From assembly GCA_028716965.1 (NCBI GenBank), contig JAQUOV010000001.1, positions 70,448 to 134,447 of the forward strand: a stretch of 64,000 nt of DNA, in the 5' to 3' direction. This document shows, piece by piece, positions 1 to 64,000 of this stretch. A model generated the notes under the pieces. That model was not told where the DNA came from, did no database searches, and saw nothing but the letters and a program-made list of their open reading frames with translations. This DNA comes from Candidatus Omnitrophota bacterium. Its GTDB lineage: Bacteria > Omnitrophota > Gorgyraeia > Gygaellales > Profunditerraquicolaceae. Within the stretch, counting starts at the first letter, position 1. Each line of letters opens with the position of its first letter. Made by a program: the position numbers and the translations under genes.

Positions 1-527
1 AGCTTGGTCGCGCTGACCCTTAGCCCGCAGGCATCAGCCAAGCCGTAAATCTCTTTAGCGGTATAATAGTGTTTATGGTCGGTTACTTCTTCGGCTGTAA
101 CAACTTTTAGCTTAAAGGCAAGAAACTCCAGGACCGCCTTCGCCCGAGGGGTCGGCGTAGTGATAATTACACGGCCTTTCTTTTTTAAAACCCTGGAAAA
201 TTCAAAGAAAAGCGCCTGGACTTCTTTTACTTCAATGTGCTCCAGGACAGCAAGTAAAAAAACTTTATCAAAGAAACCCTCTTTTAAAGGCAATCTGCCC
301 TGGTACTTGTAACTTAGCAGGTGAATATTGCCTTCCTGGGAGTCCTTTACGTCATAATCCAGGCCATAACCAAGCCTGAACTTATTTTTCCCGCAAGTAA
401 GCAAATAATGCTGTACGCCGCAGCCTAAATCAAGCACAACGTCATCATCTTCAATATATTTTGCGGCAACCCATAAACGGTACTTTGAAATAAACTTATC
501 AAGCAAATTCCATTCTTTTGTATTCAT
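1..527 (-). CDS. Class I SAM-dependent methyltransferase, 5' part only (ORF runs off the window start)
   Basis: Own translation of the minus strand from the ATG at 527: MNTKEWNLLDKFISKYRLWVAAKYIEDDDVVLDLGCGVQHY... The VLDLGCG motif I (glycine-rich SAM loop) and a later acidic motif (LLAVLEH) are typical of Methyltransf_11/23 enzymes. There is no stop before position 1. Confidence 0.5.
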   Translation of the reverse strand, partial: MNTKEWNLLDKFISKYRLWVAAKYIEDDDVVLDLGCGVQHYLLTCGKNKFRLGYGLDYDVKDSQEGNIHLLSYKYQGRLPLKEGFFDKVFLLAVLEHIEVKEVQALFFEFSRVLKKKGRVIITTPTPRAKAVLEFLAFKLKVVTAEEVTDHKHYYTAKEIYGLADACGLRVSATK

Positions 528-530
528 AAT

Positions 531-1481
531 CTATTTAATTGGTTTATTTAAGAAAAACGCTCCGAGGAACCCGTCTTTACCAGTGCCCGCGTCAACAAAG
601 TCGTCATTTCCATACAGAGAAAGCCCGGAAGGGTTAATTATCTCATCAAAAAGTTTTTGCCTATATCCAAATCTTAAGCCTTTATCAGCAATCAGCACTT
701 TTCTATCAGGCCCATAATCAATAGTAAGGCCGACAATGCCTCCGGGCTTTAAGACGCGCGCTACCTCCCGCATCATCCTGCGCCGGACGCTTGAGGAAAG
801 ATGTTCTACCGTGCATATTGAAAAGACACGGTCAAAACTATTATCCGGAAACGGGATTGGCTTTGAAATATCCCTGTCAAAAACCTCAATATCCCATTTC
901 ATCTTTCTGGCTACATATTTTGTATTATAGATCATCCCGCAACAGCTCCAGTCATTATCAATGACCTTTACCGTGCATCCAAGGCTGGCTAAATAAAATA
1001 CAAACGCGGTTGAGGCCCCGCCAATGTCTAAGACTTTATCTCCTGCCTCAACCGCCGAATGGGCCGCCACCCAGGCATTCTCCCAGAGCTTGCGCTTCTC
1101 CGAATCCTGAGTATATGTGGCAGGAGTAAACATCCCTGCTGGCGAAGTATAGCGCAAGCCTCTTGCCTTAAGCAAAACCTTAACGGCTTCTATTTTCTGC
1201 GCGGCATCCTTTATCCCCGGCAAGGATAAATCTTCCTCAATCCAATAAGCGCTCTTATTAACAGTATCTTTTGGGTTAACTTTAGCCGCCCCGTTAAATG
1301 ACGCGAATTCCCCGTCACAAACAACATCTGCCGGGCCGCTTATTTTAGCTCTATGTTCATCTATGCGAACGCAGGTCTGGCGCTTGAGCTTACGGGCTGC
1401 GCAAAATATACGGTAATATAACGGCATATAAGCCGGGAATTGTTCAGCTCTATTTTTTATCATATTGGACACTGGCAGCAC
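531..1481 (-). CDS. Class I SAM-dependent methyltransferase
   Basis: VLDIGGASTAFVFYLASLGCTVKVIDND (motif I) and LKPGGIVGLTIDY (motif III-like). The 5' end overlaps the upstream polymerase-like gene, so the start may be an internal Met. Confidence 0.7.
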   Translation of the reverse strand: MLPVSNMIKNRAEQFPAYMPLYYRIFCAARKLKRQTCVRIDEHRAKISGPADVVCDGEFASFNGAAKVNPKDTVNKSAYWIEEDLSLPGIKDAAQKIEAVKVLLKARGLRYTSPAGMFTPATYTQDSEKRKLWENAWVAAHSAVEAGDKVLDIGGASTAFVFYLASLGCTVKVIDNDWSCCGMIYNTKYVARKMKWDIEVFDRDISKPIPFPDNSFDRVFSICTVEHLSSSVRRRMMREVARVLKPGGIVGLTIDYGPDRKVLIADKGLRFGYRQKLFDEIINPSGLSLYGNDDFVDAGTGKDGFLGAFFLNKPIK

Positions 1482-2742
1482 CGGAACCCAGCTTAATTAT
1501 AGCAACCGTTAAACCAAGCATAAACCAGAATAAAACTACAAGTTGCAGCGAATAAAAATGCGTATCAAAGAAAGCATGTGCCAGAAAAGCTAAAATACCT
1601 GATAAAAATCCCAGCGCCAGGTAATCTTTTTTCTGGTTAAGGTATCTTAAACCCATTCTGAAAAAACTATATAAAACAAAAAGAAAAGCAAGCAATCCGG
1701 GCAGGCCAGTTTCGGCTGCTTTCTGAAGATAAGAATTATGCGGATATACCCCCCCGCCTTCAAAACTCTTATACTTCTTGGCTACTATGGAATACGTATT
1801 TAGCCCACAGCCGAATAAAGGATAATCCCGTATTATCCTTACAGATTCTTTCCAAAGCATCACTCGTGCAGAAGTTGATGGGCCGCTTGACATAGACTTT
1901 AAACTTTCGTTAATCTGGCGGCTGAACGGAAAGTTAACCCAAATATAATATTTTACATTTATAACTACTGATCTCGGCAACAACAATCCAATGGCCAACA
2001 GAGATATAACCGTAATTATGCACGTTTTCTTAACTACTAAATTAGAATTCTTTAAAACATAATAAGCAATAAGCATAATCCCTGCCAGGAAACCAAACCA
2101 TCCTCCCCGGGAATAGGTTTTAATCAAATATAGGGACTGAATAGTAACCGCTGTTGATAATAAGATTTTCAACCTCAAATCCGGTATTACATTAGCAGCG
2201 ATTATCCCGATAAATATAGGAATAATTACAGTTAACCAGGCGGCAAAACCAGTTGAATTAGAAAATGAGGCACAAAAGGGATACAGCCCTAACTCATGCC
2301 CTCTTAAAAAATCCACCCCTTTAAAATACATCACTCCTGCGTCGATTATTATAAACACCGCAGAAGAAATAATCGCAATTAAAATAATTTTAAGGCGCTT
2401 TTTGCTGTTAATAACCTCAACCAGCATAAAATATATACCCAAGAATTTTAAATTTTTACCGAGAAGCCCGCGTAAAGACAAGCCAAAATTAGTACTGAAG
2501 ATGACAGATAACACATTAATCGCAATAAATGCTCCTAAAGCCATATTCAATTCAGTCTTGGGGAATATCCGCCATACTGAACCGGCCCTATATCCTAATA
2601 CTCTCTTTAAAAGAAAAATAAAAATTGCCGGCCAGACAAAACTTTCAATACCTGCTTTTGAAAAAGGTAAACAAAAAATTACAAAGCACAAGAAAGTAAT
2701 TATTGCGCAGTCACAATATAAGAAAATCTTATCTTTATTCAA
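1450..2742 (-). CDS. O-antigen ligase / Wzy-family polytopic membrane protein
   Basis: About ten predicted TM helices and a periplasmic-loop motif GGGVYPHNSYLQKAAETGLPGLLAFL, which resembles the Wzy_C / O-antigen ligase signature (H-N...ETG). Confidence 0.55.
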   Translation of the reverse strand: MNKDKIFLYCDCAIITFLCFVIFCLPFSKAGIESFVWPAIFIFLLKRVLGYRAGSVWRIFPKTELNMALGAFIAINVLSVIFSTNFGLSLRGLLGKNLKFLGIYFMLVEVINSKKRLKIILIAIISSAVFIIIDAGVMYFKGVDFLRGHELGLYPFCASFSNSTGFAAWLTVIIPIFIGIIAANVIPDLRLKILLSTAVTIQSLYLIKTYSRGGWFGFLAGIMLIAYYVLKNSNLVVKKTCIITVISLLAIGLLLPRSVVINVKYYIWVNFPFSRQINESLKSMSSGPSTSARVMLWKESVRIIRDYPLFGCGLNTYSIVAKKYKSFEGGGVYPHNSYLQKAAETGLPGLLAFLFVLYSFFRMGLRYLNQKKDYLALGFLSGILAFLAHAFFDTHFYSLQLVVLFWFMLGLTVAIIKLGSGAASVQYDKK

Positions 2743-4569
2743 CTATGCCCCTACTATCTCTTGCAATTTCTTCCTTACTCCAGGTTCATCCATTTCATTT
2801 ACAATCTTCTCTAACTCTTTTATTTTAAACCTCAATATATGCGAATCAAAATAATCTGACTGAGCAATATAAATCTTATCTATCTTGGTAGCTTTATCCT
2901 TTTCACTACTTAACAAGGTTTCCTCAAAAAGTTTCTCTCCCGGCCGCAGGCCAATAAATTTTATCTTTATGTCTTCTTCAGGCTTTAAGCCATAAAGACC
3001 AATCAACTCATTTGCCAAATCTAATATCTTGATCTGCTCACCCATATCCAAGATAAATATCTCTCCTGCCTTACCCATGCCACCGGCCTGCAGGACAAGT
3101 TGACTGGCTTCATGCACACTCATAAAATACCGCTTAACTTCCGGGTGCGTTAATGTTACAGGGCCGCCTTCTTCAATCTGTTTCTTAAATAAAGGAACAA
3201 CACTTCCGTCAGAACCTAAAACATTTCCAAATCTAACCGCCATAAACTTAGTTTTACTTATTTTGGCTTTAGACTGCAAAACCATCTCTGCGATCCTTTT
3301 AGTAATACCCATTACACTTGTCGGATTTACCGCCTTATCAGTAGAAATAAGAATAAACCTCTCGACTTTGTAGTGATCCGCGGCATAGATAAGGTTACGG
3401 CTTCCAATAATATTGTTCTTTACCGCTGCCACAGGATTTTCTTCCATAAGGGGAACATGCTTATGGGCTGCCGCGTGGAATATAACTTGCGGCTTATAAA
3501 GCGAAAACACGCTCTTCAACAGGCCGATATCTTTTATATCCCCGATTATGGTTTTAAACTTAATCTGGGGGTATTTTGTCAAGAATTCAATCCCCAAATA
3601 ATAAACATCATTCTCGTTATGATCAAATAACAATATCTCCTTGGGGTTAAAATTCACTATTTGTCTGCAAAGAGATGAGCCAATTGAGCCGCCCGCACCA
3701 GTAATCAAAACTACCTTCCCAGATAGATAACCCTTAATTTCATTTTCATTAATATTTACCGTTTCTCTACCAAGAAGGTCTTCTGGCTTAACGTCCCTGG
3801 GCTTAACCTCTAAATCGCCGTTGAGAATCCTTTGCAAACCAGGGACTATGCGAATTCTTACAGAAGATATTTGGCAATTTGAAATTATACTCCTGATTGC
3901 TTCGCCATTAGCAGAAGGGATAGCTATAATGACCTCATCAATCCCATATTTTTCAACAATTGAAGGTATATCACTACAGGCCCCTAAAATACTTATGCCT
4001 TGAATACGATAATTCTTTTTATTTCGATCATCATCAATAAAACCGATTATTTCTATATTTGCTTTAGGGTTAACCCTCACTTCTCTTAACACCATCACTC
4101 CGGCTTCCCCTGCACCTATAATAATAGCCCTTTTTAGCTTACTTCCTATAGCCGGACGGAATTTCTCCCGCAATAGCCGGGTAACAAAGCGGATCCCAGC
4201 CACCAAACAGAAACTTAAAACACATTCTAAGATGAAGATTGAACGCGGAAAACCTGCAAAAGTATGGAAAAAAGCAATCGTAGGGATAAAACAGAGCGTG
4301 GCTAAAACATGCGCCTTGGCTATTCTCCAGATATCATCTATACTGGCATATCTCCACAAACCAGAATAAAGGCCAAAGTATCCAAGAATAACCAATTTAA
4401 TACAGACAAAAATGGGGAGAGTTTTAAGAATCAGCTGCCAGACATCACTATCAATTCTAAAATCTAAGCGTAGATAAAAAGCAAGTATGTAGGCGCTCAC
4501 CACTAAAATTAAATGGATAGTTACAATAATTAAACGCCGACATTTAAAAATTAGCTCTTTCAGGCTCAT
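2743..4569 (-). CDS. Membrane-anchored UDP-sugar 4,6-dehydratase (PglF/CapD/WbpM family polysaccharide biosynthesis protein)
   Basis: Four N-terminal TM helices, then two Rossmann regions (IIIGAGEAG and VLITGAGGSIGSSLCRQI) and a catalytic region ISTDKAVNPTSVMGITKR, typical of CapD-like extended SDRs. Confidence 0.85.
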   Translation of the reverse strand: MSLKELIFKCRRLIIVTIHLILVVSAYILAFYLRLDFRIDSDVWQLILKTLPIFVCIKLVILGYFGLYSGLWRYASIDDIWRIAKAHVLATLCFIPTIAFFHTFAGFPRSIFILECVLSFCLVAGIRFVTRLLREKFRPAIGSKLKRAIIIGAGEAGVMVLREVRVNPKANIEIIGFIDDDRNKKNYRIQGISILGACSDIPSIVEKYGIDEVIIAIPSANGEAIRSIISNCQISSVRIRIVPGLQRILNGDLEVKPRDVKPEDLLGRETVNINENEIKGYLSGKVVLITGAGGSIGSSLCRQIVNFNPKEILLFDHNENDVYYLGIEFLTKYPQIKFKTIIGDIKDIGLLKSVFSLYKPQVIFHAAAHKHVPLMEENPVAAVKNNIIGSRNLIYAADHYKVERFILISTDKAVNPTSVMGITKRIAEMVLQSKAKISKTKFMAVRFGNVLGSDGSVVPLFKKQIEEGGPVTLTHPEVKRYFMSVHEASQLVLQAGGMGKAGEIFILDMGEQIKILDLANELIGLYGLKPEEDIKIKFIGLRPGEKLFEETLLSSEKDKATKIDKIYIAQSDYFDSHILRFKIKELEKIVNEMDEPGVRKKLQEIVGA

Positions 4570-4723
4570 GGTTTAATATTATATACCTAAATTTAAGTTT
4601 AGCAATTAGGAAAACACGGTAAGATTAAGCAAAATTATTTGATAAGATTTTATTTACGGACAAAATCATATTTATAAGGTATTTTTATACCATAACCTAT
4701 ATTACGCAGTTAATTATATTAAA

Positions 4724-6259
4724 TTAATTTCTTATTTCATTTCTATTTTTATCAATCCAAGCAGCAATATCATTATTGGTCTTTGTTTCATTCCTGAGAA
4801 TAGATAGAATTAAATCTCCTGTTAATACCGTATTAAAAGTTTTAGTGTATTTAACAAAATTATTTTGGCCAGCCATCTTGACCATAAATGGTATTCGATT
4901 GTCTTGCTTCATATTAAAAATTTTACTGTTGCGCAAATAATGGTCTGAAGTTACAATAATTGTGATATCATCATAAAGCTTGGATTTTTCAAGCATCCTT
5001 CGAATTTCCCCTAATGTCTTATCCGCCAATAGAAGGTTAGAAAAATATCCATTACTTTGGTCAACGAATAAGCTTATTTTTTGTTCTTTTTGGTCATAAA
5101 TAGAAGGCAAATGCGGTATGGGAAAATGCACCATGGCCAGATTGTAATCTGGATGGCCAATTATCTGCTTAACATTGTCCATTGTTTCCTCAAAAGCATC
5201 AATATGTTCTATAATTGCTGCAAAAGGCAACAAATGGATAAATTGTTCTTTCATGTTTTCTAAAAGACTGTCATAATTTCTAACAAGAAAGTATTCCCCG
5301 TGGACCTGAACACAAAAATCCAAATTATTCCCTAAGATATTACAATACGGATGATACCATCCGACAAAAGCGGAATTAAATCCTAAATTTCTAATCCGGG
5401 AAAATATGTTAGGCTGGGTTCCCCAAATAAAACGCTGATTTGTATCGGCATAGGTAATTTCCAATTTATTATTAGCCACAGGCAAAATTTTGCTCACAAG
5501 CTTCCCATCAATAAGAGCCGGAAAAACAACCATAGTTTCATCACCCGCAGGATAAGCATTCGTAGCATAAAAAGACTCTGACCGAAACCTGTCTAACTCA
5601 GGAAAGCTTAAACCGAACGGTCTTTGATCAAAAACAATCTTTTGATCGATTTCATCAAAAACTAACCATAATATACGTAAATGGTTTTGTTTTCCAACTG
5701 GTTCAACTTCTAAAATACAATCTTTTGGAGATACTGGTTTAGTTTTCTCGCATTTAACTATAGCTCCTATTGCCCCGCTAAAAGTAAAAAAAACAAAAGG
5801 AAATAAGAAAATTATACCCGCGGTTAACATTTTAAACAACAGACGGCTGAATTTCTTATAAAGCAATATCCCGAGAACAATAAGCAAAAACACAGCAACT
5901 AAACAAACCCAAATATTTAACTTCTTTAGAAAAAGTGAGACAGTAATTAACAAGGTTTGTAAAGAAAAACTCGTAGAAGTCTTCCTAATTACATTAAGAA
6001 TATTCAAAATTAAAACAAAAAAAGTAAATCTGGCGGTGCGTTGCACAAAGATATTATTACTTTTCCGAATGAGTCTTATAAAAATAAAAATCAGCGATGC
6101 CGCTATGAACACGTTGGTCATAAGCGCGAAATAACCGCTTGCGTTCGGCAAAACATGTATAGAATATTTTTGCGAATCAATAAGAAACAGGTAATTTATC
6201 CACAATTTTAAGAAACAAAGATTCGCAAAAGACATTGAGAACATTGCATCTTTAATCAT
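4724..6259 (-). CDS. Sulfatase / alkaline-phosphatase superfamily membrane protein (LtaS/EptA-like phospho-substituent transferase candidate)
   Basis: N-terminal polytopic TM region followed by a soluble domain with IIVTSDHY (the SDH motif of sulfatase/PEA-transferase folds). Confidence 0.5.
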   Translation of the reverse strand: MIKDAMFSMSFANLCFLKLWINYLFLIDSQKYSIHVLPNASGYFALMTNVFIAASLIFIFIRLIRKSNNIFVQRTARFTFFVLILNILNVIRKTSTSFSLQTLLITVSLFLKKLNIWVCLVAVFLLIVLGILLYKKFSRLLFKMLTAGIIFLFPFVFFTFSGAIGAIVKCEKTKPVSPKDCILEVEPVGKQNHLRILWLVFDEIDQKIVFDQRPFGLSFPELDRFRSESFYATNAYPAGDETMVVFPALIDGKLVSKILPVANNKLEITYADTNQRFIWGTQPNIFSRIRNLGFNSAFVGWYHPYCNILGNNLDFCVQVHGEYFLVRNYDSLLENMKEQFIHLLPFAAIIEHIDAFEETMDNVKQIIGHPDYNLAMVHFPIPHLPSIYDQKEQKISLFVDQSNGYFSNLLLADKTLGEIRRMLEKSKLYDDITIIVTSDHYLRNSKIFNMKQDNRIPFMVKMAGQNNFVKYTKTFNTVLTGDLILSILRNETKTNNDIAAWIDKNRNEIRN

Positions 6260-7688
6260 GCCTTATCCCTTTTAATGACAAAATATAAATATATCTTTCG
6301 GAACCTTCAATCCTCTCAAAACGTAGTATATTAAACTTTTCTAAAACGGCTTTCTCAAAACTCTGGCGAGTCAGATAAGCAAATAATTTCTCTCTTCCGC
6401 GCACTAATATTTTAAACATCTGGTCTTTTGGGTCAATATATTCAATAACAAGATGCCTGGTTGTCAACTCAGCTGCTAAATCCAGAATTTCATTCATGGG
6501 GATCCGCTCAGTTACCATCATGTGGTGCTTGACCGCCAGCATAAAAACAGCATCAAACTTACCCCTAGCCCTCTCTAAAAATGATTCACATTCTTTATTT
6601 AACCAACCGATACTCGGAGAAGGACGTGTCAAGTCTATATTTAATGGCAGTATATCTAATTTATATTCATACGCCTTCCGCCATAAACTACTTATAACCA
6701 CAGGGTCACTATCAATAGCTACGACCTTACTGCCGGCTTTGGCCGCAATTTCACTGAAATACCCCGTATTGCAACCTACATCCAATACCTGACGAGGCCT
6801 AAACTCATTTAAAAAATTAGAAACTATTCTATCCTTAACCTTCATTCCGTCTTCAGAATATGACATATTATTCTTAGCATAATCTGCCCATATGGATTGT
6901 CTGAGATTTACAGGCTTAAGGTTATTTATTTGCTTACGAATATTCTTAAAAAGCGCAAGAAGGATGAATGTTGCTATTTCATCTGCCTCTTCCAGCCTTT
7001 TTTTATAAATACCATAATCTTTTTTCTTTTGGATCTTTGATAATAAATTAGGTATTGCCACTATAGACAAAAAAGGCGGCAAGAATTGGCGCAAGCTACC
7101 GCAAAAATGTGATACATCTTCCGGTTCAATGCCGTCTCTACGGCTAAAGAAAATATCCGGCATCCGTAAACTAAAATATTTATTTACAAGTAGCGGTAAA
7201 GTAAAAGTACGTATAAACTGTCCATAAGGCAACCAAACGCTATCACGGGGATCGCGTTTTTCGAATGAAAGCATATCAATAAGAATGGGGTTGGGGCCTT
7301 CAAACATAATATTATATGGAGTAGCATCTTTAAGGGTATACCCTGCCGGTAGAATATCTACGGCAATATCCACCGTCAAGCAGGCTGCGGTATAAATCAT
7401 TTCAGGTGCCCACTCATAGGGATAAGACGGAAAATAGATCGCTTTGTGCTCTACTATTTCGAATTCTTCTTCTTTTAATGATATCCTATACCCTATCTCT
7501 TTTTTTTCTGGCTGTTTTAAAAACCTAGTCGCAATAACCTTCTCTTTATTTAAGAGTTTTTTACCTATGTCAGAACTTAAAAAAGATTCCAGGTCATTGC
7601 ACGAATCTTTACCTATAATTCTGAATATTTGCTTATCCAATCTAACAACAAAACCTACCGGATCCCGAAATGAAAGAACCTGCATCAA
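6252..7688 (-). CDS. Two-domain protein: unknown ~280-aa N-terminal domain fused to a class I SAM methyltransferase
   Basis: The C-terminal half carries VLDVGCNTGYFSEIAAKAGSKVVAIDSD (motif I) and DAVFMLAVKHH. The N-terminal half has no motif I recognise. Confidence 0.55.
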   Translation of the reverse strand: MMQVLSFRDPVGFVVRLDKQIFRIIGKDSCNDLESFLSSDIGKKLLNKEKVIATRFLKQPEKKEIGYRISLKEEEFEIVEHKAIYFPSYPYEWAPEMIYTAACLTVDIAVDILPAGYTLKDATPYNIMFEGPNPILIDMLSFEKRDPRDSVWLPYGQFIRTFTLPLLVNKYFSLRMPDIFFSRRDGIEPEDVSHFCGSLRQFLPPFLSIVAIPNLLSKIQKKKDYGIYKKRLEEADEIATFILLALFKNIRKQINNLKPVNLRQSIWADYAKNNMSYSEDGMKVKDRIVSNFLNEFRPRQVLDVGCNTGYFSEIAAKAGSKVVAIDSDPVVISSLWRKAYEYKLDILPLNIDLTRPSPSIGWLNKECESFLERARGKFDAVFMLAVKHHMMVTERIPMNEILDLAAELTTRHLVIEYIDPKDQMFKILVRGREKLFAYLTRQSFEKAVLEKFNILRFERIEGSERYIYILSLKGIRHD

Positions 7689-7691
7689 TAT

Positions 7692-7889
7692 CTACTCCTT
7701 ATTTTTCTTGCGCCAAAAAAACCTTAAGATCTTCTTTATTGAAAATAGGGCGCCAACAAAAAAAGAAAATACAAGTTGCCACAATAATAACCCGGAACCC
7801 GGATCAATATATGCATATGCTGATTTTACGGTCAAAAAGCTCAATATTAAAAAAACCAGAAAAATTTGACATAAATGTCTTATTTTCAT
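7692..7889 (-). CDS. Small (65 aa) signal-peptide/TM protein, hypothetical
   Basis: Hydrophobic N-terminus with a signal-like sequence, a YIDPGSGLLLWQ segment and a second hydrophobic stretch. It sits 3 nt from the next gene. It could equally be an unannotated leader or a spurious ORF. Confidence 0.3.
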   Translation of the reverse strand: MKIRHLCQIFLVFLILSFLTVKSAYAYIDPGSGLLLWQLVFSFFVGALFSIKKILRFFWRKKNKE

Positions 7890-8453
7890 CTAGTGCTTTA
7901 CTCCTTCTTTTCTTATAACCTTAGATATGGTCAATAAAATAATCTTAACATCTAAAATTAAGTTTTTATTTTTTAAATAATACTCATCAAATTCAACTTT
8001 AACCGGGATGGGCAATTCATCCCGTCCGTTAACCTGGGCCCATCCGGTAACCCCCGGGATAAGAGTATGTACATCTTTTTTAGTCCTTAATTTTATCAAA
8101 TCATCCTGATTGAATAAAGCCGGCCTTGGCCCCACGAATGTCATCTCTCCTGAAACTATGTTAAATAGTTGCGGCAATTCATCCAAACTGAAACTGCGCA
8201 AGAAAGAACCGACAGGTGTAAGGTATTGATTCACCTCTTTAAAAAGGTGTGTAGCAACTGGCGGAGTATCTGTACGCATCGTACGAAACTTATACATTTT
8301 AAATATCTTATTATTTTTCCCTACGCGGTCTGACCTGTACAATACCGGTCCGCGAGAGGAAAATTTAATAATTACCGCAAGTATGATTAACGGCAAGCTT
8401 AAACAAATCAATAATAAGACTGCGATAATTACATCAACAACCCGTTTTATCAT
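7890..8453 (-). CDS. Initiating phosphoglycosyl transferase, small monotopic PglC/WbaP-C-terminal type (bacterial sugar transferase family)
   Basis: 187 aa with a single N-terminal membrane helix and the hallmark KFRTM...DELPQLFNIVSGEMTFVGPRP motifs. Confidence 0.85.
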   Translation of the reverse strand: MIKRVVDVIIAVLLLICLSLPLIILAVIIKFSSRGPVLYRSDRVGKNNKIFKMYKFRTMRTDTPPVATHLFKEVNQYLTPVGSFLRSFSLDELPQLFNIVSGEMTFVGPRPALFNQDDLIKLRTKKDVHTLIPGVTGWAQVNGRDELPIPVKVEFDEYYLKNKNLILDVKIILLTISKVIRKEGVKH

Positions 8454-8554
8454 GTTTTACACAATTCTTAGAGTCGATAGAGACTCCATTATGGTAATAT
8501 ATCATGACTTTTATACAAAGGCTATTTTCTAGAAAAACAGGGGATACTTTAATT

Positions 8555-10219
8555 TTAGATGAAACTACGCAGTACGATTCCCAACCTTTGAATTTTCTTG
8601 AACACATGGTGATGATTCCTAACTAAAGAAAACCTCATGGTGTAAGCCCAAATTAATCTTATCGACATATACAAAACCGTAACAACCGATGAATACTCTC
8701 TGGGAAATGCTTGTTTTTGCGAAATCTTAAACCACGCGGAACAGTGTAAACAGAAGACTACCATATTAGGGGCGACAATAGCCATAAATTTTTTATGAAC
8801 CTGCTCGCTGCCGCAGAACGGACACCGTAATCGAAGCTCATAGAAATGCTTATTCCTAAAACGCTCATTAAGACGGCGCGTAGCAATGAGCGTCCCGGAA
8901 GTTATATACGTATTCATAAGATTCCACCAGCGTACTCTTAACACCAGATTATAGTACTGTCTGTCTGACATTTTTGTTAGATTTACCATTGGGAGATTCT
9001 TAACATGAGTCAACTTATTTTTAATAAGTCCCTTTTCTATCGCAAGGCGATAAATCGGTGCATCAGGAGCCGCATAAATAAGGCTCATGGTTATATGATA
9101 CACAGGATTATCCTTCCACCACGCTATGGATTCGTTGATTGTAGCAACGGTGTCAGCCGGATCGCCAAGAATAATATTGCCGACGCATTCTAGCTTTACC
9201 TGCCGGCATATTTCTAGGGCATTAATAATTTCGGCACGAGTGATGTGCTTCTCCATACTCTTCAGCACTTCATCGTTCATACTCTCTATACCAAAACCGG
9301 CAAGCATCAAACCGGAGGAGACTAATTCTTCCATTATTTTGCGACTTACATTTGTAACTCTGAACAAGGCGGTCCACTTAATATTATACGGCTTGATAAG
9401 CCTGGCTAACGCTAGCATACGGTCGTTATCAACAGATAGAAGCTCATCATTAAAACTGATCACATTTACCCTGAATGTTTTATATAAATAATCGATCTCA
9501 GCAAAAATATGAGCGAGCGACCGTTGACGGTATTTTTTGCCTAATGGATGATAGCAAAAAGTACAGGAAAATGGGCAGGATCGAGATCCTATAATCTCTG
9601 CGTAGCGAACCTCATCAAAAGCTTCCAGACTAATTATTTGCCGAGCATACTTAATATTTCCCATTGCGTCTCGAAAACCAAAATCTTTGTACTCAGGAAT
9701 CGGCAAGATATCCAGATCTTTTATTTCCTCACGCTTCTCTGTAAATATCAACCGGCCGTCGGCACTCCTAAAAGCCAGACCTTTCACAGCATTAGGCTGA
9801 TTCCGGGATTCAATTGCCTCTATCAATTCAATCAGTGTATATTCTCCTTCACCGATAACAGCATAATCCATCGGAAGATGTCTCAGGGCCAATTCAGGAT
9901 CGGCTGTTACAATCGGCCCCCCAGCCACTGTAATAACATCCTTATTGATACGTTTTGCGCTAAAAAGAATGTCATTAATTAACTCCCAGCTCCTGGTCAT
10001 CCCGCCTGTACATATCATATCCACGTGCCGTTTTGCAAGTTCCCGCTTCATCAATACATGGGTATTTTGCGATTCATGACAAAGATTTAAACACGAAACT
10101 GAGACACCGTGTCTTTTAAGAAAAGCGTAAACGGAAGCCAACCCTATCGGATAGCTATAAAATTGACCGGGGGCCGCAAAGCGGGGTATGACAAACATTA
10201 CATGTTTATTAGTAGTCAT
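8555..10219 (-). CDS. B12-binding radical SAM enzyme (class B) with C-terminal Cys-rich zinc-ribbon-like tail
   Basis: Rossmann-like N-terminal B12 domain (MFVIPRFAAPGQ...). Radical SAM cluster GSRSCPFSCTFCYH (CxxxCxxC). C-terminal CPFCGSE...CLHCSAW. The track start is probably upstream of the real one. Confidence 0.75.
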   Translation of the reverse strand: MTTNKHVMFVIPRFAAPGQFYSYPIGLASVYAFLKRHGVSVSCLNLCHESQNTHVLMKRELAKRHVDMICTGGMTRSWELINDILFSAKRINKDVITVAGGPIVTADPELALRHLPMDYAVIGEGEYTLIELIEAIESRNQPNAVKGLAFRSADGRLIFTEKREEIKDLDILPIPEYKDFGFRDAMGNIKYARQIISLEAFDEVRYAEIIGSRSCPFSCTFCYHPLGKKYRQRSLAHIFAEIDYLYKTFRVNVISFNDELLSVDNDRMLALARLIKPYNIKWTALFRVTNVSRKIMEELVSSGLMLAGFGIESMNDEVLKSMEKHITRAEIINALEICRQVKLECVGNIILGDPADTVATINESIAWWKDNPVYHITMSLIYAAPDAPIYRLAIEKGLIKNKLTHVKNLPMVNLTKMSDRQYYNLVLRVRWWNLMNTYITSGTLIATRRLNERFRNKHFYELRLRCPFCGSEQVHKKFMAIVAPNMVVFCLHCSAWFKISQKQAFPREYSSVVTVLYMSIRLIWAYTMRFSLVRNHHHVFKKIQRLGIVLRSFI

Positions 10220-10255
10220 ATTCTATGAAAAAATGCAAATGGAACTACGGATTAA

Positions 10256-11095
10256 TTATAGTTTAACCTTAGTTATTTCTACGTTAAATTTTTCTATACG
10301 AGAAGAAGATGCGGCAATCAACCCATCAGCGCTTACGCTCTCTCGTATTTTATGAGAAGCAATAATATGGTATTTATTCCTTGTTAAAATATCTAAGCAA
10401 GATTTATGTTTATTGTTTTTATGTGTTGAAATAAAAATATAGTCAATCTTAGCTGCCTTTAATGATTGCCTAGCACCTAATAACATATCGTATTCTGCCC
10501 CTTGGATATCTGAATGCAGAAGAGTCAAATTCTCCTTTATATCAAAACGCTTGATTAAATAATCAACAGAGTAGCGGGGGGTGATAAATTTTGCAGAGTC
10601 CCAATCAACAAATCTATCCTTTTCTTTATATGATCGCCCTATAAATCCGTTCAAGGCTATACAATTAAGATTATTAAGGTTAAAATTAGCTACGCCAATC
10701 TTCAACTTTTTCATGTTTGGTTCAACAATTACCGCCTTGCCACCGACCTGTTTTGTAAACCACATTGAATAGTACGACCAATTGGCTCCTAGTTCAATCA
10801 TAATATTATTTTCAGATTTTGGTATCCTTTGCAAAACTTCATAGAATACTTTCTCCTCTTGTGGTTCGTGATGCCCCTTTAATCTATCAATGATATAGGT
10901 CATCCAATCGCCTTCATAACATCCTCTAATAATTTTAAGACCATTAAACATATATTGTATTTGTTTATCTATTGTATCATCGTATTCGCTTTGACCTGCC
11001 TTACTGCATTTCAGAATGTAGTTACAATCGTCACAAGAGACGGTTAATGCTGCACGTTTCTTTTTGTCATTAGAAAAATTATTTATGTCCATCAA
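10256..11095 (-). CDS. FkbM-family methyltransferase (putative sugar O-methyltransferase)
   Basis: ELGANWSYYSMWF...AVIVEPNMKK resembles the FkbM-domain motif (D/EVGAN.G..S), and the size fits. Confidence 0.5.
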   Translation of the reverse strand: MMDINNFSNDKKKRAALTVSCDDCNYILKCSKAGQSEYDDTIDKQIQYMFNGLKIIRGCYEGDWMTYIIDRLKGHHEPQEEKVFYEVLQRIPKSENNIMIELGANWSYYSMWFTKQVGGKAVIVEPNMKKLKIGVANFNLNNLNCIALNGFIGRSYKEKDRFVDWDSAKFITPRYSVDYLIKRFDIKENLTLLHSDIQGAEYDMLLGARQSLKAAKIDYIFISTHKNNKHKSCLDILTRNKYHIIASHKIRESVSADGLIAASSSRIEKFNVEITKVKL

Positions 11096-11113
11096 TCTAT
11101 GCTCCTCATTGAA

Positions 11114-12232
11114 TTAATTATTCAATAAATCCATATCCCTGCTTTTTTGAATTATTTTTTTCTCTATAGCGGTAGCTAATAACTTGTGGCCATTTTCATT
11201 CCAATGTCCGTCTTTTAAAAAAAGCCCTCCCAAAGCAGATTTATATACTTGAAGTTGTTCTCTTCTTATATCTATCACATCAACACTTAAACTTACACAT
11301 AGCTTTTTAATAATATTAAGTGGTTTATCAATATTAATTTTGTTTAAATCCAGCTCGCTCTGAGTTAATAAATTCCTGCGATAAGGATCAAGGACATACG
11401 AAGGATACGCCAGACACACGATTGGCATTGACCCTTCATTAAAAATTGACAATAAAAATTTCTTCAAAATTGCCTCTGTCCGGTTAACACAATCTGTTAT
11501 CTCTGGAGGATATTTATCGCTATATAATTCCATTTCCTTTGTATAGAATTGCTGCTTTCTTGCATGCTGAGCCTTTAGCCTAAAAATGGCGTTGCGCAAA
11601 AAAGACAATAACCTTACTCTTGATAATGCGCTTCTTAAGAAACCTTTCTTGTATGGAACAAACTCCTCAGCTACAAGATCACCGTTTTCTGAAACAGAAA
11701 AATATGGCCTATGCCTCATTAAATCAATACTAGGCAGGCACTCTGAAAGGATTTTATCATTATCTATAAAGTCATTGACCGAAAATACGATAATCACAAA
11801 ATCAGGGCGATACTTCTTTACATACGCCCAATAAGTTAAATATTCATTGGTTGTTCCAAAACTAGATACGCCAAAATTCATAACTTCACTTTTTATAACT
11901 GAATTTAAACTCTTTTCTAAAACAGTAGTTAACATGTCACTTTGGTTAACTTGTAATGCTTCAACAAAAGAATCCCCTATTACTGCTATTCTCAAAACTC
12001 CCTTTTTATTTTCTAACTGGTGATCAATATCACGAAACCCTTCTTTATTAAATTTTACTTTTGCTTTAAACCCTGGTCCATAGAATACCCCAGAGAAATT
12101 CGGAGTATGCTTCCACCCTATCAGATTGTCGCTTTGCCAATAGTTAATATCAATCAGCAAGGCTTGAGATATGATTATTAAGAGAAAAAAAGGTACTGCT
12201 ACAATTATAAGTAAGCTTTTTGTTTTGCTCAT
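11114..12232 (-). CDS. SGNH/GDSL hydrolase-fold protein with N-terminal membrane anchor (AlgX/AlgJ-like glycan O-acyl modifying candidate)
   Basis: N-terminal TM helix, then RIAVIGDSFVEAL (GDS block I) and a later DGHWNENGH (block V-like DxxH). Confidence 0.5.
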   Translation of the reverse strand: MSKTKSLLIIVAVPFFLLIIISQALLIDINYWQSDNLIGWKHTPNFSGVFYGPGFKAKVKFNKEGFRDIDHQLENKKGVLRIAVIGDSFVEALQVNQSDMLTTVLEKSLNSVIKSEVMNFGVSSFGTTNEYLTYWAYVKKYRPDFVIIVFSVNDFIDNDKILSECLPSIDLMRHRPYFSVSENGDLVAEEFVPYKKGFLRSALSRVRLLSFLRNAIFRLKAQHARKQQFYTKEMELYSDKYPPEITDCVNRTEAILKKFLLSIFNEGSMPIVCLAYPSYVLDPYRRNLLTQSELDLNKINIDKPLNIIKKLCVSLSVDVIDIRREQLQVYKSALGGLFLKDGHWNENGHKLLATAIEKKIIQKSRDMDLLNN

Positions 12233-12268
12233 TTATTACCAGCGGCTCAAGAATTATAAACTGTTATC

Positions 12269-13081
12269 TTAGTTGCTACGATCGTGATCTTTCTCCAAAA
12301 ACCATAGATTTGCCCAGACAGCAAAACGAAATACCGAATAAAGCACGGCTAATATAAAACCTTCAACACCATCTAAAAATCCTGCACGCACTATATACAT
12401 TACCATAAAAGTCCTTAAAGGCTGGAAGATAAGTTTGTGTAATCTAAATTTCTTCTTTTTATCAAACATATTTTTAGCTTCAATTAAAGCATATATACCA
12501 ATTGTCTTATCAATATATCTTTTAATCGAAGGATATGGGTAATGTTCTATATAATAACTGAGTGGTAATTCTTCTCGGTTTTTTACCTTTTCTTTTAAAT
12601 TAATAAAATCGTGATGTATAAATTCATCACGCTGATCATAAGTTTCTAAATATACTTTTTTTCTAAAGAACCTCGGGAAATTATTACTAAAAAATCCTCC
12701 GTGCCTAATCATTTTTCCAAAGTAATTATAGAAAATCCCGACAAATACCACATCCACCCTGTCTTGCTTAGCAATTTCCTTTAACTTTATGGCTAACCTT
12801 TCAGTCATTACCTCATCAGCGTCAATTACTAATACCCATTCGCAAGAGGCGTTTGATATAGCAAAATATCTGGTGGGCGAAACATATCCGATTTTTTCAT
12901 AATAAACAACAACCGCCCCTAATTCTTTAGCTATTTCAACCGTCTTATCCTCACTATACCCATCGCAAACTATGATTTCGTCAGCTATACACTTGACACT
13001 TTCTATGCAGCGACGGATATTGCTTGCTTCGTTCAAAGTATTAATAACTACCGAAATCTTCTTCAGCTTATTTTGCGTCAT
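12269..13081 (-). CDS. Family 2 glycosyltransferase
   Basis: ISVVINTLNEASNIRRCIESV, DGYSEDKTVEIAKE and VIDADE (DXD) are a classic GT-A/GT2 N-terminal domain. Confidence 0.85.
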   Translation of the reverse strand: MTQNKLKKISVVINTLNEASNIRRCIESVKCIADEIIVCDGYSEDKTVEIAKELGAVVVYYEKIGYVSPTRYFAISNASCEWVLVIDADEVMTERLAIKLKEIAKQDRVDVVFVGIFYNYFGKMIRHGGFFSNNFPRFFRKKVYLETYDQRDEFIHHDFINLKEKVKNREELPLSYYIEHYPYPSIKRYIDKTIGIYALIEAKNMFDKKKKFRLHKLIFQPLRTFMVMYIVRAGFLDGVEGFILAVLYSVFRFAVWANLWFLEKDHDRSN

Positions 13082-13110
13082 TCATATGGAGTCGAATTAA
13101 ACGACTTATC

Positions 13111-13728
13111 CTATTTTTGGTCCAATATTGTTTTTATATAATCAATCAACGGTTCCGAATCTGTAATATGGACATGCTCATCGCTCTTCTCTGGAATTAG
13201 AAATCCGTCTTTATCGGAGTATTTTTCATAAACATCAATAAAAAGATATTTGCTCTCCCGCAAGCGATCATTAAGCCTCTTAACAAAACTAAGGCGCTCT
13301 TCATCTGAACCCAGAAAAGGAAAATCCAAGTTTTCCTTAACTTTTGCTTTACGCGGAGGAGGTAGAACATTAAAAAGCCAAATATTCGGGTGAATCTTTG
13401 CGTTATGATCTACGGCCGCCAAATAATCACTGGCTAGCTTATCAATTGTTTCCGGCCAAGGAGGATGCTTATAAATATGGCAACGACAATCTATCTCCCC
13501 AAAACAAAAAACTACAATCGCATCCTTAGGGATATCTTTAACTACTATTGGACTATCCTGACCAAAACTGTACATTGTCATTGGCCCAATAGTCTGCGTC
13601 TTTACAAAAGGAATCTTAATCCATGCGTATCTACAATGGCTATCTCCTACCGTATAAATAAGTGGTTTATCTTTTAACAAAAATCTATTCCAGATTATTT
13701 TCCAGGATAGCACTCTATACACTCCCAA
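13111..13728 (-). CDS. Hypothetical protein, possible SGNH-hydrolase-like
   Basis: YTVGDSHCRY (GDSH), FGEIDCRCH and C-terminal DEHVH are weakly SGNH-like. No other motif recognised. Confidence 0.35.
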   Translation of the reverse strand: MGVYRVLSWKIIWNRFLLKDKPLIYTVGDSHCRYAWIKIPFVKTQTIGPMTMYSFGQDSPIVVKDIPKDAIVVFCFGEIDCRCHIYKHPPWPETIDKLASDYLAAVDHNAKIHPNIWLFNVLPPPRKAKVKENLDFPFLGSDEERLSFVKRLNDRLRESKYLFIDVYEKYSDKDGFLIPEKSDEHVHITDSEPLIDYIKTILDQK

Positions 13729-13939
13729 AGTTTTAATCGCATATTGATAAACTTCTTAAACTCCAGAAATATTTTCTGTTGTTCTCTAGCTCCAAACCGA
13801 CACATTTCATGCTTTACTTCTTACGCACTTTCTCACTCACAAGCCATTACCCTATCCTTAAACTTCCTAGAGTCTTTCGGACCGCATTTTATTGCTCTTT
13901 TATATAAACCAATCTTAGATGCGTTAAGATTACCGCCAA

Positions 13940-15238
13940 TCAGGCCTTTATATAATTCCGGAAGATAGCATACGCTGCCCACAACCAAGCAAAAATGAAG
14001 AAGATTAATTTTATAGAATTATATTTAATTGCACCCTGATTTCCGAAAAAACATATTTCGCTAGCTACGTTATCCAATAACGAGACAACTACCAAACAGA
14101 TTACTGTTAATTCTAATGAGAATAAGGACCCAATATAAATTGCAATAAGCGTTACCGCCACACGAATAATGCCCAATATAGTATAAATATAACCAAAGCC
14201 TAATATTTTCGAGTAATCATAGTTAAGACCAACAATCATTCCGGTAGGCAAGGAAACGGAGAATATTTGTACTAGAGGTATCATTGGATTCCATTTGCTC
14301 CCCATAATCGCAGGAATAACTATGGGCGATAGAAAATATGTAGCAATACTTAAGATAAACGATATCAAACCAATAATATAAAAATACTGATAGTACCTTA
14401 AATTGTAATAATTATAATCATTTTTACGTTGAGCAATATCGGAAAAAACAACTTTTTGTACCTGCGGAGTAACAGTATTGGGTATTAAATAAGATAAAGT
14501 ATTACCTGTTTTATAAAAACCCAAATTGTAAATGCCTAAAATTTTTCCGACAATAAGCGAATCAACTTGGGTAACAAAGAAACCACATACGGAAAAAGCC
14601 AAGATATGTTTTCCTAAATTAAACAAGCGCGAGAATACGGCCAGGTTAAAATAAAGTTTTGGCTTCCATCCAGATCTCACTAAAAGAAAACAAACGGTCA
14701 TCGCCCTCCCAGAGAGATAGCCGATAATTAAAGCAAAAACTCCAAAGCCCTTTAGGGCTAATAAATAAGTAATTACTCCATATAATAAAACAGGCAATAT
14801 CTGACGATAAAACAAAACGTTATATTTGTTACTTTTCATATAGAAAGTTTCTAACGGGTACTCTAGGCAGTAAATAAAAATCATTAACCCATAAATAATC
14901 AACACAATTTTAAGCGCAGGAACTTCAAACCAAAAGGCAATATATTTTGCCAGAATAAAAATAATAGCATAGATAATAACTCCCAAAAACAGCTGGACCG
15001 TAAATTGCATAGAAATTAAATTATTATCATCCTGCTCAATGATAATTGCTTGAGAGATCCCCAAATCTTTAATGATCTCAATAAAACCAATTACCGCAGC
15101 GGCGATCGCAAATAATCCAAAATCATCGGGGTTTAAAATTCTCGCAATCAAAATCGTAAAAAGTGGGAAGATCGCCTGCGCGAGAAATTTGCCGCCGATA
15201 TTCCAACCGACATTCTTAACTATTTTCTTATTCAACAT
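13940..15238 (-). CDS. wzx: Wzx-type oligosaccharide flippase (MOP/polysaccharide biosynthesis protein family)
   Basis: 432 aa with about 12 TM helices. The N-terminus KNVGWNIGGKFLAQAIFPLFTILIARILNPDDFGLFAIA is typical of Wzx/PST family proteins. Confidence 0.7.
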   Translation of the reverse strand: MLNKKIVKNVGWNIGGKFLAQAIFPLFTILIARILNPDDFGLFAIAAAVIGFIEIIKDLGISQAIIIEQDDNNLISMQFTVQLFLGVIIYAIIFILAKYIAFWFEVPALKIVLIIYGLMIFIYCLEYPLETFYMKSNKYNVLFYRQILPVLLYGVITYLLALKGFGVFALIIGYLSGRAMTVCFLLVRSGWKPKLYFNLAVFSRLFNLGKHILAFSVCGFFVTQVDSLIVGKILGIYNLGFYKTGNTLSYLIPNTVTPQVQKVVFSDIAQRKNDYNYYNLRYYQYFYIIGLISFILSIATYFLSPIVIPAIMGSKWNPMIPLVQIFSVSLPTGMIVGLNYDYSKILGFGYIYTILGIIRVAVTLIAIYIGSLFSLELTVICLVVVSLLDNVASEICFFGNQGAIKYNSIKLIFFIFAWLWAAYAIFRNYIKA

Positions 15239-15258
15239 TTTATTTTAGCAATTTAGGT

Positions 15259-16080
15259 CTAGCTGAAATCAACTCTCTTGATATAAAAATAAGTCTTTTT
15301 AAACATAAGCGGTAAATTTAAAGACTTAATTCTTAAATATAGCCAAATTTTAGAAAAAAGCTGGCACAATTTATTAACATGTACATATCTCTTATGAACG
15401 ATACCATTTTCATCTTCAATTATTTTTCCTAAGGTTGCCGACATAGTCGCATTGTGACAACGGTATCTTGCCAAAGTTTTATTTATGCGTAAAAAACGAC
15501 AACACTTTCCAGCCTTAGCATAAAAATCAAAATCTCCCGCATACTTAAACAAGGTATTAAAATAACCTATTTTTTGATGAACACTGTTTCGCCAGAAAGT
15601 TGCCGGTTGTGCTAAGCTACTAGAATTAAAACAAACGTAAGCCTGCCATTTGTATTTAGGGTAACGGTAATTATAGAGAAGCTCACCGTTAGATCCTATG
15701 AAATCACAATTTCCATAAACCAATTCCGTATCCGGATGCTTTCGGAAATAGTCAACCACTGTCTCCACTGTTTCAGGATAATAAAGATCATCCGAATTAA
15801 GGTATGCCAAAATTGAACCGGAAGCAGCACGAATACCCTTATTAATTGCCGCATACATTGAGCAGTCCGGCTCACTTAACCAGTATTTTATCCTGGTTGC
15901 GTACTTTTTTATCGTATCAAGTGAACCGTCCGTTGAGCCGCCATCAATGATAATATATTCAATGTTGCCATAAGTCTGGCCGAGGACTGACTGGATAGCC
16001 TGCCCAAGGTATGCATTACCGTTTAAAACCGGAGTAATAATGCTAACTAAAGGATTAGCCGAATTTGATTTTTCTTGCAT
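15259..16080 (-). CDS. Family 2 glycosyltransferase
   Basis: VSIITPVLNGNAYLGQAIQSVLGQTY, IEYIIIDGGSTDGS and NSDD (DXD-like). Confidence 0.85.
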   Translation of the reverse strand: MQEKSNSANPLVSIITPVLNGNAYLGQAIQSVLGQTYGNIEYIIIDGGSTDGSLDTIKKYATRIKYWLSEPDCSMYAAINKGIRAASGSILAYLNSDDLYYPETVETVVDYFRKHPDTELVYGNCDFIGSNGELLYNYRYPKYKWQAYVCFNSSSLAQPATFWRNSVHQKIGYFNTLFKYAGDFDFYAKAGKCCRFLRINKTLARYRCHNATMSATLGKIIEDENGIVHKRYVHVNKLCQLFSKIWLYLRIKSLNLPLMFKKTYFYIKRVDFS

Positions 16081-16082
16081 TT

Positions 16083-17027
16083 TTACAATAGCTGAGTTTT
16101 TTCTCTATACCATCTGATAACTTCTTTTAAACCGTCTTTGAACTTGGTGTTTGCTTTAAAACCGAATTCCTTAAGTGCCTTTTTAGTATCCACGCACCTG
16201 CGCGGCTGGCCTTCAGGCTTACTGCTATCCCAGATAACCTTCCCTTTAAAACCGGTCAGCTTAACAATCAAATCAACAAGATCTTTAATTGATATCTCAA
16301 TCCCTGTGCCCAAATTCACCGGATCGCTTTTATTATATTGCTGCGTTGCCAAAACTATGCCCCTAACAGCATCCTGGATATAAATAAACTCCCGCGTTGA
16401 GTTACCTCTACCCCATACCGTAATCTTTTTAGCACCCTTACATCGAGCGTCAATACATTTTTTAATCAGAGCGGGAATTACATGAGATGTAATAGGATCA
16501 AAATTATCTCCCGGACCATAAAGGTTTGCTAAAATAAGATTAATAGAATTAAAACCATATTGTTGACGATATGACTGTGATTGAACTAAAAGCATTTTCT
16601 TGGCTAAGCCGTAAGGGGCATTAGTTTCATCGGGATAACCATTCCAAATATCTTCTTCTTTAAAAGGAACAGGCACAAATTTTGGATAGCTGCAGATTGT
16701 GCCGATAGTTACAAATTTCTCGATGCCTTTTTGCCTGCCTATTTCCATTAGCTGCGCTCCCATCAGGAGATTGTCGTAGAAAAATTTCCCGGGGTTATCC
16801 CTGTTTGCGCCGATGCCGCCGACTTTAGCTGCCAGGTGGATAACAATATCCGGTTTTGCATCGTCATAAACCTTCTTTACAAACTCCATTTGCACCAGGT
16901 CATAATCCTTGCTGCGCGGGACAAATATTTCTCTACAACCGATTTTTCTAAGGTACTGCACAAGAAACGTCCCCAGAAAACCATTGCCTCCGGGTATCAG
17001 GATAGATTTGTTCTTTAAATTAATCAT
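16083..17027 (-). CDS. fcl: GDP-L-fucose synthase (GDP-4-keto-6-deoxy-D-mannose 3,5-epimerase/4-reductase)
   Basis: [11 protein letters not shown] Rossmann motif. [55 protein letters not shown] closely mirrors the Fcl catalytic block (YxxxK, NLYGP.DNF...SHV.PAL). Confidence 0.85.
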
Positions 17028-17838
17028 CGCTGGCCAGTATACCTTTCATTGCTTTATTATTGATGTTTTTTCTCTCTTTATCAAAAAACCATCCCCATTT
17101 ATTAAAATATTTAATCCCTGAGCAGACAAGGTGTTTAAAAACTACCGGATCTTTATTGGAGCTTCTTTCATACTTGTGGTAAATCCAGGCTTGCGGATAA
17201 TATACTGTCCTATATAATTCATGTATCCTTCTGGTTAAATCAAGGTCCTCAAAATGGATAAAAAACCTTTCATCAAATAAACCTACCTGCCGGAATATAT
17301 TGCTTCTGATAAACATGAAGCAGCCTGATAAGTATGGCACATCCGTTACCCCGGAAAAACCTGCGCAGTTAAGCCTCTTGCGGCTTAACAACCTGTTTAA
17401 TGGCCGGATATTGGCTTTCCTGAAAAACATATCGCAGGGATTTGGCAAGAGCTTACAGAGATCCTGCAAAGAGCCGTCCGGGTATAAAACTTTCGGCATG
17501 GCAAGTCCGACAGCCGGGTTTTGTTCCATAAAATCAAAAAGCCGCTCAAGCGTCCCCCCTTCAAAATAAACATCCGGGTTCAAGATTAAAGAATACCTGC
17601 TTTTTCCGGATGCCTTGCGTATGGCGATATTGTGCCCGGCGCCAAAACCCAGATTATTATTATTAAAGATATATTCTACATTTTTAGAAACGCAAACATC
17701 CCTCAAATCATCCGCAGGAGAGTTGTCTATTATGTAAAGATATGTATTTAACCGGCTATTAAGAAAACTGACAATTGCTTTTTTTATATCATCTTTGCTA
17801 TTTTTAAATGTTACTATTGAACCTACGATATCATACAT
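17020..17838 (-). CDS. Family 2-like glycosyltransferase
   Basis: N-terminal GT-A-like beta-alpha-beta with [11 protein letters not shown] and later acidic motifs. Less canonical than the other GT2s. Confidence 0.55.
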
Positions 17839-17876
17839 CGCTAAACTCCTCGCATATCTTTATCTTAAGCTTATAT

Positions 17877-18980
17877 CTAGTTTGCCGATAATAATATATC
17901 AAACAGCCCTTTCCAATCCCGCGAAAAAGGCTCGGCAATTATTTCAGGATTTATATTTTCAAAAACAGCTACCCCATCCATCACTATTTTCATCACATCA
18001 GCCAATTGCTCATGGTTATCGGTATTAAAAAACTTGGCCTTGCCATAAGCGCCTAAAGTCTCGTGGGCATAAGGCAGGTCCGCAAGCAGTAACGGTTTAT
18101 CGTATTTTTTAAACTCGGTAATCGGTAATCCCCAGGTTTCTAACTTTGAGGGGAAAATCAGGCAATCTGCGGTATCATAAAGATTAATGATATCCTCCCT
18201 TCTCTGCAGGCCCAGGAAAATAATATTCTTCATATTCCCGAAAGAATTATAAATGCCCCTGGAATACCAGTTTTCTTTTCCGGAAATTGTAAATATGACC
18301 TTAAAATTAGTGACTCCCCGTTTCAACAGCGCCTGCGCAGCCTTGCAGATAACTTCAAAGTTTTTAAAAACCCTGGGAAAGGCCGGATAAAGGAAGGTAA
18401 AATCTCCTTCGCGCCTTATAATGCCCCCCTGTCTCTTTGAGAAATTTCCATCATGGACTTTCGGGTGGGCAACGATTACGTTCTTAAGCCCGAACAGCTT
18501 CCTGAATTCCCGCCTTAACCAATCTTGTTGCACAATCACGAAATCAGCCTTGCGGATATTTATCATATAGAGGTATTTATAAAACAGGTTAAACAAGGCA
18601 AATCTCGGATCCTTTATAGCCTGTCCGAACGATAAATCATAAAAAGGCGAGGCGTTGTGGCAATAAACCGCCAAACGTTGCGCTTTAACATTCGAAGTAA
18701 TGTCGTGAAGGGACAACCAAAGAAAAGGATTGAGCCGTTTCGACAACTTGTTAAAAAAAATGTATTCATAGTATAAACGGTTAAGCCATGATTTCTTTGA
18801 TTGCGGGAATTCCAAATATTCCATATTCCCACAGCTAAACAGCCCTTTTCTGTTTACGAGCGCAATTATCTCGTATTTATCCGATAAGTCTTCCGATAAA
18901 TACTCCAGGCATTCCTGCAATACGGTTAAAGGCCCTGCCTCAAGCAGGTTAATAGCGGAAACAATGATTTTTCTTCTCAT
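17877..18980 (-). CDS. GT-B fold glycosyltransferase (GT4/GT1-like)
   Basis: C-terminal CLIFPSKLETWGLPITEFKKYDKPLL matches the GT4 E-x7-E motif region. Confidence 0.6.
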   Translation of the reverse strand: MRRKIIVSAINLLEAGPLTVLQECLEYLSEDLSDKYEIIALVNRKGLFSCGNMEYLEFPQSKKSWLNRLYYEYIFFNKLSKRLNPFLWLSLHDITSNVKAQRLAVYCHNASPFYDLSFGQAIKDPRFALFNLFYKYLYMINIRKADFVIVQQDWLRREFRKLFGLKNVIVAHPKVHDGNFSKRQGGIIRREGDFTFLYPAFPRVFKNFEVICKAAQALLKRGVTNFKVIFTISGKENWYSRGIYNSFGNMKNIIFLGLQRREDIINLYDTADCLIFPSKLETWGLPITEFKKYDKPLLLADLPYAHETLGAYGKAKFFNTDNHEQLADVMKIVMDGVAVFENINPEIIAEPFSRDWKGLFDILLSAN

Positions 18981-20287
18981 GATTTCTTGGCAACCAAAAT
19001 ACCCGGCCCGGTTTTATTATGGATTTTATATGCAAAATAATAAACCCATACAAAGAAAAACAAACCATTGTAAAAATAATGGGCCTGCCGCAACAAGTAT
19101 AGGATAAATAGTATGAATATCCCGTTGCTTATTATTTGCAGCTTATGGTTATTATCCATTTTAAGCCGGAATCTAAATATAAAAAAGAAAACTATAATGA
19201 TGCCGAATATACCTGTTTCGGAAACCAACCGGAGGAAAAGCGAGCCAGAATCGCCTTTGCAAACCTCAATAGTTTGCCCAACAGGTAATGTAGGATACAA
19301 AAATCCCCTTGAAACACCTAAGTTAAAGAATTTATCATATGAAACGGGATGGCTCCCTAAACCCATGCCAAATAAAAAGTTATTTATAAAACTATTGAAA
19401 GCAATAAAAGCATTACTAACAACCGCATAAACGCTCATGTGCGTAGCATGACTTACGGATGGATGACTGAAAAATGCTATGGTACCATTAATCCTCATGC
19501 GTATATCCGGTATTAAATTATAAACAGCAAAACTTAAAACCGGAATGGTTACCGCTAAAATTAATAAATATCGTTTTTTCTTAGGGCGCGGGAACAGTAG
19601 CAGACTTATTAAAATTGCCGCATAGGCAATGATTGAAAATGTTAAAATATAACTAATTATTATCACGAAATTTGCCCACCTTGCCTTTAGGAAAAGGTTG
19701 CTTTTCTTAATGATAGCCAAGAACGAGGCAAAGAATGCCGGGGCCATGGAAATAGCAAAATGTGCCGGCTCCATAAAAATTGAATTGATTCTCAGCAACT
19801 TTGACAATGCCCCTCCCGCATGTCCACACTCCCACTTTACCAACATCGGTATCCACTTAAAATCATAACCCGCTTTAAATCCTACTAAAAAACTAAATTG
19901 CTGGAATATCCCGATAGCCGCCACTATAAACGCAATCTGCAAATAAATTTTAAACAAATTATCAATTTCGTAATTATTGATTTTAACTAGGATATAATAA
20001 GCAATCCCGGTAATTAAAATACCTGAAATCTGTTTTGCTAAAAGAAAAATAGTATTGTTGCCAAGATATACGTTAAAAAGTGATGATATGGTTAAAATAA
20101 TCAGGATAAAAATAAAGCTTAGGTTTATGCACAGGCTACGATAAAATCTAAGATACGCAACCAGAAAAAATATTATAAAAAGATAGCCGAGATTGAACTC
20201 AAACGGATAGCGAAACAAAGTAAATGCTCCACCGAAAACATTAAAAACAAGTAAATAATTAAAAACTGTGATCATGCGCGAAGGCAT
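18977..20287 (-). CDS. Polytopic membrane protein, putative oligosaccharide repeat-unit polymerase (Wzy-like)
   Basis: 436 aa with at least ten hydrophobic helices and a larger loop near the C-terminal third. No catalytic motif can be assigned. Its position between glycosyltransferases is typical for Wzy. Confidence 0.4.
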   Translation of the reverse strand: MPSRMITVFNYLLVFNVFGGAFTLFRYPFEFNLGYLFIIFFLVAYLRFYRSLCINLSFIFILIILTISSLFNVYLGNNTIFLLAKQISGILITGIAYYILVKINNYEIDNLFKIYLQIAFIVAAIGIFQQFSFLVGFKAGYDFKWIPMLVKWECGHAGGALSKLLRINSIFMEPAHFAISMAPAFFASFLAIIKKSNLFLKARWANFVIIISYILTFSIIAYAAILISLLLFPRPKKKRYLLILAVTIPVLSFAVYNLIPDIRMRINGTIAFFSHPSVSHATHMSVYAVVSNAFIAFNSFINNFLFGMGLGSHPVSYDKFFNLGVSRGFLYPTLPVGQTIEVCKGDSGSLFLRLVSETGIFGIIIVFFFIFRFRLKMDNNHKLQIISNGIFILFILYLLRQAHYFYNGLFFFVWVYYFAYKIHNKTGPGILVAKKS

Positions 20288-20289
20288 CT

Positions 20290-21330
20290 CTATATACTCC
20301 GTGTAAGAAATAGTTTCTTAATCTTATGTACCCGGGGGCTTTTAACTATCTTGCGCTTTAGATTTACCGCTATAGCCACAAGCTTTTTTTGCCTACCCAG
20401 GGAATAGCAGGATTGCGCCATTCTTCGGCTATAACCAAATTTAAGCAATTTAGCGCTAAAATCCCTCCATAATTCCGGGCTGCCAATAAATGATGCCGCA
20501 TGGATTATCGTGTACCACGGATGCTCGCGTGTCATAACTTTCAAAAAAGCCTTTCTTACCTTGAGGTCATCCGATAAATACTTATTTGCCAGCCGCAAAT
20601 AGCCGTTAAAATCCAAAAGGAACCTGTCGACCAGCCCTCCGTCATCCTGAAAGCTTACGTTATCATTACGCCACAAAACAAGCGGGCTTTTAATATACTT
20701 CAGCCTGCATTTATGCCTAACAAAAGATAAAATCACCGAAGCAGAAGCATAAGCCGTCCCTTCAAAATCATGGCTATACCCTGCTTTATTCCATTCCCGC
20801 CGGCTTAGGATAACCGAACTCCAGAAACTAAAAAGCGCTCCGATTGAACTGGCCCTTTCGCAATACTCAATAAGCTCATCCTTCTTGTGAAGGTTAAAAA
20901 CCCTGTCATTAACTTTAGCAGAAAGCCAAAACCGGTCTCTGATTGGCTTCATATCCAGATTGCAGGCTGTTACGTTGCAAAGGTATATTTCATACCCGGA
21001 ATCAATCTCTTTTAACATTCGCTCAATTGAGCCAGGCTTTAAAGCATCATCGTCCGAAAACAACCAGCAGTATTCTCCGCGCGCTGCGGCAATAGCTTTT
21101 GCCATATCTCTGTCCACTCCGCCGTTTTCCTCCTGGCGACAGTAAATTAAATTCCTGAATTTCTTCCGATAACCAAGCACCACCTCCTGCGTGTTATCGC
21201 AAGAGGCACCGTCAACAACTACAATCTCTATACTATTATCAGCCTGAGAAATAATACTCTCAATGGCCGTACCGATAAAATTGGCGCGGTTACGCGTAGG
21301 TATACATATAGATATTCTTATATTATCCAA
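20290..21330 (-). CDS. Family 2 glycosyltransferase
   Basis: ISICIPTRNRANFIGTAIESIISQ, IEIVVVDGASCDNT and FSDDD. Confidence 0.85.
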   Translation of the reverse strand: MDNIRISICIPTRNRANFIGTAIESIISQADNSIEIVVVDGASCDNTQEVVLGYRKKFRNLIYCRQEENGGVDRDMAKAIAAARGEYCWLFSDDDALKPGSIERMLKEIDSGYEIYLCNVTACNLDMKPIRDRFWLSAKVNDRVFNLHKKDELIEYCERASSIGALFSFWSSVILSRREWNKAGYSHDFEGTAYASASVILSFVRHKCRLKYIKSPLVLWRNDNVSFQDDGGLVDRFLLDFNGYLRLANKYLSDDLKVRKAFLKVMTREHPWYTIIHAASFIGSPELWRDFSAKLLKFGYSRRMAQSCYSLGRQKKLVAIAVNLKRKIVKSPRVHKIKKLFLTRSI

Positions 21331-22306
21331 CTCTCTCCCTTTCTAAATCAGCTTCAACCATAAGTTTAACCAGTTTTTTAAACTTAATCTTTGGGCTAAA
21401 CCCGAATGTTTTTCTGGCTTTTGTTATATCCCCAACCAATGAAGATGTCTTGCTCGGGCGGATTAATTTAGGATCAATAACCAGGTATTTATCCGGCTTA
21501 AGATTTAAAACGGAAAAAGCCTCCTCCACCCATTCCTTGACGGAATGCGACTGTCCCGTAGCGATAACAAAATCATCCGCTTTATCTAATTGCATAATCT
21601 GCCATGCCGCCTCCATAAACTCTTTGGAATAACCCCAATCAATACGCGCGCTTAAATCCCCTAAAACTAATTTCTTTTGCTTGCCTAGATATATACGTGC
21701 CACAGCTTGAGTAATTTTACGCGTTACATATTCGGGAGTCCTGCGGGGGGATTCATGGTTATATAGTATGGCACCTGATGCAAATAAACCAAAGGCCTGG
21801 CGATAATACCGCGTAAGATAATAAGCAAAGACTTTGGCGCAGGCATACGGGCTTTGGGGGTTAAAAAAGGTAGATTCATTTTGTTTGGCAGTAGGCGTTA
21901 AGCCAAACATATTGGACGTACAAGGTTGAAAATAACGTATCTTATGGTTAACCTGCCGGATAATCTCTAAAATACGGCCTACTGCTGCGCCGGTGATATC
22001 CGCAGAGTAACCCACCATATCATAGCTCCAACTTACATGGTCCTGGTCAGCTTCATTATAAATCTCCTGGGGCCTTACGGAATTGATAATCCTAAAAATG
22101 GAGGTCGCATCAGCAAGGTCGCCGCGGTGCAAGAAAAAATTATGATTAAAAATCTCTCTATTTTGAATCAGATGTTCAATATTGCGCGTGTTACCGGTTG
22201 CAGAGCGGCGGAGCATTCCGTGCACCTGATACCCCTTTTCAAGCAAGACCTCTGCCAAATAACTGCCGTCTTGTCCGGTTACTCCTAAAATCAATGCTTT
22301 TTTCAT
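21323..22306 (-). CDS. gmd: GDP-mannose 4,6-dehydratase
   Basis: MKKALILGVTGQDGSYLAEVLLEKGYQVHGMLRRSA...NTRNIEHL is near-identical in pattern to Gmd N-termini. The YxxxK region is present. Confidence 0.9.
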   Translation of the reverse strand: MKKALILGVTGQDGSYLAEVLLEKGYQVHGMLRRSATGNTRNIEHLIQNREIFNHNFFLHRGDLADATSIFRIINSVRPQEIYNEADQDHVSWSYDMVGYSADITGAAVGRILEIIRQVNHKIRYFQPCTSNMFGLTPTAKQNESTFFNPQSPYACAKVFAYYLTRYYRQAFGLFASGAILYNHESPRRTPEYVTRKITQAVARIYLGKQKKLVLGDLSARIDWGYSKEFMEAAWQIMQLDKADDFVIATGQSHSVKEWVEEAFSVLNLKPDKYLVIDPKLIRPSKTSSLVGDITKARKTFGFSPKIKFKKLVKLMVEADLERERVG

Positions 22307-22321
22307 AATTTATCCTCTTTC

Positions 22322-22750
22322 TTATTTAACAAAACCCCTGATCTTAAAATCCCCGGGGAGTTTCTTTGAGAACTTAAACTTTGAACTTTGATTATCCAGT
22401 TTTACCGGATCCAGCCCGTCTATAACAGCAGTAAACACAACGCTGACAGTATGATATTTAAAATTCAAGCCAAAAGGGTTGGCCCCGTTAATCAGTTCAT
22501 AATAACCGATAGGCCGGATATCCTTAATTCTTTGTCCGGTTTCTTCTTTTACTTTACGCGCTACTGCCTGCTCTAATGACTCGCCCTTAAGCAACCGGCC
22601 TCCGATCACCCACCAATGGCCTTTTTTAGGCTGATTAGCGCGTTTGACTAAAAGGTACTCACCCTTATTATTTTGTACGGCTATATCAACACAAAGAATA
22701 GGCAGATTTTCCAGGATTTTTCTATATTGCTCTCTTGGTATTAAACTCAT
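22322..22750 (-). CDS. gmm: GDP-mannose mannosyl hydrolase (Nudix; Gmm/NudD/WcaH-like)
   Basis: Nudix box GGRLLKGESLEQAVARKVKEETG. The upstream block LPILCVDIAVQNNKGEYLLVKRANQPKKGHWWVIGGR parallels E. coli WcaH. Start trimmed to the ATG at 22750, which forms an ATGA overlap with the upstream stop; the track's longer 161-aa form overlaps the upstream gene by 61 nt. Confidence 0.8.
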   Translation of the reverse strand: MSLIPREQYRKILENLPILCVDIAVQNNKGEYLLVKRANQPKKGHWWVIGGRLLKGESLEQAVARKVKEETGQRIKDIRPIGYYELINGANPFGLNFKYHTVSVVFTAVIDGLDPVKLDNQSSKFKFSKKLPGDFKIRGFVK

Positions 22751-23955
22751 GGAACTACCCTGAATTCCGGCAAGGGCACTATAAACTTGCCGCCTGCCTT
22801 GCGCCATTCTTTTTCCCGCTGATAGAACTCATCAAAAAAAGCCCACGGCAATACCAGAAAATAATCGGGCTTGGCCTTACGCGCATCCTCTTCGGAAACA
22901 ATAGGAATCCATGAGCCGATGGTATATTTACCCCATTTTTCCGGGCTTCTTTCGGCGGCAGCGCTAATCAGCGTATTATCCAGGCCATAATATTGCAAAA
23001 TCACGTTGCCTTTGGTAGAGGCTCCGTAAACATAAACCTTTTTCCCCTTGGCCACCTCTGCTTTGATAAAATCTACGCAACGCCTGCGGTTATCCTCAAT
23101 CCGCCTGGCAAACTGCAATAAATCGCTACGGGTGAATTTTTCTTTAAATTTTATTCCCGTGCCTTTATAATGCCGGGCAAAGATACGGTAACTGCCTCCG
23201 TTAACATCATTTTCTTCAATACGGAACATCTCAAGGCCGTTAGTTTCAAACAAATATTTTAATGAATCAAGCGAATAATATTCCAAGTGCTCATGGCAGA
23301 TATTGCCCAGATCATTCTTTTCTAGCATAGGAGCCAGGCACATCAGTTGAGCCACAAATACCCCGTCTTCAGTTAAGGCCATCCGGGCATCTTTAATAAA
23401 TTGATTCGGGTCCTCTAAATCATAAAACATCCCGATAGCGGTGATAACTTTGGCTTTACCGAATCCCCACTTCTTCGCCAACTCCATATAGCGGCTGTAA
23501 TTCCAGAAATCATGCATTACATAGGAAGTGTTTTCTTCAAGCATCGGGATAAGGTTATCCGCCGGCTCGCAACCTACTTTGCGGATGCCTTTGGCGGTAT
23601 AAGCAGCAAGCATCGTCCCGTCATTGGCTCCGATATCCAATACCACATCGCCCGGCTTTAACCGGACAATAGATTCTACCTGCGCGGTTATATCCCTTAA
23701 CGCCAGGCGCATTGTATCAGTTACTCCTGACCTGTACCAGTAATGACGGGAATATAACAGCTCCTGGGGAGCGCTATGACGCAACTGCAATAAATTGCAT
23801 TTTGCGCAGATCACCAGGTCAAGAGGAGCCTTCAAACCTTTCCCGACCATCTCTTTAGGCACAAAATCATTGACGTACTGCTCGCCTAAAGAAAACACAT
23901 CTTCAAGTTTTTGCGATCCGCACAACCGGCAGCTTGTTCGGGTAATTGTCTCCAT
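22747..23955 (-). CDS. NDP-sugar C-methyltransferase-like SAM-dependent methyltransferase (TylCIII/NovU-type architecture)
   Basis: N-terminal Cys pairs (CRLCGS...CAKC), a putative zinc-binding domain, then motif I VVLDIGANDGTMLAAY, then a C-terminal extension. This three-part layout is characteristic of sugar 3-C-methyltransferases. Confidence 0.55.
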   Translation of the reverse strand: METITRTSCRLCGSQKLEDVFSLGEQYVNDFVPKEMVGKGLKAPLDLVICAKCNLLQLRHSAPQELLYSRHYWYRSGVTDTMRLALRDITAQVESIVRLKPGDVVLDIGANDGTMLAAYTAKGIRKVGCEPADNLIPMLEENTSYVMHDFWNYSRYMELAKKWGFGKAKVITAIGMFYDLEDPNQFIKDARMALTEDGVFVAQLMCLAPMLEKNDLGNICHEHLEYYSLDSLKYLFETNGLEMFRIEENDVNGGSYRIFARHYKGTGIKFKEKFTRSDLLQFARRIEDNRRRCVDFIKAEVAKGKKVYVYGASTKGNVILQYYGLDNTLISAAAERSPEKWGKYTIGSWIPIVSEEDARKAKPDYFLVLPWAFFDEFYQREKEWRKAGGKFIVPLPEFRVVP

Positions 23956-23956
23956 A

Positions 23957-25075
23957 CTAATTCACCTTTTGTTTTAAGATTAATTCTAAAGCGCTAATAA
24001 CCTGATCAATCTCTTTTTCAGTCAGGGCAAGGCCGGAAGGCAAATACAGCCCCTGGCGGCTGATACGCTCAGTAACCGGATACCTTTCTTTCTTAAACAA
24101 ACCAAGTTTGTGTAAGGCCGGCTGTTGATGCAAACCGATAAAAAACGGCCGCGTAGCAATCCCCTTTTTAGCCAGGCCGTCCATAACATCCTTTGCCTTT
24201 AAACCAAAACCCTTGCCCAGCTCAATACAATACATCCAATAAACCATTTTTGCCCAGGATTTCTCTGTCTGGGTTTTTATGCCATTAAACTTGAGCAGGC
24301 TCTTACGGTAGTATTCCCCTAACCTGCGCTTAATTTGAATAAATTCATCAATACGCTCCATCTGGGCTATTCCCACGGCTGCCTGTAAATTAGTCAGGCG
24401 GAAATTATAGCCTAACTCCGTATGGTAAAATCTTTTCTCCGGCCGGAAACAGAGATTGCGGTAAGACTCTGCGCGCTTGGCCATCTTTGAATCAGAGGTA
24501 AGCACCATTCCGCCCTCGCCAGTCGTAATTATCTTATTAGCATAGAATGACCATGCGCTGATATGCCCTAACGCTCCGCATTTACGGCCTTTATACTCTG
24601 CGCCATGGGCTTCCGCAGCATCTTCAACCACAACAAGATTGCGTTTTTTGGCTATATCTAAAAGCGGATCCATATCTACCGGATGGCCGTAAATATGCAC
24701 CGGCATAATTGCCTTGGTTTTGGGCGTCAGACGGCTTTCAATCTGGCTTACATCCATATTCCAAGTCTCAGCTTCTGCATCTACTAATACCGGTATTGCG
24801 CCAAGCCGGATAGCTGCCAAAGCGCAGGAGATGATCGTAAAAGCCGGCATAATTACCTCATCCCCCTTACCTATGCCTGCGGCAAACAAGGCTGTTTCCA
24901 GGGCTGCGGTGCCGTTACAAACCGTAACCCCATGCTTTGTCCCTATATAATCGCTGAATTTACGCTCAAACTCGGCGACAAACGGCCCATCGGAAGAGAT
25001 CCAGCCGCTCTCGATGCACTGAGCGAGTAATTCTTTTTCGCGTCTGCCGATTATCGGCTGATTAACCGGTATCAT
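23957..25075 (-). CDS. PLP-dependent sugar aminotransferase (DegT/DnrJ/EryC1/StrS family; perosamine-synthase-like)
   Basis: PVNQPIIGRREKELLAQCIESGWISSDGPFVAEFERKFSDYIG and the later ISAWSFYANKIITTGEGG (Lys region) are typical of DegT-family enzymes. Confidence 0.85.
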   Translation of the reverse strand: MIPVNQPIIGRREKELLAQCIESGWISSDGPFVAEFERKFSDYIGTKHGVTVCNGTAALETALFAAGIGKGDEVIMPAFTIISCALAAIRLGAIPVLVDAEAETWNMDVSQIESRLTPKTKAIMPVHIYGHPVDMDPLLDIAKKRNLVVVEDAAEAHGAEYKGRKCGALGHISAWSFYANKIITTGEGGMVLTSDSKMAKRAESYRNLCFRPEKRFYHTELGYNFRLTNLQAAVGIAQMERIDEFIQIKRRLGEYYRKSLLKFNGIKTQTEKSWAKMVYWMYCIELGKGFGLKAKDVMDGLAKKGIATRPFFIGLHQQPALHKLGLFKKERYPVTERISRQGLYLPSGLALTEKEIDQVISALELILKQKVN

Positions 25076-25488
25076 TTAACCCTCACCTTAGGCGTGAAAT
25101 TCACCTTATCCACTCCCTGAAGATATGGCCCGTTTTTGATTTCAAAAATAACAGCTTTCGTAATAAATTTAAAAGCATGGCCTGCGCCGGCAATAAAAAT
25201 TATATCCCCGGCATTTAGCTTGCGGCTTCTTAAGAAGACCCTTTTTAGGGAGTAGAAGTCAATGCGCACCTGCCCGCTTTTAATAACTAAAACTTCTTGA
25301 GCGTGCGTAGTAACGCGCTTAATCGGCTTATGCATATGCGGCATAATCTGATAACCTTTAGGCCGGGACATTGCCCCAAGCTGCAAAGGGTAATCATTGA
25401 GTGAGAAGAAATTTAACGCTTCCGGTTTATAACCCTTGCGGATAATCAAGGCGATAATATTGCCGTTGTGCGTAATTTTCTCAATCAT
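25072..25488 (-). CDS. Cupin-fold NDP-4-keto-6-deoxyhexose 3,4-ketoisomerase-like protein (FdtA/QdtA/WxcM-like)
   Basis: 138 aa. MPHMHKPIKRVTTHAQEVLVIKSGQVRIDFY has the His pair of cupin sugar isomerases. It is translationally coupled (4-nt overlap) to the aminotransferase. Confidence 0.5.
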   Translation of the reverse strand: MIEKITHNGNIIALIIRKGYKPEALNFFSLNDYPLQLGAMSRPKGYQIMPHMHKPIKRVTTHAQEVLVIKSGQVRIDFYSLKRVFLRSRKLNAGDIIFIAGAGHAFKFITKAVIFEIKNGPYLQGVDKVNFTPKVRVK

Positions 25489-26369
25489 AGCTCCTCCTTT
25501 ACGAACCTGCTTATCCCGCTAAACATCCCTTTTAATACATAAGCATAGTGGCATCTTTTGTCCTTCTGTTCATACTTGCCTTTTAGAATCAATTTCTGCA
25601 ATAACCTTATAAAGGCCTTGCTGGCTAATTTCAAGGCGATAAAAAAATACACAAGGAAATGCCATTTATCATTAATGCTATTTTTTGTCAGGCATGCTGC
25701 TATAGCGCATGAATAATTATATACATATTTCGGAGGCGCAATTGGTATAGGGTGGTAAAAAATCAAATCCGGCAGATACAACACCTGCTCATTAGCCGCC
25801 TTAAGCCTGAAGAATATGTCGGTTTCTTCGGAGCCAAAGAATTTGGAACCCGAACCAAAGCGTTCATCATAATTGCCTATCTTTTTAACCGCCTTCCTGC
25901 TTAATACGTGCGCGCTGCCCATAAAATACTGAAAATCCAACCGGCCCAATCTCTTAACGTTATTATCGCTAAAAAGGATGCTAAAGGGGATATTCTGAAC
26001 CGGATCAATCAGCCTGCCGCAAAATGCGTTAACCTCGCCGTAGAAAGAGCCCCTATTAGATAAGACGCGCAGAAAATCTTCTTTAACTTTAGCATCATCA
26101 TCAATAAATACAAGATATTCTCCAGAAGACTCCCTGATCCCGATATTTCTGGCCCCGGATAACCCCACATCCTCATATGTATGAAATTTAACTAAATGAG
26201 GATAACGGCTTTCCACGGATTTATTCATTATCCCATTGGCCTTAAAGACGACCAGGATTTCAACATCAATATCATGATTGCTATAATCATACGCCTTGCC
26301 GATAGAGGCGAGGCAATCCTTTAAATCATCATACCTGTCTACTGAAGATATAATAAATGAAAATTTCAA
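25485..26369 (-). CDS. Family 2 glycosyltransferase
   Basis: FSFIISSVDRYDDLKDCLASI and VFIDDDAKV (DXD). Confidence 0.6.
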   Translation of the reverse strand: MKFSFIISSVDRYDDLKDCLASIGKAYDYSNHDIDVEILVVFKANGIMNKSVESRYPHLVKFHTYEDVGLSGARNIGIRESSGEYLVFIDDDAKVKEDFLRVLSNRGSFYGEVNAFCGRLIDPVQNIPFSILFSDNNVKRLGRLDFQYFMGSAHVLSRKAVKKIGNYDERFGSGSKFFGSEETDIFFRLKAANEQVLYLPDLIFYHPIPIAPPKYVYNYSCAIAACLTKNSINDKWHFLVYFFIALKLASKAFIRLLQKLILKGKYEQKDKRCHYAYVLKGMFSGISRFVKEEL

Positions 26370-27287
26370 CTATGCCCCCCTGTACCAGTCAAGCGTTTCC
26401 CTGATTGCTGCTTTTAATTGGACGTCCGTAAAATCTATTTTCTTAAACCGCGAGATTTTCTTATTTTCGCCGACGCTCCACGGTATGTCGTTGGCTTTAA
26501 ATTTAGCAGGGTCAACTTCAAAGCTGATTTTCTTGCGCGCCAATTTCAACAATTGCTGCAGAACATCCCCGATCTTTACCGGACGGGATGAACAAATATT
26601 ATAAACCTCTGCGTGTTCTCCGTAAATAGCAAGCTCCTTTAAGCATTCAGCAACTGCTTTAACGGGTAATAAATCCCTGTAGCTTTCCAGATTTCCCGTT
26701 TTAATCACAGATGAGCTCACCAGGCCCTTCTCAATATCAACTACCTGCCTTGCAAAGCCACCCAGGAAAAGGCTGCTGTGCATGCCGCTTCCGATCATAT
26801 TAAACAACCTGGCGATGACAACTTGCGGCGACTTATTACTTTTAGCAAACCTCATTGCCATAAAACTCTGGCAAGCCTTGCTTATCCCGTAATCTGATAG
26901 AGGATTAAGCGCAAAATCTTCGGATATTTTCTTACCCTTTCTGGTTGCCCCGTATTCGGCAGCGCTTCCTATCAGGATAAGCTTGCAATTCAGCCCGGCC
27001 GCAGCCTCTAAAAATGCAACGGGCGCAAAACAATTTGCCGTAAAAAGCTCAACCGGAGACGGCGAATTAAAGATTCCTGCGAGGTTAAAAATAACATCCG
27101 GCCTTTCAGTTTCACACAAAGAGACCAATTTAGATGTATCCTTCAAATCTATCTGATATTCATTTTTTGCCTTTTTGTCTTCTAAGGCCAAATCTGCTTT
27201 CAGCAAGATATCGCCCTGGGAGGAGCTTAAAACTCTAGATAACGCCTTACCCAAAAATCCTTCGCTGCCTATAATCAAATATTTCAT
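26370..27287 (-). CDS. NAD(P)-dependent epimerase/dehydratase (extended SDR)
   Basis: MKYLIIGSEGFLGKALSRVL Rossmann motif and a YGISK (YxxxK) catalytic motif. Confidence 0.7.
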   Translation of the reverse strand: MKYLIIGSEGFLGKALSRVLSSSQGDILLKADLALEDKKAKNEYQIDLKDTSKLVSLCETERPDVIFNLAGIFNSPSPVELFTANCFAPVAFLEAAAGLNCKLILIGSAAEYGATRKGKKISEDFALNPLSDYGISKACQSFMAMRFAKSNKSPQVVIARLFNMIGSGMHSSLFLGGFARQVVDIEKGLVSSSVIKTGNLESYRDLLPVKAVAECLKELAIYGEHAEVYNICSSRPVKIGDVLQQLLKLARKKISFEVDPAKFKANDIPWSVGENKKISRFKKIDFTDVQLKAAIRETLDWYRGA

Positions 27288-27355
27288 CGCGCCTTTCCTC
27301 TTTCAAAAAAATTCTCAAGTTAAGAAATCTTTTCTTGAATTATCAATTCTCACTC

Positions 27356-27805
27356 TTATTTATGCACAAGTTCCCAGTTATAAGGAATCTTTTCTGAAAA
27401 AGGATCTAATCTTATAATCTCATCCGGATCATGAGGAATAGTTGCGCAATTAGCTACCATAGCCAGCTTAGTGCCTATGCCCTTAAAACCATTCCAAACT
27501 TCAGCAGGAATTTTTACTAAACAATAATTATCTTCGCCGATAAATAATTCCATAATTTCCCCTTTAGTAGGAGAATCTTTTCTATCATCGAATAGAACCA
27601 ATTTTATCATCCCGGTTATGACAGCATAATTGAGTACCATTATTTTATGCAAATGCCAGCCTTTGATTACTCCGGGATAGACTGCCGAAAAATATATCTC
27701 TCCGAATTTCTCAAAATGTTTCACATCACTTCGCAGCATATGCATTATTTTACCTCTCTCATCAGCTATCTGTTTTAAAGGTACGACCTCTACGCCTTTA
27801 ATCAT
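27356..27805 (-). CDS. Cupin-fold NDP-sugar epimerase/isomerase (RmlC/FdtA-like)
   Basis: 149 aa. GWHLHK...NGFKG and the overall size and profile match dTDP-4-dehydrorhamnose 3,5-epimerase-like / WxcM-like cupins. Confidence 0.5.
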   Translation of the reverse strand: MIKGVEVVPLKQIADERGKIMHMLRSDVKHFEKFGEIYFSAVYPGVIKGWHLHKIMVLNYAVITGMIKLVLFDDRKDSPTKGEIMELFIGEDNYCLVKIPAEVWNGFKGIGTKLAMVANCATIPHDPDEIIRLDPFSEKIPYNWELVHK

Positions 27806-27817
27806 TTTAATATCTCC

Positions 27818-28633
27818 TTATTTTATTAATCTGGTTGCGGCTTGCTTTAAAATCTGTCTGGAGCCCATGTTAATAAATTTCAAATAAAAAGAAAAATATG
27901 TGGCAATAAGTATGCCCTTGGGGACAAAAGGCGCAAATTCATCTATCACAGCCTTGGTGCACCTAAATATTTTAAAAAGTCCACCGGAGAGATTATTCCC
28001 GTGCAGCACATAAATTGCTAACGGCTCATCAATAAAACCTATTTTATGTTTTCTGGCAATAGATAGCCATAATATATAATCTTCAACGGTAATAAACCTT
28101 TTATCTTCGGGGAAAAAATATTGTTCGGAGTTTTTTTGATTCACCATCATAACTGTAAGGCATGCGATAAAATTGAGCTCAAGGTAGAGCCGGTTAAAGA
28201 CATTGCCCGCATTCGCTTTCTGAGGGGTTATTCCGGAGATCTTCCCATTTGTCTTTATAAAACATTTTGAATAAACAAGAAAATAATCATTATTATTCTC
28301 TAGGAAATCTACCCCCAGCTTAAGTTTATCCGGTAACCACAGGTCATCACTGTCTAAAAAAGCAAGGTATTTACCTAAGGCATTTCTTATGCCTATATTC
28401 CTTGGTCTTGCGGGGCCACCAGAATTATAATCAGACTCAATAAGTCGGATTCGACTATCTTGTTGGATAATCTCCTTTAGCACATCCCGGCTTCTGTCTG
28501 TTGAACGATTATCAACAACTAACATTTCCCAATTCTGGTATGTCTGCGCCTGAACAGAACGAATAGTCTCCCGTACAGTATTCTCGGCATTAAACATGGG
28601 AATAATTACTGAAACTAACGGATTATTTGCCAT
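27818..28633 (-). CDS. Family 2 glycosyltransferase
   Basis: VSVIIPMFNAENTVRETIRSVQAQTY, WEMLVVDNRSTDRS and LDSDD. Start trimmed to the ATG at 28633 (MANNPLVSVIIP); the longer track ORF would overlap the upstream SDR gene by 134 nt. Confidence 0.85.
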   Translation of the reverse strand: MANNPLVSVIIPMFNAENTVRETIRSVQAQTYQNWEMLVVDNRSTDRSRDVLKEIIQQDSRIRLIESDYNSGGPARPRNIGIRNALGKYLAFLDSDDLWLPDKLKLGVDFLENNNDYFLVYSKCFIKTNGKISGITPQKANAGNVFNRLYLELNFIACLTVMMVNQKNSEQYFFPEDKRFITVEDYILWLSIARKHKIGFIDEPLAIYVLHGNNLSGGLFKIFRCTKAVIDEFAPFVPKGILIATYFSFYLKFINMGSRQILKQAATRLIK

Positions 28634-29597
28634 TTTTAAAGTATTTTTTGCAGAATCGCAAAGTAGCATCAATTTCTTCGTTAAAATTGGATAGCAGGGA
28701 AAAACCGGTTGCCTTAAGCTTGTCTGACCGATAATCAAGCTTCTGCATAACTTCATTCTTCTGTGCTTGTTGCCGCTTAATAGGAGGAATAAAACCTAAA
28801 ATCTCTTTACACCTCCCAGCAATAATCTCTGCTAATTCAAAAACAGAGGTTGATTTTGCTTCCCCCACATTAAATATCCCATTACTGCATTTGTCCATAG
28901 GAATAAACAATGTATATTCTATGGCTCTAATTATATCTGTCAAAGTAATAAAATTTCTACTTTGTAGGCCTGACGAATTTAGAATAAGCTTTTGCGTAGT
29001 CACTGCTTGCCTGCACAAATCGTTTACAATGAGTTTCCACCGGTTAATAAAAGGATCCGCCGGAACACCAAATCCATTTGCAGGCCTTAAGATAATTCCA
29101 GGTAGTTTTCTTTCAAAGCCCGCGGCAACAACAAAATCTTCGGCAGCCCGGTGCGTAACTGCATAGGCGTGGCGCGGGCAAGGAACAGTTTCTTCCGTAA
29201 TTGTCCCAGAAAGCGGCGCTCCGTAAACATGTATAGTTGATAAATAGATAATCCGTTTTACCCCGGCATTCTGGGCGGCTTCAATGAGATTAAGAGTGCC
29301 AAGGGTGTTTATCAAGAAAGCCTTTTGCGGATCAGCAAAACTATCAACCTCATTTAAAGAAGCAAGATGAATTACAAAATCAACCCCCTTGCAGGCTGAA
29401 TTTAAAGTTTTCTTAGATGAAACATCTATTTTTACCACATCAAGGCTATTATCTCTGACCCAGCGCGGATAGCTCCTATCATCAGTGCTATGCGCTCCTA
29501 ATCTTAAGGAATAATCCGGATTCTTAGAAAATGCAAGCGCGGCCCTTCCGCCTAAATAGCCTAATCCACCGGTAATTAAAATTATTTTTTTTGCCAT
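28623..29597 (-). CDS. NAD-dependent epimerase/dehydratase (extended SDR)
   Basis: KIILITGGLGYLGGRAAL Rossmann motif and a YAVTHRAAE (YxxxR/K) region. Confidence 0.75.
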   Translation of the reverse strand: MAKKIILITGGLGYLGGRAALAFSKNPDYSLRLGAHSTDDRSYPRWVRDNSLDVVKIDVSSKKTLNSACKGVDFVIHLASLNEVDSFADPQKAFLINTLGTLNLIEAAQNAGVKRIIYLSTIHVYGAPLSGTITEETVPCPRHAYAVTHRAAEDFVVAAGFERKLPGIILRPANGFGVPADPFINRWKLIVNDLCRQAVTTQKLILNSSGLQSRNFITLTDIIRAIEYTLFIPMDKCSNGIFNVGEAKSTSVFELAEIIAGRCKEILGFIPPIKRQQAQKNEVMQKLDYRSDKLKATGFSLLSNFNEEIDATLRFCKKYFKNGK

Positions 29598-29603
29598 CTA
29601 CCT

Positions 29604-31130
29604 TTAGATAAAAACCCTTTCGGTATATCTTTCTAATAAATCAGATTTCAACCTATCGTTTAGGACATAATGAAAAGGAGACTTGGTTATTCTTGGTATG
29701 CTCGATATATCCCCTACCAGTTCCCGTATCTTGGGATCAGAATTGTAAATCTCATATGCTTCAGGATCAAGGCCCCCGTAAGTATTAAATGTGATATTAA
29801 AAAACAGCTGGAGCCGATTGAGAAGCTCAATCTTCTTTTCATCAATCCACGGCCGGAATTTAAGGTCAAGGTCTCCATACATGTCAGTTTTACTCCATTC
29901 TTCAAATCGGTCCGGAAATACCAGGCCATACTTTGAAATCATTATATCCGTAAGCGGCGCTCCGGGATAAGGCATATATTGATAAATAGCCATTCTAGAG
30001 GCCGGATTTATATTTTTAAAATCTTTGCATAAATTAACTGTTGCGCGAATATCTTCATCAGTCTCAAAAGGAAATCCCAAAATAAATGTATGCACCGTGG
30101 CTATTCCCATATCATAAAGGCGCTTATTCAATAATTTCATCTTTTCATAACTGGCTCTTTTATTTAATATAGCCTGAATTTTAGGGGAGCCAGTTTCCGG
30201 AGAATAAGCAACATAATCACAGAATCCGGGCAACTCTTTTATTACCCTGTCATGATAAGTATTAAAGTTGCTGCGGATTGCCGATATTTTGTAGCCTTTA
30301 CTCTTAAAAATACGTATAATCTCTACCGCCCTATCCACATCAAGTATGAAATTTTCATCAGACATCTCAAAAACGTCAAAACCGAAATTACGATTCAAAT
30401 AATCAGCTTCCTCCACAACCCGCTCAACATTAAAAGGCCTCCATGGCTTGGCTACACCAATATCGATTCCCCCTTTATAACAGTAAGTACAATTAAACGG
30501 ACAACCGCGTGAAGTAGTAAGTGTAGCAAGAATGGGATATTGCGCAGGATTTAAGTGTTCTGCAAAATGATGCCAAGCCGGCATAGGCAAGACGTTTAGC
30601 GAATCAAGCTGTGCATGCGCGGGCGTCTTTACAATCTTGTCGTTATTTTTAAAATACAGACCGTGGACACTATCCAGCGGCTTATTCCCGGCAATCGCTT
30701 TAGCTAATTCTACCACCGTATAGTCAGCCTCCCCGTAAACAATAATATCCACAAGCGGATGCAGTATCGTTTTTTCCGGGAAAATTGTAGGATGCACTCC
30801 GCCCCATACCAAAGGTACATCCTTATCGTATTTGGAGCGCAACCTATTAGCGATATCAAGGCCGTCCATAATCTGTGACCCGGTCATCGTCGAAATGCCT
30901 ATAAAAAGTATTTCGTCCAGGTCAGATATTTTTTTAAGCAATTCGTCGGTCGTATTTAACCTATGGTCGAGCAGGAGCACAGGAAAACCCGCAGATTCAA
31001 GCGTGGCAGCTAAGACCATAATTGAAAGTGCCGGATAAAGCCTTTTTACTTGATGAGTATCACGCCTGCGTTCTTTAGCATAACCCTGCGTCGGCCGCGG
31101 GTATATCAGTACGATATGTTTATTTTTCAT
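29604..31130 (-). CDS. B12-binding radical SAM enzyme (class B)
   Basis: N-terminal cobalamin-binding-like domain (HIVLIYPRP...) and a radical SAM cluster TSRGCPFNCTYCYKG. Confidence 0.8.
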   Translation of the reverse strand: MKNKHIVLIYPRPTQGYAKERRRDTHQVKRLYPALSIMVLAATLESAGFPVLLLDHRLNTTDELLKKISDLDEILFIGISTMTGSQIMDGLDIANRLRSKYDKDVPLVWGGVHPTIFPEKTILHPLVDIIVYGEADYTVVELAKAIAGNKPLDSVHGLYFKNNDKIVKTPAHAQLDSLNVLPMPAWHHFAEHLNPAQYPILATLTTSRGCPFNCTYCYKGGIDIGVAKPWRPFNVERVVEEADYLNRNFGFDVFEMSDENFILDVDRAVEIIRIFKSKGYKISAIRSNFNTYHDRVIKELPGFCDYVAYSPETGSPKIQAILNKRASYEKMKLLNKRLYDMGIATVHTFILGFPFETDEDIRATVNLCKDFKNINPASRMAIYQYMPYPGAPLTDIMISKYGLVFPDRFEEWSKTDMYGDLDLKFRPWIDEKKIELLNRLQLFFNITFNTYGGLDPEAYEIYNSDPKIRELVGDISSIPRITKSPFHYVLNDRLKSDLLERYTERVFI

Positions 31131-31927
31131 GCCTTACGCTTCCATGGTAAGAATTCTTTTTCGATATCTGCGCCTTCTTTACGCAAAGACTTAATATATC
31201 CTTCATTCCTGCCGATACCCTGGTTTATAGCCGCTATTTCCGGATGGGCTTTTAAAAAATCAAGGATATCCTGCATATAAAAAACTTTATCCACGCTTTT
31301 GTATAAACCCTTATATATCTCACTGACAAATAAAAAATCTTTTTCTTCATCAACGGTCCAGCGCATATGCGAAAGATCCTCATCGCAAGCGACATTTAAC
31401 TGCCGGAATATCCGGTTATTCTTCCAGATATACGAGGTTACATATTCCCGCTCCGTTTGTTTCTTGGCCTCTTTCCAAGCCTTCTCCAGCGCCGCAAATG
31501 AAAAAATCTCCGCATCTAAACCGTCGGGATATGTGGGAGGAATACAAATAGTGCCATAATCAACGTTCCCTTTATTTTTAAGATAACAATTAATCAATTT
31601 ATCGATTACCTTAGGATCTATTAATGGGCAGTCAGCGGTAATTCTGATAATCGGATCCGCGCAAAATTTACTTGCGGCCTGATAATATCTGTCCAGCACA
31701 TCATCTTCACTGCCGGCAAAGAACTCAACACCGCACTCTTGGGCAACACCAAGAATCGGCCGGTCTATTTCTTTTATGCTGGTTGCCACAATAATTTTTT
31801 CAATTAAATGCGATTTTTTTAACCGGTTTATTAAATGCCATAACATCGGCTTACCCAGGATTTCCCGCAAAACCTTCCCGGGAAGCCGGGTTGAAGACAT
31901 TCTTGCCTGAACGATTGCTGCAATCAT
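31127..31927 (-). CDS. Cytidylyltransferase, SpsF/NeuA-like (CMP-nonulosonate/ulosonate synthetase family)
   Basis: MIAAIVQARMSSTRLPGKVLREILGKPMLWHLINR is the canonical N-terminal nucleotide-binding motif of the CTP-transferase family 3 (SpsF/KdsB/NeuA). Confidence 0.75.
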   Translation of the reverse strand: MIAAIVQARMSSTRLPGKVLREILGKPMLWHLINRLKKSHLIEKIIVATSIKEIDRPILGVAQECGVEFFAGSEDDVLDRYYQAASKFCADPIIRITADCPLIDPKVIDKLINCYLKNKGNVDYGTICIPPTYPDGLDAEIFSFAALEKAWKEAKKQTEREYVTSYIWKNNRIFRQLNVACDEDLSHMRWTVDEEKDFLFVSEIYKGLYKSVDKVFYMQDILDFLKAHPEIAAINQGIGRNEGYIKSLRKEGADIEKEFLPWKRKA

Positions 31928-31940
31928 TTTTACCCCTCTA

Positions 31941-32954
31941 TCAAATTACCATATCCAGCCTAATAATTTCATCAGGGATAATATCTCTTTTTGCCTTTCT
32001 ACCAATAATAAAATCTGTATATCCCGGATTAAGTCCAATACCCGGCCTTTTAAAACTAAGCATATCTTTAGTAATACAGCTGTTCTTAGGGATTCTTTTG
32101 CCGGCGACAATACTGCGCCGGGCGAATTTTAACGTATTTTGTTCAGTTGCTAGGGGCTCCTTAACAGTTGAGCCGAGGATTATTTCGATATGGCGCAGAT
32201 GATCTATCATGGTTTTTAATTCATCAGGCTCCAAAGAAACCGAATAATCAGGGCCCAATTTCGCACGGTCCAATGTAAAATGTTTTTCAATAACTTTAGC
32301 CCCCAACACACCAGCTATCAGCGGCGCAAGATAACCTTCTGTGTGGTCGCAAAATCCGATAATTTCATCAAAGGCAGACTGCAATGTGGCGATTACACGC
32401 AGATTGATCTCTTTTAATGGGGTAGGATAATTTGTATTGGTATGGTAAAGCACGATCTTATCGTTTCCTTCATCTCTTACTGCGTTCCTTGCTATTTCAA
32501 TTTCACCTAAAAACGCTGCCCCGGTAGAGATAAATAACGGCAGTCCGGTTTTTGCGCAATATTTAATAAACGGAGTATTAGTTATATCGCCTGAAACTAT
32601 CTTTATAAAATCAATACCAAAATCAACCATCTCATCAACGCTTTCTTCATCAATAACGCATATTCCGCAGAGAAGTTTCTTGCTTTTAGCAAAAGAAATC
32701 AACTCTTTAATTTCTTCTTTTTTTAAGACCCATTTTTTCCATTCCAGTTTTTTCGGCCCGGGCTGCTTAATATTAAGCTCACTATCAATGATATGCTGAA
32801 ACGAAATTGCATCGGCTCCTGTATGTGCAGCAGTTTCAACCATCTGTTTTGCTATTTCAAAATTTCCCGAGTGATTGACCCCTGCTTCGGCAATAATAAA
32901 AATGCTCCCTTGCTTACCGATAAACTTATTGCCAATCCTGATTTCTTTAGCCAT
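31941..32954 (-). CDS. NeuB-family nonulosonic acid synthase (sialic/legionaminic/pseudaminic-acid-synthase-like) with C-terminal SAF domain
   Basis: FIIAEAGVNHSGNFEIAKQMVETAAHTGADAISFQ (NeuB TIM-barrel N-terminus) and a C-terminal SAF-like segment. Confidence 0.85.
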   Translation of the reverse strand: MAKEIRIGNKFIGKQGSIFIIAEAGVNHSGNFEIAKQMVETAAHTGADAISFQHIIDSELNIKQPGPKKLEWKKWVLKKEEIKELISFAKSKKLLCGICVIDEESVDEMVDFGIDFIKIVSGDITNTPFIKYCAKTGLPLFISTGAAFLGEIEIARNAVRDEGNDKIVLYHTNTNYPTPLKEINLRVIATLQSAFDEIIGFCDHTEGYLAPLIAGVLGAKVIEKHFTLDRAKLGPDYSVSLEPDELKTMIDHLRHIEIILGSTVKEPLATEQNTLKFARRSIVAGKRIPKNSCITKDMLSFKRPGIGLNPGYTDFIIGRKAKRDIIPDEIIRLDMVI

Positions 32955-32972
32955 GTTTACCTCTTACGAAGT

Positions 32973-33584
32973 TTAAAACTTATTAAAATGCACTACTTTG
33001 ACAAGATCTCTTTTAGGCACATGTAGTATTCCTTTGGCATCCTTCCAGTACTTACAATCATTCCTTAATCTCTCTACTTTGGGGCTTTCAGCGGGATAGC
33101 CCAAGGCTAAGATTGAATCAATTATGAATCTCTTTGGTATATTCAAAATCATACCTAAAGCCACCCTATTAATTGAACCTATCCAGCAGGAACCCATGCC
33201 TTCTTCCGAAGCCGCCAAAATCATATTCTCCATTGCCGCTCCGACATCCCACTGGTAATTTTGTTTACTAATCTTAGTATTAACTAAAACCAGAATGTAG
33301 GCTACCGGTTGCTCCTCCTCTTTAGGCGTGCCATTTGGCGAAATATAACCTGCCCAAGCCAAAGCATTAAAAACACCCTTAAGCGTTTTTTTGTCATTAA
33401 TAACCATAAATTCCAAAGGCTGCAAGTTCGCACCTGAAGGAGCCAAACGCGCGGTATTTACCAATTTTTTCAGAATTCTTAATGGCACCCCATCCTGTTT
33501 AAATCTCCTTATGGAACGCCTGCTCAAAATGAGCTTATAAACTTGATTTTTCAACTTCGGCATAACGTTAATATGTGATTTCAT
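32973..33584 (-). CDS. Nitroreductase-family flavoprotein
   Basis: LILSRRSIRRFKQDGVPLRILKKLVNTARLAPSGANLQPLEF is the classic nitroreductase N-terminal FMN-binding motif (RRSxRxF...APSxxNxQP). Confidence 0.7.
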   Translation of the reverse strand: MKSHINVMPKLKNQVYKLILSRRSIRRFKQDGVPLRILKKLVNTARLAPSGANLQPLEFMVINDKKTLKGVFNALAWAGYISPNGTPKEEEQPVAYILVLVNTKISKQNYQWDVGAAMENMILAASEEGMGSCWIGSINRVALGMILNIPKRFIIDSILALGYPAESPKVERLRNDCKYWKDAKGILHVPKRDLVKVVHFNKF

Positions 33585-34501
33585 AATTTACGGTACCAGT
33601 TCAATGGATTCAGCCAATATTCATCGTTAACTCTTAAAGTTAAAAGTTTCCTCAAAGCAATGTCAGAGAGTTTACATTTTTTCTCTTCCTTAATCGCAAA
33701 CATAAGCTCATCCATTGTGCGTATCCCGACTAACACGGTGCTAACGCCTTTAATTGACAAACAAAATCTCAAAGCTAACCCAGTCAAATCCTCCCAACTA
33801 TCAATATTCATCGTGCTTTTTATCTTCTTAGCAGCGTTTTTCAAGAAGCTCCAATCATTATCCAAATAAGTTATTTTCTTTGTCAGCATTCCCCTAAAAT
33901 AAGCCGAACGACTTATAACCCCTGTATCATTTTTAACGGCAGCTGGCAATACTTTATCCAATATCCTCTGATCCATAATATTAAACGCAATCTGCAAACA
34001 ATCAAAAAAGCCTTTTTCCAATACGGCTAAACCATCAGCGGGCTCATAAACCGAAGCTCCGAAAAACCTGATTAATCCCTGCTTGCGCAGGTTTTTTAAG
34101 TTTTCCAATATTTCAGGTTGCCTAATTATACCGCCTGTTGCATTATGAATCTGTACAATATCAATGCATTCTCTTTTTAATCTTCTTAAGCTTTTGCCGA
34201 TAGACGCCTTAATTGATAAGGCGTCGCTTCTTTTATCAATATTTATTTTGGTTGCGATATAACAAGGTTCTAGCCCAATAGTATCCCCAAGTAATTTTTC
34301 GCTTTCTCCATAACCGGGCGCAGTATCAAAGAAATTAATTCCATTATCTAAAGCTTTATGGAGCATCTTCTTAACGGCCTGTTTCCCCGGCTTTCCATAT
34401 TCGCCGGGAGCCTTGATACCGTAATCAATACCCAGCTCTGTTGAACCAAAACCGACAACCGATACCTTTAACCCAGTTTTACCTAATATTCTATATCTCA
34501 T
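33581..34501 (-). CDS. Aldo/keto reductase
   Basis: MRYRILGKTGLKVSVVGFGSTELG, then INFFDTAPGYGESEKLLG (catalytic D/Y region). Confidence 0.8.
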   Translation of the reverse strand: MRYRILGKTGLKVSVVGFGSTELGIDYGIKAPGEYGKPGKQAVKKMLHKALDNGINFFDTAPGYGESEKLLGDTIGLEPCYIATKINIDKRSDALSIKASIGKSLRRLKRECIDIVQIHNATGGIIRQPEILENLKNLRKQGLIRFFGASVYEPADGLAVLEKGFFDCLQIAFNIMDQRILDKVLPAAVKNDTGVISRSAYFRGMLTKKITYLDNDWSFLKNAAKKIKSTMNIDSWEDLTGLALRFCLSIKGVSTVLVGIRTMDELMFAIKEEKKCKLSDIALRKLLTLRVNDEYWLNPLNWYRKL

Positions 34502-34593
34502 ACACTTACCACTAAAATCATTGATATTTTATTGCCGTAATACACAATTGTAACAAGGTTTATAACCTTAAGCAATCATATGCGATAAAACAA

Positions 34594-36426
34594 TCAATTG
34601 CCTAAAAAAGGCTCAAGCGTTTCTTCAGAAACCGGTGTAAAATATAAGTCACGTATACGCAGTGATTCGGCTTTAAAACGCGAGCGTTCGGACAAAGACA
34701 GCGAATAGTAATATGTTAACGCCAAAGCAAGCTCTGAAGATGAATAACATACACGGGCAATCCCATCGGGTATAGCAACTAGCGGATTGTGGCTAAAACA
34801 ATTCTGCCTGGCCACAAAAATCACAGGCCTATTGCAAGCTAAGGCCTCAACAAGCGAGCTGGAATGTGTCCCAACCACAACCAATGCCCGGGAAAACTCC
34901 TCTTTAAGGGTCTTATCGCATAACTGCCCGGGCCATTCACCAATTTTTAAACTAAGGGAGCCCATATCCAAAAAAGGATGGCTCTTGATCCGAATCGCTA
35001 TATCCTGCACAAGTAACTTTTTCGCTTCTCGAACAAGGCTTAAGAGTTCAAGCGCCTCATCGTGGATATACGGGAGTAATACCAAAATATTCTTTTTAAT
35101 AACATCTTGATCAATATCAGGAAGATTATCAAACACATGGGCACTGCGTAGAGCAGCGCAAGGCAAGCATCTAAACCCATCGCTAAATGCCTTTGCCATT
35201 TCGCATTGTAATTTGCTGACACACAAAACTGTGTCCGGTACAACCCTGAATCTGACTTCTGTTTTAGTGGGAAAATGATTTAAGAAATTCAGCGAATGCA
35301 TAAACATCTGAACACCAATAAGTTTGGCTTTAGGGAATGCTTCCCGCGCTCCAAAAATAAAAGCCCGGTCAATTACCTGATTTTCGTACCAATCTAGAAT
35401 AATCTCCGGCGAAGGTTGATTTTGCTTAAACCTCATAAAAAAACGATAAATAAGCACTGCATACATAGGACCGGAAAAAAGCGCAAATCTTCGTTCCTCT
35501 TTTATTAATGGAGTAATATCTATCCCTAAAAAAGGCATAGTTTTAATACCCCTGCCAAAGAATCTTAACGGATAAAGAATAATACTGGCATAATCCCTAA
35601 AGCGCAAATAATCCTCAGGCAAGACAAACTGATAGTTGCTTTTACGCATCTGCTTATAAAGCGAATAAAAATTCATCTGGGCAATATCCAAAACAGGGTG
35701 AATCATAATACTATAACTTTTGGACTCTAAAAACTGGTACAAACCCGGATAATAAGGATCATAAAATGAATTACTATCTTGGAATGAATTGGCATGGATG
35801 AATGTATCGATAAGTATGCGTGGATGCCCTAAAATGGTTTTTTTCTGCTGTCCGTGCGCCCTAGTGAATGAAGCTGCCATAAGGCGGGATAGTAATTGAC
35901 AGATAAAAAAACAATAATTATGTAAGCTACTTAAGCTTCTTTTTATTGTCTTACCTATAAAGAAATGCCTGTAAAGAATTACTTTAACTCTTTCTTGCCT
36001 TAACCAAGCTGCCAAAACATTCGCCAATCCTTCAGAATCAACAAAAATTATAGTAGGCAACTCTAAAGAATTTTGACTAAAAATTCCCCTAATTATCTCA
36101 ACATAACAACAATTTTGAAAGAGATCGCTTTCGTATACATTTCTGCAAGAAACAGATTCAAACCACCATTCTTTATTGGTGCCCCGTAAATCGTTTAATT
36201 CATCCAGCCAATCAATGAACGGTTTACGAATTCGTTCAGCAACAATATTATGCAGTTTACCGACTATTATTTGCCTAAAATGGCTCGGCAGTTTATTTTC
36301 AAGGGGATTAACGGCTGAAAAATCTTTACCAAGATAAAGCCAGTTTATTGATTGACCGCGGTTCTTAAATCTTTTTACCGCGTAAGCATAATAACTAACT
36401 GGCAAGATTAATACTGAAGCGCTCAT
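34594..36426 (-). CDS. Large (610 aa) uncharacterized protein, possible GT-B-like transferase
   Basis: No canonical motif. The C-terminal VVVGTHSSSLVEALACNRPVIFV loosely resembles the donor-binding region of GT-B / glycerophosphotransferase folds. Confidence 0.3.
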   Translation of the reverse strand: MSASVLILPVSYYAYAVKRFKNRGQSINWLYLGKDFSAVNPLENKLPSHFRQIIVGKLHNIVAERIRKPFIDWLDELNDLRGTNKEWWFESVSCRNVYESDLFQNCCYVEIIRGIFSQNSLELPTIIFVDSEGLANVLAAWLRQERVKVILYRHFFIGKTIKRSLSSLHNYCFFICQLLSRLMAASFTRAHGQQKKTILGHPRILIDTFIHANSFQDSNSFYDPYYPGLYQFLESKSYSIMIHPVLDIAQMNFYSLYKQMRKSNYQFVLPEDYLRFRDYASIILYPLRFFGRGIKTMPFLGIDITPLIKEERRFALFSGPMYAVLIYRFFMRFKQNQPSPEIILDWYENQVIDRAFIFGAREAFPKAKLIGVQMFMHSLNFLNHFPTKTEVRFRVVPDTVLCVSKLQCEMAKAFSDGFRCLPCAALRSAHVFDNLPDIDQDVIKKNILVLLPYIHDEALELLSLVREAKKLLVQDIAIRIKSHPFLDMGSLSLKIGEWPGQLCDKTLKEEFSRALVVVGTHSSSLVEALACNRPVIFVARQNCFSHNPLVAIPDGIARVCYSSSELALALTYYYSLSLSERSRFKAESLRIRDLYFTPVSEETLEPFLGN

Positions 36427-37469
36427 AAAAACATGTTCTTTCTATTTAACCCATCTACAAAAAAACTTTTGATCAAATGGCGATTTTTAATTTTCAGCCT
36501 CTTCCTGTTCCGCAGAGGCCACGGTGTAAGATCCTTATAGAAACTATGGCATTTCTTGCATAATACAGGAGGAGACAACCGCTTCATCGAGCTGCGGATA
36601 GCCTCTGCGCGCTCCGATGCCCATATCTGACTAATACTTCCGTCTGACATTATATTACCGATCTTAAGCTCAAGATTCATATCTATACAACAGAGTGTTG
36701 CATCGCCAGTAGCGCTCACTGCCAGCATCTCAAAAGGTATTGAGCAAGGTTTCGGGATTTTAAGAATATAGTCCTTTGCCGCATGCAATACATTCTCTGC
36801 TGGAACCTGGCCTGCCCAGTCAATGCTGTCCACCGTCACCAGGCTGGTATTCTTAAATTTCTCAACAAATTGAAAACTTTCATAAAATTTATCAGTTGAA
36901 TCCTGATTTACCATGTTCTTTATAATGCCCACATGAACCGCTACATCAAATTTCTTCAGCCTATCCCTCTCCTCTAAAAGGAACCTAATATTATCCTTTA
37001 CTGTGGTAAATGACCCGCCGGTGCGTATTTTGGCGTAACTGTCATTAGAAAAACCATCAGGCCAGATACCTATAGAGTCAAAACCGGGAAGTAACAATTT
37101 AGCCACCACCTCCTTTTTTTCCAAAGAGACAGTAGTTGATATCCCGAAGTGAGTATTGGGAAGCTTTTGCCGAGCCCATGAAACAAAAACATCAAAATCA
37201 TTTCTCATGGTTATCTCGCCGAACATATGAAATCCTAAAAGCTTCAAATCCGGATAATCACGAGTTATGTCAACAATCACTTTCTCAAAGACTTCTTTCG
37301 GCATGTTCCCTCTTTTATTATTGGAATAAGTGCGGGGACAAAGCGGGCAACGTAAATTACATGCCCCTGTAATTTCAACAAAAACCTTTTGAGGGGGTGT
37401 AGTCTTCGGATTAAATGAATAATACTGTTGTAAACGTTTTAGTTTTGCAATCATCTGACTACTCGACAA
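36423..37469 (-). CDS. Radical SAM enzyme with C-terminal SPASM/twitch-like Cys-rich domain
   Basis: VEITGACNLRCPLCPR (CxxxCxxC) and a C-terminal CCIDMN...GNIMSDGSISQIWAS...CKKCHSF. Confidence 0.75.
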   Translation of the reverse strand: MSSSQMIAKLKRLQQYYSFNPKTTPPQKVFVEITGACNLRCPLCPRTYSNNKRGNMPKEVFEKVIVDITRDYPDLKLLGFHMFGEITMRNDFDVFVSWARQKLPNTHFGISTTVSLEKKEVVAKLLLPGFDSIGIWPDGFSNDSYAKIRTGGSFTTVKDNIRFLLEERDRLKKFDVAVHVGIIKNMVNQDSTDKFYESFQFVEKFKNTSLVTVDSIDWAGQVPAENVLHAAKDYILKIPKPCSIPFEMLAVSATGDATLCCIDMNLELKIGNIMSDGSISQIWASERAEAIRSSMKRLSPPVLCKKCHSFYKDLTPWPLRNRKRLKIKNRHLIKSFFVDGLNRKNMFL

Positions 37470-38967
37470 GATTCAATAAACCACTTTCTAAAAATTCATT
37501 TTTTAATTCATCGTAAATCTTTTGCCCTTCCGGAGTTTCAGCTTCAGCTTTTCGAATCTCCGTCCACCGGGATTCCGGGAATTTCACATACATATTAAAT
37601 GTCTTCACCAGGCCATTAACTTCTGATTGTGGAAATTGAGGCATATTCAAAAGTGAACCGCCAATAACAACTGACTGTACAATATCTTCGTAACTGATAA
37701 AACCTAAGCGCTCACATTCATCCCGTAACGGCGTACCATGAAACGGCGTAAATGGATAAGCATTACGATCCCATGATCTCACGAGCCGGTTAAACCTAAT
37801 AGTATCAAATGCAAGATCCCTGGTTTCATGAGGAAATCCTATAAGATTATTTACGCTGAAAGGAATGCCGGATTCTTCAATTAGCCTGAATTTTTCCAGC
37901 ATCGCCTGGTTGCTTATTCTACGATTGAGCACATTCTGCCTGAATTTCTCATTACCATGCTCAATACCAAATGACATCCGTGCGCAGTTGATCTTTTTTA
38001 AAGCGGCTAATCTGTCTTTGGTTATTGTTTCTACGCGTGTCTGGCACCAAAATGGTAACTTAATTTGTTGATACATTGAACAAAATTCCTCAAACTCTTC
38101 ATTAGTCCAACACAAAAATGTATCTGCCCAAAAATACAAATACTCAGCCTTCATTGTATCTTTGTAAAATAATAATTCTTTAAGGATATTTTCGTTTGTT
38201 TTTTTGCGTAAAAAAGAGCGCCCCTGTTCTTTCCGGTAAAGGATCATCTGCGCAGGAGAATTACAATACGCGCACGTATTGGGACAACCGCGGAATGTTT
38301 CAACGGGAAACATCCTATAAACCTTGCCCCCCATGGGCCGGTAAAAACGCGCTTCTTCAAAAATCGACATATCAATCAATGGATTTTTATTTATATCTAC
38401 CATCCTGAGCGGATTTTTCTTGATGGTTCCGTCTCCTTGCTTGACCCATAAATTCGTAACATCATCGTATTTCAAGCCGTTTTCCAGCCGATAACACAAC
38501 TCGACTAACGCATCCTCACCTTCACCGCGACAAATAATATCTACTTCCGGATAGCTTAATACTAAATCGGGGGCAAAAGTCGGAAAAACTCCCCCCGCAA
38601 TCGCGGGTATTTCCAGATCGCTCACCTTTGATAAAAGCTTAATCCCAAGCTTAAACATATCTTCCGTGCAGGAAAGCCCGATCAAATCCGGTTTAAAATC
38701 CAAAACGCTTGAGCGAAAATCATCAAAACAGTTTGTTGTTTTGCATGAAATCTGGCGCGGCATTTCAAACGGACGGGCCATTAATCGGTCAGATTTTGAC
38801 TTATCCGAATCCGCTTCCTTACCGTCAACCGACTTGTAGTAAGTTGTATCAAATAGCTGAACCTCATATCCTGCCCGTTTCAAAACAGCAGATAATAACC
38901 CAATAGCCGAGGGAAGCATATTCATTCCTCTTGCATTCGGATAAACAAGCATAACTTTAAACGCCAT
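37459..38967 (-). CDS. B12-binding radical SAM enzyme (class B)
   Basis: MAFKVMLVYPNARGMN...GYEVQLFD (B12 domain) and FRGCPNTCAYCNSP (CxxxCxxC). Confidence 0.8.
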   Translation of the reverse strand: MAFKVMLVYPNARGMNMLPSAIGLLSAVLKRAGYEVQLFDTTYYKSVDGKEADSDKSKSDRLMARPFEMPRQISCKTTNCFDDFRSSVLDFKPDLIGLSCTEDMFKLGIKLLSKVSDLEIPAIAGGVFPTFAPDLVLSYPEVDIICRGEGEDALVELCYRLENGLKYDDVTNLWVKQGDGTIKKNPLRMVDINKNPLIDMSIFEEARFYRPMGGKVYRMFPVETFRGCPNTCAYCNSPAQMILYRKEQGRSFLRKKTNENILKELLFYKDTMKAEYLYFWADTFLCWTNEEFEEFCSMYQQIKLPFWCQTRVETITKDRLAALKKINCARMSFGIEHGNEKFRQNVLNRRISNQAMLEKFRLIEESGIPFSVNNLIGFPHETRDLAFDTIRFNRLVRSWDRNAYPFTPFHGTPLRDECERLGFISYEDIVQSVVIGGSLLNMPQFPQSEVNGLVKTFNMYVKFPESRWTEIRKAEAETPEGQKIYDELKNEFLESGLLNLVE

Positions 38968-38982
38968 TATAATCCTTTCATT

Positions 38983-39624
38983 TCATAAGGTGTCCAAAAT
39001 TGCAGGGAGCTCAGAAAAATCATTCATTTTTAAACAATCGCTTGCTTTAAAAATATTCTCGTTATTCTTGATACGCGCGATAAACTTTACCCCGTTATCT
39101 TTTGCCGCTAAATAATCACTCATTGCATCTCCGATATATAAAGCACCCTGCGCGCTGATCTTATTATCCATAAGGATTTTCTTTACCGCATCAAACTTTG
39201 CCAGCGGGGCGCCATACACAGATATAAATATCTTATCTAAACCTCTCCTGCGCACGATATCACTTATCTCATCTTGAGGAGTTGCAGAAACAATAAATAA
39301 TTTGCTCTGTTTTGATCTGTTAATGAGAAATTCCTGAACCCCCTTCACGTAAGGAGCCTTAACTACGGCATCTAATACTAAAGAAGCGAATCTTGTGCAG
39401 AGAGAGTTGAATTCTTTATCATCAAGCTGCCGGTGCAGGATATTACGGTATATGTAGCGGAATTTGTCAAACCGGGATACCCCCATGTTGTCCTTATGAT
39501 ATGATACAACCTTTTCAACAACTCTCTCTCCTTCTATCTCAAAAAGTTTAGCGAAAGCCTCTGTTTTTATATCAGTGGACTCAACGATTACCCCGTCAAA
39601 ATCAAAGATTATTCCCTTAATCAT
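38983..39624 (-). CDS. HAD-superfamily hydrolase (phosphatase/beta-phosphoglucomutase-like)
   Basis: MIKGIIFDFDGVIV (DxDG motif I), then SATPQD (motif II) and GDAMSD (motif IV). Confidence 0.8.
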   Translation of the reverse strand: MIKGIIFDFDGVIVESTDIKTEAFAKLFEIEGERVVEKVVSYHKDNMGVSRFDKFRYIYRNILHRQLDDKEFNSLCTRFASLVLDAVVKAPYVKGVQEFLINRSKQSKLFIVSATPQDEISDIVRRRGLDKIFISVYGAPLAKFDAVKKILMDNKISAQGALYIGDAMSDYLAAKDNGVKFIARIKNNENIFKASDCLKMNDFSELPAILDTL

Positions 39625-40282
39625 TGAATTCTCCGATTACCATACAAGGCGCGCTATCAATGCCAGAAACTACTATCGGCGATATTATCACTCTGCGCAA
39701 AACGGGTAATTTAAGATTAATGCGCATATCTTCAACTAAAAGCAGAGCTCTATCTTGACCCTTGGAGTCTAAAAAAGCCCGATGCGCCTCCCTGCCAAGC
39801 TCTCTATTCTTAATTGAAGATATAGATAACCAATCTATACCTATGGCCCTTAGATTACGGCAGTTTTTCTTCAAATAAACCGCTACTTCCGGATGTATAC
39901 CCGGGTTTTGTTCTACATATTTCTTATGCCTTCTTAAGGCCGACCATCCTGACCTGAATATCAAGATATCGCACAAAGGATTTATTGCTTTCATCCATTT
40001 GCCGATCCTCAGTATCTCCGCGGGCCCCAAAGGGGTATTAATGACCTGCGGAGCTGTAAAAACCCATTCCGAGCACGGATAATCCTCTATACATTTTCCG
40101 TTATCAAAGAAATGGCGTGGGGCATCTATATGCGTACCCCAATGGCTTTCCATGGAAAACTTATAAACATTCGCGTTATCCCCGGATGATATGGCGCGTT
40201 TTGCCTTAATCCCCAGATCAGCCTTACCGCCATATACCGGCATACCCTGTGAAACGGGATAAGACAAATACCTGTATTTCAT
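39617..40282 (-). CDS. Cyclase-family metal-dependent hydrolase (kynurenine-formamidase-like fold)
   Basis: HWGTHIDAPRHFFDNG matches the HxGTHxDxPxH signature of PF04199 cyclase family proteins. Confidence 0.65.
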   Translation of the reverse strand: MKYRYLSYPVSQGMPVYGGKADLGIKAKRAISSGDNANVYKFSMESHWGTHIDAPRHFFDNGKCIEDYPCSEWVFTAPQVINTPLGPAEILRIGKWMKAINPLCDILIFRSGWSALRRHKKYVEQNPGIHPEVAVYLKKNCRNLRAIGIDWLSISSIKNRELGREAHRAFLDSKGQDRALLLVEDMRINLKLPVLRRVIISPIVVSGIDSAPCMVIGEFND

Positions 40283-41205
40283 CGTTTTTTCTTATCCTTG
40301 ATTACCATCCCATCGCAAGTAGGCAGTGGGCTGATCTGTTTATACGCATCATATACTGACTCCAGAATACCCTGGCTAAGATCCAAATAAGTTTTGCTAA
40401 TGAGCCGCCTACCGATCTTCGGGGCAAAAGAATACGGCGTAATCTCATAATGCGTATTCTCTTTTGAAGGAAGAAATTCCACTTTCACATTATTGCCTAA
40501 CATTTCCCTGATCATGAAAAATAAATCTTTAACCTTCATTTGCTGGTTTCCGGTTAAAATAACATGCTGGTTGACGAATTCATCAGACAGTATTTCTACG
40601 CTTCCCTTTGCGGCATCACAGACATGGATATACTCTCTAATCTCTTCCCCGTCACCATGCCGGGATATCCTATTCTGAGTCAAAGCCTGCCTTATAATAT
40701 TATAGATGAAGTTTCTATCATCTGCCCTGGGGCCATATAGCGAACCGTAACGCAAAATGGTGTATGGCAGATTGAATACTTCGTGATAATTTTCTATCAA
40801 GAGTTCACAGGCTTGTTTTGTGCTCCTGTAAAATGCTCCAGCTTTGCTATACACATAAAGGGAACTGGCAAAGACAAAACGCTTTGCCCCTGCTTTTCTG
40901 GCTGCCTCTAACAGGATAGAATTGCCAAGGATATTGCATTTTACGCTCTCAAGCGGCCTTTTGCTTGCCTCATCAATATCGGCAATGCCCGCAAAATTGT
41001 AAACTATATCGCAATTCTTGACGGCTGCCTCCACCTTCTTCTGGTCCAATATGTCGCCTGTTATCATAGACTGCGCTTTTCGTAAATGCGCTGAAGGCTT
41101 GATATCGTAAATTACTACCTTATACCCTGCATCATCTAATGCGTCCGCTACATGGCTGCCAAGAAATCCCGAACCTCCGAAAACTATCGCTTTCATTTTA
41201 ATCAT
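40279..41205 (-). CDS. NAD-dependent epimerase/dehydratase (SDR)
   Basis: MKAIVFGGSGFLGSHVADAL and a YRSTK (YxxxK) motif. Confidence 0.8.
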   Translation of the reverse strand: MIKMKAIVFGGSGFLGSHVADALDDAGYKVVIYDIKPSAHLRKAQSMITGDILDQKKVEAAVKNCDIVYNFAGIADIDEASKRPLESVKCNILGNSILLEAARKAGAKRFVFASSLYVYSKAGAFYRSTKQACELLIENYHEVFNLPYTILRYGSLYGPRADDRNFIYNIIRQALTQNRISRHGDGEEIREYIHVCDAAKGSVEILSDEFVNQHVILTGNQQMKVKDLFFMIREMLGNNVKVEFLPSKENTHYEITPYSFAPKIGRRLISKTYLDLSQGILESVYDAYKQISPLPTCDGMVIKDKKKR

Positions 41206-42113
41206 GCCCCCTCTTTTAAACCCTTAATTAAGTTTCTTACCGCTTCCAACTCCATATTTATCCTGGCCTCTTTGGCGTAAGAGCCTATATGCGGCGTAAG
41301 AATCACATTATCCAATTCCTTAAGCATCCCGCTGTAAGGCTCCTGCTCAAATACATCTATCGCTGCACCCGAAATATCGTTGTTCTTAAGCGCCTTAATC
41401 AAAGCGGCCTCTTCCACGGTTTCTCCGCGCGAAACATTTACGATCCAAGCTCCTTTTTTTAATGCCTTAAACTCTTTCTCTCCTAAAATCTTATCCGTAG
41501 AAGAGGCGTGAATCGTAAGAATATCCGCCCAGCGCAACAATTCTGTTTTCGGCATATTCTTAAATCCCGGATTCGAACTTTTTATGTTTGGGTCCGTATA
41601 GGAAATCTCACAACCAAACGGTTTTAATAACTCGGCTACTTTCTTCCCAATCTTTCCAAAACCGATTATGCCGATTTTCTTATTTGAAAGAAGGTTTCCC
41701 ATCAATTTTTGCCATTCCCCGCGCCGCATAGCCGCATCCATCTTATTTATTTTTCTTAACAGGTTCAACATTAGACCGACGGTTAGCTCTGCCACGGCAA
41801 GCGTTGGGGCATCAGGTGTATTTACTACCTTTATATTGTAATGTTTAGCCGCCTCAAGATCCACATTATCTAATCCTGCCCCACACCTGGAGATTACCTT
41901 TAGCCTTGGCAGAGTTGAAATTATATTTCGATCGATCAATTCTGTCCCGGCGATTAAGCCTGCGGCATCTTTTGCTAATTTAACTAATTCTTCAGGTTTT
42001 ATCTTACGGCCATAGGGGTTAGCCATTATTCTATAACCGCTCTTCTCTAGTAATTCGAGAGGAGACTTATCGTATTCTGCAAATGAAGTTGTCGAAATGG
42101 CTATAATTTTCAC
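41202..42113 (-). CDS. D-isomer-specific 2-hydroxyacid dehydrogenase (phosphoglycerate-dehydrogenase-like)
   Basis: GIIGFGKIGKKVAELLKPFGCEISYTD (NAD GxGxxG), then a catalytic R/E/H arrangement (SRG...E...TPHIG). Confidence 0.85.
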   Translation of the reverse strand: MKIIAISTTSFAEYDKSPLELLEKSGYRIMANPYGRKIKPEELVKLAKDAAGLIAGTELIDRNIISTLPRLKVISRCGAGLDNVDLEAAKHYNIKVVNTPDAPTLAVAELTVGLMLNLLRKINKMDAAMRRGEWQKLMGNLLSNKKIGIIGFGKIGKKVAELLKPFGCEISYTDPNIKSSNPGFKNMPKTELLRWADILTIHASSTDKILGEKEFKALKKGAWIVNVSRGETVEEAALIKALKNNDISGAAIDVFEQEPYSGMLKELDNVILTPHIGSYAKEARINMELEAVRNLIKGLKEGA

Positions 42114-42122
42114 CTTACCCTC

Positions 42123-42944
42123 CTACCAATCTTTATATTTAGAAGACCAGCTGCTATCCCTGCTAAGCACCAGGCCATAAAATCCCTCATAATCGCTCTT
42201 TCTCCAGTAAGGGCGCGTAACCCTTAATAAGCCTCTCTGCGGATATTGCAGATAGATATTTTCGGTTTTAATGCGCCAACCGGAGTGCAAAATAAGTAAT
42301 TTCCAATCGTTTGGGCTCAATTCAAAGATGTGCGTATTCTCGGCATAAACGTCACTTTGTGCACAGTGCCGAATATGATGTAATCCTACCCTGCTATTCG
42401 CAAGATAAGGTACGGTCACTATTAAATACTCTGCTTTTGTGCCTAATGACAAACTCCGCAAAAAATTGCACGGATCCATTAGATGCTCTAATGTCTCAAA
42501 ACATAAGAAAATATCTGCTTTAATGTCGTAGTTTTCCAAGTTTTCAGCTTTTGCGCAAACAGCGTCCAAACCCTTAGCCTTGATCCTGGCAACCGCTTTT
42601 TCATCAAGATTCACGCTCATTGATCTTACCTTAACCTTTTGCGAATAAAGGCCTTTTATGTATTGTATGTGAGTGCCGGCAGAATCACCAATATCAACAA
42701 TTACGGCTGAATCCTGAAAATTACGCATCGCCTTATCAAGCAGAGACATTTGGAAAGCATGCATTGCCCTCACTTTTGCCTTAAGATAACCTTCCTTAAC
42801 TTCAAACAAGCTGTATTGCTGGCTTATATCAGGGACTATTCTTTCTAACTTGTCCACCAACACTTCAAGCCCCTGCTCTCTAACAGCGCACCTGATCGAT
42901 CTTGTCAGTATTGTTTGCACGGGGATTATACTGCTTATATTCAT
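42123..42944 (-). CDS. Class I SAM-dependent methyltransferase
   Basis: VVDIGDSAGTHIQYIKG (motif I-like) and LCFETLEHL (motif II/III). Confidence 0.55.
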   Translation of the reverse strand: MNISSIIPVQTILTRSIRCAVREQGLEVLVDKLERIVPDISQQYSLFEVKEGYLKAKVRAMHAFQMSLLDKAMRNFQDSAVIVDIGDSAGTHIQYIKGLYSQKVKVRSMSVNLDEKAVARIKAKGLDAVCAKAENLENYDIKADIFLCFETLEHLMDPCNFLRSLSLGTKAEYLIVTVPYLANSRVGLHHIRHCAQSDVYAENTHIFELSPNDWKLLILHSGWRIKTENIYLQYPQRGLLRVTRPYWRKSDYEGFYGLVLSRDSSWSSKYKDW

Positions 42945-42949
42945 TTTAT

Positions 42950-43723
42950 TTATCCCTGCCTGTACCTTTCAAATAATTTATCCGATGCCATCATCGCGCT
43001 CACCGTTTCCAGGTCAGCCAGGGTATCCACAGACTTGGTCTCATAATTTGTTAAGACCATCTTCACCTTTTGCCCATTCTCAAGTATTCGCATCATGTCA
43101 ACAGATTCAAATATCTCTAAAGGGGTCGGCTTCATCTTTGTATATTCCAAAAGAAATTCTTTCTTAAATGGTATTATACAAACCTGTTTGAGCATTGTAA
43201 CATTAGGAGAACCCTTTTTTCTTGAAGGTATGGGTTCTCTGGAAAAATATAACGCGTTATTAAGTTTATCCACTACTACCTTCACTTCGTTAGGATCCTC
43301 AAACTCTTTGACAGTCTTTATCCGGGCCATCAAATTCGTTATTTTAACTGCACTATCTTCCAAGAGAGGCTTCAGAGCCTCATCGATCATTTCCGGATAA
43401 GTGAGCGGCTCATCCCCCTGGATCATTACAACGATATCCACTTTCTTACCGGTCTCATTTTCTATTTTCAAAACTGCTTCGGCAGCGCGGTCCGATGCCC
43501 GCTCATGGGTGGCAGCAGTCATAACCGCCTTTGCGCCTAATGCATCCAAGTATTGTTTTATTTCTTGATCGCAGGTAGCAACATAAACCTCATTCATCAG
43601 TTTCGACATCTTGCTTCTCAGATAAACATGGCCAATCATGGGAATACCACATATTTTAGCCAGTGGTTTGCCGGGAAACCTTGAAGAAGCCATACGGCCA
43701 GGAATAATCCCGATGATATTCAT
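42950..43723 (-). CDS. KdsB/NeuA-like CMP-sugar cytidylyltransferase (CMP-ulosonate/nonulosonate synthetase)
   Basis: MNIIGIIPGRMASSRFPGKPLAKICGIPMIGHV parallels the KdsB N-terminus (IPARYASTRLPGKPL). Start trimmed to the ATG at 43723, one nt after the upstream stop; the track's 299-aa form carries a non-conserved leader. Confidence 0.75.
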   Translation of the reverse strand: MNIIGIIPGRMASSRFPGKPLAKICGIPMIGHVYLRSKMSKLMNEVYVATCDQEIKQYLDALGAKAVMTAATHERASDRAAEAVLKIENETGKKVDIVVMIQGDEPLTYPEMIDEALKPLLEDSAVKITNLMARIKTVKEFEDPNEVKVVVDKLNNALYFSREPIPSRKKGSPNVTMLKQVCIIPFKKEFLLEYTKMKPTPLEIFESVDMMRILENGQKVKMVLTNYETKSVDTLADLETVSAMMASDKLFERYRQG

Positions 43724-43724
43724 T

Positions 43725-44720
43725 TTACAATCCTTTGCTTTTGCGCGCCACAACCAGCATATGGCTTGATAACCGGTTTTCAGATAAAAATTTTTGAAAA
43801 TTACGTAATACCTGATCATCCTGACCCAAAAGATAATCGATAAATTCATTCGTTTTCATATCCAAACCAGATTTTCTTTCTTTAAGAATGATATCTACGT
43901 CCAATTCTCCGGGGGTCTCTACAGACACCGGTTCAAAACCAGCTCTCTCAAGAAGACGCGCGAGAGAAACAGGATTAAAATAGTTAAGATGTTCCGGCGG
44001 CGTAATATTCTTCGTCTGCTCCTTTAGTATTTTAAAGTCAAATCCTTCTCCATTAGGCGTAGCTATAGATATAAATCCTTTTGTCTCTAATGCTCTGTTG
44101 CATGAGATTAAAAATTCAATAGGCTCAAATAGATGTTCTATTAAATCATTTATGGATATTAGAGCTACTGAAGCCGGATCAATATTATCAACAGTACCAA
44201 GACGGGCATCAAGGCTTGCTCTTTTGCACGCCCCCACGCAATCGTTAGATAAATCCAAAGCAATAATATTGCGAAAAAAACCCTCCTTCTTCAAGCATGC
44301 GGCGAACGCTCCGGATCCAGCTCCAATATCAACGGCCGTTCCTGTCGAATTAATGCCTAATCTTTTCATTATATCAATTATCCTCTTCGCCCTTGGCGTA
44401 TATTGAATTTTTTTTCTTTCGATATCGGCTTCCAATAAAAGCTTAGTCCACATAGCAAGAGAAGGATAATTGTTGTAATAGAATTTTAACAGTGTATCGT
44501 CCGGCCTTGGAGAACAATAAAGAGTTTGGCAATCACTGCAATACTTATGGTTAAAGCCGTATTTATTAAAAGATTTGCGTCCGTCCGCGCCACAGGCCGG
44601 ACATTTTACCTCAACAAATTGCCCAGAATATCTGGCAAAAAAATCCTTCGCATCTGCCTCACGCTGAGAGAGAATATCTTCATAAAGCTTTTTCGGCCTC
44701 ATTAAATCTATCTTCTTCAT
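43725..44720 (-). CDS. SAM-dependent methyltransferase with N-terminal Cys4 zinc-ribbon
   Basis: CPACG...CSDC, then AVDIGAGSGAFAACLKKEG (motif I) and LDLS. Start trimmed to the ATG at 44720, which forms an ATGA overlap with the aldolase stop. Confidence 0.55.
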   Translation of the reverse strand: MKKIDLMRPKKLYEDILSQREADAKDFFARYSGQFVEVKCPACGADGRKSFNKYGFNHKYCSDCQTLYCSPRPDDTLLKFYYNNYPSLAMWTKLLLEADIERKKIQYTPRAKRIIDIMKRLGINSTGTAVDIGAGSGAFAACLKKEGFFRNIIALDLSNDCVGACKRASLDARLGTVDNIDPASVALISINDLIEHLFEPIEFLISCNRALETKGFISIATPNGEGFDFKILKEQTKNITPPEHLNYFNPVSLARLLERAGFEPVSVETPGELDVDIILKERKSGLDMKTNEFIDYLLGQDDQVLRNFQKFLSENRLSSHMLVVARKSKGL

Positions 44721-45478
44721 CGGTATCGTTTCGTCATAGGAACACAAGATACTGCTTTCTGCAAAAATATTGTATCCATCCCATAAGCTATGAATTTAAA
44801 TCCCTGGGCGATCCTGCGCTTCAGATCGCGCTCGTCAGGATTAACTATATGTATGCCCAGCAGTTTATCTGAATCCTTCACCGCCTTGATTATTTTGTCA
44901 AGAACGGCATTAAATCTCTTATCGTTAAATTTACCGGGTATCCCCATTGAACCCGAAAGGTCATAAGGCCCGATGATACAGGCATCAATCCCTTTTAAAT
45001 TTAAGATCGAATCCAGGTTATCCAAAGCGTTAATATGCTCTATCTGGACTACCAGAATACTTGACCTATTTGCTTTACGGATATAACTCTCAAATTTCTT
45101 GCCGTATTGATGAGCCCTGCCTAAACCAAAGCTCCTTTTCCCAGTAGGAGGATAATTGACGGCATCGAGAGCCTTACGCGCGTCTTCTTCACAATTAATC
45201 ATCGGCACGATAACCCCTCCTGCGCCCGCATCCATGACGCGGCGTATTGTGCTGGGATCGTTTTCATTCAAACGAACAAGCGGAACTCCCCCTGAAAGAT
45301 TAATCACCTGAATCAACTTATAAACGTAATTTAAATCTATTAACCCGTGCTCCATATCAATAGCAAGCCAATCAAAGCCGGCTTTCGCCATAATCTCAGC
45401 ACTAAAAACATCCGGAAGCTGGATCCAGCTTCCTATTGATAACCTTTTTTTGCTTATCGAACTTTTTAGGTCTGTCAT
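44717..45478 (-). CDS. HpcH/HpaI-family class II (metal-dependent) pyruvate aldolase
   Basis: SIGSWIQLPDVFSAEIMAKAGFDWLAIDMEHGLID is the canonical N-terminal beta-strand/E-H region of HpcH/HpaI / citrate-lyase-beta-like aldolases. The size (253 aa) fits. Confidence 0.8.
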   Translation of the reverse strand: MTDLKSSISKKRLSIGSWIQLPDVFSAEIMAKAGFDWLAIDMEHGLIDLNYVYKLIQVINLSGGVPLVRLNENDPSTIRRVMDAGAGGVIVPMINCEEDARKALDAVNYPPTGKRSFGLGRAHQYGKKFESYIRKANRSSILVVQIEHINALDNLDSILNLKGIDACIIGPYDLSGSMGIPGKFNDKRFNAVLDKIIKAVKDSDKLLGIHIVNPDERDLKRRIAQGFKFIAYGMDTIFLQKAVSCVPMTKRYR

Positions 45479-45508
45479 TCATTCCCCCTTTAAGCTATCA
45501 TATTTATA

Positions 45509-47326
45509 CTATTCCACGCCTTCTTGCGATAATACTTTCTTACTCGCTATGTTTTGAAAAACAGGCGAGCGAAGGAATAACTCATTATAATTACCTTGAT
45601 CTGCTATTTTGCCGTGCTCCAGGACATAAATAAGATCCGCATGCTCAAGCGTGGCCAGACGATGAGTAACCAGTATAATAGTCATGCGGTCCTTTAAATT
45701 CTTAAGGGCTGCGTACAACTGTGCTTCGGTGTGGCCGTCTAATGCGGAACTCGCCTCATCAAGTATGAGTATTTCCGGATTCCTGTATAAAGCGCGAGCT
45801 ATGCCTATCCTCTGTCTCTGTCCCCCGGAAATCCTGACTCCTCTTTCACCTACTTTAGTATCCAAGCCTTCAGGCAGGGTTTTAATGAAAACTTCCAGCT
45901 GTGCGACTCTAATCGCATATTCAACCCTTGCACGGTCTATCTCCTGCTCAAGAACACCAAAAGCGACATTAGAAATAATACTGCCATCTAACAAAAAGAT
46001 ATGTTGAGGAACATACCCTATTTTACCCTGGTATTGGACCATGTTATCCTGGCTAATGGGCATATCGCAATAATCCAGGCGGCCTTTAAGCGGAGTAAGT
46101 AATCCTGTGAGCAGGTCAATAACTGTGCTCTTACCTGATCCAGTTTCACCGACAATAGCGCAAATACGATGAAGCGGAAAAAATATAGTTAAGCCTTCAA
46201 AAATTGGATGGGCTGCTGTTTGATAGCAAAACGTCACTTCTCTAAGAGAAATATTTTTAACTTGTGAGGAAACATTGATAGTCAAAACACCCTGATGACG
46301 ATCGTAATCATTTTCTTCCTTCAACACATCGTAAACGATATTCAAGCTATTCCCGCCAAAATGAAAAGATGCTACACTTTCGTATATTTTAGAAAAGGAA
46401 GCTGAAAGACGCATCATCGCTACCGCAAATACTGACATCATCGGAATAAACTCAATAAAGGGCTTATGCGAATATATAACAAAAAATACACCTAAAAGCG
46501 CCAGAATGACAAAAACTGTTTCAAGTATCTGCTTAGGTAAACTCGACACAGTAATAAATTTTACCAGGGCACTTGTATAACTTTTTGTAGATGTAAAATA
46601 TCCAGAAGCAAAATAATCATGGACATTGTATATTTTGATCTCTTTAACAGCCCCCAGAGATTCAAGAGCATTTTTATACAGCATCACGCTAAAAGTCTCG
46701 CGCTGCGCAGCATATGCCTTTATGCGTTTCCTAAAAAAAACGTTGACCAATAACGAAAGCAACCCGAAAATAACAAAGATGGCTATCGTCAATACAGGAT
46801 ATGTGTAGATAAGAAACAAGCATACGCCAGCGAGAATAATAACCTCGGAGGCGATGGATATAGCAGGACTTAATAAATAGTTAACGCAATTGTTCGCCTC
46901 TGATGAAGTATTTTTAAATAATTCGGATGAATTGTAAACCAAATGGTAGGAGTATGGTTTTTCTAAATAAGACGAAAGAACTTTTGACGTCAGACGACTA
47001 TAGATATTACCTAAAACCTTTTGTTTCTGATAAAGCATAAAAACTGAATACGCAGATCTTGCCAATAGAATCACGCAGGTCACTGCAATTAAAATAGCCA
47101 CAAATAAAAAAGTATCAGGAGAGCCACAAACATGATAAAGCCAGTTTAATACCGGGGTTGAACTGATCTTCTGAGGGAATATAAATAAAGTCATAAGAGG
47201 AAGTACTATCGCAATGCTGAATGTCTCTAAGAGCGACAATAGCATAGCGCCCACTCCCAACAAAACTAGCCGCCTCTTTTCAGATGCAGTAAGAATATTT
47301 CTTAACTTACTTAACAGTTCTTTCAT
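45509..47326 (-). CDS. ABC exporter, fused permease-ATPase (MsbA/ABCB-type)
   Basis: Six N-terminal TM helices, then Walker A GETGSGKST, signature LSGGQRQRIGIARAL, Walker B ILILDEASSALD and an H-loop VTHRL. Confidence 0.9.
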   Translation of the reverse strand: MKELLSKLRNILTASEKRRLVLLGVGAMLLSLLETFSIAIVLPLMTLFIFPQKISSTPVLNWLYHVCGSPDTFLFVAILIAVTCVILLARSAYSVFMLYQKQKVLGNIYSRLTSKVLSSYLEKPYSYHLVYNSSELFKNTSSEANNCVNYLLSPAISIASEVIILAGVCLFLIYTYPVLTIAIFVIFGLLSLLVNVFFRKRIKAYAAQRETFSVMLYKNALESLGAVKEIKIYNVHDYFASGYFTSTKSYTSALVKFITVSSLPKQILETVFVILALLGVFFVIYSHKPFIEFIPMMSVFAVAMMRLSASFSKIYESVASFHFGGNSLNIVYDVLKEENDYDRHQGVLTINVSSQVKNISLREVTFCYQTAAHPIFEGLTIFFPLHRICAIVGETGSGKSTVIDLLTGLLTPLKGRLDYCDMPISQDNMVQYQGKIGYVPQHIFLLDGSIISNVAFGVLEQEIDRARVEYAIRVAQLEVFIKTLPEGLDTKVGERGVRISGGQRQRIGIARALYRNPEILILDEASSALDGHTEAQLYAALKNLKDRMTIILVTHRLATLEHADLIYVLEHGKIADQGNYNELFLRSPVFQNIASKKVLSQEGVE

Positions 47327-47342
47327 TGTTAAAGGATACCTC

Positions 47343-49097
47343 TTAAAGTTTTCTTACAAACTGAGCCCATTCATTACGCCATTTCGTTGACGAACGGGCA
47401 AACTGAAAACAAAAATCATTCTTTGCACGTTGTAAATCAGGATTATTCCACCACACTAAAACATCTGGCCAAATATCATTTATCTTTTTAGCTGCCGTTT
47501 CTGGTCTATCATACAATATTCCGACAGACCGTAATTTATCAAAATACGGGGAGGCAGCTTCACAGACTCTGAAATGCGCAGGATCCCAATAAATAATTGT
47601 AGGAGTATTCATGGCCAGCGCCTCAAGAAAACTGGTAGTCTGATGATCAATCACGGCAAGCCTTGTCCGAGAAAAAAAGTTGCTTAATGACCCTGTGGTG
47701 AGAAACTGATTTTCAGGCAAAATTTGCTTAATAAACTCTAGTTCTTTGGTGCCATAATCATTGAAATAAGGCCTATATTTTACTTTTTTGAGTATATCTT
47801 TTCTAAGATGCTTCAAAAATATCATTTTACTTTTCATGTAATCAATTATCTGTCCCGGTTCCAGGTAATTATTCAACCTATACAGATAGGTGCCTGTTTC
47901 TGTTCCTACAAAAATAATACTATCTTCTTTTTCTGCATGCTTTTTCAACTTGCTAAGCATTGGAGAGGGTAATGCAAGATAATTCGCATTATATATATGC
48001 TTATGCCCCCATCCCCATGTTATAAACTCTCCGGAAGTTTCATATTCAAGCTTACCAACTGGAAACGATATAGATTGACCGTAAACACCGCCGTGTTGAG
48101 TAGAAATCCAACGGCCGCCGCTCTCCAGAATAAAAGCTATATCAGAACACTCTTTTTCTGATAAATACACATCCATACCCACCCATATTTTAATATTCGG
48201 GTCGATCTTTGTGTTATATTTGTAAACGCTCAGCAGCATATCCGGTATATGCTTTAACAATATCTCTTGTACAATCTTTTCAAATTTATTTTTCGCTCCG
48301 AAATCCAAGCGGACACGATTAAGATCTTCCCTTGCAATCTTAATCATCTTAGCAGGAATATCTACCTTTTTTTTTAATAAAAATACGGGGTCACGAACAA
48401 ACTGTAAATACATCTTATCTGTTAAAGACAAGCCGTATATCTTACCTAAGAAAACAGAAGAAGTAAAAAAACTATTTAGATAATTTTTAACGTTTTCTTT
48501 AGTTGATAATAAAATTTCTCTGATGCCGCTTTTAAAACTTTTTTCTTGACTAATGGCTCTCACATTTTGAAATATACTTACCTTAGTACAGTCTAAGAAA
48601 TCAAATCGCGCGTGATTTATAATATCTGTCATCAATAGAAGATTATGATAATGGCCTTCTGTAATCCTTGAGATAAAACCCCAGAAATCTCTAACCGTGG
48701 GATCATATTGATCAAGAATCTTAACCTCGAATCTTTCCTTAAAATTCTCTCCAATATATTCCAGCCTTCTATAGCGATCGTAAACAATACCCAACCAATG
48801 ATGCAGCCATAATATCATATAAGCATTCCAAAATTTTTCGCTATACGCCAAACGATGCAAGCTATTCATAATGCTGGCCATCTTTGGAATAATCCGATTA
48901 TATAATTCATCTATATATAACGTTGAATCAAGCATATCCTGTGACTTTTCCCATGGCGATGGCGCCAACTGAAATTTATCTTGTTCAAAAAAATCATATT
49001 TATCGTTATAACAAAAACAGTGCGCGCCAAGAAAAAGCGCCTGCTTCTCATTAGTTGGCCAAGTTTCTTTATGTCCAGTTAATACTAGTTCTCGCAT
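47343..49097 (-). CDS. Large (584 aa) uncharacterized soluble protein, candidate novel transferase
   Basis: No recognised motif. It lies between the ABC exporter and pseI. There is a faint GT-B-like C-terminal region (TIIYWDP...). Confidence 0.3.
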   Translation of the reverse strand: MRELVLTGHKETWPTNEKQALFLGAHCFCYNDKYDFFEQDKFQLAPSPWEKSQDMLDSTLYIDELYNRIIPKMASIMNSLHRLAYSEKFWNAYMILWLHHWLGIVYDRYRRLEYIGENFKERFEVKILDQYDPTVRDFWGFISRITEGHYHNLLLMTDIINHARFDFLDCTKVSIFQNVRAISQEKSFKSGIREILLSTKENVKNYLNSFFTSSVFLGKIYGLSLTDKMYLQFVRDPVFLLKKKVDIPAKMIKIAREDLNRVRLDFGAKNKFEKIVQEILLKHIPDMLLSVYKYNTKIDPNIKIWVGMDVYLSEKECSDIAFILESGGRWISTQHGGVYGQSISFPVGKLEYETSGEFITWGWGHKHIYNANYLALPSPMLSKLKKHAEKEDSIIFVGTETGTYLYRLNNYLEPGQIIDYMKSKMIFLKHLRKDILKKVKYRPYFNDYGTKELEFIKQILPENQFLTTGSLSNFFSRTRLAVIDHQTTSFLEALAMNTPTIIYWDPAHFRVCEAASPYFDKLRSVGILYDRPETAAKKINDIWPDVLVWWNNPDLQRAKNDFCFQFARSSTKWRNEWAQFVRKL

Positions 49098-50144
49098 TTA
49101 TCGCACTAAACCCCATGTTAAAGGAGTACCTCTTGTAATATCTTTGCGCGCGACTTTTCTTAGTATTCTTTTATAATATTTAGGTTCGATTCCGCAGGAC
49201 GGTCTTATCGAACGGATATTTTCTTCAGTCAACTGCTCACCTCTGCTTATGTCCTTAACTGCAAAAAGCGACCTTCTAAAATCCAAGCTTGTTTTTTCCT
49301 TAGCTGTTGGCCCGTAAAAAACATCACCTACCGCTCTTTCTGCCATCCTCACACTATTAACAAGTTCTTTTAATTCGATCGGCTCAATAGAAAAAGAACT
49401 ATCCGGAGTTTTTATCTTTCGTGATAATGTAAAATGCTTTTCAACCACTATAGCCCCAAGGCAGACTGCGGCAATCGATACTGCTGTTCCAAGCGTATGA
49501 TCCGAAAGCCCCACCCGACATCCAAAACGTTTTTTCATGTCCAATATGGTGCTAAGGTTCATCTCCCTTGGATCCGCGGGATAACTGCTCACACATTTAA
49601 GAAGAGTAATATCTTTTGATCCCGACTTCTTTGCTATATTAACGGCTTCCCTTATCTCCTGAATAGTAGCCATTCCTGTGGATAATATTATGGGTTTCTT
49701 AGTTTTGGCCGCATATTCGATCAATGACAAATCAATAAGTTCAAAAGACGCAATTTTATGGAAGGGAACTTTTAGATCTTCAAGGAAATCAATAGCTGTT
49801 TTATCAAAAGCTGTCGCAAAGAATGCCAGTCCTAAATTATCCGCTATGGTTTTTAGTTTTTTGAACCATCCCCAAGGTGTATACGCCTTTTTATACAATT
49901 CGTACAGGGTCTGACCTTTCCACTTACCGCTCTTTATCTTAAAATAATCATTGTTGCTATTAAAGGTGATGGTATCAGGAGTATAGACCTGAAATTTAAC
50001 TGCATCGGCGCCTGCTTCCTTTGCCGCCTTGATCATCTTGATAGCGTTATCGATCTTTTGATAATGGTTTGCCGATATTTCCGCTATTATGAAGGCTGAT
50101 TGTTTAAAACCAATCTTCTTTTCATATCTTCCCAAATTAGCCAT
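49098..50144 (-). CDS. pseI: Pseudaminic acid synthase-like NeuB-family enzyme
   Basis: FIIAEISANHYQKIDNAIKMIKAAKEAGADAVKFQ, plus the pseB/C/G/H context. The 5' end overlaps the WbqC-like gene by 58 nt, so the real start may be a non-ATG codon further in. Confidence 0.8.
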   Translation of the reverse strand: MANLGRYEKKIGFKQSAFIIAEISANHYQKIDNAIKMIKAAKEAGADAVKFQVYTPDTITFNSNNDYFKIKSGKWKGQTLYELYKKAYTPWGWFKKLKTIADNLGLAFFATAFDKTAIDFLEDLKVPFHKIASFELIDLSLIEYAAKTKKPIILSTGMATIQEIREAVNIAKKSGSKDITLLKCVSSYPADPREMNLSTILDMKKRFGCRVGLSDHTLGTAVSIAAVCLGAIVVEKHFTLSRKIKTPDSSFSIEPIELKELVNSVRMAERAVGDVFYGPTAKEKTSLDFRRSLFAVKDISRGEQLTEENIRSIRPSCGIEPKYYKRILRKVARKDITRGTPLTWGLVR

Positions 50145-50848
50145 TTAGAAGTACCTCCTTTAATAAGCTCTAATGTTTCTTTCGGCCCTACATTCATAAG
50201 CGCATCCGCAATTGAGAGGTAAGGAATAAAGCTATGAAGCGAACCAATCTGCTTATATTCTTTCGGTGTAAAACTCTGAAATATCACTTCAATATCTGCA
50301 ACAGGGAAAACTCCATCTTCCAGCATATATTCGAAAGCCCCCTTAGCAGAGAAGTACCGCTTTGCGCCACACCAATGTAAAAGCTCTAAAACTCGCTTTG
50401 AACGTTTTGATGATACGGGAAAATCCGAGCTAAGTCGGAATTCACGCTTCAAATCTAATAGACCACAAACCATCTTGATAAAAGATATGTTCATTTCCGC
50501 TAAAGAACTAAAATCTCCAAAAATCCATTCCTTTAGAGGTTTCAACATATCCTTAAAGAATGGTGCTTTTGAATAGTTTAGCTCTATCGCCTTCCACATC
50601 TTCACCCGCCATTTTGTAGCCTCGTTAATCCTTACTTCATTTAGCGGGGCCATAAATGAGGAAGTCTTTTGAACAGGCACAGTATACCATCCTATTTTTT
50701 CTTTATTCACAAAAAGACGGTTACGCTGCTGATAACTCTGCACAGAAAATTGGAAATCATCGAGAAGTATAAAAATTTCCGATCTATATATCAACTCAAA
50801 ATATCCCTGCCAAGGCGCGAAAGTAGGCTGCATCATAGCTACATCCAT
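50087..50848 (-). CDS. WbqC-family protein (conserved nonulosonate-cluster protein of unknown function)
   Basis: MMQPTFAPWQGYFELI...ILLDDFQF... is the characteristic WbqC-like N-terminus. Confidence 0.55.
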   Translation of the reverse strand: MDVAMMQPTFAPWQGYFELIYRSEIFILLDDFQFSVQSYQQRNRLFVNKEKIGWYTVPVQKTSSFMAPLNEVRINEATKWRVKMWKAIELNYSKAPFFKDMLKPLKEWIFGDFSSLAEMNISFIKMVCGLLDLKREFRLSSDFPVSSKRSKRVLELLHWCGAKRYFSAKGAFEYMLEDGVFPVADIEVIFQSFTPKEYKQIGSLHSFIPYLSIADALMNVGPKETLELIKGGTSKWLIWEDMKRRLVLNNQPS

Positions 50849-51339
50849 TCATCCCTCCGCAATCTTAAAAAGATGATCCTGCATCCGCGACTGGACCACT
50901 CATAATCAAGATTTAATTCTGCTTCCTTGAAACCGTTCTTTTTATAAAGGTTAATGGCCGCCAAATTAAAGTCAGCAACATGTAAATAAATCTCTTTTAA
51001 GCCTAATTTTTCAAAACAGTTCTCAAGCATCCCCTTCAGTGCTTTATCACCTATACCCATTCTTCTAGCAGGATGATCCCCGATATATATCCATACCTCC
51101 GCGCTTCTTTTAGACAAATCAATGTTCTTAATACCACAGTTCCCTACATGTAAATCATCTGAGATAATCGCATATACTTTTTGCGTAGGATCGCTCAATA
51201 CCTTTTTAAAATATTGAATATGCTGGCTGTAAGATACCTCACCGCGCATGAGGAATGCTCGACGCAACTCAACATCTTGAATCCATGTAAATGTTTTATC
51301 GATGTGTTCCTTGTTAAAATCTATTAAAACGGTTTCCAT
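50839..51339 (-). CDS. pseH: GNAT N-acetyltransferase, PseH-like (UDP-4-amino-4,6-dideoxy-N-acetyl-beta-L-altrosamine N-acetyltransferase)
   Basis: 166 aa. TFTWIQDVELRRAFLM...HIQYF and a later GNAT core (IGD...RRMGIG), in pse context. Confidence 0.65.
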   Translation of the reverse strand: METVLIDFNKEHIDKTFTWIQDVELRRAFLMRGEVSYSQHIQYFKKVLSDPTQKVYAIISDDLHVGNCGIKNIDLSKRSAEVWIYIGDHPARRMGIGDKALKGMLENCFEKLGLKEIYLHVADFNLAAINLYKKNGFKEAELNLDYEWSSRGCRIIFLRLRRDEWM

Positions 51340-51342
51340 ATC

Positions 51343-52410
51343 TTAAATATCATAGTCCGTGCAACTTCGGCAAAAATCTATTTCCCCTATTTTTCCGATT
51401 TTGTTAAGCTTAAGGATATTCTTGCGTTCTTTGCCATTCCAAATCTCGTAGAGCGTACGCTCTTTGATATTACCCAGTTTTATTTCTGCATTATAAGCAG
51501 CATCACAAAGAGTAACATCTCCATTCGAAAAAATAAAACAGTCGTTGCGAGTGACGCGTAAACACGAAGTAAGGGGTTTCCGAATCCTTTGTTTTAACCC
51601 GAAAGAATTGTTAGGAAGAGTTACATACTCTAGCATATTGACGCTCACAATTTCGGCCTTTTTATAATGCATTCTAATGAAATCATCAACTTCATGACAG
51701 GTAGTCTCCTGTTCTATCATTTGACAATGCAGATATGGTCTTTTCGGCAACCCCGCAGATCCCTTTATCTCATAGAATTTATTCAGGTTATTCTGAACTG
51801 CATTAAAATCCCCCTGTGGAACAACGGTTTTATAAGCTTTCTCCGTAACCGCATGAACAGAAAAATTTATGTAGTGTAGATTTGATCCAAATACCAAGCG
51901 TATCTTCTCTTCCGTAAAATATTGTCCGTTAGTACTCATCCATATAATACCTAAGTTGTTCTTGGTACTTATATGCTTAAGGTTATCCGAAAATTCCGGA
52001 TGCAATAATGATTCTCCCAAATGATAAAGCCATATACCCTCTATACCATGACTATCTATCTCGTCTATCACTTTTCTGTAAAGCTTCCCGTCCATATCCA
52101 TCCGCGGGCGCTTCAAGCCATGCTGGGGACACATTCTACAAAGATAATTACAACGGCTAGTCATTTCAAATAATATTCTGCGTGGAAAACTTTCGCGATT
52201 CAAATAACTACTTGTGGGAGGCTGTCGCCGTATAGGAACCACGGCAAACTCTTTTCTTGCTAGCTCCTCAGCATATTTTAAATTATTCGGATCTGTAACT
52301 AACGAAAGATGCTGTGTCATCAGGACAGGGGCAATCTTTTTAAGATCAAGAAATTTTGGAATTACTGGATTATTTACTTTTACATATCTTGCAAGATCTA
52401 CAAATTCCAT
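51343..52410 (-). CDS. Radical SAM enzyme with SPASM/twitch-like C-terminal domain
   Basis: EMTSRCNYLCRMCPQ (CxxxCxxC) and a C-terminal CDAAYNAEIKLGNIKERTLYEIWNG...CRSC. A paralog of the 36423..37469 protein. Confidence 0.75.
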   Translation of the reverse strand: MEFVDLARYVKVNNPVIPKFLDLKKIAPVLMTQHLSLVTDPNNLKYAEELARKEFAVVPIRRQPPTSSYLNRESFPRRILFEMTSRCNYLCRMCPQHGLKRPRMDMDGKLYRKVIDEIDSHGIEGIWLYHLGESLLHPEFSDNLKHISTKNNLGIIWMSTNGQYFTEEKIRLVFGSNLHYINFSVHAVTEKAYKTVVPQGDFNAVQNNLNKFYEIKGSAGLPKRPYLHCQMIEQETTCHEVDDFIRMHYKKAEIVSVNMLEYVTLPNNSFGLKQRIRKPLTSCLRVTRNDCFIFSNGDVTLCDAAYNAEIKLGNIKERTLYEIWNGKERKNILKLNKIGKIGEIDFCRSCTDYDI

Positions 52411-52425
52411 ATGACTAACCTCACG

Positions 52426-53316
52426 TTATTTGTTAATTGGGCTCGCATATATCGTAACCTGCCTGCCCAGATCCAACTCAGCTAATGCCTTATATAGCTT
52501 TAAAAGTTTATCTTCCTTCCCATATTTGCGCATCAACCGTTCAAATCTTACCCGGCGCAGATGGCATATTTTACCTAAATCCGGATTGCCTACGTATACA
52601 TCCCCCATCAGCATAAATATCTCAAGCGGAAAAGAAGATTCACTATGGATAACTTTATAACCGCATTTGGATAAAAGCCTCTTTAAAGACGTCGCGGAAA
52701 AATAGTTAATGTGATTCGGTGGACATACCCACCATCTCTTCAGGCCATATTCTTTATCGGCAAGCTCCTGAAAATCGTTAAATTCATTAGGCACATCTAC
52801 TACAAGTAATCCTTTAGGCTTGATCAATTTTCTCTTAATATTTAAGAGCGTACTAGCAGGATGACGCAGGTGTTCCAAAACGTTAATCATCGTAATTATA
52901 TGAAACCGCTCTTTTCCTACACAAGAGAAATCTTCAATGCCACATTGAAAAACATTCAACCCTTTACTCTTTATATATTCCGCTCCCTCCTTAGATGGCT
53001 CCAGGCCGCTCACCCTAATACCTTTATTATGAAAGTAAAGCAGTGCTTGACCAAAACCACATCCAACATCAAAGAGTGTTAATCCTTTATGCGTTTTAAA
53101 ATATTCGCTACAATACTTGGATATTGATGCCCAGCGACTGTTGAAAAAACCCTGCTCTTCTTTTTGCACTTTTAACGATGAATCATTAAATTGTTTATAC
53201 GTAGTAGAGTAAAAATCTTCCAGATAGAATCTCTCTACCTCTTCTTGTGTTGGAATGGGGTCTATACGTAAATAGCCATATTTTGGATCAGCTATAATCT
53301 TGTATCGTTTCTTCAT
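52426..53316 (-). CDS. Class I SAM-dependent methyltransferase
   Basis: TLFDVGCGFGQALLYFHNKGIRVSGLEPS (motif I), LLVVDVPN and FDVITMINVLEHL. Confidence 0.8.
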   Translation of the reverse strand: MKKRYKIIADPKYGYLRIDPIPTQEEVERFYLEDFYSTTYKQFNDSSLKVQKEEQGFFNSRWASISKYCSEYFKTHKGLTLFDVGCGFGQALLYFHNKGIRVSGLEPSKEGAEYIKSKGLNVFQCGIEDFSCVGKERFHIITMINVLEHLRHPASTLLNIKRKLIKPKGLLVVDVPNEFNDFQELADKEYGLKRWWVCPPNHINYFSATSLKRLLSKCGYKVIHSESSFPLEIFMLMGDVYVGNPDLGKICHLRRVRFERLMRKYGKEDKLLKLYKALAELDLGRQVTIYASPINK

Positions 53317-53336
53317 AATTTTATCCCTTTAAGACC

Positions 53337-54353
53337 TTAAGAAAACATGGCATTAGCGCATCTTTGGACGCCAAGGCCATCAACCAATTTAAAACTTGCT
53401 TCTGAATACCGTTTTAATATCTCAGAGTTTGATAAAAAATAGTCTATTCTATCCCTTATGTCTGTTGCAGTGACATCTTGAGCATCGCCAAGATAGTCAA
53501 GTATTTCATTTCTTGCCAAGTACTCTATAATCCTGGCTTGATTCTCTGTTACTGTCATTACCATAGATGGCAACCCTAAGCAACAACGTTCCCAGGTCGC
53601 TATTCCGGCCGAACCTATAAACAAATCAGATTCAAGCATCAACTCGGCAATGTTCTCTACGTTATGATAACAAAAAACAGTAGCCTTATCTTTTATAAGA
53701 TGCTGCAATTCAGTCTTGTTGGGATTATCAACCCCTATAACTAGATTTACAGCGATCTCTTGTCTTTTAAGCAAAAAAACGCCTTCAAGGATATTTTTTG
53801 TTATATTTTTCATATCGCTTCCACCAAAAAAAATCAATATTTTCTTAATCAAACCGCTCCTGACTCTTGTCTTTTGTCTTGCGATGGCAAATTCCTTTCG
53901 CAAAAGTGCAAATCTCGGCCCTAGAAGCATCTGGCAATTTCCAGACACTAAAGACTTATAATGATCTTCTAAGCCTTTATATAAATTCTGATCAAGCAGA
54001 AAATCACAAATATGCTCACGACTCCCCATATCATCGATAACCATGACTTTATCTACGAAAGGCCTTATCGCTTTCTCCCATTCAATATTCAATCCATAGT
54101 TATCAATAACCAAGTAAGATGGTCCACTATTATTCGTACATATTTTTTTGATTGCTTGCGGTGAATCATCCTCAATATAAAAAATGTCACACCCGTTCTT
54201 GTTTATTAAACTTTCAAATCCTTTATTCAACCTACGGCATATAAAGGATACATGCAATCCGCGTTCAACTAAGATATTTGCCAACGCCAGACACCTTATA
54301 AGATGGCCAGAGCCTATTTCCGGCGCAGCATCAACTCTGAATAATGCTTGCAT
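53337..54353 (-). CDS. pseG: UDP-2,4-diacetamido-2,4,6-trideoxy-beta-L-altropyranose hydrolase (PseG-like, GT-B/MurG-like fold)
   Basis: MQALFRVDAAPEIGSGHLIRCLALANIL is the signature PseG N-terminus (FRxDA..IGxGHxMRCL.LA). Confidence 0.8.
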   Translation of the reverse strand: MQALFRVDAAPEIGSGHLIRCLALANILVERGLHVSFICRRLNKGFESLINKNGCDIFYIEDDSPQAIKKICTNNSGPSYLVIDNYGLNIEWEKAIRPFVDKVMVIDDMGSREHICDFLLDQNLYKGLEDHYKSLVSGNCQMLLGPRFALLRKEFAIARQKTRVRSGLIKKILIFFGGSDMKNITKNILEGVFLLKRQEIAVNLVIGVDNPNKTELQHLIKDKATVFCYHNVENIAELMLESDLFIGSAGIATWERCCLGLPSMVMTVTENQARIIEYLARNEILDYLGDAQDVTATDIRDRIDYFLSNSEILKRYSEASFKLVDGLGVQRCANAMFS

Positions 54354-54369
54354 AATATAAATTTCTCCC

Positions 54370-55680
54370 CTAGGTTAATCTCTTGAATCCGGAATGGCAG
54401 ACGGGTCCTTTCAAATAAAGTTCCGGTCTATTCTTTTTAAGCGCTTTTGATATAGAAGCAAAAACGCTCTCTACAGCTTCTAAATAAACTTCAATGTGCT
54501 TCTCTTTATGCGCATAAGAAGCATAGTAAGCGTTTGTCGCTAAGAATCCCTTCTGAAGCATGTACTGCGTAAAAAGCGTCTTCAAAACTAGAGGTTCCTT
54601 ATAATTAAAAGAGAAATGAGAAAGTGGGTATATTCCATCTACTTTTATATCTACAGAATGTCTCTCCGCTGATATTTTCCATCCATTCTGAATCTTCATA
54701 CCCATAAGGTTAAGATGTTCAGGAATATTGTTAAGTTTCATCTTTTTTATAGCGGCCAACGCTGCCGCCGGTCCAATACGGTCAGTCCAATAGGTGCTGC
54801 TGATAAAGCTATCTTGGGCGTTCTGCATAATCTTTTTTCTACCTATTATCGCTGCCATTGGAAAACCATTGCTGATAGCCTTAGCAAATACCGCTATATC
54901 CGGTTCTATATTAAACAATTTATGCGCGCCGCCAACACATAGGCGCCATCCGGAAGAAACTTCATCCATAATAAGCACGGCTTTTGCTTTACGACTTTCA
55001 TTTCTTACAACTTCCAGAAAACCGCTTGACGGATATTTGTTTCTTATCGGCTCAATAATCACAGCTGCAATTTTACCCTTATATTTATTTATCAGGCTCA
55101 AGAATGTTTGCGTATCATTATAATTAAAGGGTATGGCTGTACCCTTTAATGCACGGGGCACTCCCTTAGGTTCTAATCCCGATAATAGATGCCCATCCAA
55201 AGATTTGTCATCTGCAAGGTTAGATGCCAAATACCAATCACTCCACCCATGATAGCCGCAAAAAAGTATTAAGTCCTTTCCTGTCGCAGCGCGCGCGATT
55301 CTAACGGCAATTGCCATTGCCTCTCCACCGCATCTGGCATACCTAACCATATCAGCCCAAGGATGAAGCTTAATAAGTAATTCCGCCAACTCTACTTCTT
55401 CGGGCACATTAAGCGTTGTCATGTTGCCACAGCTTACTGCTCTTTTTACCGCTTTATCAATATCGGGATCAGTATATCCTATAATACAGGCGCCAATTCC
55501 CATATAACTCATATCTATATATCGTTTCCCATCAAGATCCCAAATTTCACATCCTTTAGCTTTACTGTAATAAGCCGGCCAGTTTTCCGGTAAGAACATC
55601 TCCGGCCGCTTTGAAAAAAGTTGCGTGCCTCCAGGTATCAACTTTTTAGCTTTTTTATATAGTTCCTGTGATTTACCCAT
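54370..55680 (-). CDS. Class-III PLP aminotransferase (glutamate-1-semialdehyde aminomutase-like)
   Basis: LIPGGTQLFSKRPE, then a PLP Lys region (FAKAISNGFP). Start trimmed to the ATG at 55680 (MGKSQELY); the track start at 55704 is a TTG. Confidence 0.75.
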   Translation of the reverse strand: MGKSQELYKKAKKLIPGGTQLFSKRPEMFLPENWPAYYSKAKGCEIWDLDGKRYIDMSYMGIGACIIGYTDPDIDKAVKRAVSCGNMTTLNVPEEVELAELLIKLHPWADMVRYARCGGEAMAIAVRIARAATGKDLILFCGYHGWSDWYLASNLADDKSLDGHLLSGLEPKGVPRALKGTAIPFNYNDTQTFLSLINKYKGKIAAVIIEPIRNKYPSSGFLEVVRNESRKAKAVLIMDEVSSGWRLCVGGAHKLFNIEPDIAVFAKAISNGFPMAAIIGRKKIMQNAQDSFISSTYWTDRIGPAAALAAIKKMKLNNIPEHLNLMGMKIQNGWKISAERHSVDIKVDGIYPLSHFSFNYKEPLVLKTLFTQYMLQKGFLATNAYYASYAHKEKHIEVYLEAVESVFASISKALKKNRPELYLKGPVCHSGFKRLT

Positions 55681-56836
55681 TTTTATGACGATTGCATACC
55701 TCAAAAACAGTGTTAATGATATATTGAATTTCCCTGCTGGTCAACGCAGGATATATCGGAAGACTGATTTCTCTATGATAAAAATCTTCAGCTGCTGGAC
55801 AGATTCCTTTTTTAAAGCCGAGTTTTTTATAGTAAGGGTGCAAATAAACAGGAATATAATGTACCTGAACCCCTATTTTTTTATCCCTAAGGAGCTTAAA
55901 TATACCGTCTCTTTTTAATTCTAAATCTTTTTTCAGCCTGATGGGATAAAGATGGTAGGCGCAAAACACATCTTTATTTTCTTTAGGAACATCGAAGAAA
56001 TGATTGCCATTAAAAGCTTTATTATATGTAACGGCAATTTTACGCCTTTTTTCTATAAAAAAATCCAGCTTCTTCAACTGAGATATTCCAAGCGCGGACT
56101 GGATATCAGTCAAACGATAATTAAATCCAAGCTCCTGCATCTCATAATACCAACCACAATATCTCATTTTTCTATCTAACGATTTAGAATCCTTGGTAAT
56201 CCCATGATTGCGCAGCATTAAAAGACGTTGATATAGTCTTTTATTGTTCGTCAATACCGCCCCGCCTTCCCCTGTAGTAATTGCTTTTACAGGATGAAAA
56301 CTAAGAATAGCCATATCTGAATATTTACAAGAGCCTATTTTTGAACCTTTATACCTAGCTCCCAAGGCATGCGCCGCATCTTCAATAATCAATAAATCAT
56401 TCTTTCTTGCAATAATAGCTATCTCCTGCATATCGCATGGATATCCGGCGAAGTGAACTGGTACTAAAACTTTTGATTTCCTGGTTATTTTTTTAACTAT
56501 ATCGATTGGGTCTATATTACCGGTTTCCGGTTGTATATCCGCAAAAATAGGCTTTGCTCCGCAATAAAGAATGCAATTCGCAGAAGCTGCGAACGTTATA
56601 GGTGAAGTTATGGCCTCATCCCCGCGCCTTAATCCGGCAGATAAAGCTGCAATATGTAACGCGGCCGTACCGCTTGATACAGCCACCGCAAATTTAACGC
56701 CTGCATAATCACAAAGAGCGCTTTCAAATTCCGCGATCTTTGGCCCCTGCGTAATCCATTCAGAATTAAGGGCTCCTACTACTTCCCTAACATCATCCTG
56801 GTTAATACATTGATGTCCGTAAGGAATAGTTTTCAT
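55673..56836 (-). CDS. pseC: UDP-4-amino-4,6-dideoxy-N-acetyl-beta-L-altrosamine transaminase-like (PseC; DegT family)
   Basis: IPYGHQCINQDDVREVVGALNSEWITQGPKIAEFESALCDYAGVKFAVAVSSGTAALHIA is the typical PseC N-terminus. Start trimmed to the ATG at 56836 (MKTIPYG), immediately after the pseB stop. Confidence 0.85.
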   Translation of the reverse strand: MKTIPYGHQCINQDDVREVVGALNSEWITQGPKIAEFESALCDYAGVKFAVAVSSGTAALHIAALSAGLRRGDEAITSPITFAASANCILYCGAKPIFADIQPETGNIDPIDIVKKITRKSKVLVPVHFAGYPCDMQEIAIIARKNDLLIIEDAAHALGARYKGSKIGSCKYSDMAILSFHPVKAITTGEGGAVLTNNKRLYQRLLMLRNHGITKDSKSLDRKMRYCGWYYEMQELGFNYRLTDIQSALGISQLKKLDFFIEKRRKIAVTYNKAFNGNHFFDVPKENKDVFCAYHLYPIRLKKDLELKRDGIFKLLRDKKIGVQVHYIPVYLHPYYKKLGFKKGICPAAEDFYHREISLPIYPALTSREIQYIINTVFEVCNRHKNG

Positions 56837-57855
56837 ATTGATTTTAACGCCTTTCGTAGCTCTGTTTGCGTCAACCATTTTTTATTAGTATCACTAGCAT
56901 AGCTGAATCCTACAGGCACTTTTGTATATTTTTCATATTTTTCGTTAATTGCCCTTCCCCCTGAGAATTGCGGCATAATAACATAGAGACCATTAAATAT
57001 CTTTGCATTCCGCGCCTCATCACATGAAATTAGAAGCTCATGCAGCTTTTCTCCCGGTCGAATACCTATTTTCTTAAATTTGCATTCAGGCAGGATCGCT
57101 CGGGCAAGATCTACTATCTTCATAGACGGTATTTTTGGAACAAATATTTCGCCGCCTTCGGCCTCTTTAAGAGCCGTAATCACAAAATTAACACTCTGTT
57201 CCAAAGTCATCCAAAAACGCGTCATTGCATCATCGGTAATGGGAAACTCGGTTATACCGCGCCGTTTAAGATCAAGAAAAAGCTCAATAACGCTTCCTCT
57301 TGAAGCCATAACATTACCATAACGAACGACGGAGAACTTAACACGATTTCCGCCATAAGCGTTCGCGTTGATAAATATCTTTTCAGCTACCAGCTTAGTG
57401 GCACCATAAAGATTAATAGGATTTACCGCTTTATCCGTCGACAGTACTATAACTTTTTTTACGCCTCGGTCAAGAGCCGCATCAACAATATTATCGGCCC
57501 CTTGTATATTAGTCTTTACCGCTTCAAGAGGGTTATATTCAAGCGCTGGCACCTGTTTTAAGGCAGCGGCATGAATAACATAATCTACCCCCTCAAAAGC
57601 CCTACAAAGACGCCCCTTATCCCTGACATCTCCTAAGAAAAAACGAATCGGGTACTTGTCATCCGGAAATACTTTTGCCATTTCGCTTTGCTTGAATTCG
57701 TCCCTGCTGAAAATTATAAGCTTCTTTAATTTGAATTTTTTAAATACCATTTCGGTAAACTTCTTACCGAAAGAACCTGTTCCACCGGTCACCAGAATTA
57801 CTTTATCTTTCAAGTTCACAATCCCCTCCTCGCTCATCTTCCCATAGGCCATCAT
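56833..57855 (-). CDS. pseB: UDP-N-acetylglucosamine 4,6-dehydratase (inverting) / 5-epimerase (PseB/FlaA1-like)
   Basis: KVILVTGGTGSFGKKF...IIFSRDEFKQSEM...STDKAVNPINLYGATK is the short CapD/PseB-type SDR. Confidence 0.85.
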   Translation of the reverse strand: MMAYGKMSEEGIVNLKDKVILVTGGTGSFGKKFTEMVFKKFKLKKLIIFSRDEFKQSEMAKVFPDDKYPIRFFLGDVRDKGRLCRAFEGVDYVIHAAALKQVPALEYNPLEAVKTNIQGADNIVDAALDRGVKKVIVLSTDKAVNPINLYGATKLVAEKIFINANAYGGNRVKFSVVRYGNVMASRGSVIELFLDLKRRGITEFPITDDAMTRFWMTLEQSVNFVITALKEAEGGEIFVPKIPSMKIVDLARAILPECKFKKIGIRPGEKLHELLISCDEARNAKIFNGLYVIMPQFSGGRAINEKYEKYTKVPVGFSYASDTNKKWLTQTELRKALKSI

Positions 57856-59752
57856 TTATAAAGAAAGCACTCTCTATGTTATTTACTTTCTTATACCGCT
57901 CCGCTGCTAAATCCAGCGATTTAATAGGATCCCTGCTTACGACCACATCTTCCATAAAAATTCGGATAAATTCGCTTATTCTACTCTGACCTTTAAAATC
58001 ACCGAAATAGTTAAAAACATCTTTCCATTTAGAAAAATCTCCTATCCTGGTATCTCCTGTGCTCACTCGATTAAGAGCTGATACTATTTCCTCGAGATTC
58101 TTAAAAAATATCTTTTGCTCCGGATCTCTGTATATCGGATAATGTAGAAATCCGGATAAGTCCCAATGTATAGCCCTATGACCATAAATACCACTTATTA
58201 TTCCCGCCGAGTTCAAACCATAACAAACTGATATATTTGCATACGCCGCAGCTGTAATAGGCGAAACTTTGTTATTAAGAAAAACAAGTCTTCTCTGATT
58301 GATAAGCAACATTGCTTTTGAAACGATATCTTTACCGAAAGGCAAAGATTCAAGGTCATTTATTCTACCCCAGATTTTACTCTTTATTATCCCACCCCAT
58401 TCTGAGTTTTCCTCAAGCATCTCCAATACCTTAAGGTAGAATCTGGCCAAAGTCTCCTCTGATTGATGTATATTATACGCCACAGTAGAATCAAAAATTG
58501 CCATGATAAATCTTAGATCATCTTTCATACAGATCGCGCTGACATCTTCAACCGAGGGTCCCAACCATATACCCACCGGCAAAACATGACGGGCAATATT
58601 GCCCCTCTTTTGCATCCGTTCATACATCACTTTACCCCAAACAAAATATACATGCTGAGGATGGGACATCAAAGCTTCCTTGTAAAATGGAAAATTGGAC
58701 CAATGATACCCCAGCATAATCCCACCTACTTCTTCAAGTGCTATCATCTGTGGCTCTTTCACCCAAGACCCTTCCTGATGTTCAATCAGCACTTTCACCT
58801 TAAAGCGGCTGAAGACCGCTTTGTAGAGAAGATAAAACATTCTGAATTCGAACCGGAAAACTCTAAACCAAAACGGAGAACTCGAATAAGCGGAAAGAAA
58901 AGTACAAAACATATCCCAAAGTTGCCAAACACCTATATTGGCAAGCCGCACAAGAGAACCTGAACGCAAATCTACCCATTTTAAGCCCATATCCTCTATA
59001 GCCCTGATCTCATCCTCTAAAGAAACACCATCATTCCGATCAAGATAACAAACGATATCAAATTTCTTTCTATCTATGACATCGTGATTAAATGGAAAAC
59101 TACACCTACCATAATGAAGATACTCTAACCAGACGGATGGCTTGGGCTCATGAATATTAGTTCTTCCTCTTTTCTGAAATAACCTTTTCACCACAATTGA
59201 AAAAAGCCTGCAACACGGTATTAAAAAATAATTAACATACCCAAAAGATAACCCAGATTCCCTTATGCTATAACCTTTATCTCTATAATACTTCTTAATC
59301 ACTGAAGTTAAAGGATGCTTAGCCAGATAAATCACATTTATTCCACCATCTTGCTTAAACTTATCGCTACCCTCAACCATAGTTATAAATGTAACATAAG
59401 GCGCTAAATAAAAACTTATATATACTTTTACCGCGCTTTTAAAGCGCTCTGGTTCTTTCGGAATATACCTCTGGCAAAATTTACTCAGACAGATATCAAG
59501 ATCATTCTCCTTCCTATAGTTAAGGGCATAGCCTATCACATCTTTTTTATCCAAAGTCAATTTTGCCATATAAAAATTTTTGCAACAACCATAACTTTGC
59601 AATTTGCCAATTAAGAATGCTGCAATACCAGAAATCTTTTTTTCATCATACCTAACAGGAATTCGAGAAAAAAAAGTTTCGATAAATAGCCATATAAAAT
59701 CAAACATACCAAGCTTTTCAACCCAAATTGACAGTATCCTTTTATATCGCAT
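57803..59752 (-). CDS. Large (649 aa) uncharacterized protein, candidate novel transferase
   Basis: No recognised motif and mostly soluble. It sits between a B12 radical SAM gene and pseB, and its 3' end overlaps the pseB start by about 50 nt. Confidence 0.3.
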   Translation of the reverse strand: MRYKRILSIWVEKLGMFDFIWLFIETFFSRIPVRYDEKKISGIAAFLIGKLQSYGCCKNFYMAKLTLDKKDVIGYALNYRKENDLDICLSKFCQRYIPKEPERFKSAVKVYISFYLAPYVTFITMVEGSDKFKQDGGINVIYLAKHPLTSVIKKYYRDKGYSIRESGLSFGYVNYFLIPCCRLFSIVVKRLFQKRGRTNIHEPKPSVWLEYLHYGRCSFPFNHDVIDRKKFDIVCYLDRNDGVSLEDEIRAIEDMGLKWVDLRSGSLVRLANIGVWQLWDMFCTFLSAYSSSPFWFRVFRFEFRMFYLLYKAVFSRFKVKVLIEHQEGSWVKEPQMIALEEVGGIMLGYHWSNFPFYKEALMSHPQHVYFVWGKVMYERMQKRGNIARHVLPVGIWLGPSVEDVSAICMKDDLRFIMAIFDSTVAYNIHQSEETLARFYLKVLEMLEENSEWGGIIKSKIWGRINDLESLPFGKDIVSKAMLLINQRRLVFLNNKVSPITAAAYANISVCYGLNSAGIISGIYGHRAIHWDLSGFLHYPIYRDPEQKIFFKNLEEIVSALNRVSTGDTRIGDFSKWKDVFNYFGDFKGQSRISEFIRIFMEDVVVSRDPIKSLDLAAERYKKVNNIESAFFINDGLWEDERGGDCELER

Positions 59753-59764
59753 CCTTTATACCTC

Positions 59765-61177
59765 TCAGGTTTGCCTAAAACCTCTAAAATCTTTGTTTTT
59801 ACTTAAGTAGAGCTTCTCTGCCTCACTGATCATAGTATCTGCCTTTTTACTAAAATAATTACTTATAAGCTTTGTGTTAGCCGATAATAAAGCCTTGTGA
59901 ATTTCTTTATCGCTCATTTCGGTAAAATTAACCGCTAAAAGATCGGAATTTATATGCTTATTTTCATAAAAATCTTCGCAATCTTTTAATAGACCCTTCT
60001 CTATAGCATGATAGTAAAGTGGCGAACCAGGATATGGAGTAACCGGGCGTATCGTGCGCATTTGCGCACCATCATCGTATTTTAATAAAAATTCTACACC
60101 CTTTTGTAGAGTTTCATCACTATCACCAATATTGCCAAAAATAATATTGAATCCAGGACTAATCCCACTAGCTAGCGTTGCATTAATACCTTCGATAATT
60201 TGTTTTACTGTTAGAATCTTTTTCATGTTCTTCAATACTTGATCATCCATAGCCTCAATTCCATAATTTATAAAAACACAACCTGCCTGCTTCATTAATT
60301 TAAGGAGGTCAATTTTCGCATAATTAAGACGTCCGTTACAGTCCCATTTGATATTAAGTTTCGCTTTAATAAAATCCTTACAAAGCATTTCAGTTCTTTC
60401 CATTGAAGACATCAATAATTCATCGGAAAAAGCGATATACGTTATCCCATATTTCTCCTTCAATAACCGGACCTCATCAATTATGCTCTCATTTGAACGT
60501 GGCCTAAACCCTTCATCAAGACGATAACAAAAACTACAGGTAAAGTTACATCCCCTACCAGAAAGCACAGGCATTACAAAATCAGTATTGGTCACATGAG
60601 GCATCCGTAAAAGTCTATAATACTCTACCGGAAAAAGATGGAAAGCTGGAAAAGGTATTTGATCAATATCTTTGATCAGCTCACGTTTTTTATTTATGAC
60701 AACATCATCTCCTTCACGAAAAGCGATTCCATTAATATTTGAAAGAGATTTTTTATTGATAATTGCATCCAACAATTCCACAATCGTTACTTCCCCTTCA
60801 CCCATAACAACAGCATCTGCAGAGGTACGTCTTAGAAAAAACTCTGGTTCTGGAGACGGGCCATGCCCTCCAATAATGTAAAATGGCCGACGGCGCGAGT
60901 TGTTTATTGCTCGGGAAATACGTAAAAGTTTATTATATTGGTAATAACCAGCAATCACGCTAACACCGATAATATCAAATACATTCTTATTTAGGTATTG
61001 AGTAAGATGGTTATCGTGATAATGTTCTTTATCTTGATTGTATATTTCAACATAATATCCCGCCTTTTCCATTACCGATGCTATATACGCCAAACCTTGC
61101 GGAAACCAATGAATATATGAATCGTTATCGTAAGCTACCAGTAAAATTTTGGCATTCTTATTTTTTCTAGTATGCAT
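59765..61177 (-). CDS. B12-binding radical SAM enzyme (class B)
   Basis: KILLVAYDNDSYIHWFPQGLAYIASVM (B12-like domain) and LSGRGCNFTCSFCYR (CxxxCxxC). Confidence 0.8.
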   Translation of the reverse strand: MHTRKNKNAKILLVAYDNDSYIHWFPQGLAYIASVMEKAGYYVEIYNQDKEHYHDNHLTQYLNKNVFDIIGVSVIAGYYQYNKLLRISRAINNSRRRPFYIIGGHGPSPEPEFFLRRTSADAVVMGEGEVTIVELLDAIINKKSLSNINGIAFREGDDVVINKKRELIKDIDQIPFPAFHLFPVEYYRLLRMPHVTNTDFVMPVLSGRGCNFTCSFCYRLDEGFRPRSNESIIDEVRLLKEKYGITYIAFSDELLMSSMERTEMLCKDFIKAKLNIKWDCNGRLNYAKIDLLKLMKQAGCVFINYGIEAMDDQVLKNMKKILTVKQIIEGINATLASGISPGFNIIFGNIGDSDETLQKGVEFLLKYDDGAQMRTIRPVTPYPGSPLYYHAIEKGLLKDCEDFYENKHINSDLLAVNFTEMSDKEIHKALLSANTKLISNYFSKKADTMISEAEKLYLSKNKDFRGFRQT

Positions 61178-62412
61178 TAATCATCTACTCCGTCATTATT
61201 CACTGTATGCCGCAATCTCCACTTACCATTCACTTTAGTCCATAAATGAGGAGACCGAAACTTATCACATAATTCCATGAAATGCTCAGGCGTAATCCCA
61301 ATATAATCTAAAACTTCCTTGGAATACCTACTTGGAACTTCCCCATCGAATCGCTTAACCAAAGACTTTCCCTCTTCTCTGTTCAGATGTTTATTTCTGA
61401 TTTCTTGAGAAGCATCATATGAAGCTCGGCCGATACCAAATTTAATAAAAGTGGTATAATAATGGAAGTCATCACATTTATCATCGATACTATTGTATTT
61501 ACTATAGGTTCCTTCGGTTCGAAACGGCCTAGCCTGAAAATTAGTATGTTCAACGGCGTAATAATACGCTTCTTGGGGCGTCCATTTAACATAATACCCC
61601 ATATAATGCACTTCAATATTACCTTGTTCTAATTCTGTATAATTAGGAGGTAAATATACCATCAAGTCATTTAGACACAAACCATATTTCTCAATCAATT
61701 CTTTTATCGAAACACCACTCAGTAAGATACCCGACATATTTTGCATGGCATAATAAGATTTATCTCTTAGTGACGTCTTGGTTTCCGCGATAGGATTCCC
61801 ATACTCAGCTTCAGATTCACCGTAAAAAACAAGCGGCACTTTATATTTTAATGCTATTTTTGGTGGGAGATTTTTTTGCCCCAGAGCAAACGTATGAAAA
61901 GGATGTAGAAGATTCTCAAAAGACAACTTAGTGAGCAGTTTATGAATTTTGGCATTTGGTTTAAAAGTTATATTGTCAAAACCACCTACATCAATCCAGT
62001 TGCAGAAATTCTTATATCCGTATTCAGTATACAAAAGCGGCGACCAGGTAACGGTTAACGGGTGCATACCATATTTATATTTCAATAAATGAGAGGCGTA
62101 AACGCTATCCTTTCCGCCGCTACCTGGAACAATACAGTCATATCGACCGTCATTTTTTCTGTGCCTATCCAAAAGTCTTAACAACTCTTTTTCTCTTTTT
62201 CCCCAATCAATCTGTTCCTTCTGTTCTGCGAATCTACAGGCATCACAAATTCCTTCTTTATCGATTTGCAGACCTGTATGTTTATGTCTCACAGAATGCT
62301 TAAATTCCACGTTAGATTTTGGTCTTTGATTAGACATTACACACCGCTTGCAAAAAATAATATTTTCAGGCAAACCGGTTATGGAAACTAACCTTTCTTT
62401 TTTCTCCACCAC
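61177..62412 (-). CDS. N-acetyl-sugar amidotransferase, PP-loop ATPase (PseA/WbuX/LfnA-like; makes acetamidino sugars)
   Basis: CIVPGSGGKDSVYASHLL (SGGxDS PP-loop) and N-terminal Cys motifs (FCKRCVMSN...CDACR). Confidence 0.8.
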   Translation of the reverse strand: MVEKKERLVSITGLPENIIFCKRCVMSNQRPKSNVEFKHSVRHKHTGLQIDKEGICDACRFAEQKEQIDWGKREKELLRLLDRHRKNDGRYDCIVPGSGGKDSVYASHLLKYKYGMHPLTVTWSPLLYTEYGYKNFCNWIDVGGFDNITFKPNAKIHKLLTKLSFENLLHPFHTFALGQKNLPPKIALKYKVPLVFYGESEAEYGNPIAETKTSLRDKSYYAMQNMSGILLSGVSIKELIEKYGLCLNDLMVYLPPNYTELEQGNIEVHYMGYYVKWTPQEAYYYAVEHTNFQARPFRTEGTYSKYNSIDDKCDDFHYYTTFIKFGIGRASYDASQEIRNKHLNREEGKSLVKRFDGEVPSRYSKEVLDYIGITPEHFMELCDKFRSPHLWTKVNGKWRLRHTVNNDGVDD

Positions 62413-62421
62413 TTTACCTCC

Positions 62422-63084
62422 TTAATAACTCTTAACGATTTGTGCCCACTTACCATAAATCTCTAAACCCATCTTCGCACTCTTTTCCGGATGAAATTGA
62501 CAAGCAAATACATTTCTCCAAGAAAGACTAGAACAATATTTTATACCAGCATAATTCGATACAGATAATATTACCTTTTCATCCACAGGCTTACAATAAT
62601 AGGAATGCACAAAATACATAAATTCCCCGTTCTTCTGTCCTTCTAATGGCGTTCTATCCCAGGAAATTTCGTTACCACCATACCTACTCCTTTTAATCAT
62701 ATTCCAGCCAACTTGAGGTATTTTATATGAGTTACCCTTATTGTTAACCGTAGGGAATTTTGTAACGATCCCCGAAAAAATGCTGAGTCCTTTTGACTTA
62801 CTGAATTCTTCGCTTTCGCTAAACAAAAGTTGCATACCCAAACAAATCCCCATAAAAGGCTTACCTAATTTTATATAATCTACAATTAAATCAACTAAGC
62901 CTCTCTCTTGTAAAGTTTTCATCGCTTCGGCAAATGCCCCAACACCAGGCAATATTACTCCGGAGGATCTAAAGATATCACTCTTTAAACAAGTAATTTT
63001 AGCTGGCAAACCTACATTCTCACACGCCTGTTGTATACTAAATAAATTTCCCATATCATAATCAATGATTGCCACCTTATGCAT
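62422..63084 (-). CDS. hisH: Glutamine amidotransferase subunit, HisH paralog (WbuY-like ammonia donor for amidotransferase)
   Basis: MHKVAIIDYDMGNLFSIQQACENVG, then a GICLGMQLL catalytic Cys region and H/E near the C-terminus. Start trimmed to the ATG at 63084. Confidence 0.85.
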   Translation of the reverse strand: MHKVAIIDYDMGNLFSIQQACENVGLPAKITCLKSDIFRSSGVILPGVGAFAEAMKTLQERGLVDLIVDYIKLGKPFMGICLGMQLLFSESEEFSKSKGLSIFSGIVTKFPTVNNKGNSYKIPQVGWNMIKRSRYGGNEISWDRTPLEGQKNGEFMYFVHSYYCKPVDEKVILSVSNYAGIKYCSSLSWRNVFACQFHPEKSAKMGLEIYGKWAQIVKSY

Positions 63085-63958
63085 GAACTGCCTCCGCATT
63101 CACACGATGCCGACAGTCAACCTGGAAGCGATGTAGATATTCTTTGATCTCCGGAAGATTCGCCGTTTGTATTTTTGAGAAACTTTTACCGCTTTTTAAG
63201 TATTCAATATTACCTTCAATCTTAAATAGTTCCTTATCCACAATTTGCTTTTTTATAAAGTCATAGTGCAGAACTGAAGCCAAACAAACTGCGTCTGCAC
63301 ATCCCTCTAAAATAACATTTGTTATATCGGATAAATTTCCTGCACCACCGCTTGCGATAACGGGTATAGAGACTGCGCATGAGACCATCTTTGTCAAAGT
63401 AAGATCATATCCTGAACCCGTGCCTTCCCGATCAATTGAAACTAATAAGATTTCACCGGCACCAAGTGCTTCAACCCGCTGAGCCCATTCTAACACTTCT
63501 ACCCCCGAATATTCCCTGCCATTATCAGTATATGCTAAATAACGTCCATCCGATTGTTTTATCGCCTCAATGGCAACCACAATTGTTGATGAACCAAATC
63601 TTCGCGCCGCTTCGCTAATAATCTTCGGATCTTTTAAAGCCGCAGTATTTAATGAAACCTTATCCGCTCCGGCACGCAAAACGTTTCTTATGTCATCGAT
63701 TGTACGCAAACCGCCACCTACTGTTAAAGGAATAAAAATTTCTTTAGCTGTTTTTGCAATTATATCATGAAGGCTATTTCTATTGTATAAGCTGGCAACT
63801 ACATCTATATATATAAGTTCATCAGCACCGTTTTCATAATAATATTTTGCGAAATTCTCGGGTTTACCTAAAACCCTCAGGCCTTCCAGATGAATGCCTT
63901 TTACTAAATTCGGCCCTTTTATATCTAAACGGGGAATAATTCTAATGTTTTTTGACAT
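63077..63958 (-). CDS. hisF: Cyclase subunit, HisF paralog (WbuZ-like, ammonia channel partner)
   Basis: IRIIPRLDIKGPNLVKGIHLEGLRVLGKP and (beta/alpha)8 repeats with GADKVSLNTAA and GAGEILL. Confidence 0.85.
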   Translation of the reverse strand: MSKNIRIIPRLDIKGPNLVKGIHLEGLRVLGKPENFAKYYYENGADELIYIDVVASLYNRNSLHDIIAKTAKEIFIPLTVGGGLRTIDDIRNVLRAGADKVSLNTAALKDPKIISEAARRFGSSTIVVAIEAIKQSDGRYLAYTDNGREYSGVEVLEWAQRVEALGAGEILLVSIDREGTGSGYDLTLTKMVSCAVSIPVIASGGAGNLSDITNVILEGCADAVCLASVLHYDFIKKQIVDKELFKIEGNIEYLKSGKSFSKIQTANLPEIKEYLHRFQVDCRHRVNAEAVHA

Positions 63959-64000
63959 AGTCGCTTATTTCTTGCTTTGATTCGCTTTTATGAATGCGGC

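Follow-up and report, generated by a model that had tools for sequence, protein, structure and literature searches.

A cobalamin-type radical SAM enzyme associated with nonulosonic acid genes in a surface-glycan cluster of Candidatus Omnitrophota

Background

Nonulosonic acids (NulOs), a group that takes in the sialic, legionaminic and pseudaminic acids, are found on the flagella, capsules and LPS of bacteria, where they influence recognition by hosts and phages. To our knowledge, all known NulO tailoring is polar chemistry, for example N-acylation, O-acetylation, and N- or O-methylation, and no radical SAM (rSAM) step is known to us from any Leg, Pse or Neu pathway described so far. In a 64,000-nucleotide stretch of DNA from a Candidatus Omnitrophota bacterium (hereafter the window), a gene for an rSAM enzyme with a B12-binding domain overlaps a cytidylyltransferase gene. 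An earlier note on this DNA had suggested that the enzyme carries out radical C-methylation, or similar tailoring, of a NulO or its precursor, and knew of no described example. Does the enzyme belong to NulO biosynthesis, and if so, what reaction does it catalyze? On novelty the literature searched agrees with the note: a search on rSAM and cobalamin-dependent radical enzymes together with nonulosonic, legionaminic, pseudaminic or sialic acid, NeuB, or flagellin glycosylation found no paper linking rSAM enzymes to the biosynthesis of these sugars.

The radical SAM protein

The gene lies at 29604-31130 on the minus strand, the exact coordinates given in the earlier note, and encodes a protein of 508 aa, called group A below. 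Its identification there as a B12-binding rSAM protein holds, with both Pfam domains above their cut-offs. The B12-binding domain (PF02310, residues 28-142, 58.4 bits against a cut-off of 32.1) is N-terminal to the rSAM core (PF04055, residues 206-367, 78.7 bits against 29.5). Its sequence is the same as that of MDD5560599.1, a Candidatus Omnitrophota MAG protein, and is 100% identical to P0121. The predicted start codon is supported by an N-terminus that is kept across 30 orthologues.

The CX3CX2C motif (C210-x3-C214-x2-C217) is invariant in all 30 orthologues. Structure-based cobalamin motifs of class B rSAM enzymes are GxSx[L/M], GG, and GE (PMC9204698). The first two occur in the protein as G78-I-S80-T-M82, with Met in place of Leu, and G110-G111, and both are kept in 30 of 30 orthologues; the third is G133-E134, of which the glutamate is kept in 28 and the glycine in 18. 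Basic residues that do not vary among the orthologues are R21, R22, R30, R57, R208, K219, R237, K276, K324, R379, and R426. There is also a D24-x-H26 sequence in a 24-residue β1-α1 loop, with Asp in all 30 orthologues, His in 28 and Tyr in the other two, and with no Gly at +3. This His-loop motif is not diagnostic for class B. In the solved class B enzymes OxsB, TsrM, and TokK cobalamin is His-off (PMC9204698), and for this reason we dropped the Asp-x-His-x-x-Gly His-ligand criterion, the first refuting test named in the earlier note.

An AF2 model of the protein (pLDDT 84.7) has β-α repeats at residues 5-147, and its top fold matches are TsrM, AprD4, MgmA, TokK, OxsB, and CysS. In a sequence comparison with solved structures, CysS (E = 4e-17), TokK (2e-14), and OxsB (8e-14) came closest. 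TokK, CysS, TsrM, MgmA, and OxsB have in common with our protein a three-part architecture of Rossmann cobalamin domain, rSAM barrel, and C-terminal domain, as well as the GxSx[L/M], GG, GE, and CX3CX2C motifs, but are only 14-20% identical to it. They act on carbapenams, carrier-bound aryl ethers, tryptophan, a glutamine in a protein, and a nucleotide, and none of these enzymes has a role in NulO biosynthesis. By its architecture and motifs the protein is assigned to the cobalamin-dependent (class B) rSAM enzymes, and cobalamin binding is predicted.

Gene organization in the window

All genes in the window are on the minus strand; therefore the cytidylyltransferase gene is upstream of the rSAM gene, and its stop overlaps the rSAM start rather than the reverse. 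The 4-nt overlap reported in the earlier note (31127-31130, ATGA, in the sequence ...aaggcATGAaaaat) is real, but the direction given there was reversed, as it is the TGA of the cytidylyltransferase that overlaps the rSAM ATG. Likewise, the NeuB-family synthase that the note placed after the cytidylyltransferase is present and has a SAF domain (31941-32954, PF03102 212.7 bits, with PF08666), but it is transcribed ahead of the cytidylyltransferase. The genes thus run NeuB, cytidylyltransferase, rSAM, and then a short-chain NAD-dependent epimerase/dehydratase (SDR; 28623-29597, PF01370 115 bits), which follows the rSAM gene after a 6-nt gap and has a 69% identical orthologue in the same position at locus L084. 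The NeuB, CMP-transferase, and rSAM genes are linked transcriptionally and translationally.

The cytidylyltransferase (31127-31927, PF02348 CTP_transf_3, 116.5 bits) was called SpsF-like in the note. This agrees with its fold family and with its homologues at 55-64% identity, which carry the JGI name "spore coat polysaccharide biosynthesis protein SpsF"; the putative SpsF type is an annotation-based assignment, not a functional one. No NCBIfam equivalog passes for this protein, the KdsB subfamilies reaching about 75 bits and PseF 36 bits. The NeuB-family protein scores under the cut-offs of both TIGR03569 (299.6 against 399.65) and TIGR03586 (220.8 against 340.25), and therefore counts as a bona fide representative of neither NeuB nor PseI. 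An rSAM-NeuB fusion protein at locus L095 has a NeuB domain with 42% identity to it. The PF03102 and PF02348 genes are adjacent on the same strand, as in a NulO biosynthesis cluster.

Upstream of the synthase gene are a nitroreductase-family flavoprotein (32973-33584, PF00881 93 bits) and an aldo/keto reductase (33581-34501, PF00248 116.8 bits) whose gene overlaps the nitroreductase start, each with a 66% identical orthologue at L084. They are preceded by a 610-aa protein (34594-36426) with no Pfam or NCBIfam match and weak similarity to a 572-aa protein of L084, possibly a transferase; by a radical SAM/SPASM protein (36423-37469, PF13186 and PF04055) whose 72% identical orthologue in L084 is placed between NeuB and the cytidylyltransferase; and by a second B12-rSAM protein of the run, of 502 aa (37459-38967, PF02310 and PF04055). 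The last is the closest relative in the window of the rSAM domain of the fusion proteins (28% identity over 493 aa to the L095 protein, E = 5e-61). Genes from 28623 to 38967 are separated by short gaps or overlap throughout. Our promoter and terminator scan found no terminator-like sites in the intergenic gaps around the rSAM gene and promoter-like sites at chance level, which is consistent with a single operon.

The SPASM protein has a partial match to TIGR04321 (spiro-SPASM), a family in which an SpsF-like nucleotidyltransferase is fused to an rSAM/SPASM domain. The window cytidylyltransferase and SPASM rSAM match the corresponding halves of that model weakly (19 and 46 bits against a cut-off of 250), and the rSAM partner in TIGR04321 is of the SPASM type whereas the partner here is a B12 protein.

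The earlier note called the 508-aa enzyme the second B12-rSAM protein, which is an undercount. The window has four B12-binding rSAM genes (59765-61177, 37459-38967, 29604-31130, and 8555-10219) in addition to two SPASM rSAM genes (51343-52410 and 36423-37469). The gene at 59765-61177 (group B, 470 aa, PF02310 and PF04055) adjoins WbuX/HisH/HisF acetamidino genes. Orthologues of group B at 68-70% identity occur at L085, directly after the group A orthologue, and at L093 and L094, so that group B is a second B12-rSAM family associated with NulO clusters. The window also contains, in the same cluster, a bona fide pseudaminic acid pathway at 49098-57855, identified with NCBIfam and Pfam and comprising PseB (477 bits, cut-off 408), PseC (507, 424), a class-III aminotransferase, PseG (274, 154), a methyltransferase, one of the SPASM rSAM proteins, GNAT, WbqC, and PseI (468, 340). 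This PseI (49098-50144) is separate from the NeuB-family synthase described above.

Co-occurrence with NeuB and cytidylyltransferase genes

The orthogroup of the 508-aa protein comprises some 34 sequence clusters with identities of at least 55%, beyond which identity falls to 31%, and all of its members are from metagenomes or MAGs. A metagenome contig scan with the single protein as query returned six distant paralogues and no orthologues. For the comparison of gene neighborhoods we used 11 orthologue loci (59-81% identity, with varied gene order) and, as controls, 86 loci of generic B12-rSAM paralogues (23-32% identity) from a genome contig scan with the orthogroup alignment, which brings up generic rSAM motifs. 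A CTP_transf_3 gene is within 10 kb at 10 of the 11 orthologue loci and at 3 of the 86 control loci (Fisher p about 2e-10). The corresponding figures for NeuB are 8 of 11 and 2 of 86 (Fisher p = 5e-8). Eleven loci are a small sample, and not a wholly independent one, since the window and L084 are close relatives. The co-occurrence of the orthologues with NeuB and cytidylyltransferase genes does not depend on gene order and is statistically strong.

The loci carry genes for a PseB/LegB-type dehydratase, a DegT aminotransferase, a PglD/GNAT acetyltransferase, a hydrolysing 2-epimerase, a NeuB-type synthase, a cytidylyltransferase, and PtmE/PtmF-like proteins. This is the standard gene set of the canonical Leg/Ptm and Pse pathways, to which the B12-rSAM genes, one to four per cluster, are extra. 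The immediate neighbor of the orthologue may be the cytidylyltransferase, NeuB, a PtmE-like NTP transferase, Epimerase_2, a methyltransferase, or a large unknown protein, and given this variation synteny does not fix the exact pathway step. The SpsF-type transferase itself was considered as a specific conserved partner and rejected, as it has an orthologue in L084 only and belongs to a very large family that is mostly unlinked to this rSAM protein; the other orthologue loci carry NeuA/LegF-like transferases. The stop of the cytidylyltransferase overlaps the rSAM start in the window, L084, and L085, and in L003 the two genes are divergent but adjacent.

More distant relatives show the same association. 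The nearest outgroup, P0035 (31% identity), is also within a NulO cluster, and a distant paralogue at L027 likewise overlaps a cytidylyltransferase gene. A sister B12-rSAM family, at 26-30% identity to the orthogroup and separate from it, occurs in fusions of the forms B12-rSAM-NeuB, B12-rSAM-NeuB-cytidylyltransferase, and B12-rSAM-Epimerase_2 (NeuC-like). The gene of the triple fusion with NeuB and cytidylyltransferase (P0125) has Fe-ADH and aminotransferase genes as neighbors.

The NulO genes could instead mark the same large surface-glycan islands as the rSAM gene, with an indirect association and an enzyme that acts elsewhere in the glycan, on a different sugar, an acetamidino or N-acyl donor, or the assembled repeat unit. 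At two orthologue loci, L094 and L096, there is no NeuB within reach, and the orthologue is flanked by genes for a Wzx-like flippase, for unknown proteins (about 510 aa), and for HisH/HisF; at L001, L092, and L093 it is directly beside PFTS_polysacc-family proteins of 616-681 aa. DegT genes, moreover, are enriched as well (9 of 11 orthologue loci, 14 of 86 controls). The enrichment of NeuB and the cytidylyltransferase is, however, far above that of this generic sugar gene, and L094 keeps a cytidylyltransferase gene 7 kb upstream of the rSAM gene, while the L096 contig is truncated. The stop/start overlaps at three loci and the fusion of the sister family to NeuB, cytidylyltransferase, and NeuC domains also speak for a direct connection, and we consider action elsewhere in the glycan improbable. 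The functional link of the B12-rSAM protein to NulO biosynthesis or activation, predicted in the earlier note, is well supported by the comparison of loci, the P0035 outgroup, and the sister-family fusions. The enzyme is probably a cobalamin-dependent rSAM protein dedicated to NulO tailoring in a Wzx/Wzy-type surface-glycan cluster of Candidatus Omnitrophota.

Reaction type

The reaction would begin with reductive cleavage of SAM to a 5'-deoxyadenosyl radical, which would take a hydrogen from an unactivated carbon of the nonulosonate, its CMP-activated form, or its immediate hexose precursor; cobalamin would complete the reaction after the abstraction. The likeliest single outcome, which we put forward tentatively and at somewhat less than an even chance, is transfer of a methyl group from methylcobalamin to give a C-methylated sugar or a homologated N-acyl group. 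Methylation is something that we infer, purely.

There is precedent for chemistry of this kind on sugars and on cytidylylated compounds. GenK and GenD1 of aminoglycoside pathways are class B rSAM methylases that attach methyl groups to unactivated sugar carbons by radical chemistry; they work on actinomycete antibiotics of the pseudo-oligosaccharide type and not on nucleotide-activated surface-glycan sugars. By analogy, theirs is the type of reaction proposed for our enzyme. Fom3 and Fom1 of fosfomycin biosynthesis already show that a class B rSAM methylase can take a cytidylylated substrate. Here too a class B-type rSAM gene is paired with a cytidylyltransferase gene, to which it is translationally coupled in the window, L084, and L085, and the likeness is one of gene pairing. 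The substrate of Fom3 is a phosphonate, whereas that of our enzyme is presumed to be a nine-carbon ulosonic acid, and the cytidylyltransferase is of the CTP_transf_3 (SpsF/NeuA) type, unlike that of the Fom1 system. Fom3 is described as methylating an sp3 carbon of CMP-conjugated cytidylyl-2-hydroxyethylphosphonate (PMC9204698, PMC8158854). The CMP group may serve our enzyme as a recognition handle in a similar way; a CMP-linked substrate is what we infer from gene order only.

Comparison with NCBIfam and PDB did not assign a reaction type. Among the curated class B families scored (HpnJ, BchE, ApyD, PhpK, KedN5, HpnR, BzaD, MgmA/MJ_0865, TsrM-type, and ladderane rSAM), none reached its cut-off with our protein: those cut-offs are 251-750 bits, and the best score was 104. 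Methylases and non-methylases resemble the protein too weakly and too evenly for the two to be told apart.

A cobalamin rSAM enzyme could act in the same pathway without methylating, by rearrangement, ring contraction, or anaerobic oxidation or hydroxylation of a NulO intermediate, as OxsB, HpnJ, and BchE do. The top partial matches in NCBIfam are in fact to families that are not methylases, ApyD (104 bits, cut-off 750), HpnJ (101, 577.6), and BchE (91, 481), and OxsB ranks with the nearest relatives of solved structure. In both HpnJ and OxsB the reaction takes place on a sugar ring, and every orthologue locus already has conventional SAM methyltransferases. All of these family matches are weak and partial, however, at 104 bits or less; the methylases CysS and TokK are the top sequence matches among solved structures, and characterized class B enzymes are mostly methylases. 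We regard a non-methylating reaction as unlikely, if by no means negligible. Far less probable is an AprD4-like, cobalamin-independent dehydratase that deoxygenates a sugar diol and has a vestigial N-terminal Rossmann domain. AprD4 is the second-best distinct fold match after TsrM (ranks 5 and 7, TM about 0.63-0.71) and has a sequence E-value of 2e-10. Against this, the GxSxM and GG motifs are kept in every orthologue and E134 in nearly all of them, as described above, and the AprD4 family model NF033070 scores only 39.3 bits against a cut-off of 500, in an alignment that covers only residues 197-399, the rSAM half. A cobalamin-dependent tailoring reaction on a NulO or its precursor continues to be the reading that we prefer.

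Conclusions

The broader proposal, to which we give close to an even chance, is that uncultured anaerobes (Omnitrophota and other lineages represented only by metagenomes or MAGs) have an unrecognized radical branch of NulO biosynthesis. Several cobalamin rSAM families, including group A, group B, and the fusion-forming group F, would act on NulO intermediates or CMP-NulOs, possibly with CMP as the recognition handle as for Fom3, and would yield ulosonic acids of nine or more carbons, C-alkylated or altered by other radical chemistry, that are in no current glycan database. The NeuB, cytidylyltransferase, and NeuC fusions provide a well-defined enzyme set for reconstitution in vitro. If the proposal is true, surface sugars are subject to an undescribed radical tailoring step, and a cobalamin rSAM reaction adds C-H functionalization to NulO tailoring. 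New sugar structures would be predicted in candidate phyla, several orphan class B rSAM families would be given a substrate class, and the synthesis of surface glycans in such organisms would be tied to the supply of vitamin B12.

Target gene and operon structure

The open reading frame at 29604-31130 on the minus strand agrees exactly with that proposed in the earlier note and encodes a 508-residue protein, referred to here as the target, in which residues 28-142 match the B12-binding domain PF02310 (58.4 bits) and residues 206-367 the radical SAM core PF04055 (78.7 bits). Its start codon is supported by an N-terminus, MxKxVVLIYPRPT, that is conserved in 30 orthologues. The target matches MDD5560599.1, annotated "radical SAM protein [Candidatus Omnitrophota bacterium]", at 100% identity, and the adjacent CTP_transf_3 cytidylyltransferase (31127-31927), whose homologues at 55-64% identity are named SpsF by JGI, is 100% identical to a protein from the same 276,780-bp MAG contig.

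All genes in the window are on the minus strand, in one very long run. The translational coupling claimed earlier holds as far as the 4-nt overlap is concerned (minus strand, ...aaggcATGAaaaat), but since transcription follows the minus strand, the two genes come in the opposite order from that described earlier: the TGA of the cytidylyltransferase gene overlaps the ATG of the target gene, with the cytidylyltransferase upstream. The transcription order is a NeuB-family synthase with a SAF domain (31941-32954), the cytidylyltransferase, the target, and an SDR epimerase/dehydratase (28623-29597); an aldo/keto reductase and a nitroreductase-family protein are encoded upstream of the synthase. From 38967 down to 28623 the genes overlap or are separated by 0-92 nt, and a promoter and terminator scan of the intergenic gaps of this run gave nothing above chance, which is consistent with a single operon. 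The synthase, a second NeuB-family paralogue in the window, falls below both equivalog cut-offs (NeuB, 299.6 against 399.65; PseI, 220.8 against 340.25), so its product sugar is not identifiable from equivalog models.

A GT2 glycosyltransferase frame listed at 27818-28756 shares 134 nt with the SDR gene upstream of it. Its GT2 domain starts at about residue 49, and translation more likely begins at an internal Met (...LKMANNPLVSVIIP...), in which case most or all of the overlap would be gone.

Sequence motifs and predicted fold

The cluster-binding cysteines C210, C214 and C217 (CX3CX2C) are invariant among 30 orthologues. In OxsB, TsrM and TokK, cobalamin is contacted by a downstream Gly-x-Ser-x-Leu, a Gly-Gly on β4 and a Gly-Glu opening α5, and the Asp-x-His-x-x-Gly "His loop" is a red herring, all three enzymes being base-off, His-off (PMC9204698). 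The corresponding G78-I-S80-T-M82 and G110-G111 of the target are conserved in all 30 orthologues, and G133-E134 opens the predicted α5, with the glutamate present in 28 of the 30. An unusually long β1-α1 loop of about 24 residues contains D24-x-H26, which is compatible with a His-cobalamin contact without proving one. Loss of this His/Asp region had been named as grounds for rejecting the original proposal and was not seen: D24 is present in all 30 orthologues and H26 in 28 (Tyr in two), in a feature that is itself non-diagnostic given the His-off state of OxsB, TsrM and TokK.

A confident AlphaFold2 model built from the orthologue alignment (mean pLDDT 84.7, pTM 0.86) had its best PDB matches in TsrM, AprD4, MgmA, TokK, OxsB and CysS, at 14-20% identity. 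By sequence, the nearest solved structures are CysS (4e-17), TokK (2e-14) and OxsB (8e-14). The motifs and the model support a class B architecture and make cobalamin binding probable. An NCBIfam search with the target gave no family above its cut-off; the top partial matches were ApyD (104 bits, cut-off 750), HpnJ (101, 578) and BchE (91, 481), and the methylase families PhpK, KedN5, BzaD and HpnR scored below these. The target thus falls within the radical SAM superfamily and, judged by architecture and motifs, within its cobalamin-dependent subgroup, and it lies outside every curated or structurally characterised family. Homology does not indicate its reaction type.

Orthologues and association with nonulosonic acid genes

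A search of 5.8 billion proteins identified 34 sequence clusters of target orthologues (55-91% identity, E < 1e-125), beyond which identity falls sharply to about 31%. The members are without exception of metagenome or MAG origin. Ten orthologue loci, selected on contig size alone, were retrieved, the window making 11. Their gene content is that of legionaminic/pseudaminic-type clusters. Recurrent genes encode NeuB with SAF, CTP_transf_3, a hydrolysing 2-epimerase (Epimerase_2), DegT aminotransferases, PglD-type or GNAT acetyltransferases, PseB/LegB-type dehydratases, a PtmE-like NTP transferase with CBS domains, a GFO/PtmF-like oxidoreductase, a formyltransferase with a PIG-L deacetylase, WbuX/HisH/HisF, MptE-like (Maf-type) proteins and SAM methyltransferases.

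Co-occurrence within 10 kb was scored on six-frame ORFs with HMMs built from NeuB and cytidylyltransferase sequences, the controls being 86 loci of generic B12-binding radical SAM paralogues, 43 of them at least 15 kb long. CTP_transf_3 was present at 10 of 11 orthologue loci against 3/86 controls (Fisher p = 2e-10) or 3/43 of the longer ones (1e-7), NeuB at 8/11 against 2/86 (5e-8) or 2/43 (6e-6), and DegT at 9/11 against 14/86 (2e-5) or 10/43 (6e-4). L096 alone has neither NeuB nor cytidylyltransferase; its contig is 13.9 kb long, of which only 2.7 kb precedes the orthologue. The cytidylyltransferase stop overlaps the radical SAM start in the window, L084 and L085; the cytidylyltransferase adjoins divergently in L003, and the gene directly upstream encodes NeuB in L095 and a PtmE-like protein in L092. 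These differences in gene order argue for selection on co-location and not for inherited synteny. Occurrence independent of NeuB and SpsF, which the earlier note would have taken as refuting its reading, was therefore not seen for nonulosonic acid genes generally, but the SpsF-type enzyme did not stand as the specific partner: its only orthologue among these loci is in the close relative L084 (79% identity), NeuA/LegF-like transferases occur at the remaining loci, and most members of the very large SpsF-like family have no link to the target.

An adjacent Formyl_trans_N/C and PIG-L deacetylase pair is found in the nonulosonic acid gene sets of L002, L003, L085 and L093, and the window lacks it. 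The pair suggests N-deacetylation followed by re-formylation, giving N-formyl nonulosonates. Proteins of 616-681 residues, assigned to PF27878 (PFTS_polysacc) in contig tables, occur in 6 of the 11 loci (window 57803-59752; L001:11709-13694; L092:11597-13642; L093:6447-8297; L085:12928-14847; L002:16990-18951). The 649-residue window protein, the one scanned, had no match in local Pfam or NCBIfam copies. One subgroup always directly adjoins the target orthologue, and these proteins may be nonulosonic acid transferases or radical SAM partners.

Related radical SAM families and gene fusions

The nearest outgroup protein (P0035, 31% identity; JGI 3300072015) is also in a nonulosonic acid cluster, with cytidylyltransferase, NeuB, GNAT, PIG-L and KdsA-like genes; a metallophosphoesterase gene overlaps its start, and GNAT and NeuB follow. 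In a candidate division KSB1 MAG, a 26%-identical paralogue (L027:9238-11371) has its start overlapped by an upstream cytidylyltransferase frame. The association may be ancestral to a wider clade. The orthologue loci contain other B12-binding radical SAM families, of which group B (window 59765-61177, 470 residues) has 68-70% orthologues in three nonulosonic acid loci (L085:11536-12924; L093:5054-6442; L094:639-2027), and tends to follow a cytidylyltransferase and/or adjoin the WbuX/HisH/HisF acetamidino trio (window region 59765-63958); in L085 it comes directly after the target orthologue. Another of them, group C, is placed after Maf-like genes in L002, L003 and L092.

L095:2848-5454 encodes an 868-residue B12-binding radical SAM enzyme fused to NeuB and SAF, directly after a cytidylyltransferase gene. 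Its NeuB domain is closest to the window synthase at 31941-32954 (42%) and its radical SAM domain to the 502-residue window enzyme (28%). A search with this fusion gave more than 100 sequence clusters of its radical SAM family, group F, with members from Omnitrophota, Chloroflexota and Deltaproteobacteria among them. Group F enzymes have about 520-530 residues and share only 26-30% identity with the target. Within group F the radical SAM enzyme is fused to NeuB-SAF (P0122 and P0123, 875-876 residues), to NeuB-CTP_transf_3 (P0125, 1097 residues, on five contigs from different samples), to Epimerase_2 (P0241, 919), to Fe-ADH (P0130, 895) and to a methyltransferase (P0191, 812); loci with such fusions include L097:3542-6835 and L098:2839-6132 besides L095. 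Such Rosetta-stone fusions show that cobalamin-type radical SAM enzymes cooperate with a nonulosonic acid synthase, activating enzyme and epimerase. As members of a sister family, they back the assignment of the target by analogy only. P0125 is within a conserved module of Fe-ADH, aminotransferase and fusion protein. More broadly, the group F module comprises Fe-ADH, aminotransferase, in some cases cytidylyltransferase, and radical SAM-NeuB, and looks like a self-contained, undescribed route to a CMP-activated ulosonic acid.

The surrounding surface-glycan cluster

The window is a Wzx/Wzy-type surface-glycan cluster, with a Wzy_C-domain protein of the O-antigen ligase/polymerase family (1450-2742), a PglF-like dehydratase (2743-4569), an initiating Bac_transf transferase (7890-8453), a Wzx flippase (13940-15238) and numerous GT2 and GT4 glycosyltransferases. 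It contains a complete, bona fide pseudaminic acid pathway (49098-57855), PseB, PseC, PseG and PseI each exceeding the NCBIfam equivalog cut-off. Three additional genes, for a class-III aminotransferase, a methyltransferase and a SPASM radical SAM enzyme, are inserted among the Pse genes. The acetamidino trio (61177-63958) adjoins this pathway, as do a LIC12162-family transferase (47343-49097) and the KdsB-like cytidylyltransferase with its aldolase described below. None of the window cytidylyltransferases tested passed the PseF equivalog model; the two candidates for Pse activation are the KdsB-like (42950-43849) and SpsF-like (31127-31927) enzymes.

Radical SAM genes are unusually abundant, with four B12-binding (59765-61177, 37459-38967, 29604-31130 and 8555-10219) and two SPASM genes (51343-52410 and 36423-37469) within 64 kb. 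The four B12-binding enzymes represent separate families and not recent duplicates, because they share only 20-27% identity.

A module at 38983-45478 encodes an HpcH/HpaI (pyruvate) aldolase (with the KdsB-like cytidylyltransferase at 42950-45478), methyltransferases, a 2-hydroxyacid dehydrogenase, an SDR, a cyclase and a HAD phosphatase. The KdsB-like enzyme exceeds its subfamily cut-off, and L092:17790-21496 (Ldh_2, HpcH_HpaI, CTP_transf_3, GFO) resembles the module, which may produce a third CMP-activated keto-deoxy acid via a pyruvate aldolase rather than a NeuB-type synthase. A branched-chain amino-sugar module (21323-25488) encodes GDP-mannose 4,6-dehydratase, a NUDIX hydrolase, a TylC3-type sugar C-methyltransferase (PF08421/PF08484), a DegT aminotransferase and a 138-residue protein without family match. 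All except the NUDIX gene, which has no match there, are kept in L084 at 59-79% identity. With the TylC3-type enzyme, conventional non-radical keto-sugar C-methylation therefore occurs alongside the radical SAM enzymes.

Possible reaction and substrate

Alongside the observed architecture, cofactor motifs, operon membership and conserved cluster association, we propose that the target would cleave SAM to a 5'-deoxyadenosyl radical. This radical would take hydrogen from an unactivated carbon, the substrate being a nonulosonate, the CMP derivative of one or the hexose that immediately precedes it in the pathway, and cobalamin would complete the reaction. The C-methylation suggested earlier, with methyl transfer from methylcobalamin, is the single likeliest outcome, since class B enzymes most often carry out this chemistry and since CysS and TokK, the solved structures nearest in sequence, are of methylases. 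We place it somewhat short of an even chance for three reasons: the top matches among curated families are not methylases; there are true precedents both for contraction of a sugar ring (HpnJ, OxsB) and for dehydration without cobalamin (AprD4); and ordinary methyltransferases are already present at every locus.

The target could conceivably act on another part of the glycan, given that the immediate neighbours of its orthologues vary and do not point to a fixed step: in L094 and L096 the gene is among amidotransferase genes and proteins of about 510 residues without assigned function, and in L001, L092 and L093 it is directly beside the 616-681-residue PFTS_polysacc-family proteins. In three loci the gene directly follows that of the CMP-transferase, and many Arg and Lys residues are invariant in the orthologue alignment; the two features fit an anionic, possibly CMP-linked substrate.

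We know of no radical SAM step in the canonical Neu, Leg or Pse pathways, and full-text literature searches did not find one. For sugar C-methylation the nearest functional analogy is with GenK and GenD1, which are aminoglycoside sugar C-methylases. For the CMP handle it is with Fom3/Fom1, Fom3 requiring cytidylyl-2-hydroxyethylphosphonate according to passages in PMC9204698 (ref 39) and PMC8158854. The target represents an orphan class B radical SAM family whose putative role in nonulosonate tailoring is well supported by gene context. The family is part of a wider undescribed association, in which several such radical SAM families occur with nonulosonic acid clusters in uncultured anaerobes.

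Follow-up and report, generated by a model that had tools for sequence, protein, structure and literature searches.

The window analyzed here, a 64,000-nucleotide stretch of Omnitrophota DNA, was a surface-polysaccharide island, and the features discussed below are listed in Table 1. As the preliminary description had it, a second NeuB/SpsF pair was accompanied by a nitroreductase-fold protein and an aldo-keto reductase, and all four minus-strand open reading frames, AKR, NTR, NeuB2, and SpsF (4/4), were intact; NeuB2, in particular, was not a pseudogene. By their coordinates, AKR and NTR overlapped by 4 nt, while NTR and NeuB2 were separated by 18 nt and NeuB2 and SpsF by 13 nt; the stop codon of SpsF overlapped the start of the following radical-SAM gene by 4 nt. 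Such short gaps and stop/start overlaps point to co-translation of the cassette genes.

Table 1. Coordinates of the cassette, its neighbors, and the pse gene set in the window
Feature	Coordinates	Strand	Remarks
SDR epimerase/dehydratase	28623-29597	-	Pfam; downstream, after the radical-SAM gene
B12-binding radical-SAM enzyme (rSAM)	29604-31130	-	Pfam; immediately downstream of SpsF
SpsF-type CTP_transf_3 cytidylyltransferase (SpsF)	31127-31927	-	266 aa; PF02348, 116.5 bits
Divergent NeuB+SAF synthase paralog (NeuB2)	31941-32954	-	337 aa; PF03102, 212.7 bits, plus SAF
Nitroreductase-fold protein (NTR)	32973-33584	-	203 aa; PF00881, 93.2 bits; predicted FMN-dependent
Aldo-keto reductase (AKR)	33581-34501	-	306 aa; PF00248, 116.8 bits; first cassette gene
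610-aa protein	34594-36426	-	Upstream of AKR, 92-nt gap
KdsB-type cytidylyltransferase	42950-43849	-	Second and last CTP_transf_3 gene of the window
Pseudaminic-acid (pse) gene set	49098-57855	-	14-23 kb upstream of the cassette
PseI	49098-50144	-	TIGR03586 equivalog, 468 bits vs cutoff 340
WbqC	50087-50848	-	Pfam
GNAT/PseH-like	50839-51339	-	Pfam
rSAM-SPASM	51343-52410	-	Pfam
Methyltransferase	52426-53316	-	Pfam
PseG	53337-54353	-	NCBIfam equivalog-level
Class-III aminotransferase	54370-55704	-	Pfam
PseC	55673-56878	-	NCBIfam equivalog-level
PseB	56833-57855	-	NCBIfam equivalog-level
HisH/HisF-like amidotransferase genes for acetimidoyl groups	62422-63958

Genes flanking the cassette and the second cytidylyltransferase

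The rSAM plus SDR pair located 3' of SpsF was also present in the related locus L001 (81% and 69% identity, respectively) and was not found behind SpsF in L002, L004, L126, and L214; this pair is lineage-specific. The 610-aa protein on the other side of the cassette gave no match in Pfam and NCBIfam, shared 20% identity with its 572-aa counterpart in L001, and gave a single-sequence AlphaFold model too poor for use (pLDDT of 33); it is possibly a glycan transferase.

The other NeuB-family synthase named in the preliminary description was confirmed at equivalog level as PseI, the last gene of the pse set with which the cassette most likely works. Of the two or three cytidylyltransferases proposed there, two stood and the third did not: phmmer, run over every ORF of the window, returned exactly two CTP_transf_3 genes. 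The one outside the cassette exceeded the curated kdsB cutoffs (TIGR00466, 163.6 vs 155.2; NF009905, 306.5 vs 255), and its assignment as PseF was rejected (44.8 vs cutoff 205.7); the window thus contained no canonical PseF. SpsF was predicted to be a CMP-nonulosonate synthetase and was the sole NulO-type CMP-transferase of the window, contrary to the suggestion that each synthase had a cytidylyltransferase of its own, and it was likewise the only such enzyme in six related loci with two NeuB genes.

Sequence features of AKR, NTR, and SpsF

AKR displayed the catalytic tetrad D59/Y64/K85/H119, as read directly in the sequence, and shared 51-74% identity with the same-position AKRs of L001, L002, L004, L112, L126, and L214, against 25-32% identity with SpsF-fused AKR domains. 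Its predicted activity is the NAD(P)H-dependent keto-reduction of a nonulosonate intermediate. NTR carried an RRSIRRF motif, which we take to be of the FMN-phosphate-binding type, shared 62-79% identity with its cassette copies, and had 2R01, a protein of unknown function, as its best solved structure; its predicted role is that of a putative second redox partner. SpsF had 6OEW as its best solved structure (140 bits) and shared 44-58% identity with the SpsF domains of many fusion proteins and 31% identity with the SpsF-like gene inside the Bacillus thuringiensis pse operon. In Bacillus subtilis, the ΔspsF mutant accumulates free legionaminic acid, SpsF acting after legionaminic acid synthesis (PMC7439481).

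NeuB2 clade and active site

NeuB2 shared the NeuB TIM barrel plus SAF/AFP domain organization of NeuB, LegI, and PseI (NmNeuB 1XUZ, CjPseI 8H2C, and B. subtilis SpsE 1VLI) but scored below both curated cutoffs (NeuB, 299.6 vs 399.65; PseI, 220.8 vs 340.25). It belonged to a small NeuB clade of its own, monophyletic in 58/60 bootstraps, whose nearest relatives were of the Neu/Leg type rather than PseI. Nine residues, E23, K118, S121, S143, H204, E223, H225, D236, and R303, were invariant in 15 NeuB2 sequences down to 42% identity and aligned with NmNeuB E25, K129, S132, S154, H215, E234, H236, D247, and R314, respectively; the metal His pair, the catalytic Glu residues, and the equivalents of K129/S132/S154/D247/R314 of the canonical synthases were kept. 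Since K118, S121, S143, E23, E223, and both His residues were retained, NeuB2 would be fit for phosphoenolpyruvate condensation, and with pN of 0.16 vs pS of 0.73 between the window and L001, it looks like an active enzyme.

Unlike the canonical synthases, NeuB2 displayed (i) three clade-wide donor-pocket substitutions relative to NmNeuB, namely, K53S/T, T110C, and S213C; (ii) a 13-residue deletion shortening the S2-H4 sugar-binding loop; and (iii) a reductase neighbor in almost all cases. Thr110 and Ser213 are among the key catalytic-site residues of NmNeuB (PMC6795526). The C2 discriminator of NeuB2 was Gly, vs Phe in the Pse type, and its substrate therefore may not be the PseG product (PMC7371886). 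In L126 and L214, the NeuB-like gene found in this place of the cassette lacked the equivalents of K129 and E234, the S-T-G motif, and N-H, and these two degenerate proteins shared 64% amino-acid identity with pN of 0.24 vs pS of 0.75, i.e., purifying selection; synthase activity is thus perhaps dispensable to the cassette.

Conservation of the cassette and natural fusions

The order AKR>NTR>NeuB-like>SpsF was conserved in at least seven independent metagenomic lineages with differing flanking genes (L001, L112, L002/3, L004/5, L126/7, L214, and the window), which bore out the proposed linkage of AKR and NTR to NeuB2/SpsF. L096 and L118 displayed gene-order variants of the cassette, and NTR adjoined NeuB2 in all three orders (L096, L118, and window type). 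Seven further NeuB2 homologues (61-78% identity) came from contigs equal in length to those of NTR homologues and are thereby implied to lie on the same contigs. Of the NeuB2-type genes, 16/17 had a redox partner within 3 kb, counting AKR, NTR, SDR, and a 250-aa protein as such, vs 9/101 other NeuB genes (Fisher p = 1.4e-12); for AKR by itself, the figures were 9/17 vs 3/101.

The pair had initially been described as lacking dehydratase and aminotransferase partners; in related loci, however, the cassette usually came straight after PseB/PseC (L002, L126, and L214), as did NeuB2 in eight type-B loci, and in L214 it was inserted between PseC and the class-III aminotransferase within one operon, each pse gene of which was 52-68% identical to its window counterpart. 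This placement after PseB/PseC and inside the L214 pse set argues that the cassette uses the pse enzymes and is no independent pathway. Essentially every locus with enough flank harbored a second NeuB (PseI-like or Neu/Leg-like). Ordinary PseI together with SpsF, AKR, and aminotransferase, in the absence of NeuB2, was found in L212, L211, and many viral contigs, which argues for an AKR/SpsF function independent of NeuB2; the aminotransferase was located behind SpsF in L006, L007, L126, L214, L211, L212, and many viral contigs.

SpsF-type domains were naturally fused to AKR, class-III aminotransferase, Gfo/Idh/MocA, GNAT, and NeuB2. Dozens of AKR-SpsF fusions occurred in both domain orders, and SpsF-aminotransferase fusions were numerous; there were also SpsF-Gfo/Idh/MocA fusions (P0289, P0301, and P0329), SpsF-GNAT-AKR and SpsF-GNAT-aminotransferase fusions, and a triple SpsF-AKR-aminotransferase fusion (P0318). 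One NeuB2-SAF-CTP_transf_3 fusion (P0381) was identified; NeuB2 and SpsF do form a pair.

Comparison with known systems

The preliminary description placed AKR and NTR outside any canonical nonulosonate pathway, whereas EpaA (CTP_transf_3+AKR) and EpaB (SDR) from Acinetobacter baumannii prophages make 8-epi-pseudaminic acid, converting Pse5Ac7Ac to 8ePse5Ac7Ac (PMC12053666). EpaA/EpaB and the cassette each combined a CTP_transf_3 cytidylyltransferase, an AKR, and a second oxidoreductase, and each was a mobile add-on built on a complete Pse pathway; SpsF-AKR fusions of the EpaA architecture shared 44-50% identity with the window SpsF and 25-32% with the window AKR, EpaA itself being likened by description. 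The two systems differed in that (i) the domains were fused in EpaA, while AKR and SpsF were separate genes with two genes between them in the cassette; (ii) the second redox partner was the adh_short_C2 SDR EpaB in one and an FMN nitroreductase-fold protein in the other; and (iii) EpaAB had no NeuB, while the cassette included a dedicated NeuB paralog.

ElaABC, composed of CMP-transferase, oxidase, and reductase, epimerizes legionaminic acid at C8 (PMC13656337) and resembled the cassette in logic as a discrete horizontally transferred module with CMP-transferase, oxidizing dehydrogenase, and face-selective ketoreductase; the same logic was attached to SpsF-type enzymes in the SpsF-Gfo/Idh/MocA fusions. 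ElaABC employed Gfo/Idh/MocA and SDR families on the legionaminic pathway with no extra NeuB, while the cassette employed AKR and NTR on the pseudaminic pathway. A Vibrio SpsF-AKR cluster yields a PseAc2 isomer (PMC7371886).

In the sps operon of Bacillus and the pse operon of B. thuringiensis (PMC7439481; Li et al. 2015, as cited there), the CMP-nonulosonate synthetase is of the SpsF type rather than the NeuA/PseF type, as predicted for the cassette. In B. cereus-group megaplasmids, a NeuB2-clade gene with AKR and SDR neighbors lay alongside an entire pse operon; this version differed in having SDR partners, no NTR, and a NeuB2 not adjacent to the SpsF-like gene, and no function for these Bacillus NeuB2, AKR, and SDR genes was found in the literature searched.

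Proposed function and alternative explanations

We tentatively favor the reading that the four genes are one co-translated tailoring cassette extending the Pse-type nonulosonate pathway of the island. The gene identities, the synteny, the natural fusions, and the conservation of active-site residues are observed here, and the EpaA/EpaB function and the B. subtilis spsF phenotype come from published work; each chemical step given below is inferred. PseB, PseC, the PseH-like protein, and PseG would supply a 2-acetamido-6-deoxy-L-hexose from UDP-GlcNAc, and NeuB2 would condense this aldose with phosphoenolpyruvate to a nine-carbon 3-deoxy-2-ulosonic acid, PseI making ordinary Pse alongside. AKR, which corresponds to the AKR domain of SpsF-type fusions such as EpaA but stands as a separate protein, would act with NTR in keto-reduction, or oxidation followed by reduction, on a nonulosonate side-chain carbon (C8 or C7), and SpsF would make the CMP-sugar for the transferases of the island. 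To our knowledge, no nitroreductase-fold enzymes act as alcohol oxidases, which counts against this reading, as do the ~58% identical NTR copies in unrelated housekeeping-like contexts and the identity of only 25-32% between AKR and the SpsF-fused AKR domains. The loci with AKR and SpsF but no NeuB2, the degenerate L126/L214 proteins, and the Gly at the C2 discriminator weigh the same way.

A fusaminic-acid-type branch, which we consider unlikely, would leave some PseB 4-keto product untransaminated, its keto group being reduced to hydroxyl by AKR either as hexose or after condensation as 7-keto nonulosonate; the 4-hydroxy sugar, of the 6-deoxy-L-AltNAc type, would be condensed by NeuB2, whose facial selectivity at C4 may be the opposite one, and SpsF would activate the resulting 5-acylamino-3,5,9-trideoxy-nonulosonate. 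Such a sugar and 6-deoxy-L-AltNAc are natural in Fusobacterium nucleatum 25586 (reference 13 in PMC5595891), and no biosynthesis for it was found in the literature searched. The shortened S2-H4 loop lies in the region said to read hexose C4-C6 (PMC7371886), facial selectivity could shift with the changed donor pocket, NeuB2 co-occurs with PseB and almost always has a reductase close by, and the acetimidoyl amidotransferase genes of the island also fit; however, NeuB2 followed PseC, not PseB alone, in the eight type-B loci, the SpsF-fused AKR domains point to action at the nonulosonate stage, and NTR would be left unaccounted for. Quite unlikely is an amination branch, in which AKR, acting as a dehydrogenase, would turn the Pse-type C8 hydroxyl into a methyl ketone, from which the class-III aminotransferase of the pse set would make an amine; a GNAT would acylate this amine, the product being a 5,7,8-triamino nonulosonate, with NeuB2 and NTR as accessories. 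Class-III transaminases typically take aldehydes and methyl ketones, and there is a report of an 8-amino nonulosonate from Tenacibaculum; the fusions of SpsF with aminotransferase (including the triple one) and with GNAT, and the many loci with aminotransferase behind SpsF, are consistent with this branch. AKRs, however, are usually reductive in direction, in the window 20 kb separate the aminotransferase from the cassette, and NeuB2 and NTR are left with no real role. The outcome of EpaA/EpaB is, moreover, epimerization rather than amination (PMC12053666).

It is also rather improbable that NeuB2 is a repurposed NeuB-fold protein, with PseI as the sole synthase, acting either as a metal-dependent epimerase/aldolase on aldose or nonulosonate with C99 and C202 as acid/base or as a partner of SpsF, AKR, and NTR that binds sugar but has no catalytic activity. 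The clade-wide replacements in the donor pocket, the second NeuB in nearly all loci, the one NulO-type cytidylyltransferase per locus, and the degenerate L126/L214 proteins under purifying selection argue for it, but the window-type NeuB2 keeps its metal and catalytic residues invariant, the two Cys residues are absent from the degenerate form and a Cys/Cys mechanism is therefore not general, and the NeuB2-SpsF fusion fits synthesis and activation as consecutive steps. The preliminary description suggested that a non-aminated hexose is converted to a neutral Kdn-like deoxy-nonulosonate, or that a nitro/oxime intermediate is reduced. Family names and the cassette-to-pse distance within the window speak for these ideas, but they are highly improbable: R303, which corresponds to Arg314 of NmNeuB, the residue that binds the N-acetyl group, was invariant in the clade, related loci had the cassette amid PseB/PseC amino-sugar genes, a Pfam scan of the ORFs of 130 aa or more revealed no N-oxygenase, and the fold of the NTR family is a general one among flavoenzymes. 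Of the reductase steps envisaged there, keto-reduction by AKR is plausible. Least credible of all, and refuted as far as comparative genomics can do so, is the explanation that AKR and NTR have housekeeping functions of no relation to NeuB2/SpsF and lie next to them by chance: in other phyla, close NTR relatives (~58% identity) did occur in unrelated contexts, next to genes for Tricorn protease and TldD, but the four-gene order persisted across lineages with different flanks, and the overlapping stop/start codons, the redox-partner enrichment, and the AKR-SpsF fusions all speak against chance.

With the four genes read as a tailoring cassette of the Pse-type pathway, the expected product would be a Pse-type sugar altered in stereochemistry or redox state, e.g., an 8-epimer; a modified sugar of the bacterial sialic-acid-like kind is the probable product. 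The AKR/SpsF part is of an already known kind; what is new is the NeuB2 clade together with its NTR partner.

Organization of the cassette and its island

The four ORFs AKR (aldo-keto reductase), NTR (nitroreductase-fold protein), NeuB2 (divergent NeuB paralog) and SpsF, all named in a preliminary description of this DNA, were present and intact on the minus strand, the strand that also carried every ORF of at least 130 aa with a family assignment in the whole window. AKR and NTR overlapped by 4 nt, gaps of 18 and 13 nt separated NTR from NeuB2 and NeuB2 from SpsF, respectively, and SpsF overlapped the next gene by 4 nt; the NeuB2 protein was identical to MDD5560601.1. A scan of 27 to 40 kb displayed promoter-like sites at chance level and no convincing terminator within the cassette. 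The window genes together constitute a surface-polysaccharide island, which contained a Wzy_C protein, a PglF-like dehydratase, an initiating sugar transferase, a Wzx flippase, and many glycosyltransferases, plus equivalog-level PseB, PseC, PseG, and PseI at 49-58 kb (the pse set, for pseudaminic acid, Pse) alongside a class-III aminotransferase, a methyltransferase, an rSAM-SPASM enzyme, a GNAT protein, and WbqC.

Cassette genes and other features of the island (window positions)
Feature	Position	Strand	Profile match
AKR	33581-34501	-	PF00248, 116.8 bits
NTR (nitroreductase family)	32973-33584	-	PF00881, 93.2 bits
NeuB2 (NeuB + SAF)	31941-32954	-	PF03102, 212.7 bits (cutoff 22.1); PF08666, 39.4 bits (cutoff 21)
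SpsF-type cytidylyltransferase	31127-31927	-	CTP_transf_3, PF02348, 116.5 bits
Second CTP_transf_3 gene, KdsB-type	42950-43849		KdsB, 163.6 (cutoff 155.2); PseF, 44.8 (cutoff 205.7)
PseI	49098-50144		TIGR03586, 468.2
B12-binding radical-SAM enzymes	8555-10219; 29604-31130; 37459-38967; 59765-61177		
rSAM-SPASM enzymes	36423-37469; 51343-52410		
Proteins of 411-649 aa	34594-36426; 47343-49097; 57803-59752; 61177-62412; 18977-20287		
HisH/HisF-like pair	62422-63958		

Two or three cytidylyltransferases had been counted earlier; the window held exactly two CTP_transf_3 genes. The one outside the cassette was considered as the missing PseF and ruled out, and because it scored as KdsB, the island is without a canonical PseF. 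This KdsB-type gene lay mid-island, flanked by two methyltransferases (44717-45478 and 42123-44747 are also cited for it), with an HpcH/HpaI-type pyruvate aldolase nearby; an HpcH aldolase also stood beside the cassette in the homologous loci L002/L003. The KdsB-type gene and the aldolase could serve a route to an acyl side chain, or to a third ulosonic acid made by an aldolase.

The four B12-binding radical-SAM enzymes of the island were paralogous and, with the two rSAM-SPASM enzymes, made up a radical-SAM load unusually heavy for a glycan locus; their chemistry is probably C-methylation or similar. Neither a Pfam match nor mutual similarity was detected among the five window proteins of 411-649 aa, which are candidate novel transferases; three of them adjoined nonulosonate genes (upstream of AKR, after PseI, and before PseB), and the AlphaFold single-sequence model of the 610-aa protein upstream of AKR had a pLDDT of 33, too low for use. 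The HisH/HisF-like glutamine amidotransferase and cyclase pair lay upstream of the pse set, was also found in the flagellin glycosylation island L212, and likely makes an acetimidoyl (Am) substituent on a nonulosonate.

NeuB2 and its clade

NeuB2 scored below both equivalog cutoffs: (i) 299.6 vs 399.65 for N-acetylneuraminate synthase (TIGR03569) and (ii) 220.8 vs 340.25 for PseI (TIGR03586). Residues E23, K118, S121, S143, H204, E223, H225, D236, and R303 were invariant in the 15-sequence clade alignment and corresponded to E25, K129, S132, S154, H215, E234, H236, D247, and R314 of Neisseria meningitidis NeuB (NmNeuB), a set that covers the metal-binding His pair and catalytic or PEP-phosphate residues, all kept in NeuB2. 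Three donor-pocket residues were not kept: K53, which we take to belong to that pocket, was replaced by S51 (S/T across the clade), T110 by C99, and S213 by C202, with both cysteines invariant in the clade. T110 and S213 are key catalytic-site residues of NmNeuB (PMC6795526). The S2-H4 loop, proposed to read hexose C4-C6 (PMC7371886), was about 13 residues shorter in the clade than in NmNeuB. At the K-I-x-S-[F] position, which discriminates C2 configuration and has Phe in the PseI type (PMC7371886), NeuB2 carried KIVSGD (Gly, Neu/Leg type) and the window PseI carried KIASFE.

Sequences with the signature motifs [ST]FQH, C-V-I-D, and [FY]CDHT were monophyletic in 58 of 60 bootstraps of a neighbor-joining tree of 52 sequences, closest to the Neu/Leg-type synthases, at a distance of 0.9, with PseI much farther off at 1.46-1.56. 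The clade was rare, its signature being found in five of the 150 best 50%-identity representatives (family total 17,668 representatives), and it included cultured Bacillus cereus-group strains with the gene on megaplasmids. A genome-collection scan with the clade alignment, one of whose two search patterns was generic, matched mostly ordinary NeuB genes, and the only clade members among the matches listed were Bacillus bingmayongensis and a Gracilibacter MAG; its 80 loci were used as a control set.

Very divergent NeuB-like genes made up a third class, in which motifs like GFQxYPT and DHxDxxxx were seen. They were fused to an SpsF-type gene or placed directly before one (L011:11337-13097, L040, L041, and L063; unfused pairs in L012, L031, L032, L048, L053, and L088), and in many genomes of bacteria and archaea they had a canonical NeuB as neighbor.

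Conservation and neighborhoods of the cassette

The order AKR>NTR>NeuB2>SpsF was kept with NeuB2 homologues 61-78% identical in L001, L112, L002/L003, and L004/L005, and presumably in further loci, since the contigs of seven NeuB2 homologues matched those of seven NTR homologues exactly in length and were thus apparently the same ones; two more cassettes, L126/127 and L214, were recovered starting from NTR homologues. The flanking genes differed between loci, and therefore the four cassette genes travel as a unit. The cassette directly followed PseB/PseC in L002, L126, and L214, and in L214 it was part of a single operon: PseB>PseC>AKR>NTR>NeuB-like>SpsF>aminotransferase, continued by PseG-like>methyltransferase>rSAM-SPASM>formyltransferase>WbqC>NeuB. 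All but three L214 genes were 52-68% identical to their window counterparts, the exceptions being NeuB-like (about 30%), PseG-like (26%), and the formyltransferase in place of the window GNAT. Since this operon joins cassette and pse set, the window represents a split version of one pathway rather than a separate one. The interpretation in the preliminary description is supported in part: the gene group stands, and the separate pathway assigned to the NeuB2 pair gives way to a shared one.

In L126 (6703-7734) and L214 (4333-5388), the cassette position of NeuB2 was occupied by a degenerate NeuB-like gene 30-33% identical to window NeuB2, with N at K129, S/T at E234, and S-L-P or S-L-S in place of S-T-G; the N-H motif and both signature cysteines were absent. 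Purifying selection nevertheless acted on the gene (amino-acid identity of 64% across lineages, pN 0.24 vs pS 0.75), and its cassette neighbors were 57-68% (L214) and 44-66% (L126) identical to those of the window. The product may be a pseudoenzyme, or its NeuB fold may have been repurposed; loss of catalytic residues in a retained gene suggests that a NeuB-fold subunit, either non-catalytic or with a new catalytic role, would work with SpsF.

NeuB2-type genes occurred in three neighborhoods: (i) type A, AKR>NTR>NeuB2>SpsF, with order variants in L096 and L118; (ii) type B, PseB>PseC>NeuB2>[250-aa protein of no known family]>AKR>SpsF(>aminotransferase); and (iii) type C in Firmicutes, PseG>SDR>NeuB2(>SDR), with AKR nearby in Bacillus. 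A redox partner (AKR, NTR, SDR, or the 250-aa protein) lay within 3 kb of 16 of 17 NeuB2-type genes vs 9 of 101 other NeuB genes (Fisher p = 1.4e-12), the latter positives including the second NeuB of the same loci; the counts were 9/17 vs 3/101 for AKR alone and 5/17 vs 3/101 for NTR alone.

The protein of about 250 aa (L006:9019-9798, L007:9017-9772, L008:9002-9754, L091:1447-2220(-), L099:1151-1909, and L117:3803-4570) was 53-78% identical to the L006 copy, had invariant ESKRLIAK, IIPxGLEK, and AGGxGGAEG, and always stood between NeuB2 and AKR or SpsF, at the place of NTR in window-type loci; no Pfam, NCBIfam, or PDB profile match and no window homologue was found for it. Plasmid pBT1850636 of B. 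thuringiensis Bt185 (L213; NZ_CP014283.1, 143123-149636) carried the NeuB2-clade gene WP_061884912.1 plus an SDR, a divergent AKR and SDR pair, and a following TagF-like gene, beside a complete Pen/Pal-type pse operon; the setting was that of B. cereus-group megaplasmids. A fusion of an RmlD-like SDR to PseC (701-708 aa; L002:2918-5044 and L126:2926-5031; 164.8 bits to the dTDP-4-dehydrorhamnose-reductase model, 494 bits to PseC) lay directly upstream of AKR in L126 or of the aminotransferase preceding AKR in L002, and could provide a branch point with 4-ketoreductase activity, or else a second dehydratase step of the Pal-like kind.

SpsF as the predicted activating partner

Window SpsF was 44-58% identical to proteins named SpsF by JGI and 31% identical (E = 8e-32) to the SpsF-like gene product encoded between pseC and pseG of B. 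thuringiensis, and it scored below the equivalog cutoffs for PseF (36.5 vs 205.7) and kdsB (47.7 vs 155.2). By analogy with B. subtilis ΔspsF, which accumulates free legionaminic acid (PMC7439481), and with the N-terminal domain of EpaA (PMC12053666), it is a predicted CMP-nonulosonate synthetase.

A search with window SpsF and AKR joined end to end recovered dozens of proteins with SpsF-type domains (44-58% identical to the window's) fused to AKR, in both domain orders, dozens fused to class-III aminotransferase, and one (P0318) with all three; Gfo/Idh/MocA, GNAT, methyltransferase, rSAM-SPASM, and GT2 were further partners, as were UDP-glucose dehydrogenase, NeuB+GNAT, and a second SpsF (P0241-P0360; e.g., P0318, P0289, P0337, and P0334). 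This wide range suggests that much nonulosonate tailoring takes place at or next to the CMP-activation step, and tailoring enzymes appear to attach to SpsF. In a separate protein, P0381, the NeuB2 signature and a CTP_transf_3 domain were combined. SpsF was the only CTP_transf_3 gene in six related loci, four of which had two NeuB genes.

SpsF-type genes were also encoded by 80 IMG/VR viral contigs (L131-L210). Their commonest arrangement was SpsF>class-III aminotransferase>PseB>PseC-like>PseI, and eight of the contigs had SpsF-AKR fusions. Genes that make and tailor nonulosonates thus seem frequent in phage or prophage sequence, well beyond Acinetobacter EpaAB. Because of the fusions, the six loci with a sole CTP_transf_3 gene, and the viral arrangement, SpsF would by analogy be the nonulosonate activator of a widespread non-canonical Pse-type pathway.

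AKR and NTR

AKR contained the catalytic tetrad D59 (FFDTA), Y64 (PGYG), K85 (ATKI), and H119 (QIHN). NTR had 94 bits to structure 2R01 and carried RRSIRRF at residues 22-28, which would be of the Arg-rich FMN-phosphate-binding type. The NTR family was large, with proteins of about 191 aa, and relatives about 58% identical had Tricorn-protease and TldD genes as neighbors in other phyla; a general flavoenzyme family is therefore where NTR was recruited from. Non-homologous proteins replaced it in type B and type C loci. A role of NTR as reductase for the neighboring B12-radical-SAM enzymes was rejected: NTR was kept with NeuB2 in L002, L004, and L126, with no radical-SAM gene adjoining. Literature searches returned nothing relevant linking a nitroreductase to pseudaminic acid, and nothing relevant on pseudaminic acid in Omnitrophota.

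Comparison with characterized systems

Prophages of A. baumannii encode EpaA (SBS22546.1; CTP_transf_3 plus AKR, 542 aa) and EpaB (adh_short_C2 SDR), which convert Pse5Ac7Ac to its 8-epimer, as shown by complementation and NMR (PMC12053666); ElaABC (CMP-transferase, Gfo/Idh/MocA oxidase, and SDR reductase) epimerise C8 of CMP-legionaminic acid (PMC13656337), and a Vibrio cluster that pairs an SpsF-AKR fusion with a dehydrogenase yields an isomer of PseAc2 (PMC7371886). These cases and that of B. subtilis SpsF make the earlier placement of AKR outside any canonical nonulosonate pathway outdated. Like EpaA/EpaB, the cassette stood alongside a complete Pse pathway, and in L214 it was embedded in the pse set. 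Unlike in EpaA, CTP_transf_3 and AKR were separate genes with NTR and NeuB2 between them, and the second redox protein was a PF00881 nitroreductase, not an adh_short_C2 SDR as in EpaB; SDR partners were present in Firmicutes-type NeuB2 loci. In domain architecture, AKR and SpsF of the cassette correspond to a split version of the EpaA-type arrangement already known, and EpaA-type systems already explain the AKR/SpsF pairing. A tblastn of window AKR and SpsF against phage records matched generic AKRs only.

Proposed function

The reading adopted here, which comes close to even chances, is that the cassette is a tailoring unit of the Pse branch, with every chemical step deduced. NeuB2 would condense PEP with a PseB/PseC-derived 6-deoxy-hexosamine, AKR and the flavoenzyme NTR would act on C8 or C7 of the side chain, where a carbonyl or hydroxyl group would be fixed or inverted, and SpsF would form the CMP-sugar last. 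SpsF, AKR, and aminotransferase occurred with an ordinary PseI and without NeuB2 in L212 and L211, and thus NeuB2 is an extra.

A fusaminic-acid-type 7-hydroxy branch is improbable; the shortened loop of NeuB2 would speak for it, and the position of NeuB2 after PseC, not after PseB alone, against it. Slightly less credit goes to oxidation and transamination to a triamino sugar via the class-III aminotransferase, a frequent fusion partner of SpsF and a variable member of type B loci. The same low standing applies to a non-synthase role of NeuB2, which the degenerate gene of L126 and L214 would fit and which is to be set beside the metal-binding and catalytic or PEP-phosphate residues kept in NeuB2 itself. 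The Kdn-like product or reduced nitro/oxime intermediate proposed in the preliminary description is very improbable for a cassette found inside a pse operon. Coincidental housekeeping roles of AKR and NTR, compatible with the NTR relatives in unrelated contexts, are scarcely credible given the enrichment of redox partners beside NeuB2-type genes.

Beside the Pse-branch tailoring unit, a broader joint reading is possible though doubtful: the NeuB2 clade would be an unrecognised functional class of the NeuB fold, marked by the donor-pocket changes K53S/T, T110C, and S213C, the shortened sugar-tail loop, and obligatory reductase pairing, and would with NTR and AKR make an orphan bacterial nonulosonate, e.g., a fusaminic-acid-type 7-hydroxy/4-epi sugar or another stereoisomer.

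Implications

Nonulosonic acids are found as decorations on the LPS, capsules, and flagella of numerous bacteria and influence how these are recognized by immune systems and phages. The literature search found no published description of the NeuB2 clade or of its remodelled active site, obligatory redox partners, and nitroreductase-fold partner, and no assigned biosynthetic genes for fusaminic acid, 4-epi-legionaminic acid, or the PseAc2 isomer of Vibrio sp. B9-25K2. The combination of a NeuB2-clade synthase, a reductase partner, and an SpsF-type activator recurred from Omnitrophota to Bacillus cereus-group megaplasmids, and this gene signature is a direct handle for assigning genes to orphan nonulosonate isomers. 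It would improve cluster-based structure prediction, in which any NeuB homologue is currently treated as Neu, Leg, or Pse, and the Bacillus cereus-group copies offer a cultured, experimentally tractable system for the NeuB2 question.

Follow-up and report, generated by a model that had tools for sequence, protein, structure and literature searches.

Organization of the locus

Two radical SAM genes of different classes lie next to each other in a glycan locus of a Candidatus Omnitrophota MAG. Their arrangement raises the questions of whether the encoded enzymes act on a peptide or on a carbohydrate, and whether they form a functional unit. The locus exceeds 60 kb and lies in the analysed stretch of DNA (the window, 64,000 nt). 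The presence of Bac_transf, Wzx, Wzy_C and CapD proteins together with many glycosyltransferases identifies it as a surface-glycan locus of the Wzx/Wzy type. A sequence-only reading had recognized three radical SAM genes, while our count for the locus is six. The features discussed below are the following.

8555..10219, minus strand: B12-domain radical SAM protein, 554 aa (PF02310, PF04055)
29604..31130, minus strand: third radical SAM gene, B12-domain, 508 aa, in the NeuB/CMP-transferase module
31127..34501, minus strand: NeuB-family module (aldo-keto reductase, nitroreductase-like protein, NeuB-family synthase, CTP_transf_3 cytidylyltransferase)
34594..36426, minus strand: unk610, 610-aa protein of unknown family
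36423..37454, minus strand: Twitch343, Twitch-type (single auxiliary cluster) radical SAM protein, 343 aa from ATG (PF04055, PF13186)
37459..38967, minus strand: B12rSAM502, B12-domain radical SAM protein, 502 aa (PF02310, PF04055)
38983..39624, minus strand: HAD-IA phosphatase-like protein (PF13419)
39617..40282, minus strand: cyclase-family metal hydrolase (PF04199)
40279..41205, minus strand: NAD-dependent epimerase/dehydratase SDR (PF01370)
41202..42113, minus strand: D-2-hydroxyacid dehydrogenase, PGDH / glyoxylate reductase-like (PF02826, PF00389)
42123..42944, minus strand: class-I SAM methyltransferase (PF08241)
42950..43849, minus strand: KdsB-type CMP-ulosonate cytidylyltransferase (NF009905, TIGR00466)
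43725..44747, minus strand: class-I SAM methyltransferase (PF13489)
44717..45478, minus strand: HpcH/HpaI-family class II pyruvate aldolase (PF03328)
51343..52410, minus strand: SPASM355, second Twitch-type radical SAM protein, 355 aa (PF04055, PF13186)
59765..61177, minus strand: B12-domain radical SAM protein, 470 aa, upstream of the pse operon (NCBIfam B12-rSAM family matches)

The side-by-side position of the two genes is real, with Pfam domains PF02310/PF04055 in one product and PF04055/PF13186 in the other. The HAD-to-aldolase genes, which had been described as following the pair, are all present; they are located upstream of it, because every gene here is read from the minus strand. Among the remaining radical SAM genes, the one at 29604..31130 is syntenic with its counterpart in locus L005 (81% identity), and the product of 59765..61177 carries a CX3CX2C motif at residue 210.

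The two genes had also been thought to overlap by 11 nt, because a TTG start at 37469 was assumed. In alignment A1, however, each of the 15 homologues lines up from the methionine encoded by ATG 37454, M1 is invariant, orthologues begin with MIAKLK, MITKVK or MIKKLR, and the public gene call uses the same ATG. The junction therefore reads TAG-tcag-ATG, with a 4-nt spacer.

Peptide or carbohydrate substrate

The absence of a nearby precursor-peptide ORF, already proposed from the letters alone, is borne out, and a small gene missed by the ORF caller has no room here. The gaps around the pair measure 15 nt and 4 nt, next to one 4-nt overlap, and each ORF of at least 20 aa in the region is embedded out of frame in a large gene. 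Likewise, no conserved small ORF occurs in the gaps beside the two Twitch343 orthologues checked (L003 and L005). The idea that the two enzymes mature an overlooked small peptide could draw on weak NCBIfam likeness to ApyD, rSAM_ocin_1, StsB and CcpM, but all these scores are far under their cut-offs, every examined context of relatives with at least 55% identity has glycan-gene neighbours, and the auxiliary domain is of the Twitch rather than the full SPASM type. We reject a RiPP system for lack of space for a precursor peptide and consider it hardly credible.

The open reading frame 36423-37469 matches PF04055 (E 1.1e-10) and PF13186, the SPASM family (E 3e-12), and its product has a C-x3-C-x2-C cluster motif. 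Downstream of the core only C237, C255/C256, C299 and C302 are conserved in alignment A1, and the CX2CX5CX3C motif is absent from this C-terminal part with its five conserved cysteines. With one set of auxiliary-cluster cysteines, Twitch343 has a single-cluster Twitch domain; the SPASM domain first read here is not a full two-cluster one.

The closest solved relative is BtrN, the butirosin 2-deoxy-scyllo-inosamine dehydrogenase (4M7T/4M7S), which likewise combines a radical SAM core with a single four-cysteine auxiliary set and acts on a carbohydrate-like small molecule. In the phmmer alignment its four cysteines match C237, C255, C299 and C302 of Twitch343, which has C256 as an extra invariant cysteine. 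Identity of BtrN to the Twitch proteins of the window is low (18-21%), and anSME, DesII, MoaA and RiPP maturases are close behind in fold searches. The window proteins also exceed BtrN by about 90-100 residues and carry an insert (about 180-235) as well as a C-terminal tail; their context is a cell-surface glycan or nonulosonic acid, whereas that of BtrN is aminoglycoside biosynthesis.

The premise that SPASM-type enzymes act only on peptides or cofactors is wrong, as BtrN, DesII and BlsE use sugars or cyclitols. A carbohydrate substrate, as suggested earlier, is nevertheless the best reading, because no precursor ORF fits and because the closer relatives of Twitch343 (55-81% identity) lie in polysaccharide or nonulosonic-acid loci in all six contexts examined (L003/L004, L005, L091, L093/L094). 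A homologue with 33% identity (L006) has an unrelated context. Among distant metagenomic Twitch relatives a NeuB-family synthase occurs within 10 kb in 22 of 37 loci, and within 3 kb in 17, which connects this Twitch clade with nonulosonic acids. In L003/L004 and L094, however, no NeuB gene lies within 10 kb, hence the substrate of Twitch343 may be another sugar or a lipid-linked repeat unit.

Maturation of a protein by an anSME-like Twitch343 would find a conceivable client in the PF00884 sulfatase-family protein encoded at 4724-6259, and anSME ranks second or third in fold searches. This protein, however, is a membrane-anchored member resembling LtaS and phosphoethanolamine transferases, it lacks the C/S-x-P/A-x-R formylglycine motif, and its gene is 30 kb distant. 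Moreover, anSMEs have two auxiliary clusters as opposed to the one cysteine set of Twitch343, and we attribute next to no probability to such a role.

Conservation of the pair

The back-to-back order had been taken as evidence of a functional pair, but the gene-neighbourhood comparison finds that the pair is not conserved. Close relatives of Twitch343 occur in four other glycan loci at other positions. Orthologues (72-76% protein identity) lie between GT1 and Wzx in L003/L004; the orthologue in L005 lies between NeuB and the CMP-transferase, inside a NeuB module like that at 31127..34501, and the one in L091 follows an unrelated 124-aa ORF. None of these is next to a B12rSAM502 gene. Conversely, Twitch343 orthologues are missing from all 80 B12rSAM502-family loci; the Twitch genes that these loci do contain fall into two other families (22-27% identity), and one is directly adjacent in a single locus of the 80 (L012).

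Consecutive action of both enzymes as an obligate unit on one sugar intermediate, for example oxidation followed by methylation, would be compatible with genes 4 nt apart in one operon, which permits sequential action on one substrate in this genome. In at least 22 of the 80 loci, B12rSAM502 also has some Twitch-type radical SAM gene no more than 10 kb away, and runs of the order Twitch-B12-Twitch-B12 occur in the metagenomic loci L111, L119, L121, L124 and L131. The separate distribution of the two families argues against this, as does a stretch (L136) with the core pathway genes and no B12rSAM502, and we regard an obligate unit as improbable. Instead, we favour, with moderate confidence, two independent carbohydrate-tailoring radical SAM enzymes that are co-transcribed in one Wzx/Wzy locus, and that are neither a RiPP system nor an obligate two-enzyme unit.

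The B12-domain enzyme

B12rSAM502 combines a B12-binding domain (PF02310, E 1.9e-13) with a radical SAM domain (PF04055, E 4.6e-19) and has the cluster motif C228-x3-C232-x2-C235; its gene forms the core of a glycan cassette of wide conservation. The family is large, with 2846 homologues at E<=1e-10, of which the best 120 are all at least 61% identical, and is distributed over more than 12 phyla, SAR11 and Methanoregula among them. The AF2 model (pLDDT 89.5) matches the class-B enzymes MgmA, TsrM, OxsB, AprD4, TokK and CysS in Foldseek. The N-terminal Rossmann B12-binding domain followed by a radical SAM barrel is shared with MgmA/QCMT (9CCB), TokK, CysS, TsrM, GenK and Fom3, although every NCBIfam equivalog model is far under its cut-off. 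The substrate methylated by Fom3 is CMP-linked, and that of GenK is an aminoglycoside sugar.

As neither the B12rSAM502 nor the Twitch343 family has a characterised member, we infer the chemistry of both. For B12rSAM502, cobalamin-dependent methylation of an unactivated sp3 carbon is most likely: a 5'-deoxyadenosyl radical would abstract hydrogen, and methyl-cobalamin would supply the methyl group. The protein may bind cobalamin, a property that cannot be read from sequence alone, and caution is needed because the family is also present in SAR11, a group unable to synthesise B12.

The alternative to a methylase is a cobalamin-independent 1,2-diol dehydratase like AprD4 of the AprD4/AprD3 system (apramycin C3' deoxygenation by dehydratase and reductase), in which a partner SDR would reduce the resulting ketone to give a deoxy centre in a sugar or sugar acid. 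AprD4 binds no cobalamin, which would suit a family found in B12 auxotrophs. It acts on a sugar, has the same two-domain fold and gives the highest TM-scores for the model (0.66-0.67 by query, 0.72-0.73 by target) and a sequence match (E 3.3e-9); the commonest partner of B12rSAM502, often adjacent, is an SDR, paralleling the reductase AprD3. The AprD4 family model, however, gives 35 bits (cut-off 500), while HpnJ, BchE, PhpK and MgmA-type models reach 61-76 bits, likewise far below cut-offs. MgmA is the top match by sequence and in Foldseek, tandem B12rSAM502 paralogues at six loci resemble iterative methylases, and AprD4/AprD3 differ in their aminoglycoside context. We therefore treat a dehydratase as a tentative and rather unlikely alternative to methylation.

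HpnJ, the top NCBIfam match (76.5 bits), and OxsB, one of the top structural matches, each rearrange a sugar by radical ring contraction. Neither comes near its family threshold, and hopanoid or nucleoside-antibiotic genes are absent here. HpnJ and the lipid-biosynthesis model TIGR04072, also far under cut-off, are among the best NCBIfam matches that could suggest a lipid or cofactor substrate (undecaprenyl carrier, lipid A acyl chains or a hopanoid-like lipid) instead of a sugar. The conserved partners, however, are of nucleotide-sugar type (SDR, KdsB-like, aldolase, NeuB) and lipid-biosynthesis genes were not found within the window, which makes such a substrate very unlikely. No class-B member is known to act in polysaccharide biosynthesis, and the words "polysaccharide" and "glycan" are both absent from a 2026 review (PMC12931638).

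Partner genes and a proposed Kdo-like module

Neighbour counts were obtained by tblastn with window proteins as queries, for at most 80 loci per scan, and are lower bounds rather than an unbiased census. The SDR (40279..41205) is the most frequent partner of B12rSAM502, in at least 35 of the 80 loci (at least 22 at 40% identity or more), followed by the 2-hydroxyacid dehydrogenase in at least 21 (median identity 48%; TIGR01327 224 bits, below cut-off). HAD homologues occur in at least 18 (median 42%), immediately upstream in 6, KdsB-like genes in at least 17, and the cyclase-family gene in at least 6 (e.g., L044, L046, L039). Directly upstream of B12rSAM502, class-I methyltransferases are commonest, with homologues of 42123..42944 in this position in at least 4 loci, an observation that is neutral between dehydratase and methylase.

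The cytidylyltransferase passes the cut-offs of NF009905 (306 against 255 bits) and TIGR00466 (163.6 against 155.2 bits), and is shared with the canonical Kdo pathway; its Pfam match starts at residue 46, and the true start is probably M43, at 43723. KdsA, KdsD and KdsC had no match among the module genes scanned, and in their place the module has the HpcH pyruvate aldolase (HpaI, RhmA and GarL models 158-194 bits, below cut-offs), the 2-hydroxyacid dehydrogenase, the SDR and the HAD-IA phosphatase. HpcH-type aldolase genes were counted in at least 10 of the 80 loci, and aldolase and KdsB-like gene occur together in at least about 10. We infer that aldolase, dehydrogenases and phosphatase would make a 3-deoxy-2-ulosonic (Kdo-like) acid, which the KdsB-like enzyme would activate with CMP. 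L136 has a contiguous run HpcH-2HADH-SDR-HAD-KdsB-like with no B12rSAM502 match within its 20.8-kb stretch, which suggests that B12rSAM502 is an optional step.

Relatives of unk610 (20-35% identity) occur in at least 20 of the 80 loci. The protein has no match in Pfam, NCBIfam or PDB; weak DUF6716 (putative glycosyltransferase) matches in 6 of 17 members and local similarity to the LIC12162 transferase (E 2e-4) are weak evidence for a candidate transferase of the module's product.

The pse operon and proposed roles

The second SPASM-annotated gene (51343-52410) indeed lies in a pse operon, with PseB, PseC, PseG and PseI above their NCBIfam cut-offs and a PseH-like protein that falls short of its own. 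The first four are shared with the canonical pathway, to which this operon adds a conserved Twitch radical SAM protein, a class-III aminotransferase, a methyltransferase and WbqC. SPASM355 has invariant cysteines at C87/C91/C94 and C283/C302/C347/C350, and BtrN is its sole match in a PDB sequence search (E 1.4e-11). An Omnitrophota MAG contains the same protein (MDD5560620.1, 100% identity), and orthologues of SPASM355 (57-77% identity) are conserved members of variant pse operons (L089, L090), found with the class-III aminotransferase in Desulfonema magnum and in a flagellin/Maf island of Acetobacterium. SPASM355 probably has a BtrN-like role in a modified pseudaminic-acid pathway, where it would oxidise a hydroxyl at a position that the co-conserved aminotransferase would then aminate.

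By analogy with BtrN, Twitch343 would take the carbinol hydrogen from a hydroxyl of a sugar or nonulosonate, and the radical would become a ketone via the auxiliary cluster; alternatively, it might be re-quenched from the opposite face, giving epimerisation, with the invariant Cys256 as a possible hydrogen donor. B12rSAM502 would act as an optional tailoring step on the Kdo-like acid or its precursor. The two neighbouring enzymes thus most likely modify unusual sugar acids, not peptides.

Locus organisation and gene boundaries

All genes between about 0.5 kb and 64 kb of the window lie on the minus strand in dense packing. With an initiating sugar transferase, Wzx, a Wzy_C protein, a CapD-like dehydratase and numerous glycosyltransferases, the window is a single Wzx/Wzy-type surface-glycan locus. 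It also holds a WbuX/HisH/HisF amidotransferase set, a LIC12162-family transferase (378 bits) and a second NeuB-family module. Six radical SAM genes are encoded, four with a B12 domain and two of the Twitch type, all with the CX3CX2C motif. They include B12rSAM502 (502 aa, B12-domain), Twitch343 (343 aa, SPASM-annotated) and SPASM355, its 355-aa paralogue.

1450-2742 (-): Wzy_C protein
7890-8453 (-): initiating sugar transferase
13940-15238 (-): Wzx
8555-10219, 29604-31130, 37459-38967, 59765-61177 (-): four B12-domain radical SAM genes, mutual identity 20-27%
36423-37454, 51343-52410 (-): two SPASM-annotated radical SAM genes (Twitch343, SPASM355), mutual identity 20%
37459-38967 (-): B12rSAM502 ORF, PF02310 (E 1.9e-13) and PF04055 (E 4.6e-19)
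36423-37469 (-): Twitch343 ORF in its TTG-start form, PF04055 (E 1.1e-10) and PF13186 SPASM (E 3e-12)

The sequence-only reading described Twitch343 and B12rSAM502 as back-to-back genes overlapping by 11 nt. The adjacent genes are real, but the overlap, which requires a TTG start at 37469, is rejected. An exact-match look-up with the TTG-start protein gave no match. The junction reads GAG TAG tcag ATG ATT GCA, the public record of the identical protein places its start at ATG 37454, and in the Twitch343 family alignment 15 of 15 homologues align from this methionine, M1 being invariant; we therefore take ATG 37454 as the start, with the genes 4 nt apart. The HAD, cyclase, SDR, dehydrogenase, methyltransferase, cytidylyltransferase and aldolase genes said to follow the pair were all found, but they lie upstream of it on the minus strand.

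A small precursor-peptide gene missed by ORF calling would turn the pair into a RiPP system. The gaps flanking the pair measure 15 nt, 4 nt and a 4-nt overlap, and between 36.4 and 39.0 kb each ORF of at least 20 aa is embedded in a large gene in another frame. Likewise, no conserved small ORF is present in the intergenic gaps beside the orthologues in L003 and L005, the two homologous loci checked. For lack of precursor space here, and of a conserved small ORF beside these two orthologues, we reject a RiPP system; the carbohydrate reading of the pair is supported. Sulfatase maturation of the anSME kind is ruled out as well, because the only sulfatase-family protein (PF00884, 4724-6259), membrane-anchored and LtaS-like, lacks the C/S-x-P-x-R (FGly) motif and Twitch343 has a single auxiliary Cys set. 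An Rfam scan of the window detected no cobalamin riboswitch and no other Rfam family, and a promoter/terminator scan gave results close to chance, placed no site in the intergenic gaps and is uninformative on operon structure.

Class and relatives of Twitch343

The SAM-cluster motif of Twitch343 (CX3CX2C; C32/C36/C39) lies inside PF04055 and is invariant across the family alignment, in which C237, C255, C256, C299 and C302 are the only invariant cysteines beyond the core. The PF13186 match spans just the shared first part, and CX2CX5CX3C is absent from Twitch343, from SPASM355 and from 23 homologues near B12rSAM502 elsewhere. The SPASM label of the sequence-only reading thus holds for the radical SAM domain and PF13186, but not for full two-cluster SPASM membership with its seven-Cys signature: the protein has one four-Cys set, the Cys complement of the Twitch subclass (abbreviated SPASM, four cysteines, one auxiliary cluster).

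A phmmer search of all PDB sequences gave BtrN as the best match of Twitch343 (E 1.4e-10), followed by ChlB, anSME, DesII and BlsE. Four BtrN cysteines, which we take to be the ligands of its single auxiliary cluster, align opposite C237, C255, C299 and C302, and this Cys complement places the enzymes on the small-molecule/carbohydrate (BtrN) side. The likeness is one of architecture, not of orthology, as BtrN shares 18-21% identity with Twitch343 and SPASM355; this low identity, the glycan/nonulosonic-acid context and the lack of 2-DOS genes rule out a BtrN orthologue (DOIA dehydrogenase).

Twitch343 is rare: a search of 5.8 billion proteins gave 17 matches, and a search of 1.84 billion cluster representatives gave 13 at E<=1e-30. 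Relaxing the threshold to E<=1e-10 adds about 2400 relatives that are full length but more distant. Its nearest homologues, like those of B12rSAM502, belong to Omnitrophota. Orthologues of 72-76% identity are flanked by GT1 and Wzx in L003/L004, lie between NeuB and a CMP-transferase in L005, which is otherwise syntenic with the window (66-85% identity), and follow an unrelated 124-aa ORF near NeuB and WbuX/HisH/HisF in L091. A 59%-identical homologue in L094 is located amid GT1, Wzx, GT2, GT9 and a pyruvyl transferase. The Twitch343 gene moves position within glycan loci.

Metagenomes were scanned with the Twitch343 family, and the 37 loci of at least 9 kb were kept for the study of neighbours; the matches are mostly of 22-29% identity and similar length. 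A NeuB-family synthase lies within 10 kb in 22 of these loci and within 3 kb in 17, a CTP_transf_3 cytidylyltransferase is found in 16, two or more Twitch genes in 15 and a B12-domain radical SAM gene in nine. The Twitch343 clade and its distant metagenomic relatives are tightly linked to NeuB-family synthases. Runs of four radical SAM genes in the order Twitch-B12-Twitch-B12 were seen on five unrelated contigs (L111, L119, L121, L124, L131).

A variant pse operon with SPASM355

The second SPASM-annotated gene stands in a pse operon, as had been read from the sequence: PseB (477 bits, cut-off 408), PseC (507, cut-off 423), PseG (274, cut-off 154) and PseI (468, cut-off 340) score above the NCBIfam cut-offs. 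PseH reaches 67 bits, under its cut-off of 93, and no NCBIfam match at PseF level was obtained for a cytidylyltransferase in the window's operon. In homologous loci L089 (Desulfonema magnum) and L090 the PseF slot is filled by orthologues (48% identity) of the 266-aa CTP_transf_3 protein at 31127-31927, which in L089 is fused to a class-III aminotransferase.

Window, 50087-55704: variant pse operon
L089, 2683-16814: variant pse operon
L090, 3010-13407: variant pse operon

SPASM355 matches MDD5560620.1, encoded in a Candidatus Omnitrophota MAG, at 100% identity, and orthologues of 57-77% identity and about 355 aa occur in Omnitrophota, Saganbacteria, Binatia, Verrucomicrobiota, Desulfonema magnum and Acetobacterium. 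C283, C302, C347 and C350 are invariant in the family, a single auxiliary Cys set, and BtrN is the only PDB sequence match (E 1.4e-11). In Desulfonema and Acetobacterium, SPASM355 belongs to a pse operon whose other additional genes are those of the window: a class-III (GSA-like) aminotransferase (54370-55704 in the window), a methyltransferase of about 295 aa, a PseH-like GNAT and WbqC. The Acetobacterium operon adjoins flagellin and a Maf protein. BtrN works with an aminotransferase in 2-deoxystreptamine synthesis. By analogy, it is an attractive hypothesis that SPASM355 would turn a hydroxyl into a ketone on a Pse intermediate, which the class-III aminotransferase would then convert into an amine.

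In Desulfonema magnum (CP061800, around 3.05 Mb) a B12 radical SAM gene adjoins that of SPASM355, and the pse-type operon ends (L089, 16798-21068) in an ORF of more than 1555 aa in which radical SAM/SPASM and methyltransferase domains occur together with faint glycoside-hydrolase-like ones.

The B12rSAM502 cassette

The SAM-cluster motif of B12rSAM502 (CX3CX2C; C228/C232/C235) is invariant across family alignment A2. There are 2846 homologues at E<=1e-10, of which the best 120 are full length with 61-97% identity. A scan with one genome per species gave at least 80 loci, and the family, which also reaches SAR11 and methanogens, is spread over more than 12 phyla. The bacteria among the 80 loci listed are Omnitrophota, Planctomycetota (including Scalindua), Bdellovibrionota, Nitrospirota (including Magnetominusculus), Nitrospinota, KSB1, Latescibacterota, Elusimicrobiota, Lentisphaeria, Actinomycetota, Alpha- and Gammaproteobacteria and a Nealsonbacteria MAG; the archaeon Methanoregula is likewise among them. 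Fourteen of the 80 are Pelagibacter/SAR11 loci (50-62% identity).

SAR11 loci: L035, L037, L041, L045, L048, L052, L054, L055, L061, L063, L066, L072, L075, L078

Table. Partner genes of B12rSAM502 in the 80 loci (tblastn with window proteins; counts are lower bounds, not an unbiased census)
SDR (40279-41205): at least 35 loci, 22 at >=40% identity
2-hydroxyacid dehydrogenase: at least 21 loci, median 48% identity
Relatives of the 610-aa unknown protein: at least 20 loci, about 25% identity
HAD: at least 18 loci, median 42% identity
KdsB-like cytidylyltransferase: at least 17 loci, median 41% identity
HpcH aldolase: at least 10 loci, median 35% identity

A conserved cassette is built around B12rSAM502. 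In four Methanoregula loci (L047, L060, L069, L076) the B12 radical SAM gene is accompanied by HAD, cyclase, SDR, 2-hydroxyacid dehydrogenase, a Twitch radical SAM gene and an unknown protein of about 620 aa, which points to a glycan module shared between domains.

A Twitch-type gene lies within 10 kb of B12rSAM502 in at least 22 of the 80 loci. They fall into two other families, one of 380-408 aa and one of 320-332 aa, with 22-27% identity to the window genes, and direct adjacency was seen in one locus only, L012. No B12rSAM502 orthologue adjoins the Twitch343 relatives in L003/L004, L005, L091 or L094. Because adjacency is confined to L012 and the families differ, the back-to-back pair of the window is a local arrangement, not a conserved unit. 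The observation of the sequence-only reading was real, with two factual corrections, and its sugar reading is supported; a special coupling of the pair is not supported.

The cytidylyltransferase of the module (42950-43849) passes two KdsB-type models (306 bits, cut-off 255; 163.6 bits, cut-off 155.2). No match to KdsA or KdsD was found among the module genes scanned, and the HAD scored with other phosphatase models only; in place of KdsA, KdsC and KdsD, the module encodes an HpcH aldolase together with a HAD-IA phosphatase. The aldolase resembles the 2-keto-3-deoxy-sugar-acid aldolases HpaI, RhmA and GarL. Homologous locus L136 (14316-18400) carries a contiguous run of HpcH aldolase, 2-hydroxyacid dehydrogenase, SDR, HAD and KdsB-like genes with 40-63% identity to the window proteins, a set that resembles a non-canonical route, by way of a pyruvate aldolase, to a 3-deoxy-ulosonic acid activated with CMP. 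As this five-gene run comes with no B12rSAM502 match within its 20.8-kb stretch, it suggests that B12rSAM502 is an optional tailoring step of the HpcH/KdsB-like pathway.

The KdsB-like ORF in its listed form overlaps the upstream methyltransferase by 125 nt. Its Pfam match begins at residue 46, and the internal M43 (nt 43723) lies 1 nt past the upstream stop; M43 is probably the true start.

Three proteins of 584-649 aa with scant annotation (34594-36426, 47343-49097, 57803-59752) are scattered over the locus, each close to a pse or sugar-acid module. The LIC12162-family transferase is one of them, and the other two lack any match in Pfam, NCBIfam or the PDB; we regard all three as candidate transferases for CMP-activated acids. 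For the 610-aa protein adjacent to the pair (34594-36426), neither the single sequence nor a 17-member profile matched anything in these three databases, and the profile detected neither the LIC12162 transferase nor the 649-aa protein. Weak DUF6716 matches and one local BLASTP match are the remaining hints, and a transferase role for this protein is a guess.

A nitroreductase-family flavoprotein, whose weak N-terminal best match is BluB, and an aldo-keto reductase (both within 32973-34501) lie immediately upstream of the NeuB-family synthase. Both are kept in L005 (6047-7536) at 66% identity and are unusual for a nonulosonic-acid module.

Possible chemistry of B12rSAM502

B12rSAM502 has the class-B architecture of an N-terminal B12-binding Rossmann domain and a radical SAM barrel. 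Its AF2 model (pLDDT 89.5) matches MgmA (9CCB), TsrM, OxsB, AprD4, TokK and CysS, the class-B matches (MgmA, TsrM, OxsB, TokK, CysS) extending over both domains, and the sequence matches agree with those of the fold. MgmA is an MCR glutamine C-methyltransferase (PMC12931638). B12rSAM502 stays below the cut-off of every NCBIfam equivalog compared (HpnJ, BchE, PhpK, MgmA, AprD4, HpnR and others), the best score being 76.5 bits for HpnJ (cut-off 577.6) and the others falling far below as well.

Fold searches do not discriminate between methylase, dehydratase and mutase. We tentatively favour a methylase comparable to MgmA, TokK, GenK and Fom3: the class consists largely of methylases, the best match is MgmA, and tandem paralogues of B12rSAM502 occur in six loci. 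Diol dehydration in the manner of AprD4/AprD3 is a serious alternative that we nevertheless consider rather unlikely, even though an SDR is the commonest partner, AprD4 gives the best TM-scores against the model and the family is present in SAR11. AprD4 has the same fold and is not known to bind cobalamin, and we know of no diagnostic sequence motif for cobalamin binding. SAR11 lacks B12 synthesis and is a B12 auxotroph (PMC9296465), so the SAR11 members of the family would use scavenged cobalamin or be cobalamin-independent. Ring contraction, as by OxsB and HpnJ, would also be compatible with the fold. For B12rSAM502, as for Twitch343, the specific chemistry is inferred, with a methylase as the preferred assignment of the former.

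A possible radical tailoring layer for surface sugar acids

Taken together, Twitch and B12-domain radical SAM enzymes may form a widespread radical tailoring layer for surface sugar acids, a reading that we put forward as possible rather than probable. A Twitch clade of about 320-400 aa would be dedicated to nonulosonic-acid pathways, for example by a BtrN-like oxidation feeding a class-III aminotransferase in variant Pse operons, including those of flagellin glycosylation islands. Members of the B12rSAM502 family would give a CMP-activated 3-deoxy-2-ulosonic acid a C-methyl or deoxy centre, the acid itself presumably being made by the non-canonical route of HpcH pyruvate aldolase and KdsB-like enzyme.

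To our knowledge, radical SAM chemistry on sugars is described almost only from antibiotic pathways (BtrN, DesII, AprD4, GenK, OxsB). We assign the enzymes discussed here to a known, sugar-acting kind, and the novelty lies in placing them in cell-surface sugar-acid biosynthesis. In the open-access literature, which leaves many subscription papers outside, we found no paper linking radical SAM enzymes with nonulosonic, pseudaminic or legionaminic acid or with flagellin glycosylation. The words "polysaccharide" and "glycan" are both absent from a 2026 review of B12-dependent radical SAM enzymes (PMC12931638). In Campylobacter fetus, phase-variable radical SAM genes of the "MoaA/NifB/PqqE/SkfB family" are listed without function amid methyltransferase, SDR and formyltransferase genes (PMC6321876), probably a surface-glycan region.

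The wider link of Twitch and B12 radical SAM genes to nonulosonic and ulosonic acids is of higher interest than the pair itself. Two uncharacterised families, that of B12rSAM502 with more than 2800 homologues, are tied to ordinary surface-glycan loci in abundant or important uncultured groups such as Omnitrophota, Planctomycetota, Nitrospirota, SAR11 and Methanoregula, and the Twitch clade also in a flagellin glycosylation island of Acetobacterium. If the joint reading is true, these enzymes would make sugars of as yet undescribed structure. Confirmation of the chemistry would yield new C-methyl, deoxy, extra-amino or epimeric nonulosonic or octulosonic acids, a new enzymology in the radical tailoring of CMP-sugar acids, and rules by which thousands of genes that at present carry only the label "radical SAM protein" could be annotated.
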